Below, one piece after another: positions 1-51,095 of a stretch of DNA of 51,095 bases. The stretch is from positions 1 through 51,095 of the IMG/VR virus record IMGVR_UViG_3300040801_001309; one strand, given 5' to 3'. The notes beneath the pieces are model-generated. The model did not search any database. It saw nothing but the letters and a program-made list of their open reading frames with translations, and was not told the origin of the DNA. Made by a program: the position numbers and the translations under genes. Each line of letters opens with the position of its first letter. Positions within the stretch are counted from its first letter, which is position 1. Source of the DNA: a virus.

Positions 1-117
1 ATTGACTATTTAGCTTGTAAATTATTATTAGTTTAAACTTATATTTAGAGTATATTGTATTTCTTGTTTTCAATATAGTTTAGCTAATAGTAAGGTATTT
101 CAAGATACGCAAAAAAA
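1..117. repeat. Left inverted terminal repeat (117 bp)
   Basis: Positions 1-117 are the exact reverse complement of 50979-51095. Identity stops inside an A8 (left) versus T7 (right) homopolymer run. Confidence 0.95.
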
Positions 118-145
118 ATCCCTATCTTGATGTATCTTATAGGGA
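111..145 (-). terminator. Rho-independent terminator (minus sense)
   Basis: Minus-sense hairpin TCCCTAT-13 nt-ATAGGGA followed by T8. It lies at the inner edge of the left ITR. Confidence 0.55.
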
Positions 146-354
146 ATGTTCTGTTTTGGTTCGGCGAGTGTCGTCTCGCACTTTACAGTCGATGTGTGTT
201 TATCATAGGAGACCAATCCTATGAGGTGCTATGACACCGTCACATCTGAGACAATTTAACCCAATTGTCAGGGATTAAAGTGTGTTGATAATCCTCTATT
301 GGATAATAGGATCATAGTCCTATCCAACACACTTAGTTATTAGACCATAAGGCA
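146..354 (-). other. GC-elevated, hairpin-dense non-coding segment next to the left ITR
   Basis: No credible ORF is present. Minus sense shows a 10-bp stem (AAGTGTGTTG/CAACACACTT) enclosing two hairpins. Further hairpins are GACAATT/AATTGTC, CATAGGA/TCCTATG and GCGAG/CTCGC. Confidence 0.4.
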
Positions 355-753
355 TCACCTCCTTTTTGATCTTCTTCCGTGATTATACCACGGAAGGTTA
401 AATTTTTTTGCCAATTTCTGACAAGTCTTGAGAGACCCGCCAGAAATACCATTCCATTCTCCGTCTGGAAGATTATATTTTTCAAACCCTCCTTCTGGAC
501 AATGGAAAGACACTTGTCCATATCCTGGGATGTCGAAATACACGACATCCATACCATTATCATCACTGATACTGACATGAACTTTCTCAGGATATTTTTT
601 CGCTTCGGATATTGCTTGTCTGATATAATCAGGTTTTAAGCAATATCCGCCATCAATGGCCTTTCGACCATTGATGGCCTTTGTTGACTCATATCCTTTG
701 CCAGCATCGCTGGCCGTTTGAGCCAACAAAATGTATTTAGCAAAAGATTTCAT
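355..753 (-). CDS. Hypothetical protein (132 aa), GC-elevated small gene
   Basis: The ORF has a strong RBS (AAAGGAGGACTC-ATG) and is preceded by the duplicated promoter cassette. No motif is recognised. Confidence 0.6.
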   Translation of the reverse strand: MKSFAKYILLAQTASDAGKGYESTKAINGRKAIDGGYCLKPDYIRQAISEAKKYPEKVHVSISDDNGMDVVYFDIPGYGQVSFHCPEGGFEKYNLPDGEWNGISGGSLKTCQKLAKKFNLPWYNHGRRSKRR

Positions 754-758
754 GAGTC

Positions 759-823
759 CTCCTTTCTATATAGAATTTCTATATGTAAACATGAATATTT
801 AAATATATTCCCGCCGCAATAAT
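759..823 (-). promoter_or_regulatory. Promoter/RBS cassette copy 1 (TTATTGCGGCGGG...GTTTACATATAGAAAT...AGGAGG)
   Basis: A 47-nt core is identical to 5456-5503. It contains the TTGCGGCGG box, the GAATAT/ATATTC inverted repeat, GTTTACATATAGAAAT and the SD. Confidence 0.6.
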
Positions 824-835
824 CCACAAACAAAG

Positions 836-865
836 ATATAGTCTAGTCTACAAAGTAATTTGTAG
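836..865 (+). promoter_or_regulatory. Plus-strand (late-type?) motif ATATAGTCTAGTCTAC plus hairpin
   Basis: The motif plus the CTACAAA-GTAA-TTTGTAG hairpin lies just upstream of the first plus-strand gene. A near-identical arrangement occurs at 5578-5607. Confidence 0.4.
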
Positions 866-880
866 TTAATACATCGTGAT

Positions 881-1129
881 ATGTACATGATTGAAGGTAG
901 AGCAGATGCATACTATAAACAATTCATTGATAATTTTATCATTTATCAATCACTTTTTGAAAATTCAGGTTCTATCAATGATATTTTGGAAACGCCATAT
1001 CCATTATATATTGATATTATATTAGCACAAGTAGAAGAAGAAAAGAGAAAGAGAAAACATTTAAAAGAATTAGAAGTTAAGAGAAATGCTGAAAGAAGAC
1101 AACAAAATAGCAAAAAGATCAGACCGTGA
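881..1129 (+). CDS. Hypothetical protein (82 aa)
   Basis: This is an ORF only. It has a K/E/R-rich C-terminus and ends at the bidirectional terminator. Confidence 0.45.
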   Translation: MYMIEGRADAYYKQFIDNFIIYQSLFENSGSINDILETPYPLYIDIILAQVEEEKRKRKHLKELEVKRNAERRQQNSKKIRP

Positions 1130-1146
1130 TTATTAGTCACGGTCTG
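1119..1146. terminator. Bidirectional terminator hairpin
   Basis: CAGACCGTGA-TTATTAG-TCACGGTCTG lies between convergent ORFs 881..1129 (+) and 1154..1384 (-). Confidence 0.6.
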
Positions 1147-1153
1147 TTATGAA

Positions 1154-1384
1154 TCAGCATCCCAAACCACGAGATATTGATCCGTCTTTGTTAAAGTATA
1201 TTAACAATGCGACTTTGGGGCCGCACTCTTCCAATATACTGCGGAGCACTTTTATGTCTCCGCCTGTCTGTGCAAGTATTTCTAATACAGATGTTTTTTT
1301 GTATTCCGCCACAAGTTCGACGATGTTGCGGAATACAACAACCTTGCCTTGCCATCTGATTTTTCTCTGTGGTAATAACTTCAT
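1154..1384 (-). CDS. Hypothetical protein (76 aa), GC-elevated
   Basis: The start is moved to the internal ATG preceded by AAAGGAGACAAATCT. The upstream part of the 94-aa ORF lacks an RBS. Confidence 0.5.
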   Translation of the reverse strand: MKLLPQRKIRWQGKVVVFRNIVELVAEYKKTSVLEILAQTGGDIKVLRSILEECGPKVALLIYFNKDGSISRGLGC

Positions 1385-1445
1385 AGATTTGTCTCCTTTA
1401 ATAATAGTAAAATTTAGACGTACACATCCCGTGTACAACTATAGA

Positions 1446-1469
1446 ATTTCTATATTTCCGCCGCAATAA
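1446..1469 (-). promoter_or_regulatory. TTATTGCGGCGGAAATATAGAAAT promoter-like element
   Basis: The TTGCGGCGG box is fused directly to the ATATAGAAAT box, upstream of 1154..1384. Confidence 0.5.
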
Positions 1470-1479
1470 TACAAACATA

Positions 1480-1989
1480 ATGAAAATAAATTTAAAAAAA
1501 CTACCTAAACATATATACAATCAGTTTCCATACAGTATCAGATCATATAAAGATGAATATGATTTACAAGAATTACCATTTGATCTTCGTGATTTAATAG
1601 AAGAATTCTTAAACAAAGATAAAACATTCTCTACAAGAGACACTATATATGATGCTTTTTCAAATGTAAGCCCGTATGGAGATTTATTACCAATTAAAAC
1701 TAAAACAGAATTATTCATTGAGTATTTAACTAATTATGTTAAGATTGGCCCAAGAGCATATCCGTTTGATGCAACATTCTATTGTGATATTAAAAGACAC
1801 CTTCAAACTAAAGATACTGCTCTTAGACAAAAATTAATTAGTAAAGAAGTGTCAAATATAATTAGAACTGTTTCTTCTGATTTAGATATTAGTGTTGATG
1901 TTATTGAAATAGTAGTACATCAAACTGATTTTAAGATTAGAGTTAAAATAGATGGTAAAGAAAAAGGCATCTCAGTTTCTGTAATGTGA
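1480..1989 (+). CDS. Hypothetical protein (169 aa), structural-module position
   Basis: This is a plus-strand ORF followed by a terminator hairpin. Confidence 0.55.
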   Translation: MKINLKKLPKHIYNQFPYSIRSYKDEYDLQELPFDLRDLIEEFLNKDKTFSTRDTIYDAFSNVSPYGDLLPIKTKTELFIEYLTNYVKIGPRAYPFDATFYCDIKRHLQTKDTALRQKLISKEVSNIIRTVSSDLDISVDVIEIVVHQTDFKIRVKIDGKEKGISVSVM

Positions 1990-2005
1990 AACGCTGTTAA
2001 AAAAG

Positions 2006-2031
2006 TCCCTAAACTCCTGAGAGTTTAGGGA
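2006..2031. terminator. Bidirectional terminator hairpin
   Basis: TCCCTAAACTC-CTGA-GAGTTTAGGGA lies between convergent ORFs. Confidence 0.55.
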
Positions 2032-2039
2032 TGATTATT

Positions 2040-2774
2040 TTATGTTATATAGTAGCTCTTGCCTAAATGTTGCATTGTTGTTTTACCATCTAAATGAATA
2101 AATTTAAAAAGGTTGATATATTTCAATTCAACATCTATTGGTGCATCAATACTTACTTTAATTAATCGACCATTTTGTTTACTTTGAATAAATGGCCACA
2201 TGCGTTTAATATTATTAACCATATGTTTATTACCTACGGAGACACAATTGCCAACAAATTTATCTTTGGCATTTAGTATTGTAACATATAATACTGACAT
2301 GTTACCGTTGGATATGGCTGTTATAAATCCTCTTTCCATAATTACACTAAATATTTTCAAATCAGTAGATTCAAAATTGAAATCAACATCAATAAGTTCT
2401 ATATCTTGAGGATCGTATCCAATAAATAATCTTGGATGAATGACATAAGTGTTTTCTTCATCTATAACATTATAGTGGAAAATACCTTCTCGTACTTTTG
2501 GATGTTGTTTAAAAGCATCTGTATTTTCGTCAACATTTTTAATACAGTCAATTGAAAAGCCACTTTCAGTTTCATTTGCTTCTGGAAATGGAATCATTTC
2601 TATTAATTCTTCAACTCTATGTTGACGACTTTTTAACACTTCAATTGGACCAATGTACTTGCTTAATTCTTTTTTGAATGTTGATACTATTCCAATACTT
2701 TTTTGGAATGTTCGACAAATAATAAAACTATCAAATGTGTCATTAACTAATGTTCTTGTTAGGATTTGTGACAT
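2040..2774 (-). CDS. Hypothetical protein (244 aa)
   Basis: Long ORF with RBS ACGGAGGTTACTCAAA-ATG. Confidence 0.6.
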   Translation of the reverse strand: MSQILTRTLVNDTFDSFIICRTFQKSIGIVSTFKKELSKYIGPIEVLKSRQHRVEELIEMIPFPEANETESGFSIDCIKNVDENTDAFKQHPKVREGIFHYNVIDEENTYVIHPRLFIGYDPQDIELIDVDFNFESTDLKIFSVIMERGFITAISNGNMSVLYVTILNAKDKFVGNCVSVGNKHMVNNIKRMWPFIQSKQNGRLIKVSIDAPIDVELKYINLFKFIHLDGKTTMQHLGKSYYIT

Positions 2775-2831
2775 TTTGAGTAACCTCCGTAGTAAAAAAT
2801 TAAAAGATACTACTATGATTTCTGTATTTTT

Positions 2832-3734
2832 ATGAAAACAATATTACACGAACCCCAACAAATAAGAGAATATTATAGTGAATATTTAAAACGAATGAAT
2901 TTTTATTTCAATACTGCTAAAACTGGAATAACTGTACGATATTTTAATATAGCAATGGATGTATCGACATATGAAGAAGATATCGAATCAACTTTTGATA
3001 TATATAATGTATCAAACATTCAATTTAACTGTTATGAAAATACTCCAGTACAACAAATAAATCCTGTTCAAAATACGACAGCAGATATAGGAGAAATGGA
3101 TGGGCATCGCTTTGATGGTGACACAACTATAGTTGTGTATGCTATTAAACGTCCTAGAATTCATGATGTTGTTAGTTTTTATGAACCGGCAAACATAACA
3201 GAATATTTTAGAGTAGTTGATATATCAACTCCACTTAATGCTGTTCATAGTTCTGATCAAGTTACTTGGTATAGTCTTATGCTTGAATATGCTCCTATAG
3301 AAGATATTAATAGACTTAAGATAAATAAGACATTTATATACGATCAAGCTAAAGAACAATTCATTGAAAAAGATGACTATGTTTCTAAGATTAATACTCT
3401 TAATAAACTTGGTGAATTTGTTCCGTGGATAATGGAGAGATATGATCATCGAAGAGAAGTGTACAAAGTAGCGGAATTAAATGACATTGTTATAAATATT
3501 AAAAGACGTTTTGGATATAACTATAATAGACTTTTTGAAAAACTATTATATCCTTGGGGATGGACACCAGAACAATATTATATAGATATGAATAAATTTG
3601 ATATAACAAAAGAACCTGTTGTTAAATTACTTACAGATATTTATTATAATACATCATATATTAACGATGATGAATTTGATAAATTAGTGGAGCTAATAGA
3701 TATTGAAAAAGAAACACATAAAGACATATTTTGA
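2832..3734 (+). CDS. Hypothetical virion-module protein (300 aa)
   Basis: Long plus-strand ORF with no recognisable motif. Confidence 0.55.
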   Translation: MKTILHEPQQIREYYSEYLKRMNFYFNTAKTGITVRYFNIAMDVSTYEEDIESTFDIYNVSNIQFNCYENTPVQQINPVQNTTADIGEMDGHRFDGDTTIVVYAIKRPRIHDVVSFYEPANITEYFRVVDISTPLNAVHSSDQVTWYSLMLEYAPIEDINRLKINKTFIYDQAKEQFIEKDDYVSKINTLNKLGEFVPWIMERYDHRREVYKVAELNDIVINIKRRFGYNYNRLFEKLLYPWGWTPEQYYIDMNKFDITKEPVVKLLTDIYYNTSYINDDEFDKLVELIDIEKETHKDIF

Positions 3735-4314
3735 AAAATACATTTCAAAATATAGACCGTATATGGATAGTAATTTATATCAAGTTATTGTTAAGTTTAT
3801 AAGCGAGCAATATCTAGAAAATATTTATGATCCATTGCCATATGAATTAAAATCAATGTTTGAAGATAAAGTTATTCCTCCTGAAGTATATGGTCGAATA
3901 CTTGAATCAATTGGATTGCAAAGAGATATAGTATCTAAATTAAATCTTAATGAAAAGATTAGATTTCTTGAAGCTCTTTCTGATTTTCAACGATATAAAG
4001 GATCAATTAGATTTTTCAAACGTATAGCTTCTGCGTTTGATAGATTTAACTTGTATGAACTTTATATTGATCAAGTCGATGATGGGCGTTGGTTATTTAA
4101 ACCAATACCAGTTATCGAACAGATTCCATCTTTAGTTTCAGATATATCATATCCAGAAGTGTACCAAGAAATACCAAGTTTATTAATATCTCTTGATAGG
4201 CTTGTTACTCTTAAAACTGAATCAGATGCGATATTTCCAATTAAGTCAAATATTGTGTTACTTGAGTACGACTTTAGTAGTAAGGCATCTATAAAAAAAT
4301 ATGTAGCCATATAG
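3703..4314 (+). CDS. Hypothetical protein (203 aa; TTG start, alternative ATG at 3763)
   Basis: The ORF overlaps the preceding gene by 32 nt. GTGGAG lies 10 nt upstream of the TTG. Confidence 0.45.
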   Translation: MKKKHIKTYFEKYISKYRPYMDSNLYQVIVKFISEQYLENIYDPLPYELKSMFEDKVIPPEVYGRILESIGLQRDIVSKLNLNEKIRFLEALSDFQRYKGSIRFFKRIASAFDRFNLYELYIDQVDDGRWLFKPIPVIEQIPSLVSDISYPEVYQEIPSLLISLDRLVTLKTESDAIFPIKSNIVLLEYDFSSKASIKKYVAI

Positions 4315-4380
4315 AGCAATCTATATGGGAATAATTTTGTTTGTTCAAGGAACGCCTCCGAAGGCAACCTTGAAGTTGGT

Positions 4381-4875
4381 TTAAAGTTTCTTCAGACGGT
4401 CTAGTACGTCTTCTGATGTGTGCCCGTCAAACTTCTCATTATATGGAATTTCCTGTATCCCGTCTAACAATGGAATAAATGTGCTTGAAACATGATATGA
4501 TATTTGGCCAAATATTGGATCGTTAATACCAACGATAATCCATCCAGGCCATTCTTCACCTTCTTTGTTTTTTCGAGTCCAAAATGCCTTTTCAGGCATT
4601 TGTTTCATCAATGATATGAACAACACGGATCGGTGTTCATACAATTCCTCAAATGTATGATATCCATCCGATACAGCTTTTGCTCTGATGGATTTTCCGC
4701 ACTTAGTGCATTCTATTAAGAAATTGCACCTCATGAACTCTGCATCAATCCCTTTAAGAGATTTAACAGTGAATGTGTGTTGGCACTCCCGTGTTTGCAA
4801 ATAGTTTTTGACTCGTTCTTCGAACACTATCAATAAGCCAAAAATTACAACCGATACGTACAGAAAAAATTCCAT
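4381..4875 (-). CDS. Membrane-anchored hypothetical protein (164 aa)
   Basis: It has an N-terminal hydrophobic helix (FFLYVSVVIFGLLIVF), an RBS AAAAGGAGATAAAAA-ATG, and an ATATAGAAAT box upstream. Confidence 0.6.
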   Translation of the reverse strand: MEFFLYVSVVIFGLLIVFEERVKNYLQTRECQHTFTVKSLKGIDAEFMRCNFLIECTKCGKSIRAKAVSDGYHTFEELYEHRSVLFISLMKQMPEKAFWTRKNKEGEEWPGWIIVGINDPIFGQISYHVSSTFIPLLDGIQEIPYNEKFDGHTSEDVLDRLKKL

Positions 4876-4917
4876 TTTTTATCTCCTTTTGATTAAGTGT
4901 TAGTAAACATCTTCAGA

Positions 4918-4927
4918 ATTTCTATAT
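4918..4927 (-). promoter_or_regulatory. ATATAGAAAT promoter-like box
   Basis: Minus-sense TATATAGAAATTCTG lies about 45 nt upstream of the 4875 start. Confidence 0.45.
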
Positions 4928-4929
4928 AA

Positions 4930-4952
4930 ATGAAAAGGGCTCTTCGCCCTTT
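4930..4952 (-). terminator. Rho-independent terminator (minus sense)
   Basis: GGGCGAAGAGCCC hairpin followed by TTTTCATTT. Confidence 0.5.
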
Positions 4953-5098
4953 CTAGGATATGTTAATTACTCCCTAAGATGTTCAGATATCAATGATTAG
5001 ATATCTGCCACATGGTATTCCCAAAAGTTGCCTAATCAACTTTTGGTTATTTCCATGCGATCCCATCAGGATCGTTGGGAATTGCTCTCACATGAGAG

Positions 5099-5473
5099 CT
5101 ATCGGAGTTTTGGTTTTAGTGTACATCCTTGGCCATATGCCAATGTGTACACTCTCCGATCAGGAGCCACTACATCCCAGAAATGTTTATACACTCCTGG
5201 GAATTCGCTCTCGAATCTGTAAGTCACCTTTACAAATCCGATTTGAGCGATTGGCAGCATATCTACTTGTTGGAGTACAGTTGTTTGCACTCCAGCAGAA
5301 TTATGCCACCCGGCTCCGACCATAATGTGATCTCTGAAGTCCGCAAACCTCAGAGAATACGTCTCATTTCGTTTCATCGGATATGCCATCCGACGAGGCG
5401 ACATGAGACGATTATAATCTTCTTTTATCTTAATCACCTCCTTTCTATATATAAAATTTCTATATGTAAACAT
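5099..5473 (-). CDS. Hypothetical protein, GC-elevated (start uncertain)
   Basis: The ORF lies downstream of cassette copy 2. The SD AAAGGAGGTGAT sits inside the annotated N-terminus, so the true start is probably internal or non-ATG. Confidence 0.45.
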   Translation of the reverse strand: MFTYRNFIYRKEVIKIKEDYNRLMSPRRMAYPMKRNETYSLRFADFRDHIMVGAGWHNSAGVQTTVLQQVDMLPIAQIGFVKVTYRFESEFPGVYKHFWDVVAPDRRVYTLAYGQGCTLKPKLR

Positions 5474-5504
5474 GAATATTTAAATATATTCCCGCCGCAA
5501 TAAA
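5437..5504 (-). promoter_or_regulatory. Promoter/RBS cassette copy 2
   Basis: It has the same 47-nt core as 775-822, plus a conserved CCTCCTTTCTATATA segment. Confidence 0.6.
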
Positions 5505-5577
5505 CCAACTGCAACGACTATAGGTATAACCCTAGTAGCTTTTTGCGAAACAACAAGAGATCTACAAGTAGATCATT

Positions 5578-5607
5578 ACATAGTCTAATCTACTGAGAAA
5601 TCAGTTA
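5578..5607 (+). promoter_or_regulatory. Plus-strand motif ACATAGTCTAATCTAC plus hairpin
   Basis: This is the second copy of ATAGTCTARTCTAC, followed by a hairpin (CTACTGA-GAAA-TCAGTTAG). It lies upstream of the sheath operon. Confidence 0.4.
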
Positions 5608-5622
5608 GTATAATATAATTGA

Positions 5623-6363
5623 ATGTTAAGCCTTACACTAAATAGTTTTTTAAATTATTATGGAAAAGAAAAAATAAAAATAACTTTTCCAAATGCAACA
5701 ATAGAATTATCGTTAAACGAAGCTCATTTCTTATGGTACTATATTTATACAAAAGAAAAAAATGTCACTTGGAATGTAACAGATAATTTAACAAATATCA
5801 TTAGAAAAACAAATGCTGTTAGTTTAGATAAGTTAGATATACTATTAGAAGAGTATAGTAAAATTGATAATATTGAAGATCTGTATCAGTTTTATATTAG
5901 TAATATTAAATCTATAGAAAGTTCATATATATCGAAAGATGAAAATGAGCGTACTATGAGATCTAATATTTCGCCTGATGTTTTAAATATAATTTCTGAA
6001 ATAGATCCTGTCACAGCATTATTCCATATTAAACAATCTTTTAGATCCAATTCAGTTATCACAACAACTCCACATTTTCAAACTTTTATAGATAGTCTTC
6101 CTGCTCTTAAAACTGTAACTGCTAGTGATACTACATCGTATATGTTATTATATAATTTGAAACCATTTCATACAGAATTTTTATTGAAATCTCACGAAGG
6201 TGTTATTGCAAACGATTTACAAACACCAAAAGATAATGCTACATTTGATATTGAAATAACTCAAGCAGATTTTATAGATGAAATATACGATTATCAAACA
6301 TACACGACTGAATATACACGCACAGATATGTTTAATTTTTTAGATGAGGTAATTATTGAGTAA
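5623..6363 (+). CDS. Hypothetical virion-module protein (246 aa)
   Basis: It is the first ORF of the operon that ends with the sheath and tube genes. Confidence 0.55.
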   Translation: MLSLTLNSFLNYYGKEKIKITFPNATIELSLNEAHFLWYYIYTKEKNVTWNVTDNLTNIIRKTNAVSLDKLDILLEEYSKIDNIEDLYQFYISNIKSIESSYISKDENERTMRSNISPDVLNIISEIDPVTALFHIKQSFRSNSVITTTPHFQTFIDSLPALKTVTASDTTSYMLLYNLKPFHTEFLLKSHEGVIANDLQTPKDNATFDIEITQADFIDEIYDYQTYTTEYTRTDMFNFLDEVIIE

Positions 6364-7048
6364 CAACATTACACATTATGATGACTTTATAGTTTGGGAT
6401 AAACTTAAATTCCATAATAAGAAATCTGGGCATTTTACTCATGGATGGGTTAGAGTTTTCATTGATGATGAACTCATTCATGATGGGCCAAATCTTATTG
6501 TTGGTAATGGTAGATCATATGCTAGTCAACTTCTTTTCCCAACAGCAGCAACATCAGATGGGTCTGTAATTAAAAACCTATCATCGTATAAAATTAGTCA
6601 TTTTGCTGTTGGTAGTGGTGGTGTTGATGTTTCTGGTGAATCTATTGTTTATCTTGGACCAGATATATCAGATAATTCATTAGGTGTTCCTATAGGATTG
6701 GGTAACGAAGCCTATTTGGATGAACCTTCTGGATATGTCAATATGAATGAATCCCCCTTAATACATACACATTCAAATGCTATTAAACCTATTAATGAGT
6801 ATGTTAGAGAACCAATGAGATATGGTGGATCAGAATCATATTATACTAAAGTTAAATGTACATGTATTATTCCTCCAGGAGAACCGTCTGCATTACAGCC
6901 TGGAACGTCTGTTAAAATTAATGAGGCGGGATTATATATGACAAATACAGATTTGACAGATATTGTATTATTTGCAAGAATTTGTTTTGATACTAAAAAT
7001 ATTGAGCTTGAAAGTTCGTTTAAAATTTATTGGTATAACCTTTGTTAA
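6356..7048 (+). CDS. Hypothetical tail-associated protein (230 aa, TTG start)
   Basis: The C-terminal pattern INEAGLY...IVLFARICF...IYWYN resembles fibre/baseplate N-domain families. This is a weak, by-eye match. Confidence 0.45.
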   Translation: MSNNITHYDDFIVWDKLKFHNKKSGHFTHGWVRVFIDDELIHDGPNLIVGNGRSYASQLLFPTAATSDGSVIKNLSSYKISHFAVGSGGVDVSGESIVYLGPDISDNSLGVPIGLGNEAYLDEPSGYVNMNESPLIHTHSNAIKPINEYVREPMRYGGSESYYTKVKCTCIIPPGEPSALQPGTSVKINEAGLYMTNTDLTDIVLFARICFDTKNIELESSFKIYWYNLC

Positions 7049-7061
7049 TTAAGGAGAAATT

Positions 7062-9251
7062 ATGGCAACAACAGATAGACGTACACCTTGGGTTTACATA
7101 GATGTTGAAGATAAATCATATGTTGCTGAATCTATTGAAGTTGGACGTGCTGTTTATATTGCTGGTATGTGTCAAAAAGGAAGACATAATCAAGTAGTGA
7201 CATTGACTTCTGCTGATGGTTACTTTGAAGAGTTTGGTACTCCACATTTTAACACTACAACACAGAGTTGTTACAATATGGCAAATGCATTAACACTTAC
7301 AAATAAAGCATATTTTGTAAGAGTTATGCCTTTTGACTCTAAAGTTTCTAACGTTGTTATTAAAAGACAGGAAACTATTGATCCTATTACTTGTAGTTTT
7401 ACATTTAGTGAAGCTCCAACCGATGTTGTTAGTAGACCATTCCCGGAAGATTATGCTGCTGGTGAATTAGATTCACAATATATTGCAGATAAAAATGCAT
7501 ACGACACATATATTTCAGCACTTGAAGATTCAAAAACAGCAACAACTTCTAATCAATCTGATTTAGATCTTGTATCAGTTGGTGATTGGATTTATGCTGG
7601 TGATGATGAAGTTGAAAATGCTGTTCAAGTTGTTTCTAAAAGTTGGAGTGACGTTGACAGTGTTGGTACAATTTATCTTAGTAATGGATATGTTGGAAGC
7701 ACAGTAGATTGGGTAACAAAAGATGTAAGCACTATTTATAAATACAGTTCACATACAGTTGAACCTGATCCTCTCAATTTCGGATGGGATGTTAATAATC
7801 TCAATGTTGATCTTGATCCTACTGCATTGTATGCATTTTATGCTGTTGGTGCAGGAGATTATTATGATAGATATTTTATTAGAGGTACTAGAAATACAGA
7901 ATATGAAGCATTAGAAGTTGATAAAAAAACTGGAGATCCTCTTTATAAGTATCTATTTATGGATATTGCTGTTTATGAAAAACAAGACGATGGATCAACT
8001 AAATTAGTTGAAGGTCCTTGGACTGTATCCCTAGCAAACAGATATAGTAATGGAACTGTTATTCGTGACAGAATGAAAGCTTGGGAACACATGTTTATTG
8101 AAGATAAAATAAACAATAACAGCAAACTTATTAGATGTAAATCTAATTCTGATGAAGTGGAAGAACTTATTAGACCTGATGGTGAACTTAACGAATCTTT
8201 AGCCGAAAGAAGACGTTTGGAAGCAATGCTTCTTTTTTCAGCAGGAAATCTTGTTGGTACTAATTATGTTCCATCATTACAGACTCCAATTACACTTGGT
8301 GCTGGTGATAATGGTCATGTCGATTATGATCAAGGGTCAGGAGTGGATCCATCAATCCCAATGTATATTCGTGGTAAACTGCAAACAGCGCCACAGATAG
8401 AAGCTCTTATTGCTCAGGCATTTGCTGGTATAATGGATAGTGTTGATGGTTCTATTTCTAAAATGAGAGATCATATTTATCCAACATTTCAGCCGGACTA
8501 TGTTGTAACTGGTGGTTTTCCTGCATTCGTACAGGAAGCTGGAAGAGATTTGTGTGCTAACAGAGGAGATTGTTTCCATATTGCTGATACAGGATATAGA
8601 ACCAGTTATGAATCTGATTTGAATGCCAGACGAAATTTCTATGATTGGAACGACTATACTTCTATGCTGTATATTCAATATAGAGAAATTCGTGATCCTT
8701 GGACTGGTGAAAAGATCAAGATGAATCCATGTTATCATGCTATTGAAAGACATTTGTATGTTGATGGTGCATATTTCTTAAGTGAACCAGTTGCAAATAT
8801 TGAGAAGGGTGCAATTCCTGATGCTATTGATCTTGTTTATGAACCCAATCATACAGAACGTGGTGATTTAAGAGAAGCCAATCTTAACTACACAATTTCA
8901 GAACCAGACGGTAAATATTTCCTTGAACAGTTTACTACTTGGAAACAATTGTCTATTCTGAAAAGAGCACATGCTGCTAAATTTGTATGTTATTGTAGAA
9001 AGATGATTCCTGGTCTTCTTAAATCTCTCTTACAGAGAAAAGGAACTCCATTCTGGGTTAATCAGGCACAACAACGTGTTGAATATTTTATTAGTAAGTT
9101 CACTGACGAGAGTATGGGTCGTTATCATTCTCTTAGTAAAGCAGAAGTGTCAGTTTCTTTTGATGAACGAAGCAGTGAATTGAACGTATTGTTAAAAATT
9201 ACCCCTCTCAGAGCAATCGAGAGAATTAATGTACATATTGTTGTTGAATAA
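7062..9251 (+). CDS. Contractile tail sheath protein
   Basis: 729 aa with RBS AAGGAGAAATT-ATG. The N-terminus VYIAGMCQKGRHNQVVTLTSADGYFEEFG and C-terminus NVLLKITPLRAIERINVHIVVE fit the sheath family pattern. A tube-like gene follows directly. Confidence 0.7.
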   Translation: MATTDRRTPWVYIDVEDKSYVAESIEVGRAVYIAGMCQKGRHNQVVTLTSADGYFEEFGTPHFNTTTQSCYNMANALTLTNKAYFVRVMPFDSKVSNVVIKRQETIDPITCSFTFSEAPTDVVSRPFPEDYAAGELDSQYIADKNAYDTYISALEDSKTATTSNQSDLDLVSVGDWIYAGDDEVENAVQVVSKSWSDVDSVGTIYLSNGYVGSTVDWVTKDVSTIYKYSSHTVEPDPLNFGWDVNNLNVDLDPTALYAFYAVGAGDYYDRYFIRGTRNTEYEALEVDKKTGDPLYKYLFMDIAVYEKQDDGSTKLVEGPWTVSLANRYSNGTVIRDRMKAWEHMFIEDKINNNSKLIRCKSNSDEVEELIRPDGELNESLAERRRLEAMLLFSAGNLVGTNYVPSLQTPITLGAGDNGHVDYDQGSGVDPSIPMYIRGKLQTAPQIEALIAQAFAGIMDSVDGSISKMRDHIYPTFQPDYVVTGGFPAFVQEAGRDLCANRGDCFHIADTGYRTSYESDLNARRNFYDWNDYTSMLYIQYREIRDPWTGEKIKMNPCYHAIERHLYVDGAYFLSEPVANIEKGAIPDAIDLVYEPNHTERGDLREANLNYTISEPDGKYFLEQFTTWKQLSILKRAHAAKFVCYCRKMIPGLLKSLLQRKGTPFWVNQAQQRVEYFISKFTDESMGRYHSLSKAEVSVSFDERSSELNVLLKITPLRAIERINVHIVVE

Positions 9252-9262
9252 GGAGATATTAT

Positions 9263-10087
9263 ATGTCTTGTGCGACAAGTATTATAGATAGATATACAGA
9301 TAGTTTTAATTCAAGAATTAGTGGAAGAGAGCATCCTGACATTTTAACCAGAGATATTGGTGGTCATTTTAGAAAAAATGAACCATACACTTCTGGTTAT
9401 TTTCATATGGTTGCTGGTCTTCCAATGAAATTATTTAAAGATGAAAAAGGTGCTGAAGAAGCTTCTATTTGGCTTCACAGTACCTGTGAAAATTTTACTC
9501 CACACAGTGTTACAAGAGGCAAGGCCGATACTCCTGGTCTTGGTGGTAGAGGAGCTAGTTTCCAAACCAATACTACTATCACTAGAGAATTTGGTTTAAC
9601 ATTCAGAGAATATCAAAATATGCCTATTCTAAATATTATTAGAAGATGGTCAGCTTTTGATCCGTTTACTGGTGTATCTCCTCTTGGTGGTAATGAATTT
9701 ATCCCTACTAATAAGAAAGGGTGGATTTGTATCCTTCAGACCAAACCTGTTCGTGCTCAAGATGCTCCTTTGAAAGAAGAAGATCTTGAAGAAGTATGGG
9801 CATATGGTGGAGTATGGCCTGTTGGTGAACCAGTTGATACTGCTGCTGCTTCTGATATTGCAACAAATGATCAGATTCAGTTGTCTGTTCAGTTTAGCTT
9901 TGATGGTGCACCATTAACTGGTGGAGAACCTGGAGTTGCTGCTGCTGCTGTTAAATTACTTAACCAATATAAATTTATGTGTGAACAAAGTACTTATGGT
10001 AAATGGCTTAATGCTATGGTTCGTGACATGAAACCTTGGGGTACTCACAGTGATAGTACTGTTGATAGTACACTCTACGGTAGATAA
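9263..10087 (+). CDS. Tail tube protein (T4 gp19-like pattern)
   Basis: 274 aa with RBS AAGGAGATATTAT-ATG. Tube-like segments are SGYFHMVAGLP and CENFTPHSV...EFGLTFREYQNMPILNIIRRW. Its position is immediately after the sheath gene. Confidence 0.55.
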   Translation: MSCATSIIDRYTDSFNSRISGREHPDILTRDIGGHFRKNEPYTSGYFHMVAGLPMKLFKDEKGAEEASIWLHSTCENFTPHSVTRGKADTPGLGGRGASFQTNTTITREFGLTFREYQNMPILNIIRRWSAFDPFTGVSPLGGNEFIPTNKKGWICILQTKPVRAQDAPLKEEDLEEVWAYGGVWPVGEPVDTAAASDIATNDQIQLSVQFSFDGAPLTGGEPGVAAAAVKLLNQYKFMCEQSTYGKWLNAMVRDMKPWGTHSDSTVDSTLYGR

Positions 10088-10095
10088 AAAATAAA

Positions 10096-10132
10096 GTCCT
10101 GAGACTCTCGAAAGAGGGTCTCAGGCTTTTTT
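10096..10132. terminator. Terminator after the tail operon
   Basis: CCTGAGACTCTC-GAAA-GAGGGTCTCAGG hairpin followed by TTTTTT. Confidence 0.7.
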
Positions 10133-10442
10133 AACAACAGGTAATTTTAAGAATTTCGTAGTCATCATACAATAATTCATTAATTTTAGTGACATGCTCT
10201 AATATATCATGTCTGTCACTATACCATTCGTATTCTTTTCCTGGAGGATACCATGTTTCGTTAAATTCATTCCATAACCAGTCAAAGTATATAGACATAC
10301 AACCTATTACTGTTATTCCAGTATGCTGTGTATATACTTTTCCATTTTCATCTGTGCCTATTATTCTATGGGTCACTTTCGTTGGTGTTTGTTTAAGTGA
10401 AATTTCTTTTTCACCGATAAATAAATGTAGATTCATACTCAT
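10131..10442 (-). CDS. Hypothetical protein (103 aa)
   Basis: ORF only. Confidence 0.5.
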   Translation of the reverse strand: MSMNLHLFIGEKEISLKQTPTKVTHRIIGTDENGKVYTQHTGITVIGCMSIYFDWLWNEFNETWYPPGKEYEWYSDRHDILEHVTKINELLYDDYEILKITCC

Positions 10443-10511
10443 AATAGTTAATCACCTTTGTATATTAAACAAAAAATATAAAATCCTCTCATGGTGAGAG
10501 GATATGTTTGT

Positions 10512-10736
10512 TTAAATGTCTTTACCTTTTATCGTTCCACAATTAGGACACATAAGTAATCTTATTTCAGAATCAGGATAATAACTATCATCTGATCCAA
10601 TTATAAAGTGTCCTTTGACTTCAGCGAATGTTTCTCGATGAAATAATGTGTTTATGATATTCTTTTCGCCTTCGATGTATCCACATGCGTGGCATTTTTC
10701 ATTACTTTCTATAGTTAGATTTTCCTGTAAGAACAT
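10512..10736 (-). CDS. Small zinc-ribbon protein (74 aa)
   Basis: Two CxxC pairs are present (CHACG ... CPNCG). Confidence 0.5.
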   Translation of the reverse strand: MFLQENLTIESNEKCHACGYIEGEKNIINTLFHRETFAEVKGHFIIGSDDSYYPDSEIRLLMCPNCGTIKGKDI

Positions 10737-11094
10737 GTATTGACTTTGACGCTATACCTTCTATTAGTTCATCCTTCAATTTTTCCAGTTCTTCTTTTGG
10801 AATTTCATTTCTATGTCGTTCAACATAGTGAACCAAAAGAGAATTTGTCACTCGTCCTTTTGGTGTAGTGTAGTTAATATTGTTAGACATTTCTCTACAA
10901 CCTGTGCATAAATGCACACCTTTTGTTGCAGAAGAATGATCAGGAATACACTTTTCAAAAAGTTCAATCGTGTTACGTGTTAGTTCATCCATTATAGGAT
11001 TATCTAAACCTTTAGGTTTAATAAACATTAGTACTGTGTCGTTTGTGAGTTTCATAGTTGATAAACCTTTCGGGTTATGTTGTAAATAAGTCAA
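10702..11094 (-). CDS. Hypothetical protein (130 aa)
   Basis: The ORF overlaps its neighbours, in a translationally coupled layout. Confidence 0.5.
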   Translation of the reverse strand: MTYLQHNPKGLSTMKLTNDTVLMFIKPKGLDNPIMDELTRNTIELFEKCIPDHSSATKGVHLCTGCREMSNNINYTTPKGRVTNSLLVHYVERHRNEIPKEELEKLKDELIEGIASKSIHVLTGKSNYRK

Positions 11095-11620
11095 GAAACT
11101 GTTTATTTGTTTCCTGATCTCTAATAAAATATATTCTGTCTATTGTACTAAAGTTTCCAGTTAACAAGTTTATTTGTGGAATGAGTCTCATTCTAAATAA
11201 TGACATTCCTTCACTAATATAACTTAGTCCTGTAATATCATTTAATCTAGAAACATCGATATGTAATAGTGTTTTGATTTTTGTACATATTACATTATCT
11301 TTACTATATATCGTATCATAGTCGAAATAATATTTACTTAAATAATTTAACCCTTCAGGAGCATCAAATATCAAGTGTGTTCCAAGAGGATATGAAATTT
11401 GAAACTGTGGTGAAAAATCAAGAACTAGTTCTTTATTTGATGTTTTCTTACAGTTGCTTAAGTTTATTTGTCTTGTTGTTGTATAAGACAACTCCCCGGA
11501 GGGAGTAATTCTAATATTTTTTTGTTTGAGATCACTGCATATAATGAGTGAGTTTTTTGGCTCTATTTCAGCAATCATTTCCGGTTCTATATTTTCTGTT
11601 GTTATGTATTTTATTTTCAT
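11075..11620 (-). CDS. Hypothetical protein (181 aa)
   Basis: ORF in an operon with overlapping stops and starts. Confidence 0.5.
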   Translation of the reverse strand: MKIKYITTENIEPEMIAEIEPKNSLIICSDLKQKNIRITPSGELSYTTTRQINLSNCKKTSNKELVLDFSPQFQISYPLGTHLIFDAPEGLNYLSKYYFDYDTIYSKDNVICTKIKTLLHIDVSRLNDITGLSYISEGMSLFRMRLIPQINLLTGNFSTIDRIYFIRDQETNKQFLDLFTT

Positions 11621-12327
11621 ACATGTACTCCTTTACGTATTTTATTCTGAAGTGTCAACTCAAATCCAGTGGTATATGTAAATCTAAGAGCAATTCTCAA
11701 CGCTTCCAGATCAAGATGTGTGAATGTGTAATGATATACAATCCCATCAACTCTTTGAATTGACAACGTTATGCTATCATCTGTTTGATCAACTTTAGCA
11801 GTAGTTAATTTTGTTTGTATATAATCTTCAGTACCATCAGCAATAAGTTGTTCCATCGGAAAATAATTAGATGCTCTGTTAATTATATCCAAACATGCTT
11901 TAGGATATAACGTTGCATGAGTTAGGAACTCTAAATTTTTAAATAGTATTTTTGTTCCCATAACTACTGTTTTATCAACAGGCATTGCATACAAATTTAT
12001 TCGAAGATTTCCAAAATCAGCATTAAATGCAATCGTTACAAATGCTGCTTCATTTTCATCAAGTTGTTTTTGTGCCATTAATTTAGGATTTGTTAACCAA
12101 AACAAATCCTGAAATGTTGATTTATGTTTATTTTCAAGTATTGGTGTTTCCACTACTAGCATATTGCCAACTTTTGCATCTTCATGTTCTTTAGCTTCTG
12201 TATATTGCTTTTGTATAGCAGGTTCTTCTTTAGGAAGTTCGCTAATTGTGGTATTGCCTACCTGAACGGTATTCGGTTCAGGCATCGGCATATTGAAAGG
12301 GTCAAAACCAAAAATTGGATCTGTCAT
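11617..12327 (-). CDS. Hypothetical protein (236 aa)
   Basis: ORF with an ATGA-type overlap with the next gene. Confidence 0.55.
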   Translation of the reverse strand: MTDPIFGFDPFNMPMPEPNTVQVGNTTISELPKEEPAIQKQYTEAKEHEDAKVGNMLVVETPILENKHKSTFQDLFWLTNPKLMAQKQLDENEAAFVTIAFNADFGNLRINLYAMPVDKTVVMGTKILFKNLEFLTHATLYPKACLDIINRASNYFPMEQLIADGTEDYIQTKLTTAKVDQTDDSITLSIQRVDGIVYHYTFTHLDLEALRIALRFTYTTGFELTLQNKIRKGVHV

Positions 12328-12337
12328 ATTATTTCTC

Positions 12338-12496
12338 CTAATTCATGTTAAGTGTTTCTTTGGTATCTTTATCAACTATCAAAACATCGTGCCATTCATC
12401 GGCAGACATTAAATAACATCTATATTCAGCTAATAATGCTTTTATTTTGTGTTTGCAAATTTCAATGTCTGTATTCTGTTCATCATTTTTTCTCAT
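12338..12496 (-). CDS. Small hypothetical protein (52 aa, below the ORF-track cutoff)
   Basis: ATGA overlap with the RNA ligase stop. The product begins MRKNDEQNTDIEICKHK... Confidence 0.4.
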   Translation of the reverse strand: MRKNDEQNTDIEICKHKIKALLAEYRCYLMSADEWHDVLIVDKDTKETLNMN

Positions 12497-13620
12497 TTGT
12501 CCACTCCTAATATTCGTGTGAATTTTTTAGCAACAGTTTTCATACTCTTTTTCTTTGCTTCCATTTTAATACATTCTTTGAATGATATATCATGTTCATA
12601 CATCATAAACATATATTTACTTTTTGATTCTTTTGTTGCTATTGCAAATTCCTTTCTATCTAAATGTTTATTCTTTTCAAACAATTCGGTTTCGTCATTG
12701 ACTAACGTGATATATTTATCTCTGGCATCAAATATAATGTCGTTATATTCAGGAAATTCGTCTGTAAACTCTTCAACATTACCCATCATAATTAGAGTCA
12801 TAACACTGTTCATTGATGCTCCAACACTGTCTTTAATTCTCATAAGAGCACGATGTCCAGGATTTATGACTTTTACTCTGTAGAAATCTCTACTGTTATG
12901 CCGTGTGTTTGAAACAAATACACTACCTTCGTCACGAGTGTCTAATTGACAAACAAACTCTTGAGCATCTTCAATTTTAGATAGGTTATATGTTTTTGGT
13001 AAATTGAATCCACATTGTTTAGCAATGTATGCCTTTTCATCTTGATCACATTCAATATAGTGATTGTCTTTTCGTCTAGCACACAATATACTTAATTTAT
13101 AATCAGTATATCTAGTTACGTGTCTATTTTCTGGAGTCGTCAGTTCAAATGTTAAATCATAATGAGTTTCTGGAAATTTGTAATTATTTTTGTTCCATGT
13201 TTCTTTAAGGAGATCATTAAATGTTTTTGCTGAAAAGGTTAATGATCCTTCACCATTAATAACTCCTCTTGTGCTTTTTATCCACTCATCATTATGATAT
13301 GCAAGACCTATTAAACTTCCATCTAATTTTTCAAGATACACACCATCATCAATGTCAAGTGCAACATTAAGTGCTTCACCATAATTAAAAAATCGAATCA
13401 TTGGGAAATGAACAATTTCCCAATCTTTTGACTTATCTAAAATTAATCCTCGACATTCCATAACAATTGAATCTGTTTTTGGACTATCCAATTGATGATA
13501 ATTAAATAAATGTAACCCTGAAAATTTAGGGTTTGTATTAACTATAATTCCCAATTCAGCAGTTAATTGTTCAGGAGTTCCTCCTTTCTGAAGAAACTCC
13601 TGTACTTTAAGAATAGTCAT
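12493..13620 (-). CDS. RNA ligase, T4 Rnl1 (gp63) family
   Basis: 375 aa. Matches to T4 Rnl1 include ECRGLILD (T4 ECRGIMFE), PMIRFFNYGE (PMEKFFNLNE), the lysine motif YLEKLDGSL (LTKEDGSL), FELTTPENRHV (FEFVAPTNRIV) and EGSVFV (EGYVAV). Confidence 0.8.
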   Translation of the reverse strand: MTILKVQEFLQKGGTPEQLTAELGIIVNTNPKFSGLHLFNYHQLDSPKTDSIVMECRGLILDKSKDWEIVHFPMIRFFNYGEALNVALDIDDGVYLEKLDGSLIGLAYHNDEWIKSTRGVINGEGSLTFSAKTFNDLLKETWNKNNYKFPETHYDLTFELTTPENRHVTRYTDYKLSILCARRKDNHYIECDQDEKAYIAKQCGFNLPKTYNLSKIEDAQEFVCQLDTRDEGSVFVSNTRHNSRDFYRVKVINPGHRALMRIKDSVGASMNSVMTLIMMGNVEEFTDEFPEYNDIIFDARDKYITLVNDETELFEKNKHLDRKEFAIATKESKSKYMFMMYEHDISFKECIKMEAKKKSMKTVAKKFTRILGVDK

Positions 13621-13931
13621 AAAATAATCCTTGTAGGTTGTTGTGGTTTTGTTATTTTTAATACCTTATCAGTGAAATCAAGAAACTCTGTTACAGACGT
13701 TTTATTGTCAGTTTCTGGTAATACTTGTAATAAACACATTGCTTTATCGTGTGTTGACTTATATTTTTCAAGCTCTGTTATTATAGTAACAGCTTGATAA
13801 TATCTGGCATCTGTTACAACAGTAACTATTTCTTGAGCAGGTTGTTGTATATTACTGATAGGTTTTGGTGATGGTTTGAAAATGAATCCAATGAATACAA
13901 AACAAAATAGATAAAATAACAGTTCAGCCAT
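13617..13931 (-). CDS. Small membrane protein (104 aa)
   Basis: It has an N-terminal TM helix (LLFYLFCFVFIGFIF). Confidence 0.5.
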   Translation of the reverse strand: MAELLFYLFCFVFIGFIFKPSPKPISNIQQPAQEIVTVVTDARYYQAVTIITELEKYKSTHDKAMCLLQVLPETDNKTSVTEFLDFTDKVLKITKPQQPTRIIL

Positions 13932-14083
13932 AATAAATATCCTTTAGGAATTTCTATGATAAAATGATTTCGGACTTAATCCTGAAGTCTATGTATTTCC
14001 AACTACCACTGTATCGTTTTTTTGGTATAGCAATAGGCATAAAATAAAATCTCCTTGTTAATAAATAGTTTTTTGATTATTCC

Positions 14084-14980
14084 CTATATTTCTATATGTA
14101 GCTTTCCAATGTTCAAATCTTCAAGAATAATTTCACCACACATCTGTGCAATTTTCAAACATAGTCTTCCAGAAATGGTTGTACTCATCGCCAACCATTT
14201 ATTACTGAATCTAAAGCCACTCATTCCAGTCAAACCATAACTTGAGTTGGCATTAATCTTCATAGCTAATTGTCTTCTATCATATAATTGGTAAATATCA
14301 CTCGATGTTCCATGTTCCAATTCCGCTTGATATCGTTTCTTTTTATACTCATCACGCATGTTAATTCTATTACTCAAGAAATCATTCATTATTCCGAATT
14401 TATGTTCATGAGTATAAAACATACAACCTGATAGATTTAAATTTACATTTTTTTGTTTAACATAGTTTCCAATATTATTACCATCTAATCGTAAAATGGA
14501 TAATGTTGGATTAACTATATTTTCAATACTATATATATGATCTGATGTTACTTCCCCATTTAATAAATAATCATGACAGAAACTATTATATTCATTTCCA
14601 GATGGATGAATATCTGTATATAGATCTATAAACGGTATTAAATATAATTTACTTGTTAGCCAATCTTCTCTTGTTTTTGGATTGAATAAATCTCGTAGGG
14701 GTCTGTTTATTCGTTTCAATTTATTTAATAGATACATAATTATAAAATACATATTTTGTTTATATTCTTTTTTATTTTGTGGATCTAATTTTTCCACAAA
14801 ATTATAAACATCTTCTAATATGGCTAATGGTATTGCTGAATGTAAATCTTGGCCTGTTCCAAGCACAGGCCCAATGAAATTTTCAAGCATATTATATGCA
14901 AGTGGGTCTATTATTCTTCCCCAATATGTATCAAATGATATGTTATTTTCTTGCATTTTAGAAGGGTACAGTGCTTTTGC
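14084..14980 (-). CDS. Family-B DNA polymerase, exon 2 (motif A second half to motif B)
   Basis: The segment begins AKALYPS, the SLYPS part of motif A, and contains motif B as KINANSSYGLTG. The ORF-track TTG start at 14983 is probably intron sequence. Confidence 0.8.
   Translation of the reverse strand, partial: AKALYPSKMQENNISFDTYWGRIIDPLAYNMLENFIGPVLGTGQDLHSAIPLAILEDVYNFVEKLDPQNKKEYKQNMYFIIMYLLNKLKRINRPLRDLFNPKTREDWLTSKLYLIPFIDLYTDIHPSGNEYNSFCHDYLLNGEVTSDHIYSIENIVNPTLSILRLDGNNIGNYVKQKNVNLNLSGCMFYTHEHKFGIMNDFLSNRINMRDEYKKKRYQAELEHGTSSDIYQLYDRRQLAMKINANSSYGLTGMSGFRFSNKWLAMSTTISGRLCLKIAQMCGEIILEDLNIGKLHIEI
14088..14097 (-). promoter_or_regulatory. ATATAGAAAT promoter-like box
   Basis: Minus-sense CTACATATAGAAATATAG overlaps the last codons of PolB exon 2, upstream of 13617..13931. 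Confidence 0.4.
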
Positions 14981-15087
14981 CAAAATGTTAGCTACTAATT
15001 ACTTAGTAGTTCAGACTATATCATCTTGACAATTGTGCCAAGAATGTCGTGTAGTCGTTTGCTAGTAGTTATATATTTTAAGTATTG

Positions 15088-15097
15088 ATATAGAAAT
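15088..15097 (+). promoter_or_regulatory. ATATAGAAAT box in plus orientation
   Basis: This is the only plus-sense copy. It lies about 50 nt upstream of the plus-strand ORF 15148..15636. Confidence 0.45.
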
Positions 15098-15147
15098 ATA
15101 CATTATTAGTATGTATTAATAACTTTTATTTAACAAGGAGAATTATC

Positions 15148-15636
15148 ATGAGGAAAAAATTGACTATGTTGTCGGCGCTCATTTGTTTGATGTCTGTCTC
15201 AATTTGTTTTGGGGAGACAAGGTGTTGCCTCCCAGGAGTCACACCATCATTTGGGGTTTTCTTTAATAACGTTCAATTGGTTGACAACTTTTACATTGTT
15301 GTCAACGAAACTGATTTTACAGGAAAAGTAACACAATCTATCTTGACACCAATGGATTTGATTGATGGTCGAGTTGTATACCCATCAACACTTATTGCTG
15401 ACGCAGGATATACGCTAACTGTATCATCCGTAATGTTCTATCAAGATGATATTGGATTTGAAGGTACTTTTTGGTATGGTGGTTCTGTAATAAAAACTAT
15501 TCCAGTCACATCTGATTTGTCAGATGTGACAGAGATCTTCATTTATGTTAAGAAACAAATTTTCGATGTGAATGGTGATGGTAAAACTGGATTAGAGGAA
15601 GTGATATATATACTAAGAAGTCTATCAGGAATGTAA
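15148..15636 (+). CDS. Secreted protein with C-terminal dockerin/EF-hand-like Ca-binding motif
   Basis: RBS AAGGAGAATTATC-ATG. Signal peptide MRKKLTMLSALICLMSVSICFG. C-terminal motif DVNGDGKTGLEEVIYILRSLSG. It has its own terminator, is GC-elevated, and lies antisense inside the PolB intron. Confidence 0.7.
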   Translation: MRKKLTMLSALICLMSVSICFGETRCCLPGVTPSFGVFFNNVQLVDNFYIVVNETDFTGKVTQSILTPMDLIDGRVVYPSTLIADAGYTLTVSSVMFYQDDIGFEGTFWYGGSVIKTIPVTSDLSDVTEIFIYVKKQIFDVNGDGKTGLEEVIYILRSLSGM

Positions 15637-15642
15637 CTACTA

Positions 15643-15690
15643 CTGCGGGTGCTCCATAATAGGAGTTTCCCGCAGGAAGACATTTTTTTA
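15643..15690 (+). terminator. Terminator of the plus-strand secreted-protein gene
   Basis: CTGCGGG...CCCGCAG hairpin followed by a T-run (CATTTTTTTA). Confidence 0.6.
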
Positions 15691-15726
15691 CGTTTTCTAT
15701 TGCTAGAAAACGGGACACAAAAGTTT

Positions 15727-16974
15727 ATCCAAATCAGATATAACACCGTTGACTTGATCAACGATTTTACCATACCCTTCTTTAACATATGCTCCTACAT
15801 ATCTACTTAATATTTTTTTGTATATTTTTTGTTCAACGCCATTATTAATTGTCCATTTGATTCTATTATCTTTTGGCTTTGGTAGAGTATCAATTTCTTG
15901 TTGTGAAATACCAAAAAAGTTTTCTTTTGCAATGCCGTGTTTTACTCTTATTTTTTTTTGATCTAAAACATATGAAAAATAAGTATCAAATAATGCTGCT
16001 GGACCTCTCATACTAAGTCCAAGAGGAGTTTTCATATCCCTACGCAACATATTATGTAGTTCAATATGTCTGAGTTTAAGATCAAGTAATCTACAGAGGA
16101 CAACATCTATAACATTATATTTAATATATGTTTCAGGATGTTCTTCGTATAATCTGTCTAAATTTGTACCATCATCCTTGTAGTCTAATTTTTTTAATCC
16201 AAGTTCCGCATTTGATATCCAATCAAGAGTATACGATGGTTGTAATTTACCATAGTTTAATCCTGGATTCATTATTTCGCCACGAGGAGTATATAGATAT
16301 TTGATATCCATACTTGGTAAATCAGGAATAATAATAAATGTTCCTTTTTTACCCATTTTTCTTTCTTTTACTATTCCTACATGACTCATAATATCTGCTA
16401 CTTTTTGTCTATCTCCAAGAAGATTTAAAAGTCGACCATAGATATATGGAATATCATATTTATCGCTATTGAATCCTGATATTATGTGTGTATTTATACC
16501 ATGAATTTTATTAAACATGTCCGTAAGCATTTTAACTTCATCTGTATAAAGTAAAATCTTACAACTTTCATCATCATTAATATATCTGGTTTTATTTCCC
16601 TTTTTATCTTCAAATAATTCTTGTTTAATTTCTTGTTCTAATGCTGATATGTCTATATTTGCAATTTTTGTTTTAATTATATCCAGTACAAGAAAATAAC
16701 AAGTATAGCATTTCTCAATAGAGCTATAAATTGTTACTGCGCTTATTGGACTTACACATCCTTCTTCAACTTTAAATTTACCAGTGTTGTGAGTGTAAAC
16801 CTCAATGTCATGATATACTGTGTGTAAATTTTGTACAAGATCAATATTGTCATTTGGATATTTTAGATAATGTTGAATTGCGTAATATTGTTGTGGTTCT
16901 ACTTCGGCATTATAAATATTATCGTAATTTAATTTGCCTGTTTCTAGATTGTCTATTAGTTGATTAAAGTTCAA
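15727..16974 (-). CDS. Family-B DNA polymerase, exon 1 (3'-5' exonuclease domain to motif A Asp)
   Basis: Exo I is YHDIEVYT, Exo II is SGFNSDKYDIPYIY and Exo III is KYNVIDVVL. It ends in GAYVKE...GVISDLD, the first half of motif A. In the unspliced frame a stop follows 7 codons later. The start codon is TTG. Confidence 0.8.
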
Positions 16975-16977
16975 ATA

Positions 16978-17255
16978 TTATACATCCTCCTTTATTGTGT
17001 TTTTCCATAGCTTCCATTCTTCTTTTGTTATTTTATATTTATTATAAATATCTTTTGGAATACATGATTCGTCAATATATTCTGGATCAAACTCATAATC
17101 TTTTCCAAGAGTTTCTTTAGCCATAATATATCTATTTCCAATTTGAACACATCCAATACATGCACATTGACCATATTCTCCACCACACACCATCTGGTTC
17201 GCCAACTTTCCGGAATTGTTTCTATTATTGCATTAATTTCTTCTATAGTTTTCAT
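16978..17255 (-). CDS. Small Cys-rich hypothetical gene; two overlapping frames
   Basis: The frame starting at 17255 has the RBS (GGAGAGCACT-ATG) and a plausible N-terminus. The frame ending at 16978 has the plausible C-terminus (CGGEYGQCACIGC...KEEWKLWKNTIKEDV). Confidence 0.4.
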
Positions 17256-17267
17256 AGTGCTCTCCGT

Positions 17268-17310
17268 ATTTCTATATTGTGTTGTTAATTGTTAAATTCC
17301 GCCGCAATAA
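17268..17310 (-). promoter_or_regulatory. TTATTGCGGCGGAA-N21-ATATAGAAAT promoter-like element
   Basis: Both boxes are intergenic and lie upstream of the 17255 start. Confidence 0.5.
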
Positions 17311-17353
17311 ACCGTTAAAAAAAGTCCACGGATTCCCTCCGTGGAAATATGTA

Positions 17354-18955
17354 TTAAATTTCATTATAAATTCGTTCTTTTAAAGCATCATAATTATATA
17401 GTATATCAGACGCATATCTCAACATTTTACCGTTGGTATCATTCAATCTGAATAATTCATCATCACCTTCGAATAAACTACTTCCAGATAACGGTGGATT
17501 TGTATTAATTAAAATAGTTCTTCCATCAACTCCTAATTTCTTAATTGATAGTTTATAATCATTTATATCCGGTCCAGAATTATGATGTTCATCTGTAATA
17601 AATATTACAGCATTTGTATCAAATCCTTTCTCTCTACTATCTTCAATAGCAAATTCAAGACCACCAATACAATCTGTTGCGCTAACTCCATATTTATCTT
17701 TAATATATGGATGTAGTTCACTAATAAATTTATTTACAAATTCATTAGGAGCTAACTCAATATATTGTGAAAACCATTCAGTTTCATCTCCTTTTACATG
17801 AGTATCACCAAAAATGTAAAATTTAGAATTATAAAATATATTTTTCATTAATGCTAAATATTTAACAGATTTCAAAAGATTATCACTAAACATTGATCCA
17901 CTAACATCAAATACAATTACAGGATTAACCCAAGATTCAAAGTTGAATAAACAGTGATCTTTGAGAATATTGTCAATTGCATCTAATATAGCTGGATGGA
18001 TATATGGATAACCCATTGCACCACTGTAATAGTTATAGTGAGCAGGAACCATAATAAGTTCCATTGGATCTATCATTCTGTCATTGCCACTTGTAAATAC
18101 ACTTCTTAATCTATTTTCAAGTTTTGTTGCATCTTCACCATTGAGTTTTGTAAGATTTGCCAGTAACTCTTTAATAGCAATTTTGTCAATATTTATACTT
18201 ATAAACTCTTTAGCAGCAGATGTTGATACATTTGTATCTGACAAGACTGCTCTTAGGCTTTCGCCTTTAGTAACCTTACCAGTTTCTTCATCAACTTCAA
18301 CTTTGAGTGCTGCACCACTATTATTCTTAATAATAGACAAGTACAGATCAGACATTTTATCGTCTACTGGTTTAGGTTGAAATCCATGAATCAAGTTTAC
18401 AAGTTTGATCCATTTTTTCTTCATCTTTCTATTTTTCAAAGTATGTTCTTTGAAAGACATAAGACTATCCCGCATAGCATTGTATGCCCACTGTGGAAGC
18501 ATTCTTTTTGCCCAACCAGTTTTCCATCTTTCATTGTGTAGATCAAATTCCGGATGAAGATTATGATAATAACAAATAGCATTTGTTATGAAGTCCGGTC
18601 TTGTAAAAATGTTTCTAATCAATTTAGATAGGACTTTTTGATCACCATTATCAATGGCTCTTGTAATAGCAACAGTTGGCCCAAGACGCATACCGATTGT
18701 CATTGCAACAAAATTGATCATACCATAAAAATATTTTGGATCATTTCTATGAACCAAGTCAATAAGACGCTCAATATTCTGTAACTTATCAGTGTCGCTG
18801 TAATAAAAGTTTCTCTCTGTATCCAGTAATTTTGCCTGGTTTAGATTGCTTTTTCTTGGTCTGAAACTCAAAAGACTAACTATTAACTGTTTGTCTTCAG
18901 GCATTTTAATATCAGTTGTTGCTGTTGTTACACGATTTGCTTTAGGATTAAACAT
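17354..18955 (-). CDS. rsr: Ro60-like protein (TROVE domain plus vWA domain)
   Basis: 533 aa. TROVE-like segments are IFTRPDFITNAICYY and KKWIKLVNLIHGFQPKP (compare Ro ..HPKP). The C-terminal vWA domain has the MIDAS motif VIVFDVSGSM at about residue 350, matching Ro60 architecture. Confidence 0.75.
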   Translation of the reverse strand: MFNPKANRVTTATTDIKMPEDKQLIVSLLSFRPRKSNLNQAKLLDTERNFYYSDTDKLQNIERLIDLVHRNDPKYFYGMINFVAMTIGMRLGPTVAITRAIDNGDQKVLSKLIRNIFTRPDFITNAICYYHNLHPEFDLHNERWKTGWAKRMLPQWAYNAMRDSLMSFKEHTLKNRKMKKKWIKLVNLIHGFQPKPVDDKMSDLYLSIIKNNSGAALKVEVDEETGKVTKGESLRAVLSDTNVSTSAAKEFISINIDKIAIKELLANLTKLNGEDATKLENRLRSVFTSGNDRMIDPMELIMVPAHYNYYSGAMGYPYIHPAILDAIDNILKDHCLFNFESWVNPVIVFDVSGSMFSDNLLKSVKYLALMKNIFYNSKFYIFGDTHVKGDETEWFSQYIELAPNEFVNKFISELHPYIKDKYGVSATDCIGGLEFAIEDSREKGFDTNAVIFITDEHHNSGPDINDYKLSIKKLGVDGRTILINTNPPLSGSSLFEGDDELFRLNDTNGKMLRYASDILYNYDALKERIYNEI

Positions 18956-20018
18956 TGGTATTCTCCTTTGATTTTATCACAACCTGTTTATATAATCTTC
19001 GTTTTTGATGGAATGATAGACTATCCCACTTACTAACAACAAAATTAGAGTAATTACTATTTTCACAAAGATGGTTTCTTTCTTCTTTTGATAAATCGTC
19101 CCATTTGTCAATAATATCATCATTATATTTGTTATATTCACAAAAGTATATTTTTTGTCGAAATGTTAATTCATCCCACTTACTTACGATAAAGTCTGTA
19201 TAATTGATATTAGAGCAAAGAGATTCCTTTTGCCCCTTTGATAATATATTCCATTGTTCAGCAATAAACTCACTATATTTAACATTGGCACATGCTTTAT
19301 TTTTTTGGAATGTGTCCAGTTTATCCCACATTCCAATAATAAAATCACTATATGCATTATTATAGCACAGATTTGTTTTTTGTGTTACTGATAATGCATC
19401 CCATTTATCGACAATTGATTGAATATAATCACTAACGTAACATAAAATTTCTTTTTGTCTATCTGTTAGTTCATCCCACTTAGTTGCAAGAAATTCACAA
19501 TACTCTTTATTACAACTTAAGTTGTTTCGTTGCATATTTGATAGGTTGTCCCAATCATTAACAATGATATCGTTATATGAACTATCGTAACATAAAATTT
19601 CTTTTTGTCTATTTGATAGTTCATTCCATTTTTCAACAATAATTTCATGACATATATCATGCGTATTTTTGATTTCATCCCAACGGTCAAGTATTAATCT
19701 ACTATCAATTTGTTCGTCTGTAAGATAAAATCGTTTACATCTGAATTTTGATTCGCCAGGTATAATTGTTATATAATTATTTTCTATTGGAACATAGCAT
19801 TTGTACACAGGTCCATTCATGAATAACAATGCTGAAAGTGGATTGTCAAATAAATTTAAACCATATGAACATAATTTATTTATATTGGTATCAACAACAA
19901 GTGATTCATACCAATGATTAGTATCATATGTAAAATTATCTTTAACGTTTCGCATATCTTTTCTAAAGACTTTATATGCAATGTAGCACTGTGTATTTTG
20001 AAATAATATCGTTTCCAT
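18948..20018 (-). CDS. Tandem 25-aa repeat protein
   Basis: The start is moved to the ATG preceded by GAAAGGAATAAACTT. The C-terminal two thirds consist of WDxLSxxQKxxLCxNxxYxxFIVxK repeats. Confidence 0.6.
   Translation of the reverse strand: METILFQNTQCYIAYKVFRKDMRNVKDNFTYDTNHWYESLVVDTNINKLCSYGLNLFDNPLSALLFMNGPVYKCYVPIENNYITIIPGESKFRCKRFYLTDEQIDSRLILDRWDEIKNTHDICHEIIVEKWNELSNRQKEILCYDSSYNDIIVNDWDNLSNMQRNNLSCNKEYCEFLATKWDELTDRQKEILCYVSDYIQSIVDKWDALSVTQKTNLCYNNAYSDFIIGMWDKLDTFQKNKACANVKYSEFIAEQWNILSKGQKESLCSNINYTDFIVSKWDELTFRQKIYFCEYNKYNDDIIDKWDDLSKEERNHLCENSNYSNFVVSKWDSLSFHQKRRLYKQVVIKSKENTNV
18990..19682 (-). repeat. About nine in-frame 75-bp tandem coding repeats
   Basis: Trp residues recur every 25 aa, at ORF residues 157, 182, 207, 232, 257, 282, 307, 332 and 357. 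Confidence 0.8.
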
Positions 20019-20312
20019 AAGTTTATTCCTTTCACATGTGGGATAGCAGTGAACTGATATCCCATTGAAAATATTATTTGAATGTTTCGAATTCACTGTC
20101 CCAATACGTTACTGCATATTCGCACATGGCTATTAGATATACAGGGAATACAACGTAGAATCCTGCTGTGTTGATTACTTTGAGAAATAAGTCAACACCT
20201 TTTGTATTGGACATGTCTTTTATTTCAATGATCCATTTCTTCGCAAACATATATCCAATAAGGACATATCAGAATGTTGCAAATACGCCCAAAATCATCA
20301 GTATTAGTTGTA

Positions 20313-20645
20313 TCATTCCGATTTTCCTTTCTTCTGTGTTTTGCCCTTTTTGAACTTGGGCTTTGATTTGTTTTCAACATGGTTGTCATCTTTAACAGGG
20401 ACATCTTCTTTCTTTTTTGCAACAATATCCCATCTCTGAGCATCGGCCAAAATTGCTTTGTCAGATGATCGGACATATCTTTTTAGCCCATTGGGATGAT
20501 TCTTCCCATTTGTCACTGTGTATGGGCCGTCACCAGTGTGATGATGCTCAAACCATTTTTTCGCAACTTTCGCAGACTCCCGTGATGGGAATCCGTCTGT
20601 GACAATCTTTCCTGTTCCGTCCGCTACAGCGTATGCTCCTGCCAT
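20313..20645 (-). CDS. Hypothetical protein with Lys-rich tail (110 aa), GC-elevated
   Basis: RBS GAAAGGAGAGAAACT-ATG, with an ATATAGAAAT box upstream. Confidence 0.6.
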   Translation of the reverse strand: MAGAYAVADGTGKIVTDGFPSRESAKVAKKWFEHHHTGDGPYTVTNGKNHPNGLKRYVRSSDKAILADAQRWDIVAKKKEDVPVKDDNHVENKSKPKFKKGKTQKKGKSE

Positions 20646-20701
20646 AGTTTCTCTCCTTTCATGGTTGTTTAAATAAAAAGTTATACTACACTGATTTGTT
20701 C

Positions 20702-20711
20702 ATTTCTATAT
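20702..20711 (-). promoter_or_regulatory. ATATAGAAAT promoter-like box
   Basis: Minus-sense GGCATATATAGAAATGAAC lies upstream of 20645. Confidence 0.45.
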
Positions 20712-20740
20712 ATGCCTATTGAAAACTAAAAATTTGTGTC

Positions 20741-20775
20741 AATAAAAAAATTGTAGTTATGATATTCATAACTAC
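20741..20775 (-). terminator. Terminator at the downstream end of the tRNA cluster
   Basis: GTAGTTATGA-ATA-TCATAACTAC hairpin followed by AATTTTTTTATT. Confidence 0.65.
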
Positions 20776-20836
20776 ATGTGTATCGTTGGAAGCCTTTAAT
20801 ATATAAGGCTTTCTATTTTGTCGATATTGTTTAAAG

Positions 20837-20908
20837 CTGGGACGGAGGGCCATGATCCCCCATGACAAGATTCAAAATCTTGCATCCTACCAATTGGATG
20901 ACATCCCA
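20837..20908 (-). tRNA. tRNA-Gln(TTG): tRNA-Gln (anticodon TTG)
   Basis: Manual cloverleaf. Acceptor is TGGGATG/CGTCCCA and the anticodon arm is CAAGA-TTTTGAA-TCTTG. The T-loop ATCATGG is non-canonical. Confidence 0.7.
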
Positions 20909-20912
20909 ATGA

Positions 20913-20984
20913 TTGGACGTGTGAGGATCAAACTCACGTAATCACGATTAAAAGTCGTGTGCCTAGTCACTCGGCCAACGTCCA
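20913..20984 (-). tRNA. tRNA-Lys(TTT): tRNA-Lys (anticodon TTT)
   Basis: Acceptor TGGACGT/ACGTCCA. Anticodon arm CACGA-CTTTTAA-TCGTG. T-arm GTGAG-TTTGATC-CTCAC. Confidence 0.7.
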
Positions 20985-21116
20985 AGAATAACCCACTTGA
21001 TTTGTGCTTCTGATAGAGAGGCATAGCAGGTATTGTTCAGCAACTATTACTAGATGCTATTTAAAGCCTCGATGGTTTAATTTATTGTTAAACCCTTGTC
21101 GATATACAATAATGTT

Positions 21117-21782
21117 TTATATTGAAATATGTTTCCACTTTTCACCGCTTTTAATACTTTTAATAATATATTTTGAAACATTAAGAGTTTTTTCTATGTA
21201 CCAACTTTTAACTCCTTGGGAAATCATTTTTTTAATTTGTTTTGCGACATCTTCTGTTATAATGGCGTTGCCATGTTTTTCACCAAAACAATGTAAATTA
21301 GTTTTAACAGCATGATCAATATTTGCTCTATGTGTTACAAGTTCTAAATTGTCAGGTTTATTATTTTGTTTATTTCCATCAATGTGATTGATCTCTAAAT
21401 TTTGATCTAATTGCCCTTTAAATTTTCGATATATTATTCTATGAACTTTCAAAAGTTTATTTTTATATCGTTGAACATGATATCGATTATCGTTTAATCT
21501 ATCACTTCTTCGCCAAGGATATGTTTTTCCATTAGCTGGAAATCCACTAAGGGGAACATTTGTCAAGATAGTTCCATCTTCCCGAATATCATATTGTGGG
21601 TCTGTAATGAGTTGTTCAATTAAATAATCATGCGAACCAGTATTTTTATTATTGCACCAATAATGTGCTGTACTTTTTGTTACTCTAAATTTATTAGCAA
21701 TCTGCTGATATGACCATCCCTGATTTCTTAATTCTCTTGCTTCTTCTTTTATTTCTTCTGAATATCTGTTACCTGTTGACAT
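21117..21782 (-). CDS. HNH homing endonuclease (paralogue 1)
   Basis: N-terminal HTH is WSYQQIANKFRVTKSTAHYW. The HNH core is EINHIDGNKQNNKPDNLELVTHRANIDHA. Confidence 0.8.
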   Translation of the reverse strand: MSTGNRYSEEIKEEARELRNQGWSYQQIANKFRVTKSTAHYWCNNKNTGSHDYLIEQLITDPQYDIREDGTILTNVPLSGFPANGKTYPWRRSDRLNDNRYHVQRYKNKLLKVHRIIYRKFKGQLDQNLEINHIDGNKQNNKPDNLELVTHRANIDHAVKTNLHCFGEKHGNAIITEDVAKQIKKMISQGVKSWYIEKTLNVSKYIIKSIKSGEKWKHISI

Positions 21783-21789
21783 TTATTTC

Positions 21790-22389
21790 ATAGTTTCTCC
21801 TTTATAATGATTTTGAAGTCTAGAACTTTCACTTCTATCCACTGCTTAATCCATTAAGCTACATCGAGAAAAATTGTTGTCACTGTCCAGATACAGATTT
21901 AAGAGCAAACGCTCACCACAATCTTTATACATTAAGTGTATCAATAACTTAACAAAGTGGCCGCACTCTCCCCTATCTGGTGGGATTTGATTGTCTTTCG
22001 CTTCCACAGTGACTAGTAATCTAATCTTTGTGATATCCCAAAGAACCTATTGACATAACGTCGTAATGTAAACTCCACTAATAGGTCAGTGGCATGGTAC
22101 TTTCGCCGGATTACTATTTTCGACGACATACAGGACATATCATAAATGATATCGGCATATGGCATCTAAAGGGTGACTTACGGGTAACGAGCCCGTGCAT
22201 ACAAGAGCCACAATCTTGCGTGTTTCCACTTCACCAAAGTCACCATAAAATAGTCCAGAGCATTTTACGCGCGCTTCATGCTCTGTTGTCACACTAATTA
22301 ATACCATATGGTAGCTACTTCCACTGGGTTATTAATTCCCATAAACGCTTGTACGGTCCATATAGGTTATCGTAAGTGTTAGACTAAAG
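21790..22389 (-). ncRNA. Group I-like ribozyme region A, upstream of HNH paralogue 1
   Basis: About 600 nt, non-coding, GC-elevated and rich in GNRA hairpins. R-like CTCTGGACTATTT is at 22243-22261. The P8 hairpin CTTTG..CAAAG is at 22026-22043. S-like GATTACTAGTCAC is at 22007-22021. Together they give a P7 with a bulge. Confidence 0.5.
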
Positions 22390-22462
22390 TACCGAGAACT
22401 AGGATTGAACTAGTGACTTCACGATTATCAGTCGTGCCTTCTACCAACTGAAGTATCCCGGT
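22390..22462 (-). tRNA. tRNA-Ile(GAT): tRNA-Ile (anticodon GAT)
   Basis: Canonical 73-nt cloverleaf: ACCGGGA/TCTCGGT, CACGA-CTGATAA-TCGTG, ACTAG-TTCAATC-CTAGT. Confidence 0.85.
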
Positions 22463-22790
22463 AAGATATTTTAGCTCCTAATTTATCAAAGCTGTCAACA
22501 ATAGATTCTGTTTCTTCTTTTGTAAATGCACCTAATGATATAGGAATGTTATTAACTATATTTCTTGCATCCCTTAAATTTAATCCTGTAATCTTACCAA
22601 CTTTTTGAATTGTTTGCAGTTTATTATCACCAATAGATGATAATATTAACTCAAATTCAATTCGTTCTTCTGCGTAATCACCATGCCCTGGAATAACAGT
22701 AATAGGTATATTTAACGTAGTTGATAAGTCTTCCAATAGTTTCCCTTCGGATAATGTTTTAATATAATTAATTACGTCGTCATTAGTCAT
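22428..22790 (-). CDS. rplL: Ribosomal protein bL12 (L7/L12) homologue
   Basis: The C-terminal domain EERIEFELILSSIGDNKLQTIQKVGKITGLNLRDARNIVNNIPISLGAFTKEETESIVDSFDKLGAKI aligns by eye with bacterial L7/L12 (TEFDVIL..G.NKV.VIK.VR..TGLGLKEAKDLVE..P..LKEGVSK.DAE.LKK.LEEAGA). The NTD pattern is also similar. The last 12 codons overlap tRNA-Ile. Confidence 0.75.
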   Translation of the reverse strand: MTNDDVINYIKTLSEGKLLEDLSTTLNIPITVIPGHGDYAEERIEFELILSSIGDNKLQTIQKVGKITGLNLRDARNIVNNIPISLGAFTKEETESIVDSFDKLGAKISYRDTSVGRRHD

Positions 22791-22814
22791 TTCAATTTCT
22801 TTTGTAATATGATA

Positions 22815-22905
22815 TGGAGGAGAGTTCCGGGTATGATCCGGAAAGTGCTATTAACACTACTGGTTTTCAAGACCAGCGCAATTATTCCATTTCTGCCAAC
22901 TCTCC
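22815..22905 (-). tRNA. tRNA-Ser(TGA): tRNA-Ser (anticodon TGA), CCA encoded
   Basis: Type II tRNA. Acceptor is GGAGAGT/ACTCTCC and the anticodon arm is CTGGT-CTTGAAA-ACCAG. It has a long variable arm. The 3' end reads TCCA. Confidence 0.8.
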
Positions 22906-22913
22906 ATTTAAAT

Positions 22914-23567
22914 TTATACTTTAACGTGTTTCCAAGAACGTCCTAAGCAAACATTGCTAACAATATCTCTATTAATTCCAAGGATTCTTGATATATCGCT
23001 TTTAGTTTTATTATCGTCAATAAACATTTTTATGATAGTAACAACGTCAGTTTCATTAATAACAGTTTTGAGCAATCCTAATTTTTTAGCGTGCTCTATA
23101 TTTTCTTGTTGTGTTACAAGTTCTAAATTTTCAGGAGTATTATTCTGTTTATCACAATCAATATGATTGATCTCTAAATTAGAATTAAGTTGTCCTTTAA
23201 ATTTTCGATATATAATTCTGTGAACTCTTATGTCTTTTCCACTATATTTGACTGCTTTATAACCATAATCAATATTTTTATCACATCGTCGCCAAGTGTC
23301 TGTAACAAGTTTACCAGTCTTATCTTTCAGAGTCCAAATAGTTCCGTCTTCACGAATATCATATAGTGGATCAATAATAATTTGTTCAATAAGATGGTCT
23401 AATTGTGCTTTATTATCTGATGTATAATTAATATTGTTACACCAGTAATGTGCTGTACTTTTTGTAATTCCATATTTATCAGCAATTTGCTTATATGACT
23501 AACCCTGATTTCTTAATTCTCTTGCTTCTTCTTTTATTTCTTCTGAGTATCTATTACCTGTTGACAT
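22914..23567 (-). pseudogene. HNH homing endonuclease paralogue 2 with one in-frame TAG
   Basis: Full-length reading frame (MSTGNRYSEEIKEEARELRNQG*SYKQIADKYG...EINHIDCDKQNNTPENLELV...). Codon 23 is TAG where both paralogues have TGG (Trp). Confidence 0.75.
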
Positions 23568-23579
23568 TTATACATAGTT

Positions 23580-24107
23580 TCTCCTTATAATTTTTGATAA
23601 AGTGCCAGCTCCGAGATACGAGCTCGGACGGCTCTAAGCCACATGCTTCTAGGGCATGCATGTCTACATTCCATCAAGCTGGCATGGTGACACTGGTGGG
23701 ACACGACCCCACAATCCCTTTCGGGCGCAAGATTTTCTTACCACTACAGTTTTCACTGCCACATAAATGTGTTTGTGGTCTGGACTATATCATCATCTCA
23801 GAATCTGAGATGTTCGGCGCTGTTAATGCTATTATTGGTAACTCTCCTCAAGCAATAGTCTCTGCACCTTCTACGATACTTATTGAGTATTCTCGTAGCT
23901 TGGCTCATGATTACCAGTTAAGGCTTCCATGAATTCACCGAATTCTATCATAGTATCACTACTATGTAGCTCAATAATCAAGTCTTGAGCGTATACATTC
24001 CGCCACAGTGTCATAATAATCTTTTTTTCTATTTAGGGAGTACCAACACGGCTTTCGCCGATGCTTTTGAGACATCTGTGTAACACCATACTCCCTTAAT
24101 GTTGAAT
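23580..24107 (-). ncRNA. Group I-like ribozyme region B, upstream of HNH paralogue 2
   Basis: R element GGTGCAGAGACTATTGC is at 23852-23868. The P8 hairpin CATCTCAG-ATT-CTGAGATG is at 23794-23812. S element GATGATATAGTCC is at 23782-23794, close to the classical AAGAUAUAGUCC. GNRA hairpins include CGGC-GAAA-GCCG and CAGT-GAAA-ACTG. Confidence 0.65.
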
Positions 24108-24179
24108 CGGAGTCGACGGGCCTTGAACCCGCAACATCTGGATCGACAGTCCAGCACCTCTTCCTTGGGTCACGACTCC
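24108..24179 (-). tRNA. tRNA-Asp(GTC): tRNA-Asp (anticodon GTC)
   Basis: Acceptor GGAGTCG/CGACTCC. Anticodon arm CTGGA-CTGTCGA-TCCAG. T-arm GCGGG-TTCAAGG-CCCGT. Confidence 0.8.
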
Positions 24180-24305
24180 AAAATAATATCATATTAGTTT
24201 TTATTCCAGCGTCATAGCATGACTAGACTACCCACTCGTGGGACAGGATTTTAAACACCTGTGTTTCTGGATTGGGATATTTTTTTTGCATATGTAAACT
24301 AATAT
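24180..24305 (-). promoter_or_regulatory. Stem-loop unit U1 (ATATTAG-TTTACATATG-91 nt-CTAATAT-GATATTATTTTG)
   Basis: Perfect 7-bp arms, the conserved box after the 5' arm, and a GATATT..TTTTG flank abutting tRNA-Asp. The loop folds into a three-hairpin junction. Confidence 0.55.
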
Positions 24306-24385
24306 TTTTTTAACTATATGCTGGAAAAATCAACTGTCGTGGATGTCACACAGTCTCGTACTTCAATTGATACATATAGTTGAAG

Positions 24386-24459
24386 TTATCGTGGGTAGGA
24401 TTGAACTACCGACAACGGCCTTATAAGGACCGCGCTCTAACCAACTGAGCTACACGATA
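24386..24459 (-). tRNA. tRNA-Ile(TAT): tRNA-Ile (anticodon TAT)
   Basis: Acceptor TATCGTG/CACGATA. D-arm GCTC-AGTTGGTTA-GAGC. Anticodon arm CGGTC-CTTATAA-GGCCG. T-arm GGTAG-TTCAATC-CTACC. Confidence 0.8.
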
Positions 24460-24466
24460 TTATATA

Positions 24467-24552
24467 AGGTAGGTATGAGACTTGAACTCATAGATGCTAT
24501 TAACACCGACTCCTTAGCAGGGAGCTGCACTACCAAATTATGCGAACCTACC
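24467..24552 (-). tRNA. tRNA-Ser(GCT): tRNA-Ser (anticodon GCT)
   Basis: Type II tRNA. Acceptor GGTAGGT/ACCTACC, anticodon arm GCTCC-CTGCTAA-GGAGT, a long variable arm, and T-loop TTCAAGT. Confidence 0.8.
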
Positions 24553-24745
24553 AATTATGGATCAGGAATTTGTTTGTCCTCTGAATGTTACATCATGACC
24601 ATCTTTATCTACAGCTAATACAATGACCGCAACCAGTTATAGTTGCTTCTTTTTGTTTATTATATCTATTTCTAACAACATCACCAACGTTTAATTGTTG
24701 TTGATTATCTGACCATACCATAAGTATTTCCTTTCATATTTAAAG

Positions 24746-24819
24746 AGCCCTTGGAGGAAACTGAGTCCCCGACCTACGGTTTACAAGACCGTCGCTACTG
24801 CCAACTGAGCTACAAGGGC
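24746..24819 (-). tRNA. tRNA-Thr(TGT): tRNA-Thr (anticodon TGT)
   Basis: Acceptor GCCCTTG/CAAGGGC and anticodon arm ACGGT-CTTGTAA-ACCGT. The T-loop CTCAGTT is non-canonical. Confidence 0.75.
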
Positions 24820-24864
24820 ATAATATAGATAACTACAGTTATCTATTGTATCATGAAAAATGTT

Positions 24865-25539
24865 TTAAAAATCTGTTACATGTTTCCATGAATTAAATTC
24901 ACAAATATCATGAACAGTAGTCTTTTTCAGGTTTAACTTTTTTTGTATTTCGCTTTTGGATAAATTGTGATGATAAAATAATTGTCTTATAGTTTTTACA
25001 ATATCTTCTGTTAATACTGACGTTCCGACTTTTTCACCAAAACAATGCAATTTATTATCAACAGAGTGTTGAATGTTTTCTTGTGATGTAAGTAGTTCTA
25101 AATTTTCAGGAGTATTGTTGTGCTTATTTCCATCAATATGGTTAATCTCTAAATTTGGATCAAGTTTACCTTTAAACTTTCTATAAACTATTCTGTGAAC
25201 TCGAAGGTTTTTTCCACTATATTTAACAGCTTTATAATTCTGATCTCTTTTTTTGTCACACTGTCGCCAAGTATTTGTAACAAGTTTACCAGTTTTATCT
25301 TTGAGAGTCCAGATAGTTCCATCTTCACGAATATCATACAGTGGATCGACTATAATGTTCTCAATAAGATGATCTAATTGTGCTTTACTATTAGAACTGT
25401 AATTAATATTGTTACACCAATAGTGTGTCATACTTTTTGATGTTCCAAATTTATCAGCAATTTGTTTGTATGACCAACCCTGATTTCTTAATTCTCTTGC
25501 TTCTTCTTTTATTTCTTCTGAATATCTATTACCAGCCAT
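24865..25539 (-). CDS. HNH homing endonuclease (paralogue 3)
   Basis: It has the same N-terminus (AGNRYSEEIKEEARELRNQGWSYKQIADKF) and HNH core (EINHIDGNKHNNTPENLELLTSQENIQHS). It is flanked directly by tRNA-Pro and tRNA-Thr. Confidence 0.8.
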   Translation of the reverse strand: MAGNRYSEEIKEEARELRNQGWSYKQIADKFGTSKSMTHYWCNNINYSSNSKAQLDHLIENIIVDPLYDIREDGTIWTLKDKTGKLVTNTWRQCDKKRDQNYKAVKYSGKNLRVHRIVYRKFKGKLDPNLEINHIDGNKHNNTPENLELLTSQENIQHSVDNKLHCFGEKVGTSVLTEDIVKTIRQLFYHHNLSKSEIQKKLNLKKTTVHDICEFNSWKHVTDF

Positions 25540-25575
25540 TTATACATACGTTCTCCTTTATAATAATTTTGAATA

Positions 25576-25647
25576 TCGAGAATGGATGATTTGCACATCA
25601 GATTGAGACTCCCAAGGTCCCCGTGTTACTATTACACTACATTCTCG
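25576..25647 (-). tRNA. tRNA-Pro(TGG): tRNA-Pro (anticodon TGG)
   Basis: Acceptor CGAGAAT/ATTCTCG and anticodon arm GGGAC-CTTGGGA-GTCTC. The D and T stems are weak. Confidence 0.6.
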
Positions 25648-25658
25648 TTAATGTACTG

Positions 25659-25724
25659 ATCCAGTAGTACTTTTGAGCACCGAGTTTACAGCCCAGTGGG
25701 ATACCAATTGACCATACTACTGGA
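25659..25724 (-). tRNA. Atypical 66-nt tRNA-like gene, anticodon GTA (Tyr)
   Basis: Acceptor is TCCAGTA/TACTGGA and the D-loop is TCAATTGGTA. The anticodon arm is CTGGG-CTGTAAA-CTCGG. Only 13 nt occupy the place of the variable region plus T-arm. Confidence 0.35.
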
Positions 25725-25798
25725 TTAAATGTAAAATATCGAATATGAATATTTGTATGTCCCTGGTTGTGGAACATTTTGCATATGTAATCATATTC
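25725..25798 (-). promoter_or_regulatory. Stem-loop unit U2 (GAATATG-ATTACATATG-34 nt-CATATTC-GATATTTTAC)
   Basis: Perfect 7-bp arms and the conserved box, upstream of the Tyr-like tRNA. Confidence 0.55.
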
Positions 25799-25874
25799 TA
25801 ACCAAACTCCGGTTGGCTATGTTTACCTATATACTATTTGCAGTGATCGATTTACCAAATGTATATAGCTAAAG

Positions 25875-25948
25875 ATGCTGTGGGTAGTTTCGAGCTACCG
25901 ATCTTCGGGTTTGCAATCCGACGCTTGTACCATCTCAGCTACACAGCC
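25875..25948 (-). tRNA. tRNA-Cys(GCA): tRNA-Cys (anticodon GCA)
   Basis: Acceptor GGCTGTG/CACAGCA has a 1-72 mismatch. The anticodon loop is TTGCAAA. The T-arm is GGTAG-CTCGAAA-CTACC. Confidence 0.65.
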
Positions 25949-25960
25949 AATGATTGAATG

Positions 25961-26335
25961 TTATTCAAAATATATGTTCATTATAAAATTTTCTGAAGAT
26001 ATGTTTTCAGTAATAGGATCGCTACAAAGAGCTTCTATCAACATTACTGGCATATCATCAATAATTTCATTTTCAATAACATCTATTTTAAACATATTTC
26101 GTGCTTTAATAATATGTTCTGAACATTCTTGTGTTAATTCTTCAAAATAACTATCTAAATTATCATGATGTATCCCATTAGCTTCATCAGTACATAAGTC
26201 ATTAAACCGTCCATCTATTTTATTACGAAGATCTTTAGATTCTTCAATAAAATTAGCAATAGTCTTATCTTCATTTGACGTGTTAACTATTACAATTGCT
26301 GCAACATTTGAGTCTTCGATATTCAGTAATGTCAT
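25961..26335 (-). CDS. Acidic hypothetical protein (124 aa)
   Basis: D/E-rich ORF embedded in the tRNA cluster. Confidence 0.55.
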   Translation of the reverse strand: MTLLNIEDSNVAAIVIVNTSNEDKTIANFIEESKDLRNKIDGRFNDLCTDEANGIHHDNLDSYFEELTQECSEHIIKARNMFKIDVIENEIIDDMPVMLIEALCSDPITENISSENFIMNIYFE

Positions 26336-26373
26336 GTGTTAGTTCTCCATTTTTATTGTAAATGTATAAAGCA

Positions 26374-26445
26374 TAGTCTCTATCAGGATCGAACTGATGT
26401 TGCCGGATCGAAAATCCGATGTCCTAACCACTAGACGAAGAGACC
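26374..26445 (-). tRNA. tRNA-Glu(TTC): tRNA-Glu (anticodon TTC)
   Basis: Acceptor GGTCTCT/AGAGACT. D-arm GTCT-AGTGGTTA-GGAC. Anticodon arm TCGGA-TTTTCGA-TCCGG. T-loop TTCGATC. Confidence 0.8.
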
Positions 26446-26510
26446 ATGTAGAAAAAATATCGCACAAGTTATAAACAGTATTTCTGATATATGCATATGT
26501 AAACTTGTGC
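26446..26510 (-). promoter_or_regulatory. Stem-loop unit U3 (GCACAAG-TTTACATATG-25 nt-CTTGTGC-GATATTTTTTC)
   Basis: Perfect 7-bp arms and the conserved box, abutting tRNA-Glu. Confidence 0.55.
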
Positions 26511-26564
26511 TTAATGGTTATACCGAAGCCTAGCGCACAAGGCTGCCGACTACCCACATATAAC

Positions 26565-26879
26565 CTATGCAGAAACAGCGTTAAACTGATTCCACATCCA
26601 GTTTGGCATTCCTTTAGGATTACCAAACATATCAAGAAAGCCTTTGAAAATCAATCTTGGAAAACATTTGTGACAACCAGGGTTTCCACAATTGTAATTC
26701 CCATGTCCTGTTTTCAGGGGTTTCTTTTTGCTTCTTTTAAATCTTGTTGAAGATTTTGTTCTACCTTCTTCTCCATATTGTGCATAAAGATCTCTTTTAC
26801 GAGCTTTAGCAGCCATCTTCAAATCTTTTCTTCTTAATTTTGCTCTTGCTCTTGAACCTTTTCCACCACGTAGTGCCAT
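26565..26879 (-). CDS. Highly basic small protein with Cys/His knuckle (104 aa)
   Basis: K/R-rich N-terminal half and the motif HGNYNCGNPGCHKC. RBS GAAAGGAC. The leader contains the tRNA-like element. Confidence 0.6.
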   Translation of the reverse strand: MALRGGKGSRARAKLRRKDLKMAAKARKRDLYAQYGEEGRTKSSTRFKRSKKKPLKTGHGNYNCGNPGCHKCFPRLIFKGFLDMFGNPKGMPNWMWNQFNAVSA

Positions 26880-26927
26880 CTGTTATCAAAGTCCTTTCAT
26901 GTTATATATTGAAAAAGTAAAATATCG

Positions 26928-27040
26928 GATATGTTTTAGGACCATTGTTCTACCGGACTGAACTACATCCTTCCATTTGGAAAGACGATTGGAATTGAAC
27001 CAATGACATACGGTTTTGTTTTACATATGTAAACATATCC
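26928..27040 (-). ncRNA. YrlA-type (permuted) tRNA-like RNA; stem-loop unit U4
   Basis: The 5'-3' order is as follows. Closing stem GGATATG/CATATCC, then TTTACATATG. A 5-bp anticodon-stem analogue ACCGT/ATGGT, then a 4-5 nt variable loop. A T-arm with loop TTCAATT(C). A 9-bp acceptor-like hairpin CGTCTTTCC-AAAT-GGAAGGATG. Then TA and a canonical D-arm GTTC-AGTCCGGTA-GAAC. Confidence 0.6.
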
Positions 27041-27047
27041 TTTGAAC

Positions 27048-27120
27048 CTGTACAGGCTGGGATCGAACCAGCGACTACGTGGTTAACAGCCACGTCCCAT
27101 GCCAACTTGGGTACTGTACA
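27048..27120 (-). tRNA. tRNA-Asn(GTT): tRNA-Asn (anticodon GTT)
   Basis: Acceptor TGTACAG/CTGTACA. Anticodon arm CGTGG-CTGTTAA-CCACG. T-arm GCTGG-TTCGATC-CCAGC. Confidence 0.85.
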
Positions 27121-27213
27121 ATTGGTGCCACTTTTGTGAATATATTTGTTGGGAGGTTTAAATATATCTTTGTTAATGTTTTAAAGGAGTCCACAAAAGT
27201 AGCATAAAAAGGA

Positions 27214-27271
27214 GGGGATCTTAAAAATAGGACTTGTATTTTATTGTTCTGGAGCCTATTCACCAATCCCC
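27214..27271 (-). ncRNA. 58-nt stem-closed RNA element following unit U5
   Basis: A GGGGATT/GATCCCC stem encloses 44 nt and is followed by TCCTTTTTAT. It occupies the slot that tRNAs occupy after the other units and may simply be a terminator. Confidence 0.3.
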
Positions 27272-27272
27272 A

Positions 27273-27331
27273 CAAAATAGATCGAATACGTACTTAGCAA
27301 TGGTAAGAAATTATCATATGTAGACGTATTC
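27273..27331 (-). promoter_or_regulatory. Stem-loop unit U5 (GAATACGT-CTACATATG-23 nt-ACGTATTC-GATCTATTTTG)
   Basis: Perfect 8-bp arms and the conserved box. Confidence 0.55.
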
Positions 27332-27344
27332 TATAAACTAAAGG

Positions 27345-27418
27345 GAGCGGTGGATGGTACTGCCCCATCTATCTCTTGGGTATGAACCAAGCGGGATAAA
27401 CTTTTTCCCCACACCGCA
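27345..27418 (-). tRNA. tRNA-Met(CAT): tRNA-Met (anticodon CAT; could be initiator or Ile2 type)
   Basis: Acceptor TGCGGTG/CACCGCT has a 1-72 T.T mismatch. The D-stem is GGGG/TCCC. The anticodon arm is CTTGG-TTCATAC-CCAAG. The T-arm GATGG-GGCAGTA-CCATC has a non-canonical loop. Confidence 0.7.
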
Positions 27419-27475
27419 TCAAAATAGATCGATCACGTTATCATTTCAAGTGTATTATCATATGTAAACGTGATC
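27419..27475 (-). promoter_or_regulatory. Stem-loop unit U6 (GATCACGT-TTACATATG-20 nt-ACGTGATC-GATCTATTTTG)
   Basis: Perfect 8-bp arms and the conserved box, abutting tRNA-Met. Confidence 0.55.
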
Positions 27476-27483
27476 TAAAATAA

Positions 27484-27576
27484 TGTGAAGGAAAGTATCG
27501 AAACTTTCGGTGGCCGTCGCCTAGCATCCATGCCTTCCTCTCGATTCGGACGAGTCATCCCCATCCTGGCTTCACA
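27484..27576 (-). ncRNA. 93-nt GC-rich structured RNA of unknown class
   Basis: It has a 7-bp closing stem TGTGAAG/CTTCACA, a T-arm-like hairpin GAAAGT-TTCGAT-ACTTTC, and an anticodon-like hairpin CTCG-TCCGAAT-CGAG. There is no D-arm. It sits where a tRNA would follow unit U7. Confidence 0.4.
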
Positions 27577-27682
27577 AATAGAAGAGATCGAACATGCTTA
27601 AGGGTGTGTATGTTTTTAAAATACACGGGAGTTTCACATCATTTTCATTTTAAATAAAATTTAAGCATATGTATGCATGTTC
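27577..27682 (-). promoter_or_regulatory. Stem-loop unit U7 (GAACATGC-ATACATATG-68 nt-GCATGTTC-GATCTCTTCTATT)
   Basis: Perfect 8-bp arms and a variant box. Confidence 0.5.
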
Positions 27683-27772
27683 TTTACAAACTAAAAGAAC
27701 TAAGCCAAGGCTCAATTCTTTTAGTACCATTTGAGTTCAAACAAGAGCTTGAACTCATTTAGTACTAATATA

Positions 27773-27782
27773 ATTTCTATAT
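27773..27782 (-). promoter_or_regulatory. ATATAGAAAT box at the head of the tRNA/ncRNA cluster
   Basis: Minus-sense TTTATATATAGAAATTATA, followed by two long hairpins. Confidence 0.45.
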
Positions 27783-27804
27783 ATAAAATTTGAAATTATA
27801 ATTT

Positions 27805-28113
27805 TTAATAGCTACAAAAATCACATCCAATAGAACCTCCATAGTCACAACCAATAATTAATATACCATTTTTCTCTTTTATTTCTTTTATCTCACCAAC
27901 CATTATTTCGTTGCCACAGGTGTTACAAATAACACTAAACTCTTTTGCTGTTATGGTAACATCTGTATATTCATCAATATATTCAATTTCACCATCAACG
28001 AATGTTTGAAGTTCACCACCAATATCAATTGTATAAATATGTCTATTATTAATGACGTGTGTTTCGTGAATAGTTCCAGTTTCACCAGTACTTTTAATTA
28101 TAACCTGTTTCAT
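27805..28113 (-). CDS. Hypothetical protein (102 aa) with CxxC pairs
   Basis: ORF containing CNTCG and CDFC motifs. Confidence 0.5.
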   Translation of the reverse strand: MKQVIIKSTGETGTIHETHVINNRHIYTIDIGGELQTFVDGEIEYIDEYTDVTITAKEFSVICNTCGNEIMVGEIKEIKEKNGILIIGCDYGGSIGCDFCSY

Positions 28114-28127
28114 TACTATATCCTTTC

Positions 28128-28163
28128 ATAAAAAATACAGCATCTCCCAATAGTTGGGAAATG
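28128..28163 (-). terminator. Rho-independent terminator
   Basis: GCATTTCCCAA-CTAT-TGGGAGATGC hairpin followed by TGTATTTTTTA. Confidence 0.6.
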
Positions 28164-28173
28164 CTTTTAAAAT

Positions 28174-28353
28174 TTACTTTTTGCCGTAATGCTTGTCTAC
28201 TCTTTCACAAAGATCCTCAAACGCTTGTTCGCCTTTCTTCTTAAGTTCCTCTTTTGTGTCTTTCATTATCTCAGGGTTCGCCCAAGACATCAGTTTAAAT
28301 GTCATTGCTGAACCAATGCTTGTCCAGATAAAAGGTCCAAGTAATGGTAACAT
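28174..28353 (-). CDS. Small membrane-associated protein (59 aa, below ORF-track cutoff), GC-elevated
   Basis: RBS AAAGGAGGACACCAAC-ATG. The product is MLPLLGPFIWTSIGSAMTFKLMSW...KHYGKK. A terminator follows. Confidence 0.55.
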   Translation of the reverse strand: MLPLLGPFIWTSIGSAMTFKLMSWANPEIMKDTKEELKKKGEQAFEDLCERVDKHYGKK

Positions 28354-28367
28354 GTTGGTGTCCTCCT

Positions 28368-28634
28368 TTATAGAATTTCAAGTTCTCCACTCTCATGATG
28401 CTGAATTGCAATATTGTCACGTATCAGGATATCAATATCCGCTTCAGTTTCGACATCATCCTCATCAAAGATCCACCAATCAGTATCAGTGAACTTTACT
28501 TTGAACATATCTCCGCCGCAATCTTCAAAAACCAATGTACCATGCATACTTATATGATCTTTTAGATCATATAATTCACCACGATATAACTTCTCATTAA
28601 CAGCATCAACTGCGTTTTTAACTTTTGCTTTCAT
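28368..28634 (-). CDS. Hypothetical protein (88 aa)
   Basis: ORF that contains one TTGCGGCGG site. Confidence 0.5.
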   Translation of the reverse strand: MKAKVKNAVDAVNEKLYRGELYDLKDHISMHGTLVFEDCGGDMFKVKFTDTDWWIFDEDDVETEADIDILIRDNIAIQHHESGELEIL

Positions 28635-28824
28635 TAGTGCCCTCCCATGCTAAATTAATAATTCGTGTTACAAGATATATTGATGATGATATAAGAATAC
28701 CAGTAACATAATTATTTTGATATCCTACTCTTACCAAGCATTCAGCAAATACAAGTCCACATACACATAGAAACCCAAATGTTGTTGCTAAACTTGAAAT
28801 GATTTCCAGAATCGTTTTACCCAT
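28618..28824 (-). CDS. Small two-TM membrane protein (68 aa)
   Basis: It has two hydrophobic segments. A holin-like role is speculation. Confidence 0.45.
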   Translation of the reverse strand: MGKTILEIISSLATTFGFLCVCGLVFAECLVRVGYQNNYVTGILISSSIYLVTRIINLAWEGTNESKS

Positions 28825-29353
28825 TTTTCTTTTCTCCTTTAATGTTAGATAAAACGGTTTTTATAGCATCATCTTCAATCTTTTCAATACGTTTATAAAA
28901 CATATTGTATACAGATCTTCCTAAACCTAAACAGAAATCATCTGCAAAAGTCCACAACATACTCGGAATCCAATATTGAATCCAGAAAATGATTCTATAT
29001 TTGTTTCCTCGTCTTATAGTATTCTCAATATGCCATTCAGCATATGTTGATTCATCATGTTCTTTTATTAATTCTTTAACTTTTTCTCTGATATGCATCT
29101 TAAATTTAAAGAATGCCCATATAATACCAATGACAACATATGTAATTATGCCTACTATGAAATCAATAGGGTTATTATAAATCCAAGTATATATACCAGG
29201 ATGTGTCCAATACATTACTATAGCAACTATTATCATAAATATATTTGCTATGGTATTGCGTTCTTCATTTGAACACCAACACAAAATAGCAAGAGTTACA
29301 AATATCATGGACAAAATGTCCCATGCAAAAAATCCAAGTACAAAATTAACCAT
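28817..29353 (-). CDS. Multi-pass membrane protein (178 aa)
   Basis: It has at least four hydrophobic helices. Confidence 0.5.
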   Translation of the reverse strand: MVNFVLGFFAWDILSMIFVTLAILCWCSNEERNTIANIFMIIVAIVMYWTHPGIYTWIYNNPIDFIVGIITYVVIGIIWAFFKFKMHIREKVKELIKEHDESTYAEWHIENTIRRGNKYRIIFWIQYWIPSMLWTFADDFCLGLGRSVYNMFYKRIEKIEDDAIKTVLSNIKGEKKNG

Positions 29354-29361
29354 GTGTTTTA

Positions 29362-29802
29362 TTATCCTAATAGTCTAAGTTTTTGTGTTACTTTGTCAAT
29401 ATTATGTTTATAATCTGGCCCTATCCCTAAACAAGTCAATGTAACAACATTATTGAAATGTGTTAATCCTTTGTCGTATATTAAACAACATTTAATATTA
29501 TTGTTAATACAATCTTCATGGATCTTTAAAAGATCTTCTTCGGTTTTACATTTCAATACTATTTTTACAAAGTCATGTTTGAACCAATATATCATTGGAT
29601 GATTTGTAATGATATACCATATAAGAATTAATGGGTTGATGATTATTGCGGCGGAAAATCTCAAAATTCCTTTGTTATACGGGATAAAATGAGCTAATAC
29701 AGCACCCCAAGAAGCATGTGCAACTTGGGGTGCTATTTTTCCACGACCCATATTTAGGTCGTCCCTCACAATTATAGTTTGTCTGATTTGTTTCGTTGTC
29801 AC
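29362..29802 (-). CDS. pth2: Peptidyl-tRNA hydrolase, PTH2 (archaeal/eukaryotic type) with hydrophobic insertion
   Basis: Matching segments are IIVRDDLNMGRGKIAPQVAHAS, VKIVLKCKTEEDLLKI, IYDKGLTHF, TLTCLGIGP and KVTQKLRLL. An insert of about 30 aa (FSAAIIINPLILIWYIITNHPMIYWF) is present. Confidence 0.7.
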   Translation of the reverse strand: MTTKQIRQTIIVRDDLNMGRGKIAPQVAHASWGAVLAHFIPYNKGILRFSAAIIINPLILIWYIITNHPMIYWFKHDFVKIVLKCKTEEDLLKIHEDCINNNIKCCLIYDKGLTHFNNVVTLTCLGIGPDYKHNIDKVTQKLRLLG

Positions 29803-30542
29803 TTCAAATCCTTGTTTATCCGAAAGTTTATAAGTTCACCACAAACTGTAATTTCATATCCTGTCCATTCATCACAATATACGTCAACTTCATACAATTT
29901 ACCATCAATGACTTTTACATGCAATCCACTATAATCGCTTGAATAGATATCTTCATGTTTAAGATGAGGAAGTTTTTCATATCGCGTCCACTGTAATGTT
30001 CCATCATCGTTTAATCCAGAAACAATGTCAATCCATTCATCAGTTTTAATCCAATCACCATAACAATACCCATTTTGTTTAAGATTATTCACGATATTTG
30101 TAATTGTATATTGGTATGTGTTTAATGTTTCTTTAGAAAACAGAAATTCATGCACCATCATTTGTTTCCCATCAATATAGATACCAATATACATGTTTTG
30201 ATACTGTGTGGCTGTTGTTTCATTTTCAGGAATATAGTCAGTTATTGAAATTGATTTTATTTGATAATAAATGTCGTCAAGAAATGGAATGACTTTAACA
30301 CCATCATAATTAAATGTTTCACAAAAACGTTCGACATCTTTCCATGTATCTACTGATGTTATATTGACATAGTTTATAATGTCTGTTATAATAACATCGT
30401 GTTGTTGATTACCAATAATAAATGGAAATACACATCCCTTATAAATTGAATTAAACAAAATTTCAGTTATACTTATTGGTTCTACTGTCAATAGAAAACT
30501 GCTACTTGAACTGTTTGCTACAAATGCTTGACGAATTTTCAT
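29799..30542 (-). CDS. Hypothetical protein (247 aa)
   Basis: ORF only. Confidence 0.5.
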   Translation of the reverse strand: MKIRQAFVANSSSSSFLLTVEPISITEILFNSIYKGCVFPFIIGNQQHDVIITDIINYVNITSVDTWKDVERFCETFNYDGVKVIPFLDDIYYQIKSISITDYIPENETTATQYQNMYIGIYIDGKQMMVHEFLFSKETLNTYQYTITNIVNNLKQNGYCYGDWIKTDEWIDIVSGLNDDGTLQWTRYEKLPHLKHEDIYSSDYSGLHVKVIDGKLYEVDVYCDEWTGYEITVCGELINFRINKDLK

Positions 30543-30543
30543 T

Positions 30544-30963
30544 TTAATAATCCTTTCTAATGGCTAAGTTGTTAGTTACTAATAATTCTGATAAATTCCA
30601 TTCAAGACCATCAATTATAACATATACATCAGCAACAAATCTGAAATACTTACCTTTACTTATATTTCGCAGATATATCTTCGATGCATAGTCACATTGA
30701 TCTGCGGTAAATAGTTTTGCCCTTAATGCTTTTTCATACACTTTTCCTGATGTTCCTCGTAATTCTGGACAGTCTATACCTCTTAATCTTATAGACATGT
30801 TTTGTGATACAATTGGGACACAGCTATATTCAGGTATATTACATGTTATTGTGTCTCCATCGTAATTTCGAATATACTTACATGTTACGTCATCACCTAT
30901 AGCATATGTGCTATATACCATGATAATTATAAGAATATTAATAAATATTTTCATTTTATACAA
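30544..30963 (-). CDS. Secreted thermonuclease (SNase)-like nuclease
   Basis: Signal/TM segment is IFINILIIIMVYSTYA. SNase-like motifs are IRNYDGDTITC and IRLRGIDCPE. Confidence 0.65.
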   Translation of the reverse strand: MYKMKIFINILIIIMVYSTYAIGDDVTCKYIRNYDGDTITCNIPEYSCVPIVSQNMSIRLRGIDCPELRGTSGKVYEKALRAKLFTADQCDYASKIYLRNISKGKYFRFVADVYVIIDGLEWNLSELLVTNNLAIRKDY

Positions 30964-31802
30964 CTCTCCATATATTTCGCTAATAATCCATCATTTGATT
31001 GAAAAACATAGTCTTCTGGAACTGTTGATTTTCCCAGAATATGTTTAATGACTTGACATACATATGTCGATGGTACACATTTCAATTCGATTGAACCATC
31101 GAGATACTTTTTGTAATACATTGATGTTTTTCCAATACGATGAACCCTGAAAGTTTCTACTTTGGCTCTGTAAGAATTTATGTGTAAATACTCAAATCGA
31201 CCATGTAGGATTATTTCATCAGCAGATATTCCAAAAACATCTGCCGGAAGCATCGCCATACGTTCGATAAGCTCTGTTACGATTTGTTCCATTGCCCATC
31301 GCTGTAGTGTTTGCAATCTTCCTGGAAGAGCTTTTGATACAGTTCCAAATAAAATCTGTCGTAATTTCTTAGCTCTTTTGAAATAGTCATATTCCGTTAT
31401 TGATGCTATGAAATCTTTCCAGGTATCATATTCAACAGCATTAAATTTCCTAACCATTTGAAAGTTTGCTTCACATAGATCAATACTGGTAAACATTTTC
31501 ATATGATTTTCTGGATGATATAACTTTTGGATATTTCTTGAATATGTGCTATTTCTAATACCATATTCATTCATATCCATAGTTAACATGTTTTTGAAGT
31601 TTTCATTTTCACCGATAATATACGATGCTTCATCTATAACTGTTTGCCGCAACACACTATCAATTGGTTCGGCTAATTCCAGTGCCTCTTTGACAGGATA
31701 ATACTCGTTTAGAACATCACATTGATGTCTAAAAATAGTATCATCTTTAAAGACGGTCACTGGAATACCGAAGTCTTTCATGACTCTTCGGTAATCCAGC
31801 AT
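30951..31802 (-). CDS. PolB palm-like small protein (paralogue of 45169..46050)
   Basis: 283 aa. Motifs are SIDLCEANF (motif A-like), DFIASIT, KKLRQILFG, ISADEIIL (motif C-like) and FRVHRIGKTSMYYKKYL (KxY-like). Confidence 0.4.
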   Translation of the reverse strand: MLDYRRVMKDFGIPVTVFKDDTIFRHQCDVLNEYYPVKEALELAEPIDSVLRQTVIDEASYIIGENENFKNMLTMDMNEYGIRNSTYSRNIQKLYHPENHMKMFTSIDLCEANFQMVRKFNAVEYDTWKDFIASITEYDYFKRAKKLRQILFGTVSKALPGRLQTLQRWAMEQIVTELIERMAMLPADVFGISADEIILHGRFEYLHINSYRAKVETFRVHRIGKTSMYYKKYLDGSIELKCVPSTYVCQVIKHILGKSTVPEDYVFQSNDGLLAKYMESCIK

Positions 31803-31844
31803 GGTTTTTCCTTTCTTGTTAAAAGTTTATATATCAGTCTCTTT

Positions 31845-31854
31845 ATTTCTATAT
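31845..31854 (-). promoter_or_regulatory. ATATAGAAAT promoter-like box
   Basis: Minus-sense GATTAATATAGAAATAAAGAG lies upstream of 31802. Confidence 0.45.
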
Positions 31855-32039
31855 TAATCACGTAATTCTTGTAGATGTTCTTCATATTCAAGAGCATCTG
31901 CTAATTCAAACATTAATTTATCATACGTTTCAAGTTGTTCTAGCATATCTTGTTGGCTAAGAATTTCAACAATTGTTAAATCTCCAGGTGCAAGTTTTCT
32001 TATTAACTCATAAAGTTTCATTAAAGTATGTACTCCCAA
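31854..32039 (-). CDS. Small acidic protein (61 aa)
   Basis: ORF that overlaps the upstream gene. Confidence 0.45.
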   Translation of the reverse strand: MGVHTLMKLYELIRKLAPGDLTIVEILSQQDMLEQLETYDKLMFELADALEYEEHLQELRD

Positions 32040-32908
32040 TTTAAGTTATTGACATAGCTATATCCCCAATTTTCAAATTTAGTAATATGATCTTTAAATT
32101 TTGAAAATGCCTTTGTTAATGGTAATAGGATTTTTGTTTCTTTAGACAATTTTTCACCACTGTTAAATAAACATAATGTTTTATCATGTCTATTTTTAAC
32201 TTGTTCAACAATACCATTATTTAGTTTTTCTTCATCAAAATAGTTAAGTGATTTATGTTTAAATCCTTTAACTCCCATATCCAGTATTATTGATTTCATT
32301 TGTTTAAGCTCATCATTATTTCCTGTAAATGGCATACACATTACTCTTGTAAAAATATCAGCATTTACAAGTCTTGTTAGTGTATGTAATCTTTTTGAAA
32401 CTTTTGGTGCAGTTCCTTCTAACATTCGTGCTTTTTCTTCGTCCAATGTTGTTATAGTTATTTCAATTTGCACTTGGTGTTTCATTTCTGTTAATAAGTC
32501 TATATGATCGATAATTTTATTACTCTTAGTTAAAATATGCAACATCCAATCCGGATGTTTTTTAAATATAAGAAGTATCTCTTTCATTATATCATGTTTA
32601 TTCATAATGGCCGGATGATAACTATCACATGATTCATTAATTTGTACTCTTTTGAAATATTGTGGTAAATTTTTATATTTTTTGCTATTTAGTTCTGTTT
32701 CTAATACATTTGGCAACCAATCTTTAATAGACACTTGATTTGGAACTATGTTATAACTATACGGCGGTACCTGTAAATAACAATATTTACATCCATAAAA
32801 ACATCCAACAGTTGGATTCAGTGTAAAAGGAAATGTGCTAACATTGAACCCAACGTGGGGTTCAAGTGCTCTTGGTTTTTTTGGCATTTTATGATATACT
32901 GTATTCAT
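32021..32908 (-). CDS. Radical SAM protein, spore-photoproduct-lyase/DNA-photolyase-like (COG1533-like)
   Basis: CxxxCxxC cluster motif GCFYGCKYCY near the N-terminus. Length is 295 aa. Confidence 0.55.
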   Translation of the reverse strand: MNTVYHKMPKKPRALEPHVGFNVSTFPFTLNPTVGCFYGCKYCYLQVPPYSYNIVPNQVSIKDWLPNVLETELNSKKYKNLPQYFKRVQINESCDSYHPAIMNKHDIMKEILLIFKKHPDWMLHILTKSNKIIDHIDLLTEMKHQVQIEITITTLDEEKARMLEGTAPKVSKRLHTLTRLVNADIFTRVMCMPFTGNNDELKQMKSIILDMGVKGFKHKSLNYFDEEKLNNGIVEQVKNRHDKTLCLFNSGEKLSKETKILLPLTKAFSKFKDHITKFENWGYSYVNNLNWEYIL

Positions 32909-33078
32909 TTATCTCCTTTATGTTTATCGTAAAAGTTTAATGCTTCTGTTATAATTTCTGCGGTTTCTTTATTAAAAATTGTTACAAATCTTTCGTCATC
33001 TTTCAATATTAACCAATCATTACAGTTACACGTTTCTGGATGGCATCGACACCAATTTTCAACTAATTTGTATTTCAT
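32905..33078 (-). CDS. Small Cys-rich protein (57 aa, below ORF-track cutoff)
   Basis: It has ATGA overlaps at both ends. The product is MKYKLVENWCRCHPETCNCNDW... Confidence 0.45.
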   Translation of the reverse strand: MKYKLVENWCRCHPETCNCNDWLILKDDERFVTIFNKETAEIITEALNFYDKHKGDK

Positions 33079-33383
33079 GTATTATATCCTTTTATCAAAT
33101 GTGATTCGTCCAATGTGCTACCTTCTTGTACTCGTAGGACTATTTCAGCAGCCGACATAAACTCTTCCCGACCACCAAGTGCCAAATGAAACCTGAATTT
33201 TTCAAAGCATACCTGACATTCAAATACACCAAAAAATCCTGCTACTGATTCTGTATATCCTACAAGTTTTTCTGGTTTATCGTCAGAAAATATTTCATAA
33301 CAATTGTTTGGGCATACCTGAAATTCTACAGCAGGTATTGCATTACTGTCCATTTGTTTTAAATAAAAATCACCTATTTTCAT
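33075..33383 (-). CDS. Hypothetical zinc-binding protein (102 aa)
   Basis: Contains CPNNC and CQVC pairs. RBS GAGGAGGATAA-ATG. Confidence 0.55.
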   Translation of the reverse strand: MKIGDFYLKQMDSNAIPAVEFQVCPNNCYEIFSDDKPEKLVGYTESVAGFFGVFECQVCFEKFRFHLALGGREEFMSAAEIVLRVQEGSTLDESHLIKGYNT

Positions 33384-33437
33384 TTATCCTCCTCATATGT
33401 TAATGTATCCTTAAGAACCCATTCGTTTTTTGACAGT

Positions 33438-33447
33438 ATTTCTATAT
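33438..33447 (-). promoter_or_regulatory. ATATAGAAAT promoter-like box
   Basis: Minus-sense ATAGTCATATAGAAATACTG lies upstream of 33383. Confidence 0.45.
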
Positions 33448-33472
33448 GACTATTATGAAAATAAAAAACATT

Positions 33473-33490
33473 GCCCTCATATGTGAGGGC
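33473..33490. terminator. Bidirectional terminator hairpin
   Basis: GCCCTCA-TATG-TGAGGGC is flanked by an A-run and a T-run. Confidence 0.6.
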
Positions 33491-33515
33491 TTTTTTGGCG
33501 CAATATATTAGCAGA

Positions 33516-33677
33516 TTAGTACGTCAGAGATCCGTTACGGATTCCTTCGCCGAGCTGTTTCAAAGACTCCGGATCTGCTTTACGCAAAGACAACAGTTCG
33601 GAATTTTCAATCGGCGCAAAGAATTCTTTAATCAACTGAATGTTTGTTTTTTCGGGTGCAGTTGCTGCATCAGACAT
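33516..33677 (-). CDS. Small GC-elevated protein (53 aa), paralogue of 33808..34050
   Basis: The start is moved to the ATG after AAAGGAGAAATACT. The shared motif is F..(L)RK.DP...K.L..GI.NG..TY. Confidence 0.55.
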   Translation of the reverse strand: MSDAATAPEKTNIQLIKEFFAPIENSELLSLRKADPESLKQLGEGIRNGSLTY

Positions 33678-33745
33678 AGTATTTCTCCTTTGTGTGTAGT
33701 AAATAAAAATCGGCACACATCATGTATGCCTTCGATACGTTTTTA

Positions 33746-33755
33746 ATTTCTATAT
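33746..33755 (-). promoter_or_regulatory. ATATAGAAAT promoter-like box
   Basis: Minus-sense AAACTATATATAGAAATTAAA lies upstream of 33677. Confidence 0.45.
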
Positions 33756-33770
33756 ATAGTTTTTAATTGT

Positions 33771-33799
33771 TAAAAAAATCTCTCCCTAAAGAGGGAGAG
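33771..33799 (-). terminator. Rho-independent terminator
   Basis: CTCTCCCTC-TT-TAGGGAGAG hairpin followed by ATTTTTTTAAC. Confidence 0.65.
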
Positions 33800-33807
33800 T
33801 GTATTGG

Positions 33808-34050
33808 TTAACCAACAACAAGTTTCGGAGTGCCGTTGGGATATGTTTCTGTGCCATTGTTTATCCCATCAAGAAGGTCTTTATACCCAAGAGGGTCTTC
33901 TTTTCTCATATCAAGCAGCCCTTCTTTTTTAGCATCTGATGCAGACATCCCAAAATACTTTGTGACATCTGTCAGTTTTCCAGCGTTTTTAGATTCTTCC
34001 AAGGCAGCGTCAAATTCTGCCTGAGTTACTTTTTTAACAGGTCTTGTCAT
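33808..34050 (-). CDS. Small GC-elevated protein (80 aa)
   Basis: RBS AAAAAGGAGAACACTATT-ATG. The C-terminal motif is MRKEDPLGYKDLLDGINNGTETY. Confidence 0.6.
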   Translation of the reverse strand: MTRPVKKVTQAEFDAALEESKNAGKLTDVTKYFGMSASDAKKEGLLDMRKEDPLGYKDLLDGINNGTETYPNGTPKLVVG

Positions 34051-34074
34051 AATAGTGTTCTCCTTTTTTTAGTT

Positions 34075-34565
34075 AATATTTAGACATGCGATATGCATAT
34101 CTGAAGTGGAGATGGCGGCTTCGAAGCCGCGTCCGCCCTATTACAAATATACGAATTTACACGCATAGTTCATGTTTAAGTTTCGATTATTAAGGATCAT
34201 GAACAACCCAATTATAATCTAGTTCACAAAATTAGCCTGGATAATACGTGAACTTACTATCCATTGTTCCACAGAAGTCTATCGGATATTTGGTTCAGAT
34301 CTGTGGGGTTCATTCCCAATCCGAGTAGCATTACGCTGCTACAGCAAAGTTATAATCGTCAGCGATTATTTTAAGGTTTGGATTTAACGCTTCGCAGCGA
34401 CGTGAATCATATAAATGTGTTAGTACGTCAAAGTCCAATTCATCCCCATATACTCCAACACTTCTGGAGAGTTATTATTCAATTTTATCTAACAATATAC
34501 ACTTCTGTGTATGATTTTTTCATGATCTTGTAGTACCAAAATAAGATCGTCTTTTTGAAATATGA
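34075..34565 (-). other. About 490-nt ORF-free, GC-elevated, highly structured region (candidate large ncRNA)
   Basis: Many hairpins occur in minus sense. They include CGCT-GCGA-AGCG, GTAGCA-GCGTAA-TGCTAC, AATCG-CTGA-CGATT, GCGGCT-TCGA-AGCCGC, AGTTCAC/GTGAACT, GTTCATG/CATGAAC, and the competing TCGGAT/ATCCGA and CCACAGA/TCTGTGG pairs. Confidence 0.4.
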
Positions 34566-34568
34566 CAT

Positions 34569-35207
34569 TTAATAATCATTTGTATATCCCTTCGGTTTTT
34601 CTGGAAGATGCATCCAGTGATAAATATCATCACACAGAAAACCACGGTCATTTGAAAAACAATCTAATGTTAATACCTCGTCATCATGACCTATTTTCTC
34701 AATACTGTATTCAGCAATTTCGATTTTATCAAAAACATCAAAGTATGTTAATACTTTTTGTCCTTCTTTTGGTTTTTCTTCAAATATATCAACCCATCCA
34801 TTATTTTTATATGATATTTTATCTACAGTAAACCCGTTTATGGTGTTTATTGTTTCTGGCGTTATAAAATCCAGAATAATTGGATCCAATTCAAGATGGT
34901 ATAACACTATTGACTTTATGAATTGTGATTTAATAAACAATTCATAATATTCTAATCGTGTTTCTTCATCGAATGTAAAGAAATTCCATGTATGATATGC
35001 ATCAGATGAATCTTCCCAAGTTCTAACCGATTGTTTTTTAATATATTCTAATTCGTCTTTTTGAACAAATTCAAATTGATTATAAATATTCTTAATGTCT
35101 TTTAAACTTTCTTTAAGCCAGCATTTTTCATTTTTCGCTTTGTCCCATGTATTAACACAATATAAGGGCCGCTTCCAATGAAGTCCACGCATTGATATTA
35201 CGTACAT
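34569..35207 (-). CDS. Hypothetical protein with DUF551-like C-terminus
   Basis: C-terminal pattern KPKEGQKVLTYFD...IYHWMHLPEKPKG. The N-terminal domain is paralogous to 35198..35626. Confidence 0.5.
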   Translation of the reverse strand: MYVISMRGLHWKRPLYCVNTWDKAKNEKCWLKESLKDIKNIYNQFEFVQKDELEYIKKQSVRTWEDSSDAYHTWNFFTFDEETRLEYYELFIKSQFIKSIVLYHLELDPIILDFITPETINTINGFTVDKISYKNNGWVDIFEEKPKEGQKVLTYFDVFDKIEIAEYSIEKIGHDDEVLTLDCFSNDRGFLCDDIYHWMHLPEKPKGYTNDY

Positions 35208-35626
35208 TTAATATATGTCTCCTGATATCCAAATTGTAATGAATCTGATACAATATCAATAGTATCAATATATTTCCACATATCACACGTTAAATGATAT
35301 TTGAATATTGATTTAAGAAACTTTTCTTGTAATGTCTTTTCATACTCTTCAAGATATTCCAATTCATCCCAAAGGATTTCATGCCAAATTTTTAGACCTT
35401 CATCCCAAACCGACGGTGTAGATAAAGGAAAAAGATATTCGTAATCAAGTTCGGCATTTATCTCATCAAATTCAAAAGTTTCGATAAATTCAAATTGTTC
35501 ATAGATATTTCTAGCTTTCTTAAGAGTATCTGTTAGATTAGCAATTTCAATTATAGCTTGTTGTTCAGTTTCAACTAAGTATAATAGTTGTGAACTATCA
35601 TACTCGTATTTAAATATTGCAAACAT
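35198..35626 (-). CDS. Hypothetical protein (142 aa), paralogous N-domain
   Basis: It shares NIYEQFEF...FLKSIFKYHL with the neighbouring gene. Confidence 0.5.
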   Translation of the reverse strand: MFAIFKYEYDSSQLLYLVETEQQAIIEIANLTDTLKKARNIYEQFEFIETFEFDEINAELDYEYLFPLSTPSVWDEGLKIWHEILWDELEYLEEYEKTLQEKFLKSIFKYHLTCDMWKYIDTIDIVSDSLQFGYQETYIKCT

Positions 35627-36230
35627 ATGGACATATATCCTTTAATTCACACATATTACATTTCGGGTTTTTTGCTGTGCATATTGATCTTCCATGATAA
35701 ATTAATATGTGTGGAAATTGAACTCTCCAATTTTCAGGGACTATTTTTAAAAGTGTTTGTTCTATTTTCGTTGGATCTATGTTAAACGACAATTCCAAAC
35801 GATTACATAATCGTTTGACATGTGTATCAACAACAATTCCTTCTGATTTTCCTGTAAGTTCACCAACAACAACGTTTATTGTTTTTCGTCCAACACCAGG
35901 AAGGGATGCTAAATCATCGATATTAAATTCATCTTTGTCTTTAAGGATGTTGCATATCCCAATAAGATATTTTGTTTTTCTCTCCCATAGACCAATTTTT
36001 TGCAGAATTTGTTCGATGTCTGTCCTGTTGGCTTCTACAACATGTCCTGGTGTTGGATATTTATTAAATAATTCTTCTGTTACTTTATTTACTGTTTCAT
36101 CTTTTGCTTGTGTTGATAACATTACTGCTACCAGTAATTCAAAAGAGTTTTTATAATTTAATGCTATTCGATTAGGGTATTTCGTTCCTAATCGAATTAT
36201 GATTTCCTTAACTTTTTTTATTCGTGTCAT
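35610..36230 (-). CDS. nth: Endonuclease III (Nth) DNA glycosylase/AP lyase
   Basis: Motifs are LVAVMLSTQAKDETVNKVT, the HhH LASLPGVGRKTINVV, and VDTHVKRLCNRL. The C-terminal 4Fe-4S cluster is CTAKNPKCNMCELKDIC. Confidence 0.85.
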   Translation of the reverse strand: MTRIKKVKEIIIRLGTKYPNRIALNYKNSFELLVAVMLSTQAKDETVNKVTEELFNKYPTPGHVVEANRTDIEQILQKIGLWERKTKYLIGICNILKDKDEFNIDDLASLPGVGRKTINVVVGELTGKSEGIVVDTHVKRLCNRLELSFNIDPTKIEQTLLKIVPENWRVQFPHILIYHGRSICTAKNPKCNMCELKDICPYVCNI

Positions 36231-36234
36231 TCTT

Positions 36235-36717
36235 CTAAATATTCATCAAAATAGTTTTCAGTTTATTACCATCACACATAGGAAATTGTGCTTTAAGTTC
36301 TTTCATAGCCATCATTCGGTTCTTGTATGAATCAAGATCAAGATTATCACTAAGCCATTGTTTAATTTCATCATCAGATGGTTCTTTCGGAATATAATTC
36401 ATAATCGTCTGAATATACTTAGATGAGGATACAAGGTCACTATCAAGTCTATTGATTTCACTTTGAATATATTCATCAACTTTTTTACCAAGTGATGCAA
36501 GTTTTGATTGAGGAATCTTTGCCATGACGATACATCTTTTTTCACTTGCAATTAGTTTTCGGCAAATCTTAATAACTATTTCATCAGTGATATCTGCTTC
36601 TTTATCTTTGTACTCAGTGTAGCATGATTTAATTTGACGAAGTGCTTTTTTAGATTCTTTGTCGTCGTTGATAATGGCATTTTTCAAGTCGATATTGATC
36701 TGTTCTGTTAGTTTCAT
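36235..36717 (-). CDS. yqeY: YqeY/GatB C-terminal-domain-like protein
   Basis: The start is moved to MKLTEQINIDLKNAI (RBS GAAAGGAAAACAA). Other YqeY-like segments are LRQIKS, YIPKEPSDDEIKQWL and AMKELKAQFPMCDGNKLKTILMN. Confidence 0.6.
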   Translation of the reverse strand: MKLTEQINIDLKNAIINDDKESKKALRQIKSCYTEYKDKEADITDEIVIKICRKLIASEKRCIVMAKIPQSKLASLGKKVDEYIQSEINRLDSDLVSSSKYIQTIMNYIPKEPSDDEIKQWLSDNLDLDSYKNRMMAMKELKAQFPMCDGNKLKTILMNI

Positions 36718-36730
36718 TTGTTTTCCTTTC

Positions 36731-36916
36731 TTACCAATCCCGTAATCCTTCGTTATATCCAATACGATATCCTTGCTCAAATATATCATTATCTTTACAT
36801 GTGCATCTATCAAGATCAAGAACCATTTCACCACTTTCCAATGATACAAGTTGTTCTTTTCCACAATCTTTGCATTTGATTATTAAATCACAAACGTATA
36901 CTTGTGTAGAAGACAT
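36731..36916 (-). CDS. Small zinc-ribbon protein (61 aa)
   Basis: The start is at MSSTQVYVCDL after AAAGGACACTATA. It contains the CKDCG and CTC motifs. Confidence 0.5.
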   Translation of the reverse strand: MSSTQVYVCDLIIKCKDCGKEQLVSLESGEMVLDLDRCTCKDNDIFEQGYRIGYNEGLRDW

Positions 36917-36944
36917 TATAGTGTCCTTTCTTAAATAAATATAC

Positions 36945-37017
36945 AAGGGCTATAGGAATTGAACCTATCCAGTGAAGTTTGGAGCCTCACTCGCCAGCCT
37001 TGGAACATTAGCCCCCC
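36945..37017 (-). tRNA. tRNA-Trp(CCA): tRNA-Trp (anticodon CCA), isolated, weak D-arm
   Basis: Acceptor is GGGGGCT/AGCCCTT and the anticodon arm is TGAGG-CTCCAAA-CTTCA. The T-arm is ATAGG-TTCAATT-CCTAT. The D-stem pairs poorly. Confidence 0.55.
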
Positions 37018-37047
37018 AAAGTAATAAAAATAGTTTATGCTTGAATG

Positions 37048-37057
37048 ATTTCTATAT
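37048..37057 (-). promoter_or_regulatory. ATATAGAAAT promoter-like box upstream of tRNA-Trp
   Basis: Minus-sense AAATATATAGAAATCATTC. Confidence 0.45.
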
Positions 37058-37072
37058 ATTTCTTGGAAATAT

Positions 37073-38404
37073 TTAAATTTTCAAAACATCTAATACTCTT
37101 TCACACGTAGTTGAAAATATTTTATTCCAATGCATTTCAACATCAATAGACAATCCGAATTTTTCCATTTTCCGCCGCAATAAATCAACATCATATGTAT
37201 ACGGGAAACATATTCCATTCATGTCTTTATGAAGAACTCCACTATCATTAAAAATATCTTTATTTTTAAATAAACAATAAATAAACTTTCCAGCAGAACC
37301 GAATGAAAATACTTCTTTTTCATTCATGTAATTATATATTTTCATACCATTATACATTAACGCTTTTTTACCCCATTTACCAGGAATACCAATATCTCCA
37401 TAATCAAACTTTTTAATTAATTCTATATATCGCATTCTGTATTCTTTAACAATTTCCATACATGCTTCATGTTTATTCATAATATCCATATTAAGTGAAA
37501 TTTTAACTATTAAATCATCAAGAAGTTTTCTAGTTAATTCTGTCATATCTGATTTAATACCAAGATTACTTGTCTTTTTAACTTTTGGTTTTTCGTAAAT
37601 TTCACCTTCTTTTACATCATATAGATATGCATAATTCTTTTTAACATGTAAGAATATAATCGCTAAAATAACAAGTTCTGGTTTGAAATCTGTTTTATTA
37701 TGTTCAATTGAAATGTTACTTCTTGGTAACAACCAGTCATTATAATATTTAGCAATACTATTATTAATTAATGATGCTCCAAATTCTGTTATTTTCCATC
37801 GCTCTTTAGGAGATTTATTTTCTGCCCCTTTATATGGTATTTTAATGAAAATACTATCAGTGTTATGAACACATATTCCATTTGCAAAAAAGTTCTGTGT
37901 TTCGGGAACACAAATATCGTACACATATCCTTCAAAATCAAATTGTTTCTTTTCAATTATCTTTGATGTATAATATATTTCTTCTCCATGATCTGTTTTT
38001 TCTATACAAATATTTGTATCTTTTGGTAATATTGCGGCGGGTTTATCATCAACAATATTAATTAAACTATGCTGATCTGTAACTTTTACAGATCGTCCAG
38101 TTGATGTTTTAATTTCCCACATTTTGCCTTTATACCAATGGCGCATTATGTATGAACAATTAGAAGTATAAACTTCATGGTTTCTTATAGATACTGTTGG
38201 TGCATTAATCCCATATAAATATTCTTTATTAATTTTTATATTTGGTTCTCTGCATGTTGCGAATAGGTGCCACCAGCATTCGATTGTTCTAGTATTATTT
38301 CTAATAGATATATTACTATCACCATGAACACTATCACCGTAAAGTATGTGTTTTAAAAATCCTGGTTCTTCGACTTTTTTATAAAAGTCTTTAGGCAATA
38401 TCAT
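37073..38404 (-). CDS. Family-B DNA polymerase C-terminal fragment (motif C, KxY, thumb) interrupted by an intein
   Basis: The N-terminus ends in ...FLKHILYGD. The intein follows, and then TDSIFIKIP, which restores YGDTDS. The KxY motif is LHVKKNYAYL. Its start overlaps the upstream stop (TAATG). Confidence 0.8.
   Translation of the reverse strand: MILPKDFYKKVEEPGFLKHILYGDSVHGDSNISIRNNTRTIECWWHLFATCREPNIKINKEYLYGINAPTVSIRNHEVYTSNCSYIMRHWYKGKMWEIKTSTGRSVKVTDQHSLINIVDDKPAAILPKDTNICIEKTDHGEEIYYTSKIIEKKQFDFEGYVYDICVPETQNFFANGICVHNTDSIFIKIPYKGAENKSPKERWKITEFGASLINNSIAKYYNDWLLPRSNISIEHNKTDFKPELVILAIIFLHVKKNYAYLYDVKEGEIYEKPKVKKTSNLGIKSDMTELTRKLLDDLIVKISLNMDIMNKHEACMEIVKEYRMRYIELIKKFDYGDIGIPGKWGKKALMYNGMKIYNYMNEKEVFSFGSAGKFIYCLFKNKDIFNDSGVLHKDMNGICFPYTYDVDLLRRKMEKFGLSIDVEMHWNKIFSTTCERVLDVLKI
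37862..38332 (-). mobile_element. Mini-intein (157 aa) inserted in the PolB YGD/TDS motif
   Basis: Block A is SVHGDSNISI, block B is GRSVKVTDQHSL, and blocks F/G are YVYDICVPETQNFFANGICVHN followed by Thr+1. There is no endonuclease domain. Confidence 0.75.
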
Positions 38405-38676
38405 TATATAAAAGTTCCACTACAAACACACATTGATATGTTTCCTTCAATGGGACAATTAGAATCTATTCTATATTTGTCCCATTGTCCGCTTCTTATT
38501 AATTCTATAATTCTTTTTAATTTACTATTTATTGCAATATCTTCCTCATCACTATAAAATTTATTATGAATCTTTTTAAACCATTCATATTCAGTACTAG
38601 AAACATTATCAAATTTAAAATTATAAATATCATATCCATAAGATTCCCAAATAAGAACAACTGTTTTCATTACCAT
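38404..38676 (-). CDS. Small protein, member of a three-gene paralogue family
   Basis: The VLIWESYGYDIYNFKF... pattern is shared with 39249..39515 and 39512..39844. Confidence 0.5.
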   Translation of the reverse strand: MVMKTVVLIWESYGYDIYNFKFDNVSSTEYEWFKKIHNKFYSDEEDIAINSKLKRIIELIRSGQWDKYRIDSNCPIEGNISMCVCSGTFI

Positions 38677-38903
38677 CCTCCACCAGAAGCATCATCTAAT
38701 ATTGTGTGACATAATATTGCATCAGTATTAGCACAACCATTACTTGAATGTGACTCTCAACTTAAAATATAAAAATTACTAGTATCCTCAAGATAATAAT
38801 TGGCTTCAGGAATATATTCTTGTATATCCATTATTAGATTATTTAGATCTGTTACCAATTTATTAAACTTATTAACATGTTTTTTCTTAAGTTTATATGT
38901 CAT
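38676..38903 (-). pseudogene. Small ORF with in-frame TGA (48 aa + TGA + 26 aa)
   Basis: The frame stays open past the TGA at 38757-38759. It ends in a TAATG overlap with the next gene. Confidence 0.35.
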
Positions 38904-39267
38904 ATTTAACTTCCAGCTCTATAGGATTGCTTGGATTTATCTTTTCTTTCCATAAATTACAATCCATTGTTGGAGGCCATTTAACTCCTGTTATTCGTGT
39001 GTTTTGCATATCTTTTGGAAAATGCATTCTGAATTGGAATCCGAATTCGTCTTCTATATCGCAATAATCAAATTCTGGTATATCAAAACTATATGTGTTA
39101 TTTTCTTTATCCCATATAACATTTGAAAATCCTAAACCAGATATTGTTTCAGTATAATCAGGAATTTCCAAATTATTAATCCAGTCATTTGTCCATTTAT
39201 TTAATATGTCCAGTATTGGTGCATATTTATCTTCTTCGATTGTTATATTCATCGTATATCTCCACAA
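38893..39267 (-). CDS. Hypothetical protein (124 aa)
   Basis: ORF only. Confidence 0.5.
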   Translation of the reverse strand: MWRYTMNITIEEDKYAPILDILNKWTNDWINNLEIPDYTETISGLGFSNVIWDKENNTYSFDIPEFDYCDIEDEFGFQFRMHFPKDMQNTRITGVKWPPTMDCNLWKEKINPSNPIELEVKYDI

Positions 39268-39515
39268 ACAAAAACCATATCAACTTTCTTATCAATTGGT
39301 TTGTTTTTATCTATAATACAATCTTCCCATTCACCATAATGTACTTTAAAAAATATAGTATCTAATGCATTTTCTATATCTATATCATTATATTCTATAG
39401 ATGTGTTTTTGTTATGAACTTTATACAATAGATCTAAATCTTCTACTGATGGATCTTCAATGATATACCATTTCCAATCATATGGTAATTCTATCCATAT
39501 TAATAAAATGATCAT
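39249..39515 (-). CDS. Small protein, paralogue family member
   Basis: Contains ILLIWIELPYDWKWYII and VFVCGD. Confidence 0.5.
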   Translation of the reverse strand: MIILLIWIELPYDWKWYIIEDPSVEDLDLLYKVHNKNTSIEYNDIDIENALDTIFFKVHYGEWEDCIIDKNKPIDKKVDMVFVCGDIR

Positions 39516-39844
39516 GATGATATCACTCCTGTATGTATAACAATATCAATTGGTTTTTCAAATCCATTGGCTTCTTCAATATTGTTAAACCCAATTTTAT
39601 TATGTTGCCATGAATCTTTTTTGTAATGTTGCATTCTGTCATTGATAATCCATTGAAATGTATCATGTACTGATGTGTCATCTGAATCATCATATTCATG
39701 TGGATTCTTTTCATCAAAAAATCGTAAATGAAGCTGCTTTAATTCATATACTTTATATAATTCCATGTTTTCAAAATAGAATAATTGTGTTTCGTCGTCG
39801 GTTTCCCATATCAATAAAACATTTTTATGATTCGTTGTATTCAT
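39512..39844 (-). CDS. Small protein, paralogue family member
   Basis: Contains VLLIWETDDETQLFYF and IVIHTG. Confidence 0.5.
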   Translation of the reverse strand: MNTTNHKNVLLIWETDDETQLFYFENMELYKVYELKQLHLRFFDEKNPHEYDDSDDTSVHDTFQWIINDRMQHYKKDSWQHNKIGFNNIEEANGFEKPIDIVIHTGVISS

Positions 39845-41216
39845 GTACCTTTATTCCTTTAAATTCAGTTTTTACTATGTTTCTAACGATTTGTACATCT
39901 TTAATAAACATTGATGGAAAATCCATATCTACAAGATATAAGATAATTGGATCATTTTTACCATCACATGTTCTAAGTGCTCGCCCACATAATTGTATTA
40001 TTGACTTTTTTCCCGAAAGGGGCATTGTTATTATAATACAGTCAAATCGTGGAAAATCAAATCCTTCACCACAGTATTTCAATGGTGCTGCAACAACTCT
40101 GTCGTTTTCTTTATCTATGTCTGGATTTTTACTGTAAAACCTGCGAACTTTAATATTATTATGATCAAGTTCTATTTGATCAGCAATAGTATTTAATTGA
40201 TTTATGTGCATTGTGGCAATAAGAGTTGTATATCCTTTTTTATGTAAATTACCAATATACTTAGATATGATCTTTAAATATTTTTCACTATGTACAATAC
40301 TTTTGTTATATATTGCACGTTTCATATTAAGATCTTGAATCATATTTACATATGTTCCAACTGTTAAAAAAGTTCCTTTCTTTGTTTTCTTTTCAGATAG
40401 ATTGTTTGATATTCCACTGAAATAATATATAAAGTATAATTGTGGTATTAGTTGATAATCTTCTGAACTGAATATAATATCACCAATAGTATTTTGCATT
40501 AATATTTTATGTAAGCCTGTATGAAATGGTGTTGCCGACAGTCCAATAAAATTATTAGTTTTGAACAAGATTGATACTTTGGAAAACTTCTCACTACTTG
40601 ATGAACTGTGAACTTCATCATATACAACAAGACCAATACCAGCCTTTTGTAAATCGTCCATTGTTTTTTTAGGAGCTGTTTTTATTTTACTTAGCAATGT
40701 TTGTAACATTGCAACAACAATTGGTTTATCTACAGAAAATATACTTCCTTGAATAAGCCCTATATCATTTTCACTTATATTTGTTGTGAAATTTATATAT
40801 GCTTTTATCCATTGTGACATCAAATTCTTATTATTTATTATAATACATGTTTTAAGCCCAATTTTTGATGACAGATATACTGTTGTTACAGTTTTACCTG
40901 TCCCTGGCGGCATTTTTATTGTTCCTGTTATTTCTCTTTTATTGTTATTAAATATATCAAGAACTGTTTTTGAAGCCCGTTTTTGAACGTCTCGCAATTC
41001 ACCTTTGAAATTTACTTTTATCTCTTTAGCATCAAGATGTTCTTTGTATGAATCACGAACATGTATTAATTCAGAAGGGTAATTTTTATAGAATAGTCTT
41101 GGTAATATTATTGAATCAGCAGTTTCATATAGACTAATTTCATTTTTATGTTCTTTTAGAAATGGATATTCTTCTATATATTTTTTAAAGTCCTCTTTAT
41201 TGATGTATGACCACAT
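39825..41216 (-). CDS. SF2 (DEAD/DEAH-type, UvsW/Res-like) helicase
   Basis: Walker A is MPPGTGKTVTT, the DEVH box is VVYDEVHSS, the SAT-like motif is GLSATP, and the late motif is LCGRALR. Confidence 0.65.
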   Translation of the reverse strand: MWSYINKEDFKKYIEEYPFLKEHKNEISLYETADSIILPRLFYKNYPSELIHVRDSYKEHLDAKEIKVNFKGELRDVQKRASKTVLDIFNNNKREITGTIKMPPGTGKTVTTVYLSSKIGLKTCIIINNKNLMSQWIKAYINFTTNISENDIGLIQGSIFSVDKPIVVAMLQTLLSKIKTAPKKTMDDLQKAGIGLVVYDEVHSSSSSEKFSKVSILFKTNNFIGLSATPFHTGLHKILMQNTIGDIIFSSEDYQLIPQLYFIYYFSGISNNLSEKKTKKGTFLTVGTYVNMIQDLNMKRAIYNKSIVHSEKYLKIISKYIGNLHKKGYTTLIATMHINQLNTIADQIELDHNNIKVRRFYSKNPDIDKENDRVVAAPLKYCGEGFDFPRFDCIIITMPLSGKKSIIQLCGRALRTCDGKNDPIILYLVDMDFPSMFIKDVQIVRNIVKTEFKGIKVHEYNES

Positions 41217-42663
41217 TTTCTAATTTCTTTTTGCTAAAGTTCATTGAATCATTTAATGTATTGAGTAATTTTCTTCTTTCATACTCATTAAGATTAATAA
41301 TTGTTTTTGGTTCATCTAACATTTGACATTCTCTCCATGACTCTTCTTTAACATATATTGGAACTTCTATATTTTTAACAACATAATGTTTACTTCCGTC
41401 TTTAGTATCTATTAATACCATAAGTATTTTATTATTTCCTATCGTCTCTATATTTAATAAACTCATTGTATCAGAACACACCTCCTCTTCGGAGGTTGTG
41501 TTTTTAATAGTAGTTTTTGTTTTCCGTTCTTTTTTCTTTGATTGTTGTTTCGGTTTATCTGATTGTTCTTTTATTTTTTTCAGTTCATTGTGTATGGTTT
41601 TCCATCCCATATCATACGCTATTTTGAAATTACCACCACGTCTTGCTCCAGATGGATGAACAATAGGTAATACTTTAATTCCTTGACTCTCAAAAACTTC
41701 TCCTGAATTGTTGGTTATAGATCCAGATATACCAAACACTTCCATTACTGGTCCGCCAATCGGAACATATATCTTTGCTGGAAAAGCTGTTAAAATTTGT
41801 TGTAAGTGTTCTTTACAGTGTTCTGCAACGGACAATACTTCTTTAACAGTTTTCCCTATATCACTTTGACCAGAAGTGCTACACAACATTATATTAGTTA
41901 TAACCCATGTTGTACCAATAGGCATTCGATACATATTTTCTCTAAACATTGTTCCTGATAATCCAACTAGCGGTTTATCGAAAATTGGTTCGTCTGTTCC
42001 AGGATTTAGTGCAACAAATGCAATGTCAACTGGCCCAGGCGTATCAATATTCGTATCAAGAACAACAGATTTTCTTCCAAATAATTTACATGATTGACAT
42101 AATTCTCTTTGCTGTATATTTGCTTTAATACCATTACAAAATTCAACAATATCGTCAGGTAATACTCTTCTTCTCATATAATCAATATGTTCAATGATTG
42201 CTTCTTGATCTGTATTTACTTCTTCTGATGTGTCATTTGTTAATGGTTTGTATAATAGAGAATAGAAAAAATCAAATTCTCCAGAAGGAACATTCATATC
42301 AGTGATTTGTTTTATTATTGACGTTCTATTTGTATCTTTATAATCTGACGATTTAATATATGTAAGATTATTGCTTTTATCAATTTGATAATATTTCATC
42401 AATTGTGCTATATTATACATAGTGTCAACAATATCATATCCAGCATATAAATTATTCATGTATTCATTAAAATACCATAATAATCTAGGAGTTTTATATA
42501 AATAAAAAATAGCTCTGTGTATTACTGTATTTTCATTAATTTTATACTTTTTGATAATATGTCGTAAATGATCTTTGTCATTTTCTCTATAACAAAGCCA
42601 ATTTCGCAATTCTTTTAAAAAGTCGATGTATGTATTATTTGGTTTTTCGAAGTTTTTTTCCAT
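41197..42663 (-). CDS. Protein with central uracil-DNA glycosylase family-4-like domain
   Basis: The motifs are FVALNPGTDEP..PLVGLSGTMF and LPIVHPSGARRG. It also has a K-rich linker and extra N- and C-terminal domains. The start is set at the ATG after the terminator hairpin; the ORF-track TTG at 42702 reads through that hairpin. Confidence 0.5.
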   Translation of the reverse strand: MEKNFEKPNNTYIDFLKELRNWLCYRENDKDHLRHIIKKYKINENTVIHRAIFYLYKTPRLLWYFNEYMNNLYAGYDIVDTMYNIAQLMKYYQIDKSNNLTYIKSSDYKDTNRTSIIKQITDMNVPSGEFDFFYSLLYKPLTNDTSEEVNTDQEAIIEHIDYMRRRVLPDDIVEFCNGIKANIQQRELCQSCKLFGRKSVVLDTNIDTPGPVDIAFVALNPGTDEPIFDKPLVGLSGTMFRENMYRMPIGTTWVITNIMLCSTSGQSDIGKTVKEVLSVAEHCKEHLQQILTAFPAKIYVPIGGPVMEVFGISGSITNNSGEVFESQGIKVLPIVHPSGARRGGNFKIAYDMGWKTIHNELKKIKEQSDKPKQQSKKKERKTKTTIKNTTSEEEVCSDTMSLLNIETIGNNKILMVLIDTKDGSKHYVVKNIEVPIYVKEESWRECQMLDEPKTIINLNEYERRKLLNTLNDSMNFSKKKLENVVIHQ

Positions 42664-42695
42664 AAAAAAATCGAAGAGGGAACTAGTCCCTCTTC
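42664..42695 (-). terminator. Rho-independent terminator
   Basis: GAAGAGGGA-CTAGT-TCCCTCTTC hairpin followed by GATTTTTTTA. Confidence 0.6.
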
Positions 42696-42704
42696 CTTTC
42701 AAAT

Positions 42705-43244
42705 TTATTTACCAAGACCTTCAATAAGGCTTGAGATTCTTTTATTGATCATACCAGCGGTGGCACTTTTCTTTCCACCAACTTTAGCATCTTCCGGACG
42801 ACACCATAGACGTGTAAGCTCAGCTTCAATCTGTTTTGCAGCATCTGTCTGAGGACTATCGTAATCATACATTTTAATTTCTTTTCCATTACGAGTCTGC
42901 ATGAATGTGGGATATGCATTAGCGTCCAATTCTAACACATATTCGCGAGCACCTTTCTTAATGGCTCCAATATAGGTTGTGATCTGACTTACAGTAAGAC
43001 CACGTTCTTCAGCCATTTCAGCATAAGATTTGGTCTTAATATTATCCAAAAAGTACTGCTCGTCTTCAGCATTTACTGTACGGGTTGCTTTTACAACTCT
43101 TTTAGCTCTTTCAGGTTTGGAAAAAGCCTGTTCTACAACATTTGCGGCCTGTGCAGGAGCTCCAGGAGCAACGTTAGTAGGTGCAGCATTAGTATTTTTA
43201 TTGTCAACAAAGCTAGGCATTTTAAAATTAGCAGGTGCAGTCAT
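42705..43244 (-). CDS. GC-elevated protein with helix-turn-helix (possible transcription factor or DNA-binding protein)
   Basis: The HTH-like segment is KSYAEMAEERGLTVSQITTYIGAIKKG. The N-terminus is A/P/N-rich and the codon GC is higher than in neighbouring genes. Confidence 0.45.
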   Translation of the reverse strand: MTAPANFKMPSFVDNKNTNAAPTNVAPGAPAQAANVVEQAFSKPERAKRVVKATRTVNAEDEQYFLDNIKTKSYAEMAEERGLTVSQITTYIGAIKKGAREYVLELDANAYPTFMQTRNGKEIKMYDYDSPQTDAAKQIEAELTRLWCRPEDAKVGGKKSATAGMINKRISSLIEGLGK

Positions 43245-43246
43245 AT

Positions 43247-45133
43247 TTATTTTCCTCCGATGTGGTTCAAAAGTGTTTTGAACCCAAAGCGATCATCATT
43301 CATTATCGCTTTTTTATATGATTTATTATTTATTATATTTAGAAGAGTATCTAATTCTTCTTCGGTATCAGGCCATTGTAACCTGTACCATTTATCCCGT
43401 GAAATTACTTGTTTCAATTGGTCGGCATTCATTTCACCAAGACCTTTAAATCGATTTATTTCGTATCCCTTTTTTTCATACGAATCACGATCTTCTGTAC
43501 TATATATTGGGATAAATTTATTTTTTTTAGTTGCTCCAAACAAAGGTGGAAATACAACATAAGCATTGCCTTCTTTGATATAATATGGACTTATTCTACA
43601 TAACATTTGTGCTAACAATGTTACAATATGCCATCCATCTATATCAGCATCTGCTAATATTACATTTTCTTTATATCTTCGTTTATGATTTGTCCCTACA
43701 GCCTCTTTATAAAACTGTATGTCTTTGTTTGTTTCAACTTTAATGATGCTATTTTTTTCAACATTAATAATTTTTCCACCAACACACAATATTCCTTCGT
43801 CTGATTCTCTTATTTGATCGAGAGTTCCTTTTGCTGATTCTCCCTCTATAAGATATAATGTTTTACCAGGTTTATCAAAGGAATCTACTAACGGATTTTC
43901 ATTGGAAACCCTATTTGCTGTGCTTGTTGATTTAATTTTTTTAAGAACTCGTGTTGAAATGTTTTTTTCGATAATATTCATTATATTTGGCTGATCCAAA
44001 AACCATTCAATTTGTTGCTCTAGTGGATTTATTAACGCCTTTTGTACTCTTAGCGTCATTCGTGTTTTGGTCTGGCTATCAAATCTTGGTTCAGGAACAG
44101 TCAATGATATATATAGTTTAAGACCTAATAGATATAAACTTTGACTTATATCTTTATATTTTTTTTTATTAAGTCTTTTTGCTATACAATTTTTAAGCAA
44201 CGTTTGAAAAGATGTAATATACGTACCATCACATACTCGTAAATTTACATCACCTTTAACTTCGGTAACTAAATCTGAACTATATGATAAGTAACATCGT
44301 ATTTTAGAATCTTTCCAGTTGTAATCTTTTATAGTTTCAATACTCGTGTCAAAGAAATCTGAAGGTATATCAAAAGATAATTGAAATAACTCAAAGTTAT
44401 CAGGAACTCCAAGAAATCTTCTAATTAATATTCCATAATCAATATTAGTTATCTGCTTATTTTGATAAATTATTTTAGTTGTTGGATGTTTTGCAATCGA
44501 CAATAATAGTCGTTCGATAAATGGTTCTCTATTAAATTGATCGGTATCAAAATATTTGGTTGTTGGTTTAAATCCAACAATAGTTGACCACATCGGATCA
44601 GGAGGAATTTGTTTTTTATATTGTAATATGCCTTCTGAAAAAGCATATTCGTAATATTCATTTGGGTTTTTTCTGTTTCTTGATTTAATTACTAACCAGT
44701 CACTTAGCGCATTTACTGCTACTAAGCCAACACCGTGCATCCCTATTAGATGCTTGTATTCATTATTATTAAATTTTGAACCACTATGCTTGATAGTACA
44801 TAATGCTTCAACAGAATCCATTTCTTTTCCGATCTTATCAACATACATATCGTATATTGAAAATCCTCGCCCATTATCAGTTACCCATACTGAATTGTTT
44901 GATTCATCGAAAAATAAAGATCCCATTGTAGCATGGCCATTTGCTATCTCATCAAGCATATTATCTAATACTTCTGTTGCTAGATGGTTTGGTGTTGATA
45001 CATCTCCTATACTTTCACCAGGTCGCAACCTAGTGAATGTTATGTCATCTGGTGCAGAGTAGATATCCGTTCTGTTTTCTGTCAACGTTTTTTCTCCCGA
45101 AACAAAAATTATCTGAGTTCTGTTACTCATCAA
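43247..45133 (-). CDS. Type II DNA topoisomerase, ATPase/Toprim subunit (GyrB/ParE/T4 gp39-like)
   Basis: Motifs are VLDNMLDEIANGHA (N box), DNGRGF, GMHGVGLVAVNALS, EGESAKG (Toprim), DADIDGWHI and FKGLGEMNADQL. Confidence 0.85.
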   Translation of the reverse strand: MMSNRTQIIFVSGEKTLTENRTDIYSAPDDITFTRLRPGESIGDVSTPNHLATEVLDNMLDEIANGHATMGSLFFDESNNSVWVTDNGRGFSIYDMYVDKIGKEMDSVEALCTIKHSGSKFNNNEYKHLIGMHGVGLVAVNALSDWLVIKSRNRKNPNEYYEYAFSEGILQYKKQIPPDPMWSTIVGFKPTTKYFDTDQFNREPFIERLLLSIAKHPTTKIIYQNKQITNIDYGILIRRFLGVPDNFELFQLSFDIPSDFFDTSIETIKDYNWKDSKIRCYLSYSSDLVTEVKGDVNLRVCDGTYITSFQTLLKNCIAKRLNKKKYKDISQSLYLLGLKLYISLTVPEPRFDSQTKTRMTLRVQKALINPLEQQIEWFLDQPNIMNIIEKNISTRVLKKIKSTSTANRVSNENPLVDSFDKPGKTLYLIEGESAKGTLDQIRESDEGILCVGGKIINVEKNSIIKVETNKDIQFYKEAVGTNHKRRYKENVILADADIDGWHIVTLLAQMLCRISPYYIKEGNAYVVFPPLFGATKKNKFIPIYSTEDRDSYEKKGYEINRFKGLGEMNADQLKQVISRDKWYRLQWPDTEEELDTLLNIINNKSYKKAIMNDDRFGFKTLLNHIGGK

Positions 45134-45143
45134 GTACCAAGAT

Positions 45144-45153
45144 AATTTCTATA
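45144..45153 (-). promoter_or_regulatory. ATATAGAAAT promoter-like box
   Basis: Minus-sense AAAATAATATAGAAATTATC lies upstream of 45133. Confidence 0.45.
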
Positions 45154-45168
45154 TTATTTTTTTGAATA

Positions 45169-46050
45169 TTAAATTTTTTGTGCAATTATGAACGGGAACA
45201 CATATGTTTTTAAATATATCTGTGGATCTATACTTAATATATTTTTAGGTGTGTAATCTATGTATGAACCATTTGAGTTTAAGCATTTCCCGCCGCAATT
45301 AAACAAATAATCAATTAATTTTTTTATACTATTTGTTTTAAGAATTTTCAACCAAATATCACTATATTCTTTTTCTAATTTTTTAATACTAGTAAAATCG
45401 TTTTTAAAAAATTTTTTAATTTCTTCTTTTAATCTTTCAGGCACATATTTATATGTACCTTTTATAGTAAGTGTATTTTCTTCATCTAAAAAGTAACTTG
45501 TTTTTTTATATCTCAAATAATGCGTATAGTTCTTAACATGAAATGATATTCCACAATCATCAATGAATTTACCAAAATCTCCATAATATGATAATATATC
45601 TTCATTTGTACTTATTACACAACTATCTTTTTTAATTTCAAAGATAGATATGTCATATTTAATACTTTCAAATATTTTCCCAAATATTATTGTTTTAGAT
45701 AAGTATCCTAAATTTCTTAGTTGTTGTCCATCTAATTTATTTGAAATGTATATTAGTTTACTAGTCTTATCAGATATTGATGCTATTGTATTATTAAATT
45801 CATCATCTTTTATATATACTTTACATATTGATGGAAATGCTGAAGAGATATCAATTTCTAATACATTATGGAAACAATGAACTATTGAATTTCCAGTTTC
45901 TAATATTTTTTTATTAACAACTGAATCATTCAATTCACCATCATCTGCTAAAAACCACAATATGTTAGAATCTATCTTGGCAATTGATTTATATTGCTCT
46001 GGAATTGATATTTTACCATATCGTGTAATAACTTCACTTAAGAAGTTCAT
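45169..46050 (-). CDS. PolB palm-like small protein (paralogue of 30951..31802)
   Basis: 293 aa. Motifs are EIDISSAFPSI (compare DxxSLYPS), NTIASIS, KTIIFG, KKDSCVI and FHVKNYTHYLRYKK (compare PolB LHVKKNYAYL). It lies in the gp62-like position after the clamp loader. Confidence 0.4.
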   Translation of the reverse strand: MNFLSEVITRYGKISIPEQYKSIAKIDSNILWFLADDGELNDSVVNKKILETGNSIVHCFHNVLEIDISSAFPSICKVYIKDDEFNNTIASISDKTSKLIYISNKLDGQQLRNLGYLSKTIIFGKIFESIKYDISIFEIKKDSCVISTNEDILSYYGDFGKFIDDCGISFHVKNYTHYLRYKKTSYFLDEENTLTIKGTYKYVPERLKEEIKKFFKNDFTSIKKLEKEYSDIWLKILKTNSIKKLIDYLFNCGGKCLNSNGSYIDYTPKNILSIDPQIYLKTYVFPFIIAQKI

Positions 46051-47066
46051 GGCTTACGTTTAATTAGAGAATCACACATATCGTATATAAATGCAATTAA
46101 ATTTGCCTGTTTAACAATTCTATATGAATTCATATCCATATATTTTGCGGCAAATAACTTAATTGGAATAAACCATGTGTTATCTGATACGGTTTTAAAT
46201 ATGTATTCATAATCTATATCATAGTTATTTGTTATGGTTGTATATAATTCAACATATTCATTTCCAATTATACTATTTGTTGGAAAATCTCTACATGTTA
46301 TAAGCTGTTGCGGTTCAGCTTTCCACATAATCTTAAACATGTTAATTATACATTCGACAAGCTTATCTTCATATTTAAGTTCTTTTGTAATATTATTAAA
46401 ATCAATACTACCATCATTAGATATAAATGATCTATGCAAATTGTTAATAAGTGTCCTGACACTTACATTTTTATTGTTTTTTACATAGTCTTCTATAACA
46501 ATTCCATCATAATCGCCAGTTTCAATTCCTTCTTCAGAAAGGATATAATCAATTCTTTTCACAATGGCATCTTCATTAGTACCATTGAAATTCATTACAT
46601 GAAATCTAGATTCAAAAGCACCATCATCATTTGCTTTTCTAAGCAATGCGTCAAGTCTGTTTGTTGTTGCTATACAACAACAAGTTTTTTGATATCTTTC
46701 AAGATATTTATTTTTAAGAGTTCCAATAGCGGCAGTTGATAAATGATCTGCTTCTTCTATAAGAAATACCTTTTGTTTACTAAACGCTGCTGATTTTTTA
46801 ACAAAGTCTCCTAAATTATCATCAATATTTTTAACATGTCGTGCATCAATCTCTAAATAGTCTGCTGCATTTTTAATGATACTATTGATAATAATTCTAG
46901 CAACAGTAGTTTTACCAACACCACCAGGGCCATAAAACAATAAGTTTCCAGGAAGAACTTCTTCCTGGATTATTTTATTAATAAATTGTTTATCTTCAGG
47001 AGAATCAAATGCAACATCATCAAGAGTTGTTGGTCTATATTTTTCTGCCCAACTTATATCAATCAT
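46047..47066 (-). CDS. Clamp loader large subunit (RFC/T4 gp44-like AAA+)
   Basis: Motifs are WAEKYRPTTLDDV, the Walker A LLFYGPGGVGKTT, the DEAD-like LIEEADHL, and the SRC-like FESRF. Confidence 0.75.
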   Translation of the reverse strand: MIDISWAEKYRPTTLDDVAFDSPEDKQFINKIIQEEVLPGNLLFYGPGGVGKTTVARIIINSIIKNAADYLEIDARHVKNIDDNLGDFVKKSAAFSKQKVFLIEEADHLSTAAIGTLKNKYLERYQKTCCCIATTNRLDALLRKANDDGAFESRFHVMNFNGTNEDAIVKRIDYILSEEGIETGDYDGIVIEDYVKNNKNVSVRTLINNLHRSFISNDGSIDFNNITKELKYEDKLVECIINMFKIMWKAEPQQLITCRDFPTNSIIGNEYVELYTTITNNYDIDYEYIFKTVSDNTWFIPIKLFAAKYMDMNSYRIVKQANLIAFIYDMCDSLIKRKP

Positions 47067-47078
47067 ATTATTTACCTT

Positions 47079-48518
47079 TTATTTATTTTTTAAATTAGAA
47101 AGAATATTATAACAATCATGTTGTGTATTATTAAGAACTAATTTTTTATCATTAATGGTATCATTAATTTTTTGAAGATCGACTGATCGTTCAACTAAAC
47201 TTCTGATAGTTTTCTTTCTCATAACATCAATCAAATCTGATTCTTCTATATTTCTTGTATATGATTCCCATTTAAGACTTTCAAAATTGAATGTTTCCAT
47301 TGATATAGATTGATTACCATGTTGCTGTACATATTTATTAAACACATTAATAACTTCGGATTCGCTATTATATTTTCCTACTTCTAATGTTCTTAATAGT
47401 AATATAACATGACTTTTGAAAAACTCTTCAAAAGAATCCAAACAACTAAGATAATTTTTTCCATAACATGTTCTAACCCAATAATTATAGCCTTGTTGTA
47501 AAATTGTATCAATACCAACAGTTGCAGTATCAGTAACTTTAAAGTTTTCATCATGTTGTGTTGTTATTACTGAAATGTTGTGTGATTTAATTAAATATTT
47601 ATTCCATATATGTTTTGCTAATTCTTCCATGTTGAATACTTCATTTGGCATAATTGCTAACAATTCATTATTATTTTTTTTGACACCTTCTTGAATTGTA
47701 CAATTCAAATTTACTTCTTTTGTCTTTTTATCTTTCTGTGTAGAATCCCATAATCTCTGGAAACTATCATTTGGCGCACGTCCTTGTACCGAAATGTATT
47801 GTTGTGTGGGCGACTGAACCTTTGTACAAGGCAATATTGATCCATTTGGAATAAATGTTAATCTACCATATCCCTTTGTTAATATTTTATTTATTGCTCC
47901 AGTTTCACCTTCAACAACTGTACAGTCATCTATATTTGGTATTATTTGTGGACCTATATTATCAGTTTTATCTAAAAGCCATTTTGTTCTATCTCTGAGA
48001 CTTTCTACAGAATACTTTGGTATTAGTGACCTATCAACTCCACCAATACCTGTTTTCAATCCAACACCAATTAATCCTAATGGAATTGGACTAGGTAATA
48101 CCAATGGTTCTTCTGCGAAATAAAAATTATCCCAGGGTATAAATTTCTTATCATTATATGGGAATACAATTTCTCTAACCCAATCATGCAACCGACATTC
48201 AGTATATCTCATTGCTGATGCCGGTGAATCTTTTTTACCACCTTTTCTTCCCCAGTTTCCTTGTGTTTGAAGAAATCCATTTCTTGCCATTTGAACTAAC
48301 GAATCATAAATTGACTTATCGCCATGTGGATGTATTTTTCTCATGATATCACCAACAATGGCGGCACTTTTTATTAGTTGTTTTCCTTTATAACTTCCAA
48401 GGATAATTAACATTCGACGCTCAAATCGATTAAGACAATCTGTTACAAGTGGAATTGCTCGTTCAGTTGTTATAAATCTGATATATTCACTATACAAATT
48501 CGGAATTACAAGTTTCAT
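47079..48518 (-). CDS. Type II DNA topoisomerase, breakage-reunion subunit (GyrA/ParC/T4 gp52-like)
   Basis: Motifs are HPHGDKSIYDSLVQMAR and the active-site MRYTECRL. The start is set at the ATG in the TAATG overlap, preceded by GGGAGAAG. Confidence 0.8.
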   Translation of the reverse strand: MKLVIPNLYSEYIRFITTERAIPLVTDCLNRFERRMLIILGSYKGKQLIKSAAIVGDIMRKIHPHGDKSIYDSLVQMARNGFLQTQGNWGRKGGKKDSPASAMRYTECRLHDWVREIVFPYNDKKFIPWDNFYFAEEPLVLPSPIPLGLIGVGLKTGIGGVDRSLIPKYSVESLRDRTKWLLDKTDNIGPQIIPNIDDCTVVEGETGAINKILTKGYGRLTFIPNGSILPCTKVQSPTQQYISVQGRAPNDSFQRLWDSTQKDKKTKEVNLNCTIQEGVKKNNNELLAIMPNEVFNMEELAKHIWNKYLIKSHNISVITTQHDENFKVTDTATVGIDTILQQGYNYWVRTCYGKNYLSCLDSFEEFFKSHVILLLRTLEVGKYNSESEVINVFNKYVQQHGNQSISMETFNFESLKWESYTRNIEESDLIDVMRKKTIRSLVERSVDLQKINDTINDKKLVLNNTQHDCYNILSNLKNK

Positions 48519-49228
48519 TATCGTGTCTTCTCCCACATATGATATATAATCTTTAAATCTGATTTTTGTTCATAAAATTCCAACAACGGAACTTCTAATA
48601 TGTCATTATACCAACATTTTACACATTTTACTGATTGATATGTATCTATATTAAATTTTGCTCTTTTCAATGTTTTATAATTTTTAGTGATATCTTCAAA
48701 AGCTTCCATACATGATAATTGGTTTATTTGTGCATGATTTAACCATGATATCGTGAATATTTCTGAATCATCACTAATATAAAATTGACGTGTTAATACA
48801 ATAAATGCTAATTTATCAATAAGATCATCATTTAATGTAATATTATTTACAGTTTTTTCACAAACATCTATTATGCGTGTCCACGGGTCATTAGTTTTTT
48901 TTGATCCTTTAATTAAAATATCTATTGATTTTGGTACATCATAATATTTATTTATTTTATTAAATAATAAACGAACACTTTCCGAAATATGTATTGTATA
49001 TATAAATGATACTGTTTGAAGAGAATATGTGCCAATATAACTAAAGTCTATATTCATATTATTGATAACACATTCTAATGATTTCATTCCATTGACACCA
49101 TTAGAAAACTCTAATTCAATTGTGTTATTATTTTTAATAGTCTTCTTTTTAATTTGTTTTGTTAATATATTTTTTTGAAGTTCATTTAATGTATTAATAT
49201 CAAATATGTTATTATGTGATAGTATCAT
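48518..49228 (-). CDS. Hypothetical replication-module protein (236 aa)
   Basis: ORF only. By position it could be a sliding clamp or accessory factor. Confidence 0.45.
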   Translation of the reverse strand: MILSHNNIFDINTLNELQKNILTKQIKKKTIKNNNTIELEFSNGVNGMKSLECVINNMNIDFSYIGTYSLQTVSFIYTIHISESVRLLFNKINKYYDVPKSIDILIKGSKKTNDPWTRIIDVCEKTVNNITLNDDLIDKLAFIVLTRQFYISDDSEIFTISWLNHAQINQLSCMEAFEDITKNYKTLKRAKFNIDTYQSVKCVKCWYNDILEVPLLEFYEQKSDLKIIYHMWEKTR

Positions 49229-50034
49229 ATTAATGCCGATATAAGTCGTTCATCTATTTTTGCTATAAATTCATCAAATTTATTTCGACATATTAAATAT
49301 CCACACATGAAATTAAGTCCAGGATGATATTGGTATTTAAACCTCTCAATTTGCGATTCACAAAATATGGTAACACCACCCATTACTATTAAAATATATT
49401 CATTTGAAGTTGATGTATTCCATCTAATATATATATTAAATGGGTGAATTGCTGTTTGATTAAATATATTTGTATTTCGTTTCATTAATTTTAATTTATC
49501 AACTATCAAGTATAACTGTTGTTTTGAAGGTCTTTCAAATGCATTAACATTCATAGCACATGATGTTTTAAGTTTGTTTATATCAGTTGCTCGTAATATT
49601 CCGCCTAATAATGTACTTGTAAATCTACTAACAGATAATAATACTGAAAATAAGTCACTATTTATGACTTGTTGAATATTATCCAGTTTAACCATTATAC
49701 CATCAATATTTGCTAATGTTTCATCTTCAAGATGTGTATTTGTGCTATAATTTGATTTTTCAATGTAATCAATATGTCTAGTATATGGTAATTCATTACT
49801 TATGTATTTTCCAGTAATTGAAATAATACATGATACTTTATGTTCTGTCAGAAATATACTAGAATCATCTCTAATATGTATTCGATGATTTACGCAGAAT
49901 TCATCAAAATGTAAACTTATTTTTGAATTGTTGTGTATAACATCTGTAATAAATTTATTTTCAGTTTTTAAAGTATATAGACATAATAACATTATATCTA
50001 TATCAGTTGTATTTTCATCAATATCTAATATCAT
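49225..50034 (-). CDS. Hypothetical replication-module protein (269 aa)
   Basis: ORF only. Confidence 0.45.
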   Translation of the reverse strand: MILDIDENTTDIDIMLLCLYTLKTENKFITDVIHNNSKISLHFDEFCVNHRIHIRDDSSIFLTEHKVSCIISITGKYISNELPYTRHIDYIEKSNYSTNTHLEDETLANIDGIMVKLDNIQQVINSDLFSVLLSVSRFTSTLLGGILRATDINKLKTSCAMNVNAFERPSKQQLYLIVDKLKLMKRNTNIFNQTAIHPFNIYIRWNTSTSNEYILIVMGGVTIFCESQIERFKYQYHPGLNFMCGYLICRNKFDEFIAKIDERLISALI

Positions 50035-50887
50035 CTATTATTGGAATTTCTCCTACATCCTTTGATAACGTTGGAACATATCCGTTAATCATAATTTCAT
50101 CATTTAATGTTATTGCTATATTTCTTAATTTTTGTAATATAAATTTCTTGTTTTTCACATCAGAATCAAAAATTACATGTATATTATGTTTGCCAATCAT
50201 ACATTCGCATAATATTAAATTTTGAACAACTTCAACATATTTTTTACCACACATTGCAATAAAAAAGCCTTTTAATGAACCGTACAAATACATATTTATA
50301 ATATCAAATGGTCCTTCACATATAATTATATTATCGAACTTTGGTTTTTGAAAGAAATATTGACCTCCGTGATGTTTATATCTTATTTTACTATTATTAA
50401 TAAAACGTGTAGTTATTCGCATATTTAGATAATTATAAAAGGAACATATTAGTTTATTGTCAATAAAAGATGGTAGTATATTAAATGTTAATATATTAAC
50501 ATTACCAATCCGCATTGCAATATAATTTTTAAATATATCATACTCTTTAGGATATGAATATCTAAAAGCACATAATGTATTAACATAATCCAATTGTATT
50601 TGTGATGTATTTGTGTATACATTTTTAACACGAGTACCAATGCTTTTAAATGAGGCTATGCTATTTAATAATTTAATATCTTTAAAATCAGTATATTCTA
50701 ATAACTTTCGTAAATTGCCACTAACATCACATCTAAAACAAATAAAAACAGGGGATGTTTTTGCAATATAACAATGTCCATGCGTTGGGTTTGCTCGCCT
50801 TGTGGCATCGTCACAGAAAGGACAAAATATGATTATTTCATTTCCGGTATCATTATAAATTGAAGATATTCCTTTCAAATGATACAC
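50018..50887 (-). CDS. DnaG/T7-type DNA primase (zinc ribbon plus Toprim)
   Basis: The zinc ribbon is CPFCDD...HGHCYI...CFRC. The Toprim motifs are ICEGPFDIINMY and VIFDSDVKN. The start is uncertain: GTG without an SD, with an in-frame ATT 9 nt after GGAGG upstream. Confidence 0.65.
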   Translation of the reverse strand: MYHLKGISSIYNDTGNEIIIFCPFCDDATRRANPTHGHCYIAKTSPVFICFRCDVSGNLRKLLEYTDFKDIKLLNSIASFKSIGTRVKNVYTNTSQIQLDYVNTLCAFRYSYPKEYDIFKNYIAMRIGNVNILTFNILPSFIDNKLICSFYNYLNMRITTRFINNSKIRYKHHGGQYFFQKPKFDNIIICEGPFDIINMYLYGSLKGFFIAMCGKKYVEVVQNLILCECMIGKHNIHVIFDSDVKNKKFILQKLRNIAITLNDEIMINGYVPTLSKDVGEIPIIDDIRY

Positions 50888-50944
50888 TATATCAGTATAA
50901 TTGTCTATATTATATAAAATAAAATATCACCTCCATGACATCAG

Positions 50945-50954
50945 TATTTCTATA
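50945..50954 (-). promoter_or_regulatory. ATATAGAAAT promoter-like box
   Basis: Minus-sense AACTAATATAGAAATACTG lies just inside the right ITR boundary, upstream of the primase gene. Confidence 0.45.
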
Positions 50955-50978
50955 TTAGTTTTGTAAAATTAAAAATTA

Positions 50979-51095
50979 TTTTTTTGCGTATCTTGAAATA
51001 CCTTACTATTAGCTAAACTATATTGAAAACAAGAAATACAATATACTCTAAATATAAGTTTAAACTAATAATAATTTACAAGCTAAATAGTCAAT
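50979..51095. repeat. Right inverted terminal repeat (117 bp)
   Basis: Exact reverse complement of 1-117. Confidence 0.95.

What the first reader, a model, noticed from the sequence alone, without database searches (positions are those of the whole stretch)
26928..27040. Permuted tRNA-like RNA with YrlA (bacterial Y RNA) topology
In minus sense the order is T-arm (loop TTCAATT), then a closed 9-bp hairpin, then TA, then a canonical D-arm GTTC-AGTCCGGTA-GAAC, then A. The inner 7 bp of the hairpin occupy exactly the position of an acceptor stem (CGTCTTT../..AAGGATG). The flanks ACCGT and ATGGT pair as an anticodon-stem analogue, with a 4-5-nt variable loop in the right place. The spacing rules of a tRNA core are kept: no nucleotide between the T-stem and position 66, a 2-nt 8-9 linker, and A26. 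The acceptor is capped by a tetraloop, and the 5'/3' ends emerge where the anticodon loop would be. They are closed by a further 7-bp stem (GGATATG/CATATCC). This is the topology described for YrlA-type Y RNAs, which partner bacterial Ro60. A Ro60 gene lies 8 kb away on the same strand. The element also sits in the 5' leader of the very basic Cys/His-knuckle protein 26565..26879, so a tRNA-mimic autoregulatory or RNase P-processed leader is an alternative.
Basis: partly seen in the sequence, partly recalled or inferred. Interest (0 to 1): 0.75.

Follow-up and report, generated by a model that had tools for sequence, protein, structure and literature searches.

The report
Phage tRNA-mimic Y RNA with Ro60 partner
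This is a small phage RNA whose middle is a tRNA "turned inside out", most likely a divergent YrlA-type Y RNA that works with the phage's own Ro60 protein, and it is one of seven RNAs in this genome that share the same short stem-plus-motif handle.

Summary
Window 27040-26927 (minus strand) contains every tRNA element in circularly permuted order. ARAGORN calls the un-permuted sequence a canonical cloverleaf in 5 of 5 constructs and finds nothing in the native order. A covariance model built from this element alone finds homologous cores beside Ro60-family genes in unrelated phage and bacterial contigs, including a YrlA that passes Rfam's threshold. All four helices covary: 93% of cells paired versus 67.5% in shuffles. 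The 533-aa ORF at 17354-18955 gets no Pfam hit itself, but profile and fold searches place it in the Ro60/TROVE family.

New here: the element is one of seven same-strand modules in the window. Each has a 9-position stem of unique sequence, then UACAUAUG, a variable insert, the 3' strand and a GAU-U tail. Such modules lie upstream of the Ro60 gene in 13 of 16 loci fetched through the protein and in 0 of 169 control loci.

It fails formal YrlA membership: 26.6 bits against a cut-off of 69, no GNCGAA motif, and 8 kb from Ro60. It is best described as a new variant of a known kind. Ro60 binding is inferred, not shown. The 5'-leader alternative is not supported.

The parts
27032..27040 (-). Handle stem, 5' strand (GGAUAUGUU). 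It starts 6 nt after the 3' end of tRNA-Asn.
   Evidence: It forms a perfect 9-bp complement with 26935-26927. The stem has the same length but a different sequence in each of the seven window modules and in about 30 modules in other loci.
27024..27031 (-). Conserved octamer UACAUAUG. Together with the preceding U it contains the YUAY element of YrlA RNAs. It is the candidate Ro60-contact motif.
   Evidence: Positions 1-4, 6 and 8 are invariant in 45 modules. Rfam aligns the octamer of relative L169 to the model's cggCgaAUG positions. YUAY is defined in PMC4201824.
27015..27023 (-). Single-stranded linker UAAAACAAA on the 5' side of the internal loop.
   Evidence: It is variable in relatives.
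27010..27014 (-). ACCGU, the analogue of the anticodon-stem 3' strand (tRNA positions 39-43). It pairs with 26945-26941.
   Evidence: All 5 pairs of helix 1 show compensatory changes, and 85% of cells are paired. ARAGORN places it as the anticodon stem.
27005..27009 (-). Variable-loop analogue AUGUC (positions 44-48, with G46 and C48).
   Evidence: The G and C are invariant and the U between them is nearly invariant in alignment A5.
26988..27004 (-). T-arm AUUGG-UUCAAUU-CCAAU.
   Evidence: 100% of cells are paired and 3 of 5 pairs covary. The T-loop GGUUC.A..CC is conserved.
26966..26987 (-). Acceptor-stem analogue closed by a tetraloop (CGUCUUUCC-AAAU-GGAAGGAUG). The inner 7 bp correspond to the acceptor stem.
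   Evidence: All 6 outer pairs covary. ARAGORN uses AAGGAUG/CGUCUUU as the acceptor stem.
26964..26965 (-). UA linker, equivalent to tRNA U8-A9.
   Evidence: Invariant in the 24 aligned cores.
26947..26963 (-). D-arm GUUC-AGUCCGGUA-GAAC, with A14, G15, G18, G19 and A21.
   Evidence: 100% of cells are paired..
26941..26946 (-). A26 analogue plus AUGGU, the analogue of the anticodon-stem 5' strand (positions 27-31).
26936..26940 (-). Linker CCUAA on the 3' side of the internal loop.
26927..26935 (-). Handle stem, 3' strand (AACAUAUCC).
26917..26926 (-). Conserved 3' tail GAUAUUUUAC.
   Evidence: A GAU + U-rich tail follows all 7 window modules. The tail consensus is G31/A34/U38/U29/U40 of 45. 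In controls, 0 of 182 octamers have a stem plus a GAU tail.
27047..27121 (-). tRNA-Asn(GUU) immediately 5' of the element. It is the probable co-transcript, and its 3' processing would free the element's 5' end.
17354..18955 (-). Divergent Ro60/TROVE-family protein (533 aa, with MIDAS motif D350-S352-S354). It is the inferred protein partner.
   Evidence: It has no TROVE hit in Pfam. The profile of its close relatives matches PDB 9l5y/9kop at E = 7e-32 over the full length and 1yvp at 1e-11. The AF2 model has pLDDT 82. The top 12 Foldseek hits are all Ro60/TROVE.
27590..27682 (-). Handle module M1 (GAACAUGC.../...GCAUGUUC, 68-nt insert). It is a sibling RNA.
27431..27475 (-). Handle module M2 (GAUCACGUU/AACGUGAUC, 19-nt insert).
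27284..27331 (-). Handle module M3 (GAAUACGU/ACGUAUUC, 23-nt insert).
26462..26510 (-). Handle module M5 (GCACAAGUU/AACUUGUGC, 23-nt insert), just 5' of tRNA-Glu.
25741..25798 (-). Handle module M6 (GAAUAUGA/UCAUAUUC, 33-nt insert).
24191..24305 (-). Handle module M7 (AUAUUAGUU/AACUAAUAU, 89-nt insert). The insert folds as a three-hairpin four-way junction with the same topology, but its loops are not tRNA-like. It lies just 5' of tRNA-Asp.
   Evidence: Model R1 does not hit it.

Best explanation
The element is a phage-encoded, YrlA-type Y RNA of about 114-124 nt with two parts.

(1) The effector module is a tRNA mimic, a complete class-I tRNA core in circularly permuted order. Its acceptor stem is capped by a tetraloop, and its anticodon stem opens through an internal loop into the handle.

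(2) The handle is minimal: a 9-bp terminal stem formed by the RNA's 5' and 3' ends, the octamer UACAUAUG directly after the 5' strand, and a GAU-U-rich 3' tail.

The proposed mechanism has three steps.
- The RNA is transcribed as part of the long minus-strand tRNA-cluster transcript. It is freed by the processing that releases tRNA-Asn 6 nt upstream. This step is inferred.
- The handle docks onto the phage's own divergent Ro60 (17354-18955). This is inferred from co-occurrence.
- The tRNA-like module presents a tRNA shape to tRNA-binding host or phage factors, such as modification enzymes, RNase P, the CCA enzyme, and nuclease or repair factors. This would tether Ro60 to them, as Y RNAs tether Ro60 to PNPase in Deinococcus, Salmonella and Thermus phage phiLo. 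This is by analogy only.

Six sibling RNAs in the same genome carry the same handle with other inserts. They are YrlB-like or carry other effector modules.
For: Shown here:
- The anatomy is exact.
- ARAGORN calls a canonical cloverleaf after un-permuting in 5 of 5 constructs, and nothing in the native order.
- The nucleotides for the tRNA tertiary interactions are all present: U8-A14, the G15:C48 Levitt pair, G18/G19 with U55/C56, U54-A58, G53-C61, and the C13-G22-G46 and U12-A23-A9 triples. This is a direct reading against standard tRNA numbering.
- Rfam YrlA matches the core in the same order.
- Model R1, built from this element only, scores 40-62 bits on permuted cores next to Ro60 genes on the same strand in viral and bacterial loci. 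One is L154, whose YrlA passes Rfam's threshold at 74 bits.
- On an independent MAFFT alignment of 24 cores, 93.1% of cells pair versus 67.5% in shuffles and 36-50% in slid controls. There are 134 double-sided changes versus 42 expected, and all four helices are supported.
- The partner protein is in the Ro60/TROVE family.
- Handle modules lie upstream of the Ro60 gene on its strand in 13 of 16 Ro-scan loci, mostly 100-1100 nt away. This includes loci with no tRNAs at all (L009, L010, L133). They occur in 0 of 169 control loci, about 1.38 Mb.
- In pattern scans of viral contigs, the stem-validated hits at the matched site were all on Ro60-encoding contigs. The 23 pattern-only hits of the second scan had no complementary stems and no Ro60.
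- The closest relative, L001, has a handle-only RNA at the syntenic position after tRNA-Asn.
- The genomic context is an RNA-repair and translation island: Rnl1-type ligase, PTH2, tmRNA and 14 tRNAs.

From the literature:
- YrlA RNAs are bound by Ro60 and are substrates of TruB, DusA, RNase P and the CCA enzyme (PMC4201824).
- Phage Ro60 binds phage Yrl RNAs and host PNPase (PMC12135203).
Against: - No expression or binding data exist for this RNA.
- It scores 26.6 bits against Rfam's 69-bit threshold, and the match is only local.
- The classical Ro-contact motif GNCGAAN0-1G is absent.
- It lies 7,972 nt from Ro60, beyond the 4-kb criterion of Chen et al.
- The MFE prefers an alternative hairpin to the anticodon-stem analogue.
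- The cores in the covariation alignment were collected with a structure-aware model, which biases them towards the structure.
- One lineage of five related viral contigs (L195 and relatives) has a module-like element with no Ro60 in the stretch that was fetched.
- L138 has a Ro60 relative but no module.
- The six near-identical contigs give no independent variation.
Confidence: 0.72

Rival explanations
1. The handle (stem + UACAUAUG + GAU-U tail) is generic punctuation of the phage's non-coding or tRNA region. It could be an RNA-processing signal, a stability signal, or a signal related to a phage promoter. Under this reading the tRNA-like RNA is a stable by-product or an RNase P/Z processing substrate that works independently of Ro60, comparable to the small stable RNAs encoded in the T4 tRNA cluster.
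For: - All seven window modules lie among tRNAs and small ORFs, 5-9 kb from Ro60.
- Several end just 5' of a tRNA (M5, M7), and the finding follows tRNA-Asn by 6 nt.
- Sigma-70-like promoters and terminators are not enriched, so co-transcription and processing are likely.
- A junction (U)AG(U/C)A followed by G is conserved just 5' of the stems, which could be a cleavage site or a start site.
- The octamer contains TATG and is followed by A/T-rich sequence.
Against: - In diverged contigs with no tRNA genes (L009, L010, L133), modules still sit directly upstream of Ro60, and almost nowhere else in about 20 kb.
- The stems covary perfectly, so both strands must be in one RNA. That excludes a role purely as a promoter.
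- Related UAC-type elements occupy the same position in bacterial YrlA-like RNAs next to Ro60.
- Rfam aligns the octamer to the Ro-contact positions of its model.
Confidence: 0.13
2. The element is a cis-acting 5' leader of the basic 104-aa protein (26565-26879). It would act either as a tRNA-mimic autoregulatory site or as an RNase P-processed leader.
For: The element ends 47 nt upstream of the ATG at 26879, which has a plausible AAAGGA ribosome-binding site. No terminator is predicted between them.
Against: - The ORF has no homolog other than identical copies and no family hit.
- Homologous RNAs in L132, L137, L169 and L147 are followed by other modules, by tRNAs or by Ro60.
- Sibling modules precede tRNAs rather than ORFs.
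Confidence: 0.05
3. The element is a non-functional relic of tRNA-gene rearrangement: the 3' half of one tRNA fused to the 5' half of a tandem duplicate.
For: It lies in a dense tRNA cluster containing homing endonucleases and an intron. Tandem tRNAs give weak hits to the same model at 20-23 bits. Tandem duplication is a plausible evolutionary origin.
Against: - The acceptor halves are joined by a neat tetraloop with two extra base pairs.
- All tertiary-interaction nucleotides are intact.
- Homologs with compensatory changes persist in phages whose Ro60 proteins are only about 30% identical.
- The element is embedded in the conserved handle shared by six other RNAs.
Confidence: 0.05
4. It is a genuine permuted or split tRNA gene that is matured into a decoding tRNA, as with the permuted tRNA genes of Cyanidioschyzon merolae.
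For: After un-permuting, the sequence is a perfect cloverleaf by ARAGORN. M. smegmatis YrlA can be cut by RNase P and receive CCA (PMC4201824).
Against: - There is no anticodon loop. The anticodon-stem analogue continues through a 17-nt/5-nt internal loop into the 9-bp handle.
- The tRNA models do not score it.
- No circularisation or splicing pathway of this kind is known in bacteria or phages (my own knowledge).
Confidence: 0.02

Closest known systems
YrlA RNAs (Rfam RF02553; Chen et al. 2014, PMC4201824), including those of mycobacteriophages and other phages
   Same: - The same permuted tRNA-like domain: closing stem, variable loop, T-arm, acceptor-like hairpin, UA, D-arm.
- The same conserved T-loop and D-loop nucleotides.
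- A YUAY element 5' of the domain.
- Encoded on the same strand as a Ro60 ortholog.
- The models cross-detect each other.
   Different: - No outer stem and no GNCGAAN0-1G motif.
- The handle is only a 9-bp stem plus UACAUAUG.
- 26.6 bits against a gathering score of 69.
- 8 kb from Ro60, inside a tRNA cluster.
- Six sibling RNAs share the handle.
YrlB (S. Typhimurium, M. smegmatis): a Ro60-bound Y RNA without a tRNA-like domain
   Same: The window's short modules (M2, M3, M5, M6), the syntenic RNA in L001 and the upstream RNA in L132 keep the Ro-type handle but lack the tRNA module. This mirrors the YrlA/YrlB pairing.
   Different: The motif differs (UACAUAYG rather than GNCGAA). The copy number is much higher: 7 in the window and up to 7 in L137.
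Thermus phage phiLo Ro60 with Yrl1/Yrl2 (PMC12135203; PDB 9KOP, 9L5Y)
   Same: It is a phage-encoded Ro60 with phage-encoded Y-like RNAs upstream of the gene. It is the best sequence-profile and structural match for the window's protein. Its RNAs have a 5'-3' stem flanking a motif-bearing loop.
   Different: The phiLo Yrls carry a CGAA motif, and no tRNA-like module is described. Protein identity is about 14-15% in the structural alignment.
Deinococcus radiodurans Yrn1 and metazoan Y RNAs
   Same: They are modular RNAs: a terminal stem formed by the two ends binds Ro60, and an internal module binds an effector (PNPase).
   Different: The Ro-binding helix is a conserved bulged helix containing GGUCCGA. 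The tRNA-like features of Yrn1 are arranged differently.
Permuted tRNA genes (Cyanidioschyzon merolae) and two-piece (permuted) tmRNA
   Same: The order of the tRNA halves is circularly permuted at the gene level.
   Different: Those genes yield functional, aminoacylatable molecules with free acceptor ends. Here the acceptor is capped and there is no anticodon loop. The window also has a standard one-piece tmRNA at 34104-34447.

Membership tests
YrlA (Rfam RF02553 / Chen et al. 2014) | tRNA-like domain in the order closing stem, V region, T stem-loop, acceptor-like stem-loop, UA, D stem-loop | tested here: met
   Direct reading. The Rfam alignment covers model positions 23-85. ARAGORN on the un-permuted sequence. 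Covariation.
YrlA (Rfam RF02553 / Chen et al. 2014) | Conserved nucleotides allowing the tRNA tertiary interactions, including the 15:48 Levitt pair | tested here: met
   U8, A14, G15:C48, G18, G19, U54, U55, C56, A58 and G53-C61 are present.
YrlA (Rfam RF02553 / Chen et al. 2014) | Score at or above Rfam's gathering threshold (69 bits), full-length match | tested here: not met
   26.6 bits, local match to positions 23-85 of 114. Relatives L137 and L169 reach 34 bits over the full length.
YrlA (Rfam RF02553 / Chen et al. 2014) | GNCGAAN0-1G motif near the 5' end (the presumed Ro60 contact) | tested here: not met
   There is no match within 26917-27046. UACAUAUG occupies the equivalent position.
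YrlA (Rfam RF02553 / Chen et al. 2014) | Conserved YUAY just 5' of the tRNA-like domain | tested here: met
   UUAC at 27032-27029. UAC-type elements are seen at this position in other Ro-adjacent cores.
YrlA (Rfam RF02553 / Chen et al. 2014) | [quoted passage not shown] | tested here: met
   Both are on the minus strand.
YrlA (Rfam RF02553 / Chen et al. 2014) | Encoded within 4 kb of the Ro60 ortholog | tested here: not met
   The gap is 7,972 nt, from 18955 to 26927. It is filled by 12 tRNAs, two HNH endonuclease genes and a group I intron. The criterion is met in relatives: L132 at 323 nt, L137 at 1.3-1.9 kb, and L169 at about 0.6 kb.
YrlA (Rfam RF02553 / Chen et al. 2014) | Not an artefact of two tandem tRNA genes | tested here: met
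   No predicted tRNA overlaps it. Only 32 nt separate tRNA-Asn from the core. The acceptor strands form a closed hairpin.
YrlA (Rfam RF02553 / Chen et al. 2014) | Bound by Ro60 in vivo; carries pseudouridine-55 and dihydrouridine; substrate of RNase P and the CCA enzyme | not testable with these tools
   This needs RIP, EMSA and modification mapping.
Ro60 / TROVE protein (for ORF 17354-18955) | HEAT-repeat ring plus a C-terminal vWA domain with a MIDAS motif; homology to solved Ro60 structures | tested here: met
   Profile against PDB: 9l5y/9kop at 7e-32 over the full length, 1yvp at 1e-11, 2nvo at 2e-5. Foldseek's top 12 hits are all Ro60/TROVE, with TM 0.5-0.6. DxSxS is invariant.
Ro60 / TROVE protein (for ORF 17354-18955) | Pfam TROVE (PF05731) or vWA_Ro60 (PF25045) hit on the protein itself | tested here: not met
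   There is no hit in Pfam, NCBIfam or PHROGs. Only 3 of the 49 aligned sequences hit TROVE and only 5 hit vWA_Ro60.
Canonical tRNA | Contiguous cloverleaf with an anticodon loop and free acceptor ends | tested here: not met
   ARAGORN and the Rfam tRNA model do not call it. The best tRNA score is 12.9 bits, E = 7.
Permuted / two-piece tmRNA | Match to the tmRNA_permuted model; a tag reading frame | tested here: not met
   There is no hit at the element. A standard tmRNA lies at 34104-34447.

The most novel reading that the evidence does not exclude
This Ro60 clade may use an interchangeable RNA toolkit. A minimal docking handle (9-bp stem + UACAUAYG + GAU-U tail, replacing the classical GNCGAA helix) would be fused to different effector inserts: a full tRNA mimic, a degenerate four-way junction, GNRA-hairpin clusters, or almost nothing. 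One phage Ro60 could then be programmed by seven or more RNAs to engage different host RNA-processing or tRNA-directed factors during infection, possibly to counter tRNA-targeting defences.
Probability: 0.3. Interest if true: 0.75.

Novelty: new variant of a known kind. Interest (0 to 1): 0.5.

Why it matters
Y RNAs with tRNA-like modules are known, but what the tRNA mimic is for is still an open question. This lineage gives a clean natural experiment. The same short handle appears with and without the tRNA module, in many copies, always linked to one Ro60 clade, and inside an island of tRNA, tmRNA, RNA-ligase and peptidyl-tRNA-hydrolase genes. That makes three things directly testable with one protein and a handful of short RNAs: the Ro60-contact determinant (the octamer versus the stem), the role of the tRNA module, and a possible link to tRNA damage or repair during infection. 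The work also shows that current Pfam and Rfam thresholds miss both partners of this clade, so phage Ro60/Y RNA systems are probably under-counted.

Tried and rejected
- **No close relative in deposited phages.** blastn of the region and tblastn of the Ro60 candidate found no match. A topoisomerase query gave at most 34.6% identity over about half of the query.
- **No direct family hit for the Ro60 candidate.** Pfam, NCBIfam, PHROGs and a PDB phmmer search found no Ro60/TROVE match. A profile of relatives was needed.
- **The 104-aa basic ORF is an orphan.** It has no homologs and no family hits, so the leader idea could not gain comparative support.
- **GNCGAAN0-1G sites in the window are not Y-RNA candidates.** None is in the element. 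The intergenic GGCGAAAG at 24052 is a GNRA-tetraloop hairpin.
- **The generic "T-loop then D-arm" scan mostly found zero-spacer tandem tRNAs.** It was useful only as a control set, plus a few classical phage YrlAs.
- **L149 and L151 are false positives.** Their 41-bit hits to R1 are tandem tRNAs.
- **The octamer is not unique to this phage clade.** Bacterial Ro-adjacent YrlA-like RNAs carry UACAYAYG or UAC-type variants at the same position. It is therefore best seen as an extended YUAY element.
- **The MFE's alternative hairpin is not conserved.** The pairing ACAUAUG/CGUAUGU is 7 bp in the window and L132, but only 3-5 bp in L137a, L137c and L169 (sequences).
- **The GUU-type handle scan was a null control.** No hit had a complementary stem.
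- **Sigma-70 promoter and terminator scans were uninformative**.
- **The review PMC10870794 is not held in the library**.
Full report
**1. The observation**

The order is ACCGU, AUGUC, the T-arm AUUGG-UUCAAUU-CCAAU, a closed hairpin CGUCUUUCC-AAAU-GGAAGGAUG, UA, the D-arm GUUC-AGUCCGGUA-GAAC, A, and AUGGU. The whole is enclosed by an outer stem.

The outer stem is in fact 9 bp: GGAUAUGUU (27040-27032) pairs with AACAUAUCC (26935-26927).

The RNA folds better than all 200 dinucleotide shuffles, with z = -3.8. The MFE keeps the outer stem, T-arm, acceptor hairpin and D-arm. However, it replaces the anticodon-stem analogue with a local hairpin.

I joined the two halves in tRNA order with an artificial anticodon loop. 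ARAGORN then called a canonical cloverleaf in 5 of 5 constructs: a 7-bp acceptor stem, a 4-bp D stem with a 9-nt loop, a 5-bp anticodon stem, a 5-nt variable loop and a 5-bp T stem with a 7-nt loop. It found nothing in the native order. The nucleotides used for the standard tRNA tertiary contacts are all present.

The element is not called as a tRNA. It cannot be two tandem tRNAs, because only 32 nt separate tRNA-Asn from the core.

**2. The neighbourhood**

The window is a phage-like region with no close relative among deposited phages. All of the following lie on the minus strand:
- 14 tRNAs, a tmRNA and a group I intron
- two HNH endonuclease genes
- a T4 Rnl1-type RNA ligase and a PTH2 peptidyl-tRNA hydrolase
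- replication genes

The element begins 6 nt after tRNA-Asn and ends 47 nt before a 104-aa basic ORF. That ORF has no homologs beyond identical copies.

**3. The Ro60 claim**

The 533-aa ORF at 17354-18955 has no TROVE hit in Pfam and no hit at all in NCBIfam, PHROGs or a PDB phmmer search. An exhaustive HMMER search found 56 relatives of about 500 aa.

A profile of only the closest 15 sequences gave these PDB matches:

| PDB entry | Protein | E-value |
|---|---|---|
| 9L5Y / 9KOP | Thermus phage phiLo Ro60 | 7e-32, end to end |
| 1YVP | Xenopus Ro60 | 1e-11 |
| 2NVO | Deinococcus Rsr | 2e-5 |

The MIDAS motif DxSxS is invariant. An AlphaFold2 model has pLDDT 82 and pTM 0.81. Its top 12 PDB matches are all full-length Ro60/TROVE structures. 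The protein is therefore a divergent member of the Ro60 family. It lies on the same strand as the element, 7,972 nt away.

**4. Homologs of the RNA**

Rfam's YrlA model matches the core at 26.6 bits, model positions 23-85 of 114, in the same order of elements. That is below the 69-bit threshold.

A covariance model built from this element alone (R1) found strong matches beside Ro60-family genes on the same strand:
- L132 scored 59 bits, with the RNA ending 323 nt upstream of the gene.
- L137 has three copies among tRNAs, 1.3-1.9 kb upstream.
- L169, L147 and several viral contigs (L068, L041, L048, L027) also matched.
- Bacterial loci matched too, including L154, whose YrlA passes Rfam's own threshold at 74 bits.

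I aligned 24 such cores with MAFFT, not with the model. The proposed structure pairs 93.1% of cells, against 67.5% in column shuffles and 36-50% when partners are slid. There are 134 double-sided changes against 42 expected. All four helices are supported, including the anticodon-stem analogue, where 5 of 5 pairs have compensatory changes.

One caveat applies. The sequences were gathered with a structure-aware model, which favours sequences that fit the structure.

**5.

Outside the core, the window element, L132 and the L137 copies share three features:
- a long-range terminal stem, different in sequence in each copy
- an octamer UACAUAYG directly after the 5' strand of that stem
- a GAU-U-rich tail directly after the 3' strand

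A scripted search found seven such modules on the minus strand of the window: 27682-27590, 27475-27431, 27331-27284, 27040-26927 (the finding), 26510-26462, 25798-25741 and 24305-24191. Each has a stem occupying exactly 9 positions and usually starting with G. The inserts range from 19 to 89 nt, and all seven have a GAU tail.

In the closest relative, L001 (61% Ro60 identity), the syntenic position after tRNA-Asn holds a handle-only RNA.

In the loci fetched through the Ro60 protein, modules lie upstream of the Ro60 gene on its strand, mostly 100-1100 nt away. They occur in 13 of 16 loci, including contigs with no tRNA genes (L009, L010, L133). In 169 control loci, about 1.38 Mb, no module was found. 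Of 182 control occurrences of the octamer, none combines a stem with a GAU tail.

Two scans ran in the opposite direction, from RNA to protein. In the GAU-type handle scan, the stem-validated hits at the matched site were all on Ro60-encoding contigs. In the GUU-type handle scan, the 23 hits had no complementary stems and no Ro60, so this scan is a null control.

One unexplained exception remains. Five related contigs (L195 and relatives) have a module-like element with no Ro60 in the stretch that was fetched.

**6. What the octamer is**

Chen et al. (PMC4201824) define the YrlA 5' region by two motifs: a GNCGAAN0-1G motif, thought to contact Ro60, and a YUAY element just before the tRNA-like domain.

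The window RNA has no GNCGAA motif. It does have UUAC, formed by the last stem U plus the start of the octamer.

Ro60-adjacent permuted cores in cyanobacteria, Acidobacteriota, Armatimonadota and other groups carry UACAYAYG or close variants at the same relative position. The octamer is therefore an extended YUAY element and is not unique to this clade.

Rfam's full-length alignment of relative L169 nevertheless places UUACAUAUG on the model's cggCgaAUG columns.

What distinguishes this clade is that the outer GNCGAA helix is missing. A 9-bp stem plus the octamer is all that remains of the Ro-binding module. Which nucleotides contact Ro60 cannot be decided in silico.

**7. Mechanism**

The best-supported reading is a modular Y RNA. 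The handle docks to the phage Ro60. The tRNA-like insert presents a tRNA shape to tRNA-recognising factors.

The RNA is probably cut out of the tRNA-cluster transcript. Promoter-like and terminator-like sites are not enriched in the region, and tRNA-Asn ends 6 nt upstream.

Some steps are shown here: the fold, the homology to the YrlA tRNA-like domain, the Ro60-family identity of the protein, and the statistical linkage of handle RNAs to this Ro60 clade.

Other steps are inferred: Ro60 binding, processing, and any effector. By analogy, candidates for the effector are PNPase tethering (Deinococcus, Salmonella, phiLo), or the tRNA enzymes and RNase P that act on YrlA.

The surrounding RNA-ligase, PTH2, tmRNA and tRNA island fits a role in tRNA or RNA quality control or repair during infection. 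That link is speculative.

**8. Rivals**

- **Generic punctuation of the non-coding region, independent of Ro60.** This is the main rival. The tRNA-free loci, where modules sit only in front of Ro60, argue against it.
- **5' leader of the 104-aa ORF.** It has no comparative support.
- **Rearrangement relic.** Covariation and the intact tertiary-contact nucleotides argue against it.
- **A true permuted tRNA gene.** There is no anticodon loop.

**9. Classification**

It works like a YrlA-type Y RNA, and its tRNA-like domain is homologous to that of YrlA. It fails three formal YrlA criteria: the Rfam threshold, the GNCGAA motif and the 4-kb distance rule. It also belongs to a multi-copy handle family that has not been described in the papers I could read. 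I therefore file it as a new variant of a known kind, with moderate interest.

Noticed in passing
window 27682-27590, 27475-27431, 27331-27284, 26510-26462, 25798-25741, 24305-24191 (all minus strand): Six further RNAs share the same handle: a 9-position stem of unique sequence, UACAUAUG, an insert, the 3' strand and a GAU-U tail. M7 (24305-24191) has a three-hairpin four-way-junction insert with the same topology as the tRNA-like core, but its loops are not tRNA-like.
   Followed up: yes
L132 9436-9506 and 9546-9678; L131, L134: Tandem Y-like RNAs upstream of Ro60 share nearly identical 5' parts (GGAUUACAUAUGCCGCUCCUUCGGGAGCAU) and 3' parts, but only one carries the tRNA-like insert. This looks like a natural YrlA/YrlB pair. 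Other long inserts (L131 96-232, L134 9438-9576) are clusters of GNRA/UUCG-type hairpins instead.
   Followed up: partly
5 nt upstream of handle stems, e.g. L009 8856-8860, L133 348-352, L137 1726-1730: A junction (U)AG(U/C)A followed by the first stem G is conserved just 5' of the modules in Ro-adjacent loci. In the window it reads ...UA/AA then G. It could be a processing site or a transcription start context.
   Followed up: no
window 23761-23989 (minus); also L001 4141-4372 and L003 10359-10587: A group I intron (Rfam 86 bits) lies inside the tRNA cluster and is conserved in the relative L001. The interrupted gene was not identified.
   Followed up: no
window 24036-24095 (minus): A roughly 60-nt structured hairpin lies between tRNA-Asp and the group I intron: GGGAGUA...UACUCCC enclosing a CGGC-GAAA-GCCG tetraloop hairpin.
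   Followed up: no
window 34104-34447 (minus): A phage-encoded one-piece tmRNA (Rfam 98 bits).
   Followed up: no
window 21117-21782 and 24865-25539 (minus): Two paralogous HNH_3 homing-endonuclease-like ORFs with N-terminal HTH domains are interspersed among the tRNAs. They probably explain why the Y RNA genes are displaced 5-9 kb from Ro60.
   Followed up: partly
window 14084-14983 and 15703-16974 (minus); 37073-38404 (minus): Family B DNA polymerase is split into separate ORFs, with the exonuclease and polymerase parts separated by intervening sequence. A 443-aa ORF carries an intein splicing domain.
   Followed up: no
window 12493-13620 and 29362-29802 (minus): A T4 Rnl1-type RNA ligase and a PTH2 peptidyl-tRNA hydrolase flank the Ro60/tRNA island. 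The same pair is present in the relative L001.
   Followed up: partly
L195, L197, L198, L202, L213 (minus strand, e.g. L195 about 2441): Five related viral contigs carry a module-like element (UUAUUGAA-UACAUAUG-50 nt-UUCAAUGA-GAU) with no Ro60-family ORF in the fetched stretch. This is either an exception to the Ro60 linkage or Ro60 lies outside the fetched stretch.
   Followed up: no
L147 410-479 and 556-628: A viral contig with 25 tRNAs has two permuted tRNA-like cores about 5.5 kb upstream of its Ro60-family gene on the same strand. This is the same dispersed layout as the window. Their 5' element is UACAAC/UACAUC rather than the full octamer.
   Followed up: partly
window 20991-21030 (minus): A sub-threshold match to the Rfam abiF RNA (26.8 bits against a threshold of 37) lies next to tRNA-Lys.
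   Followed up: no
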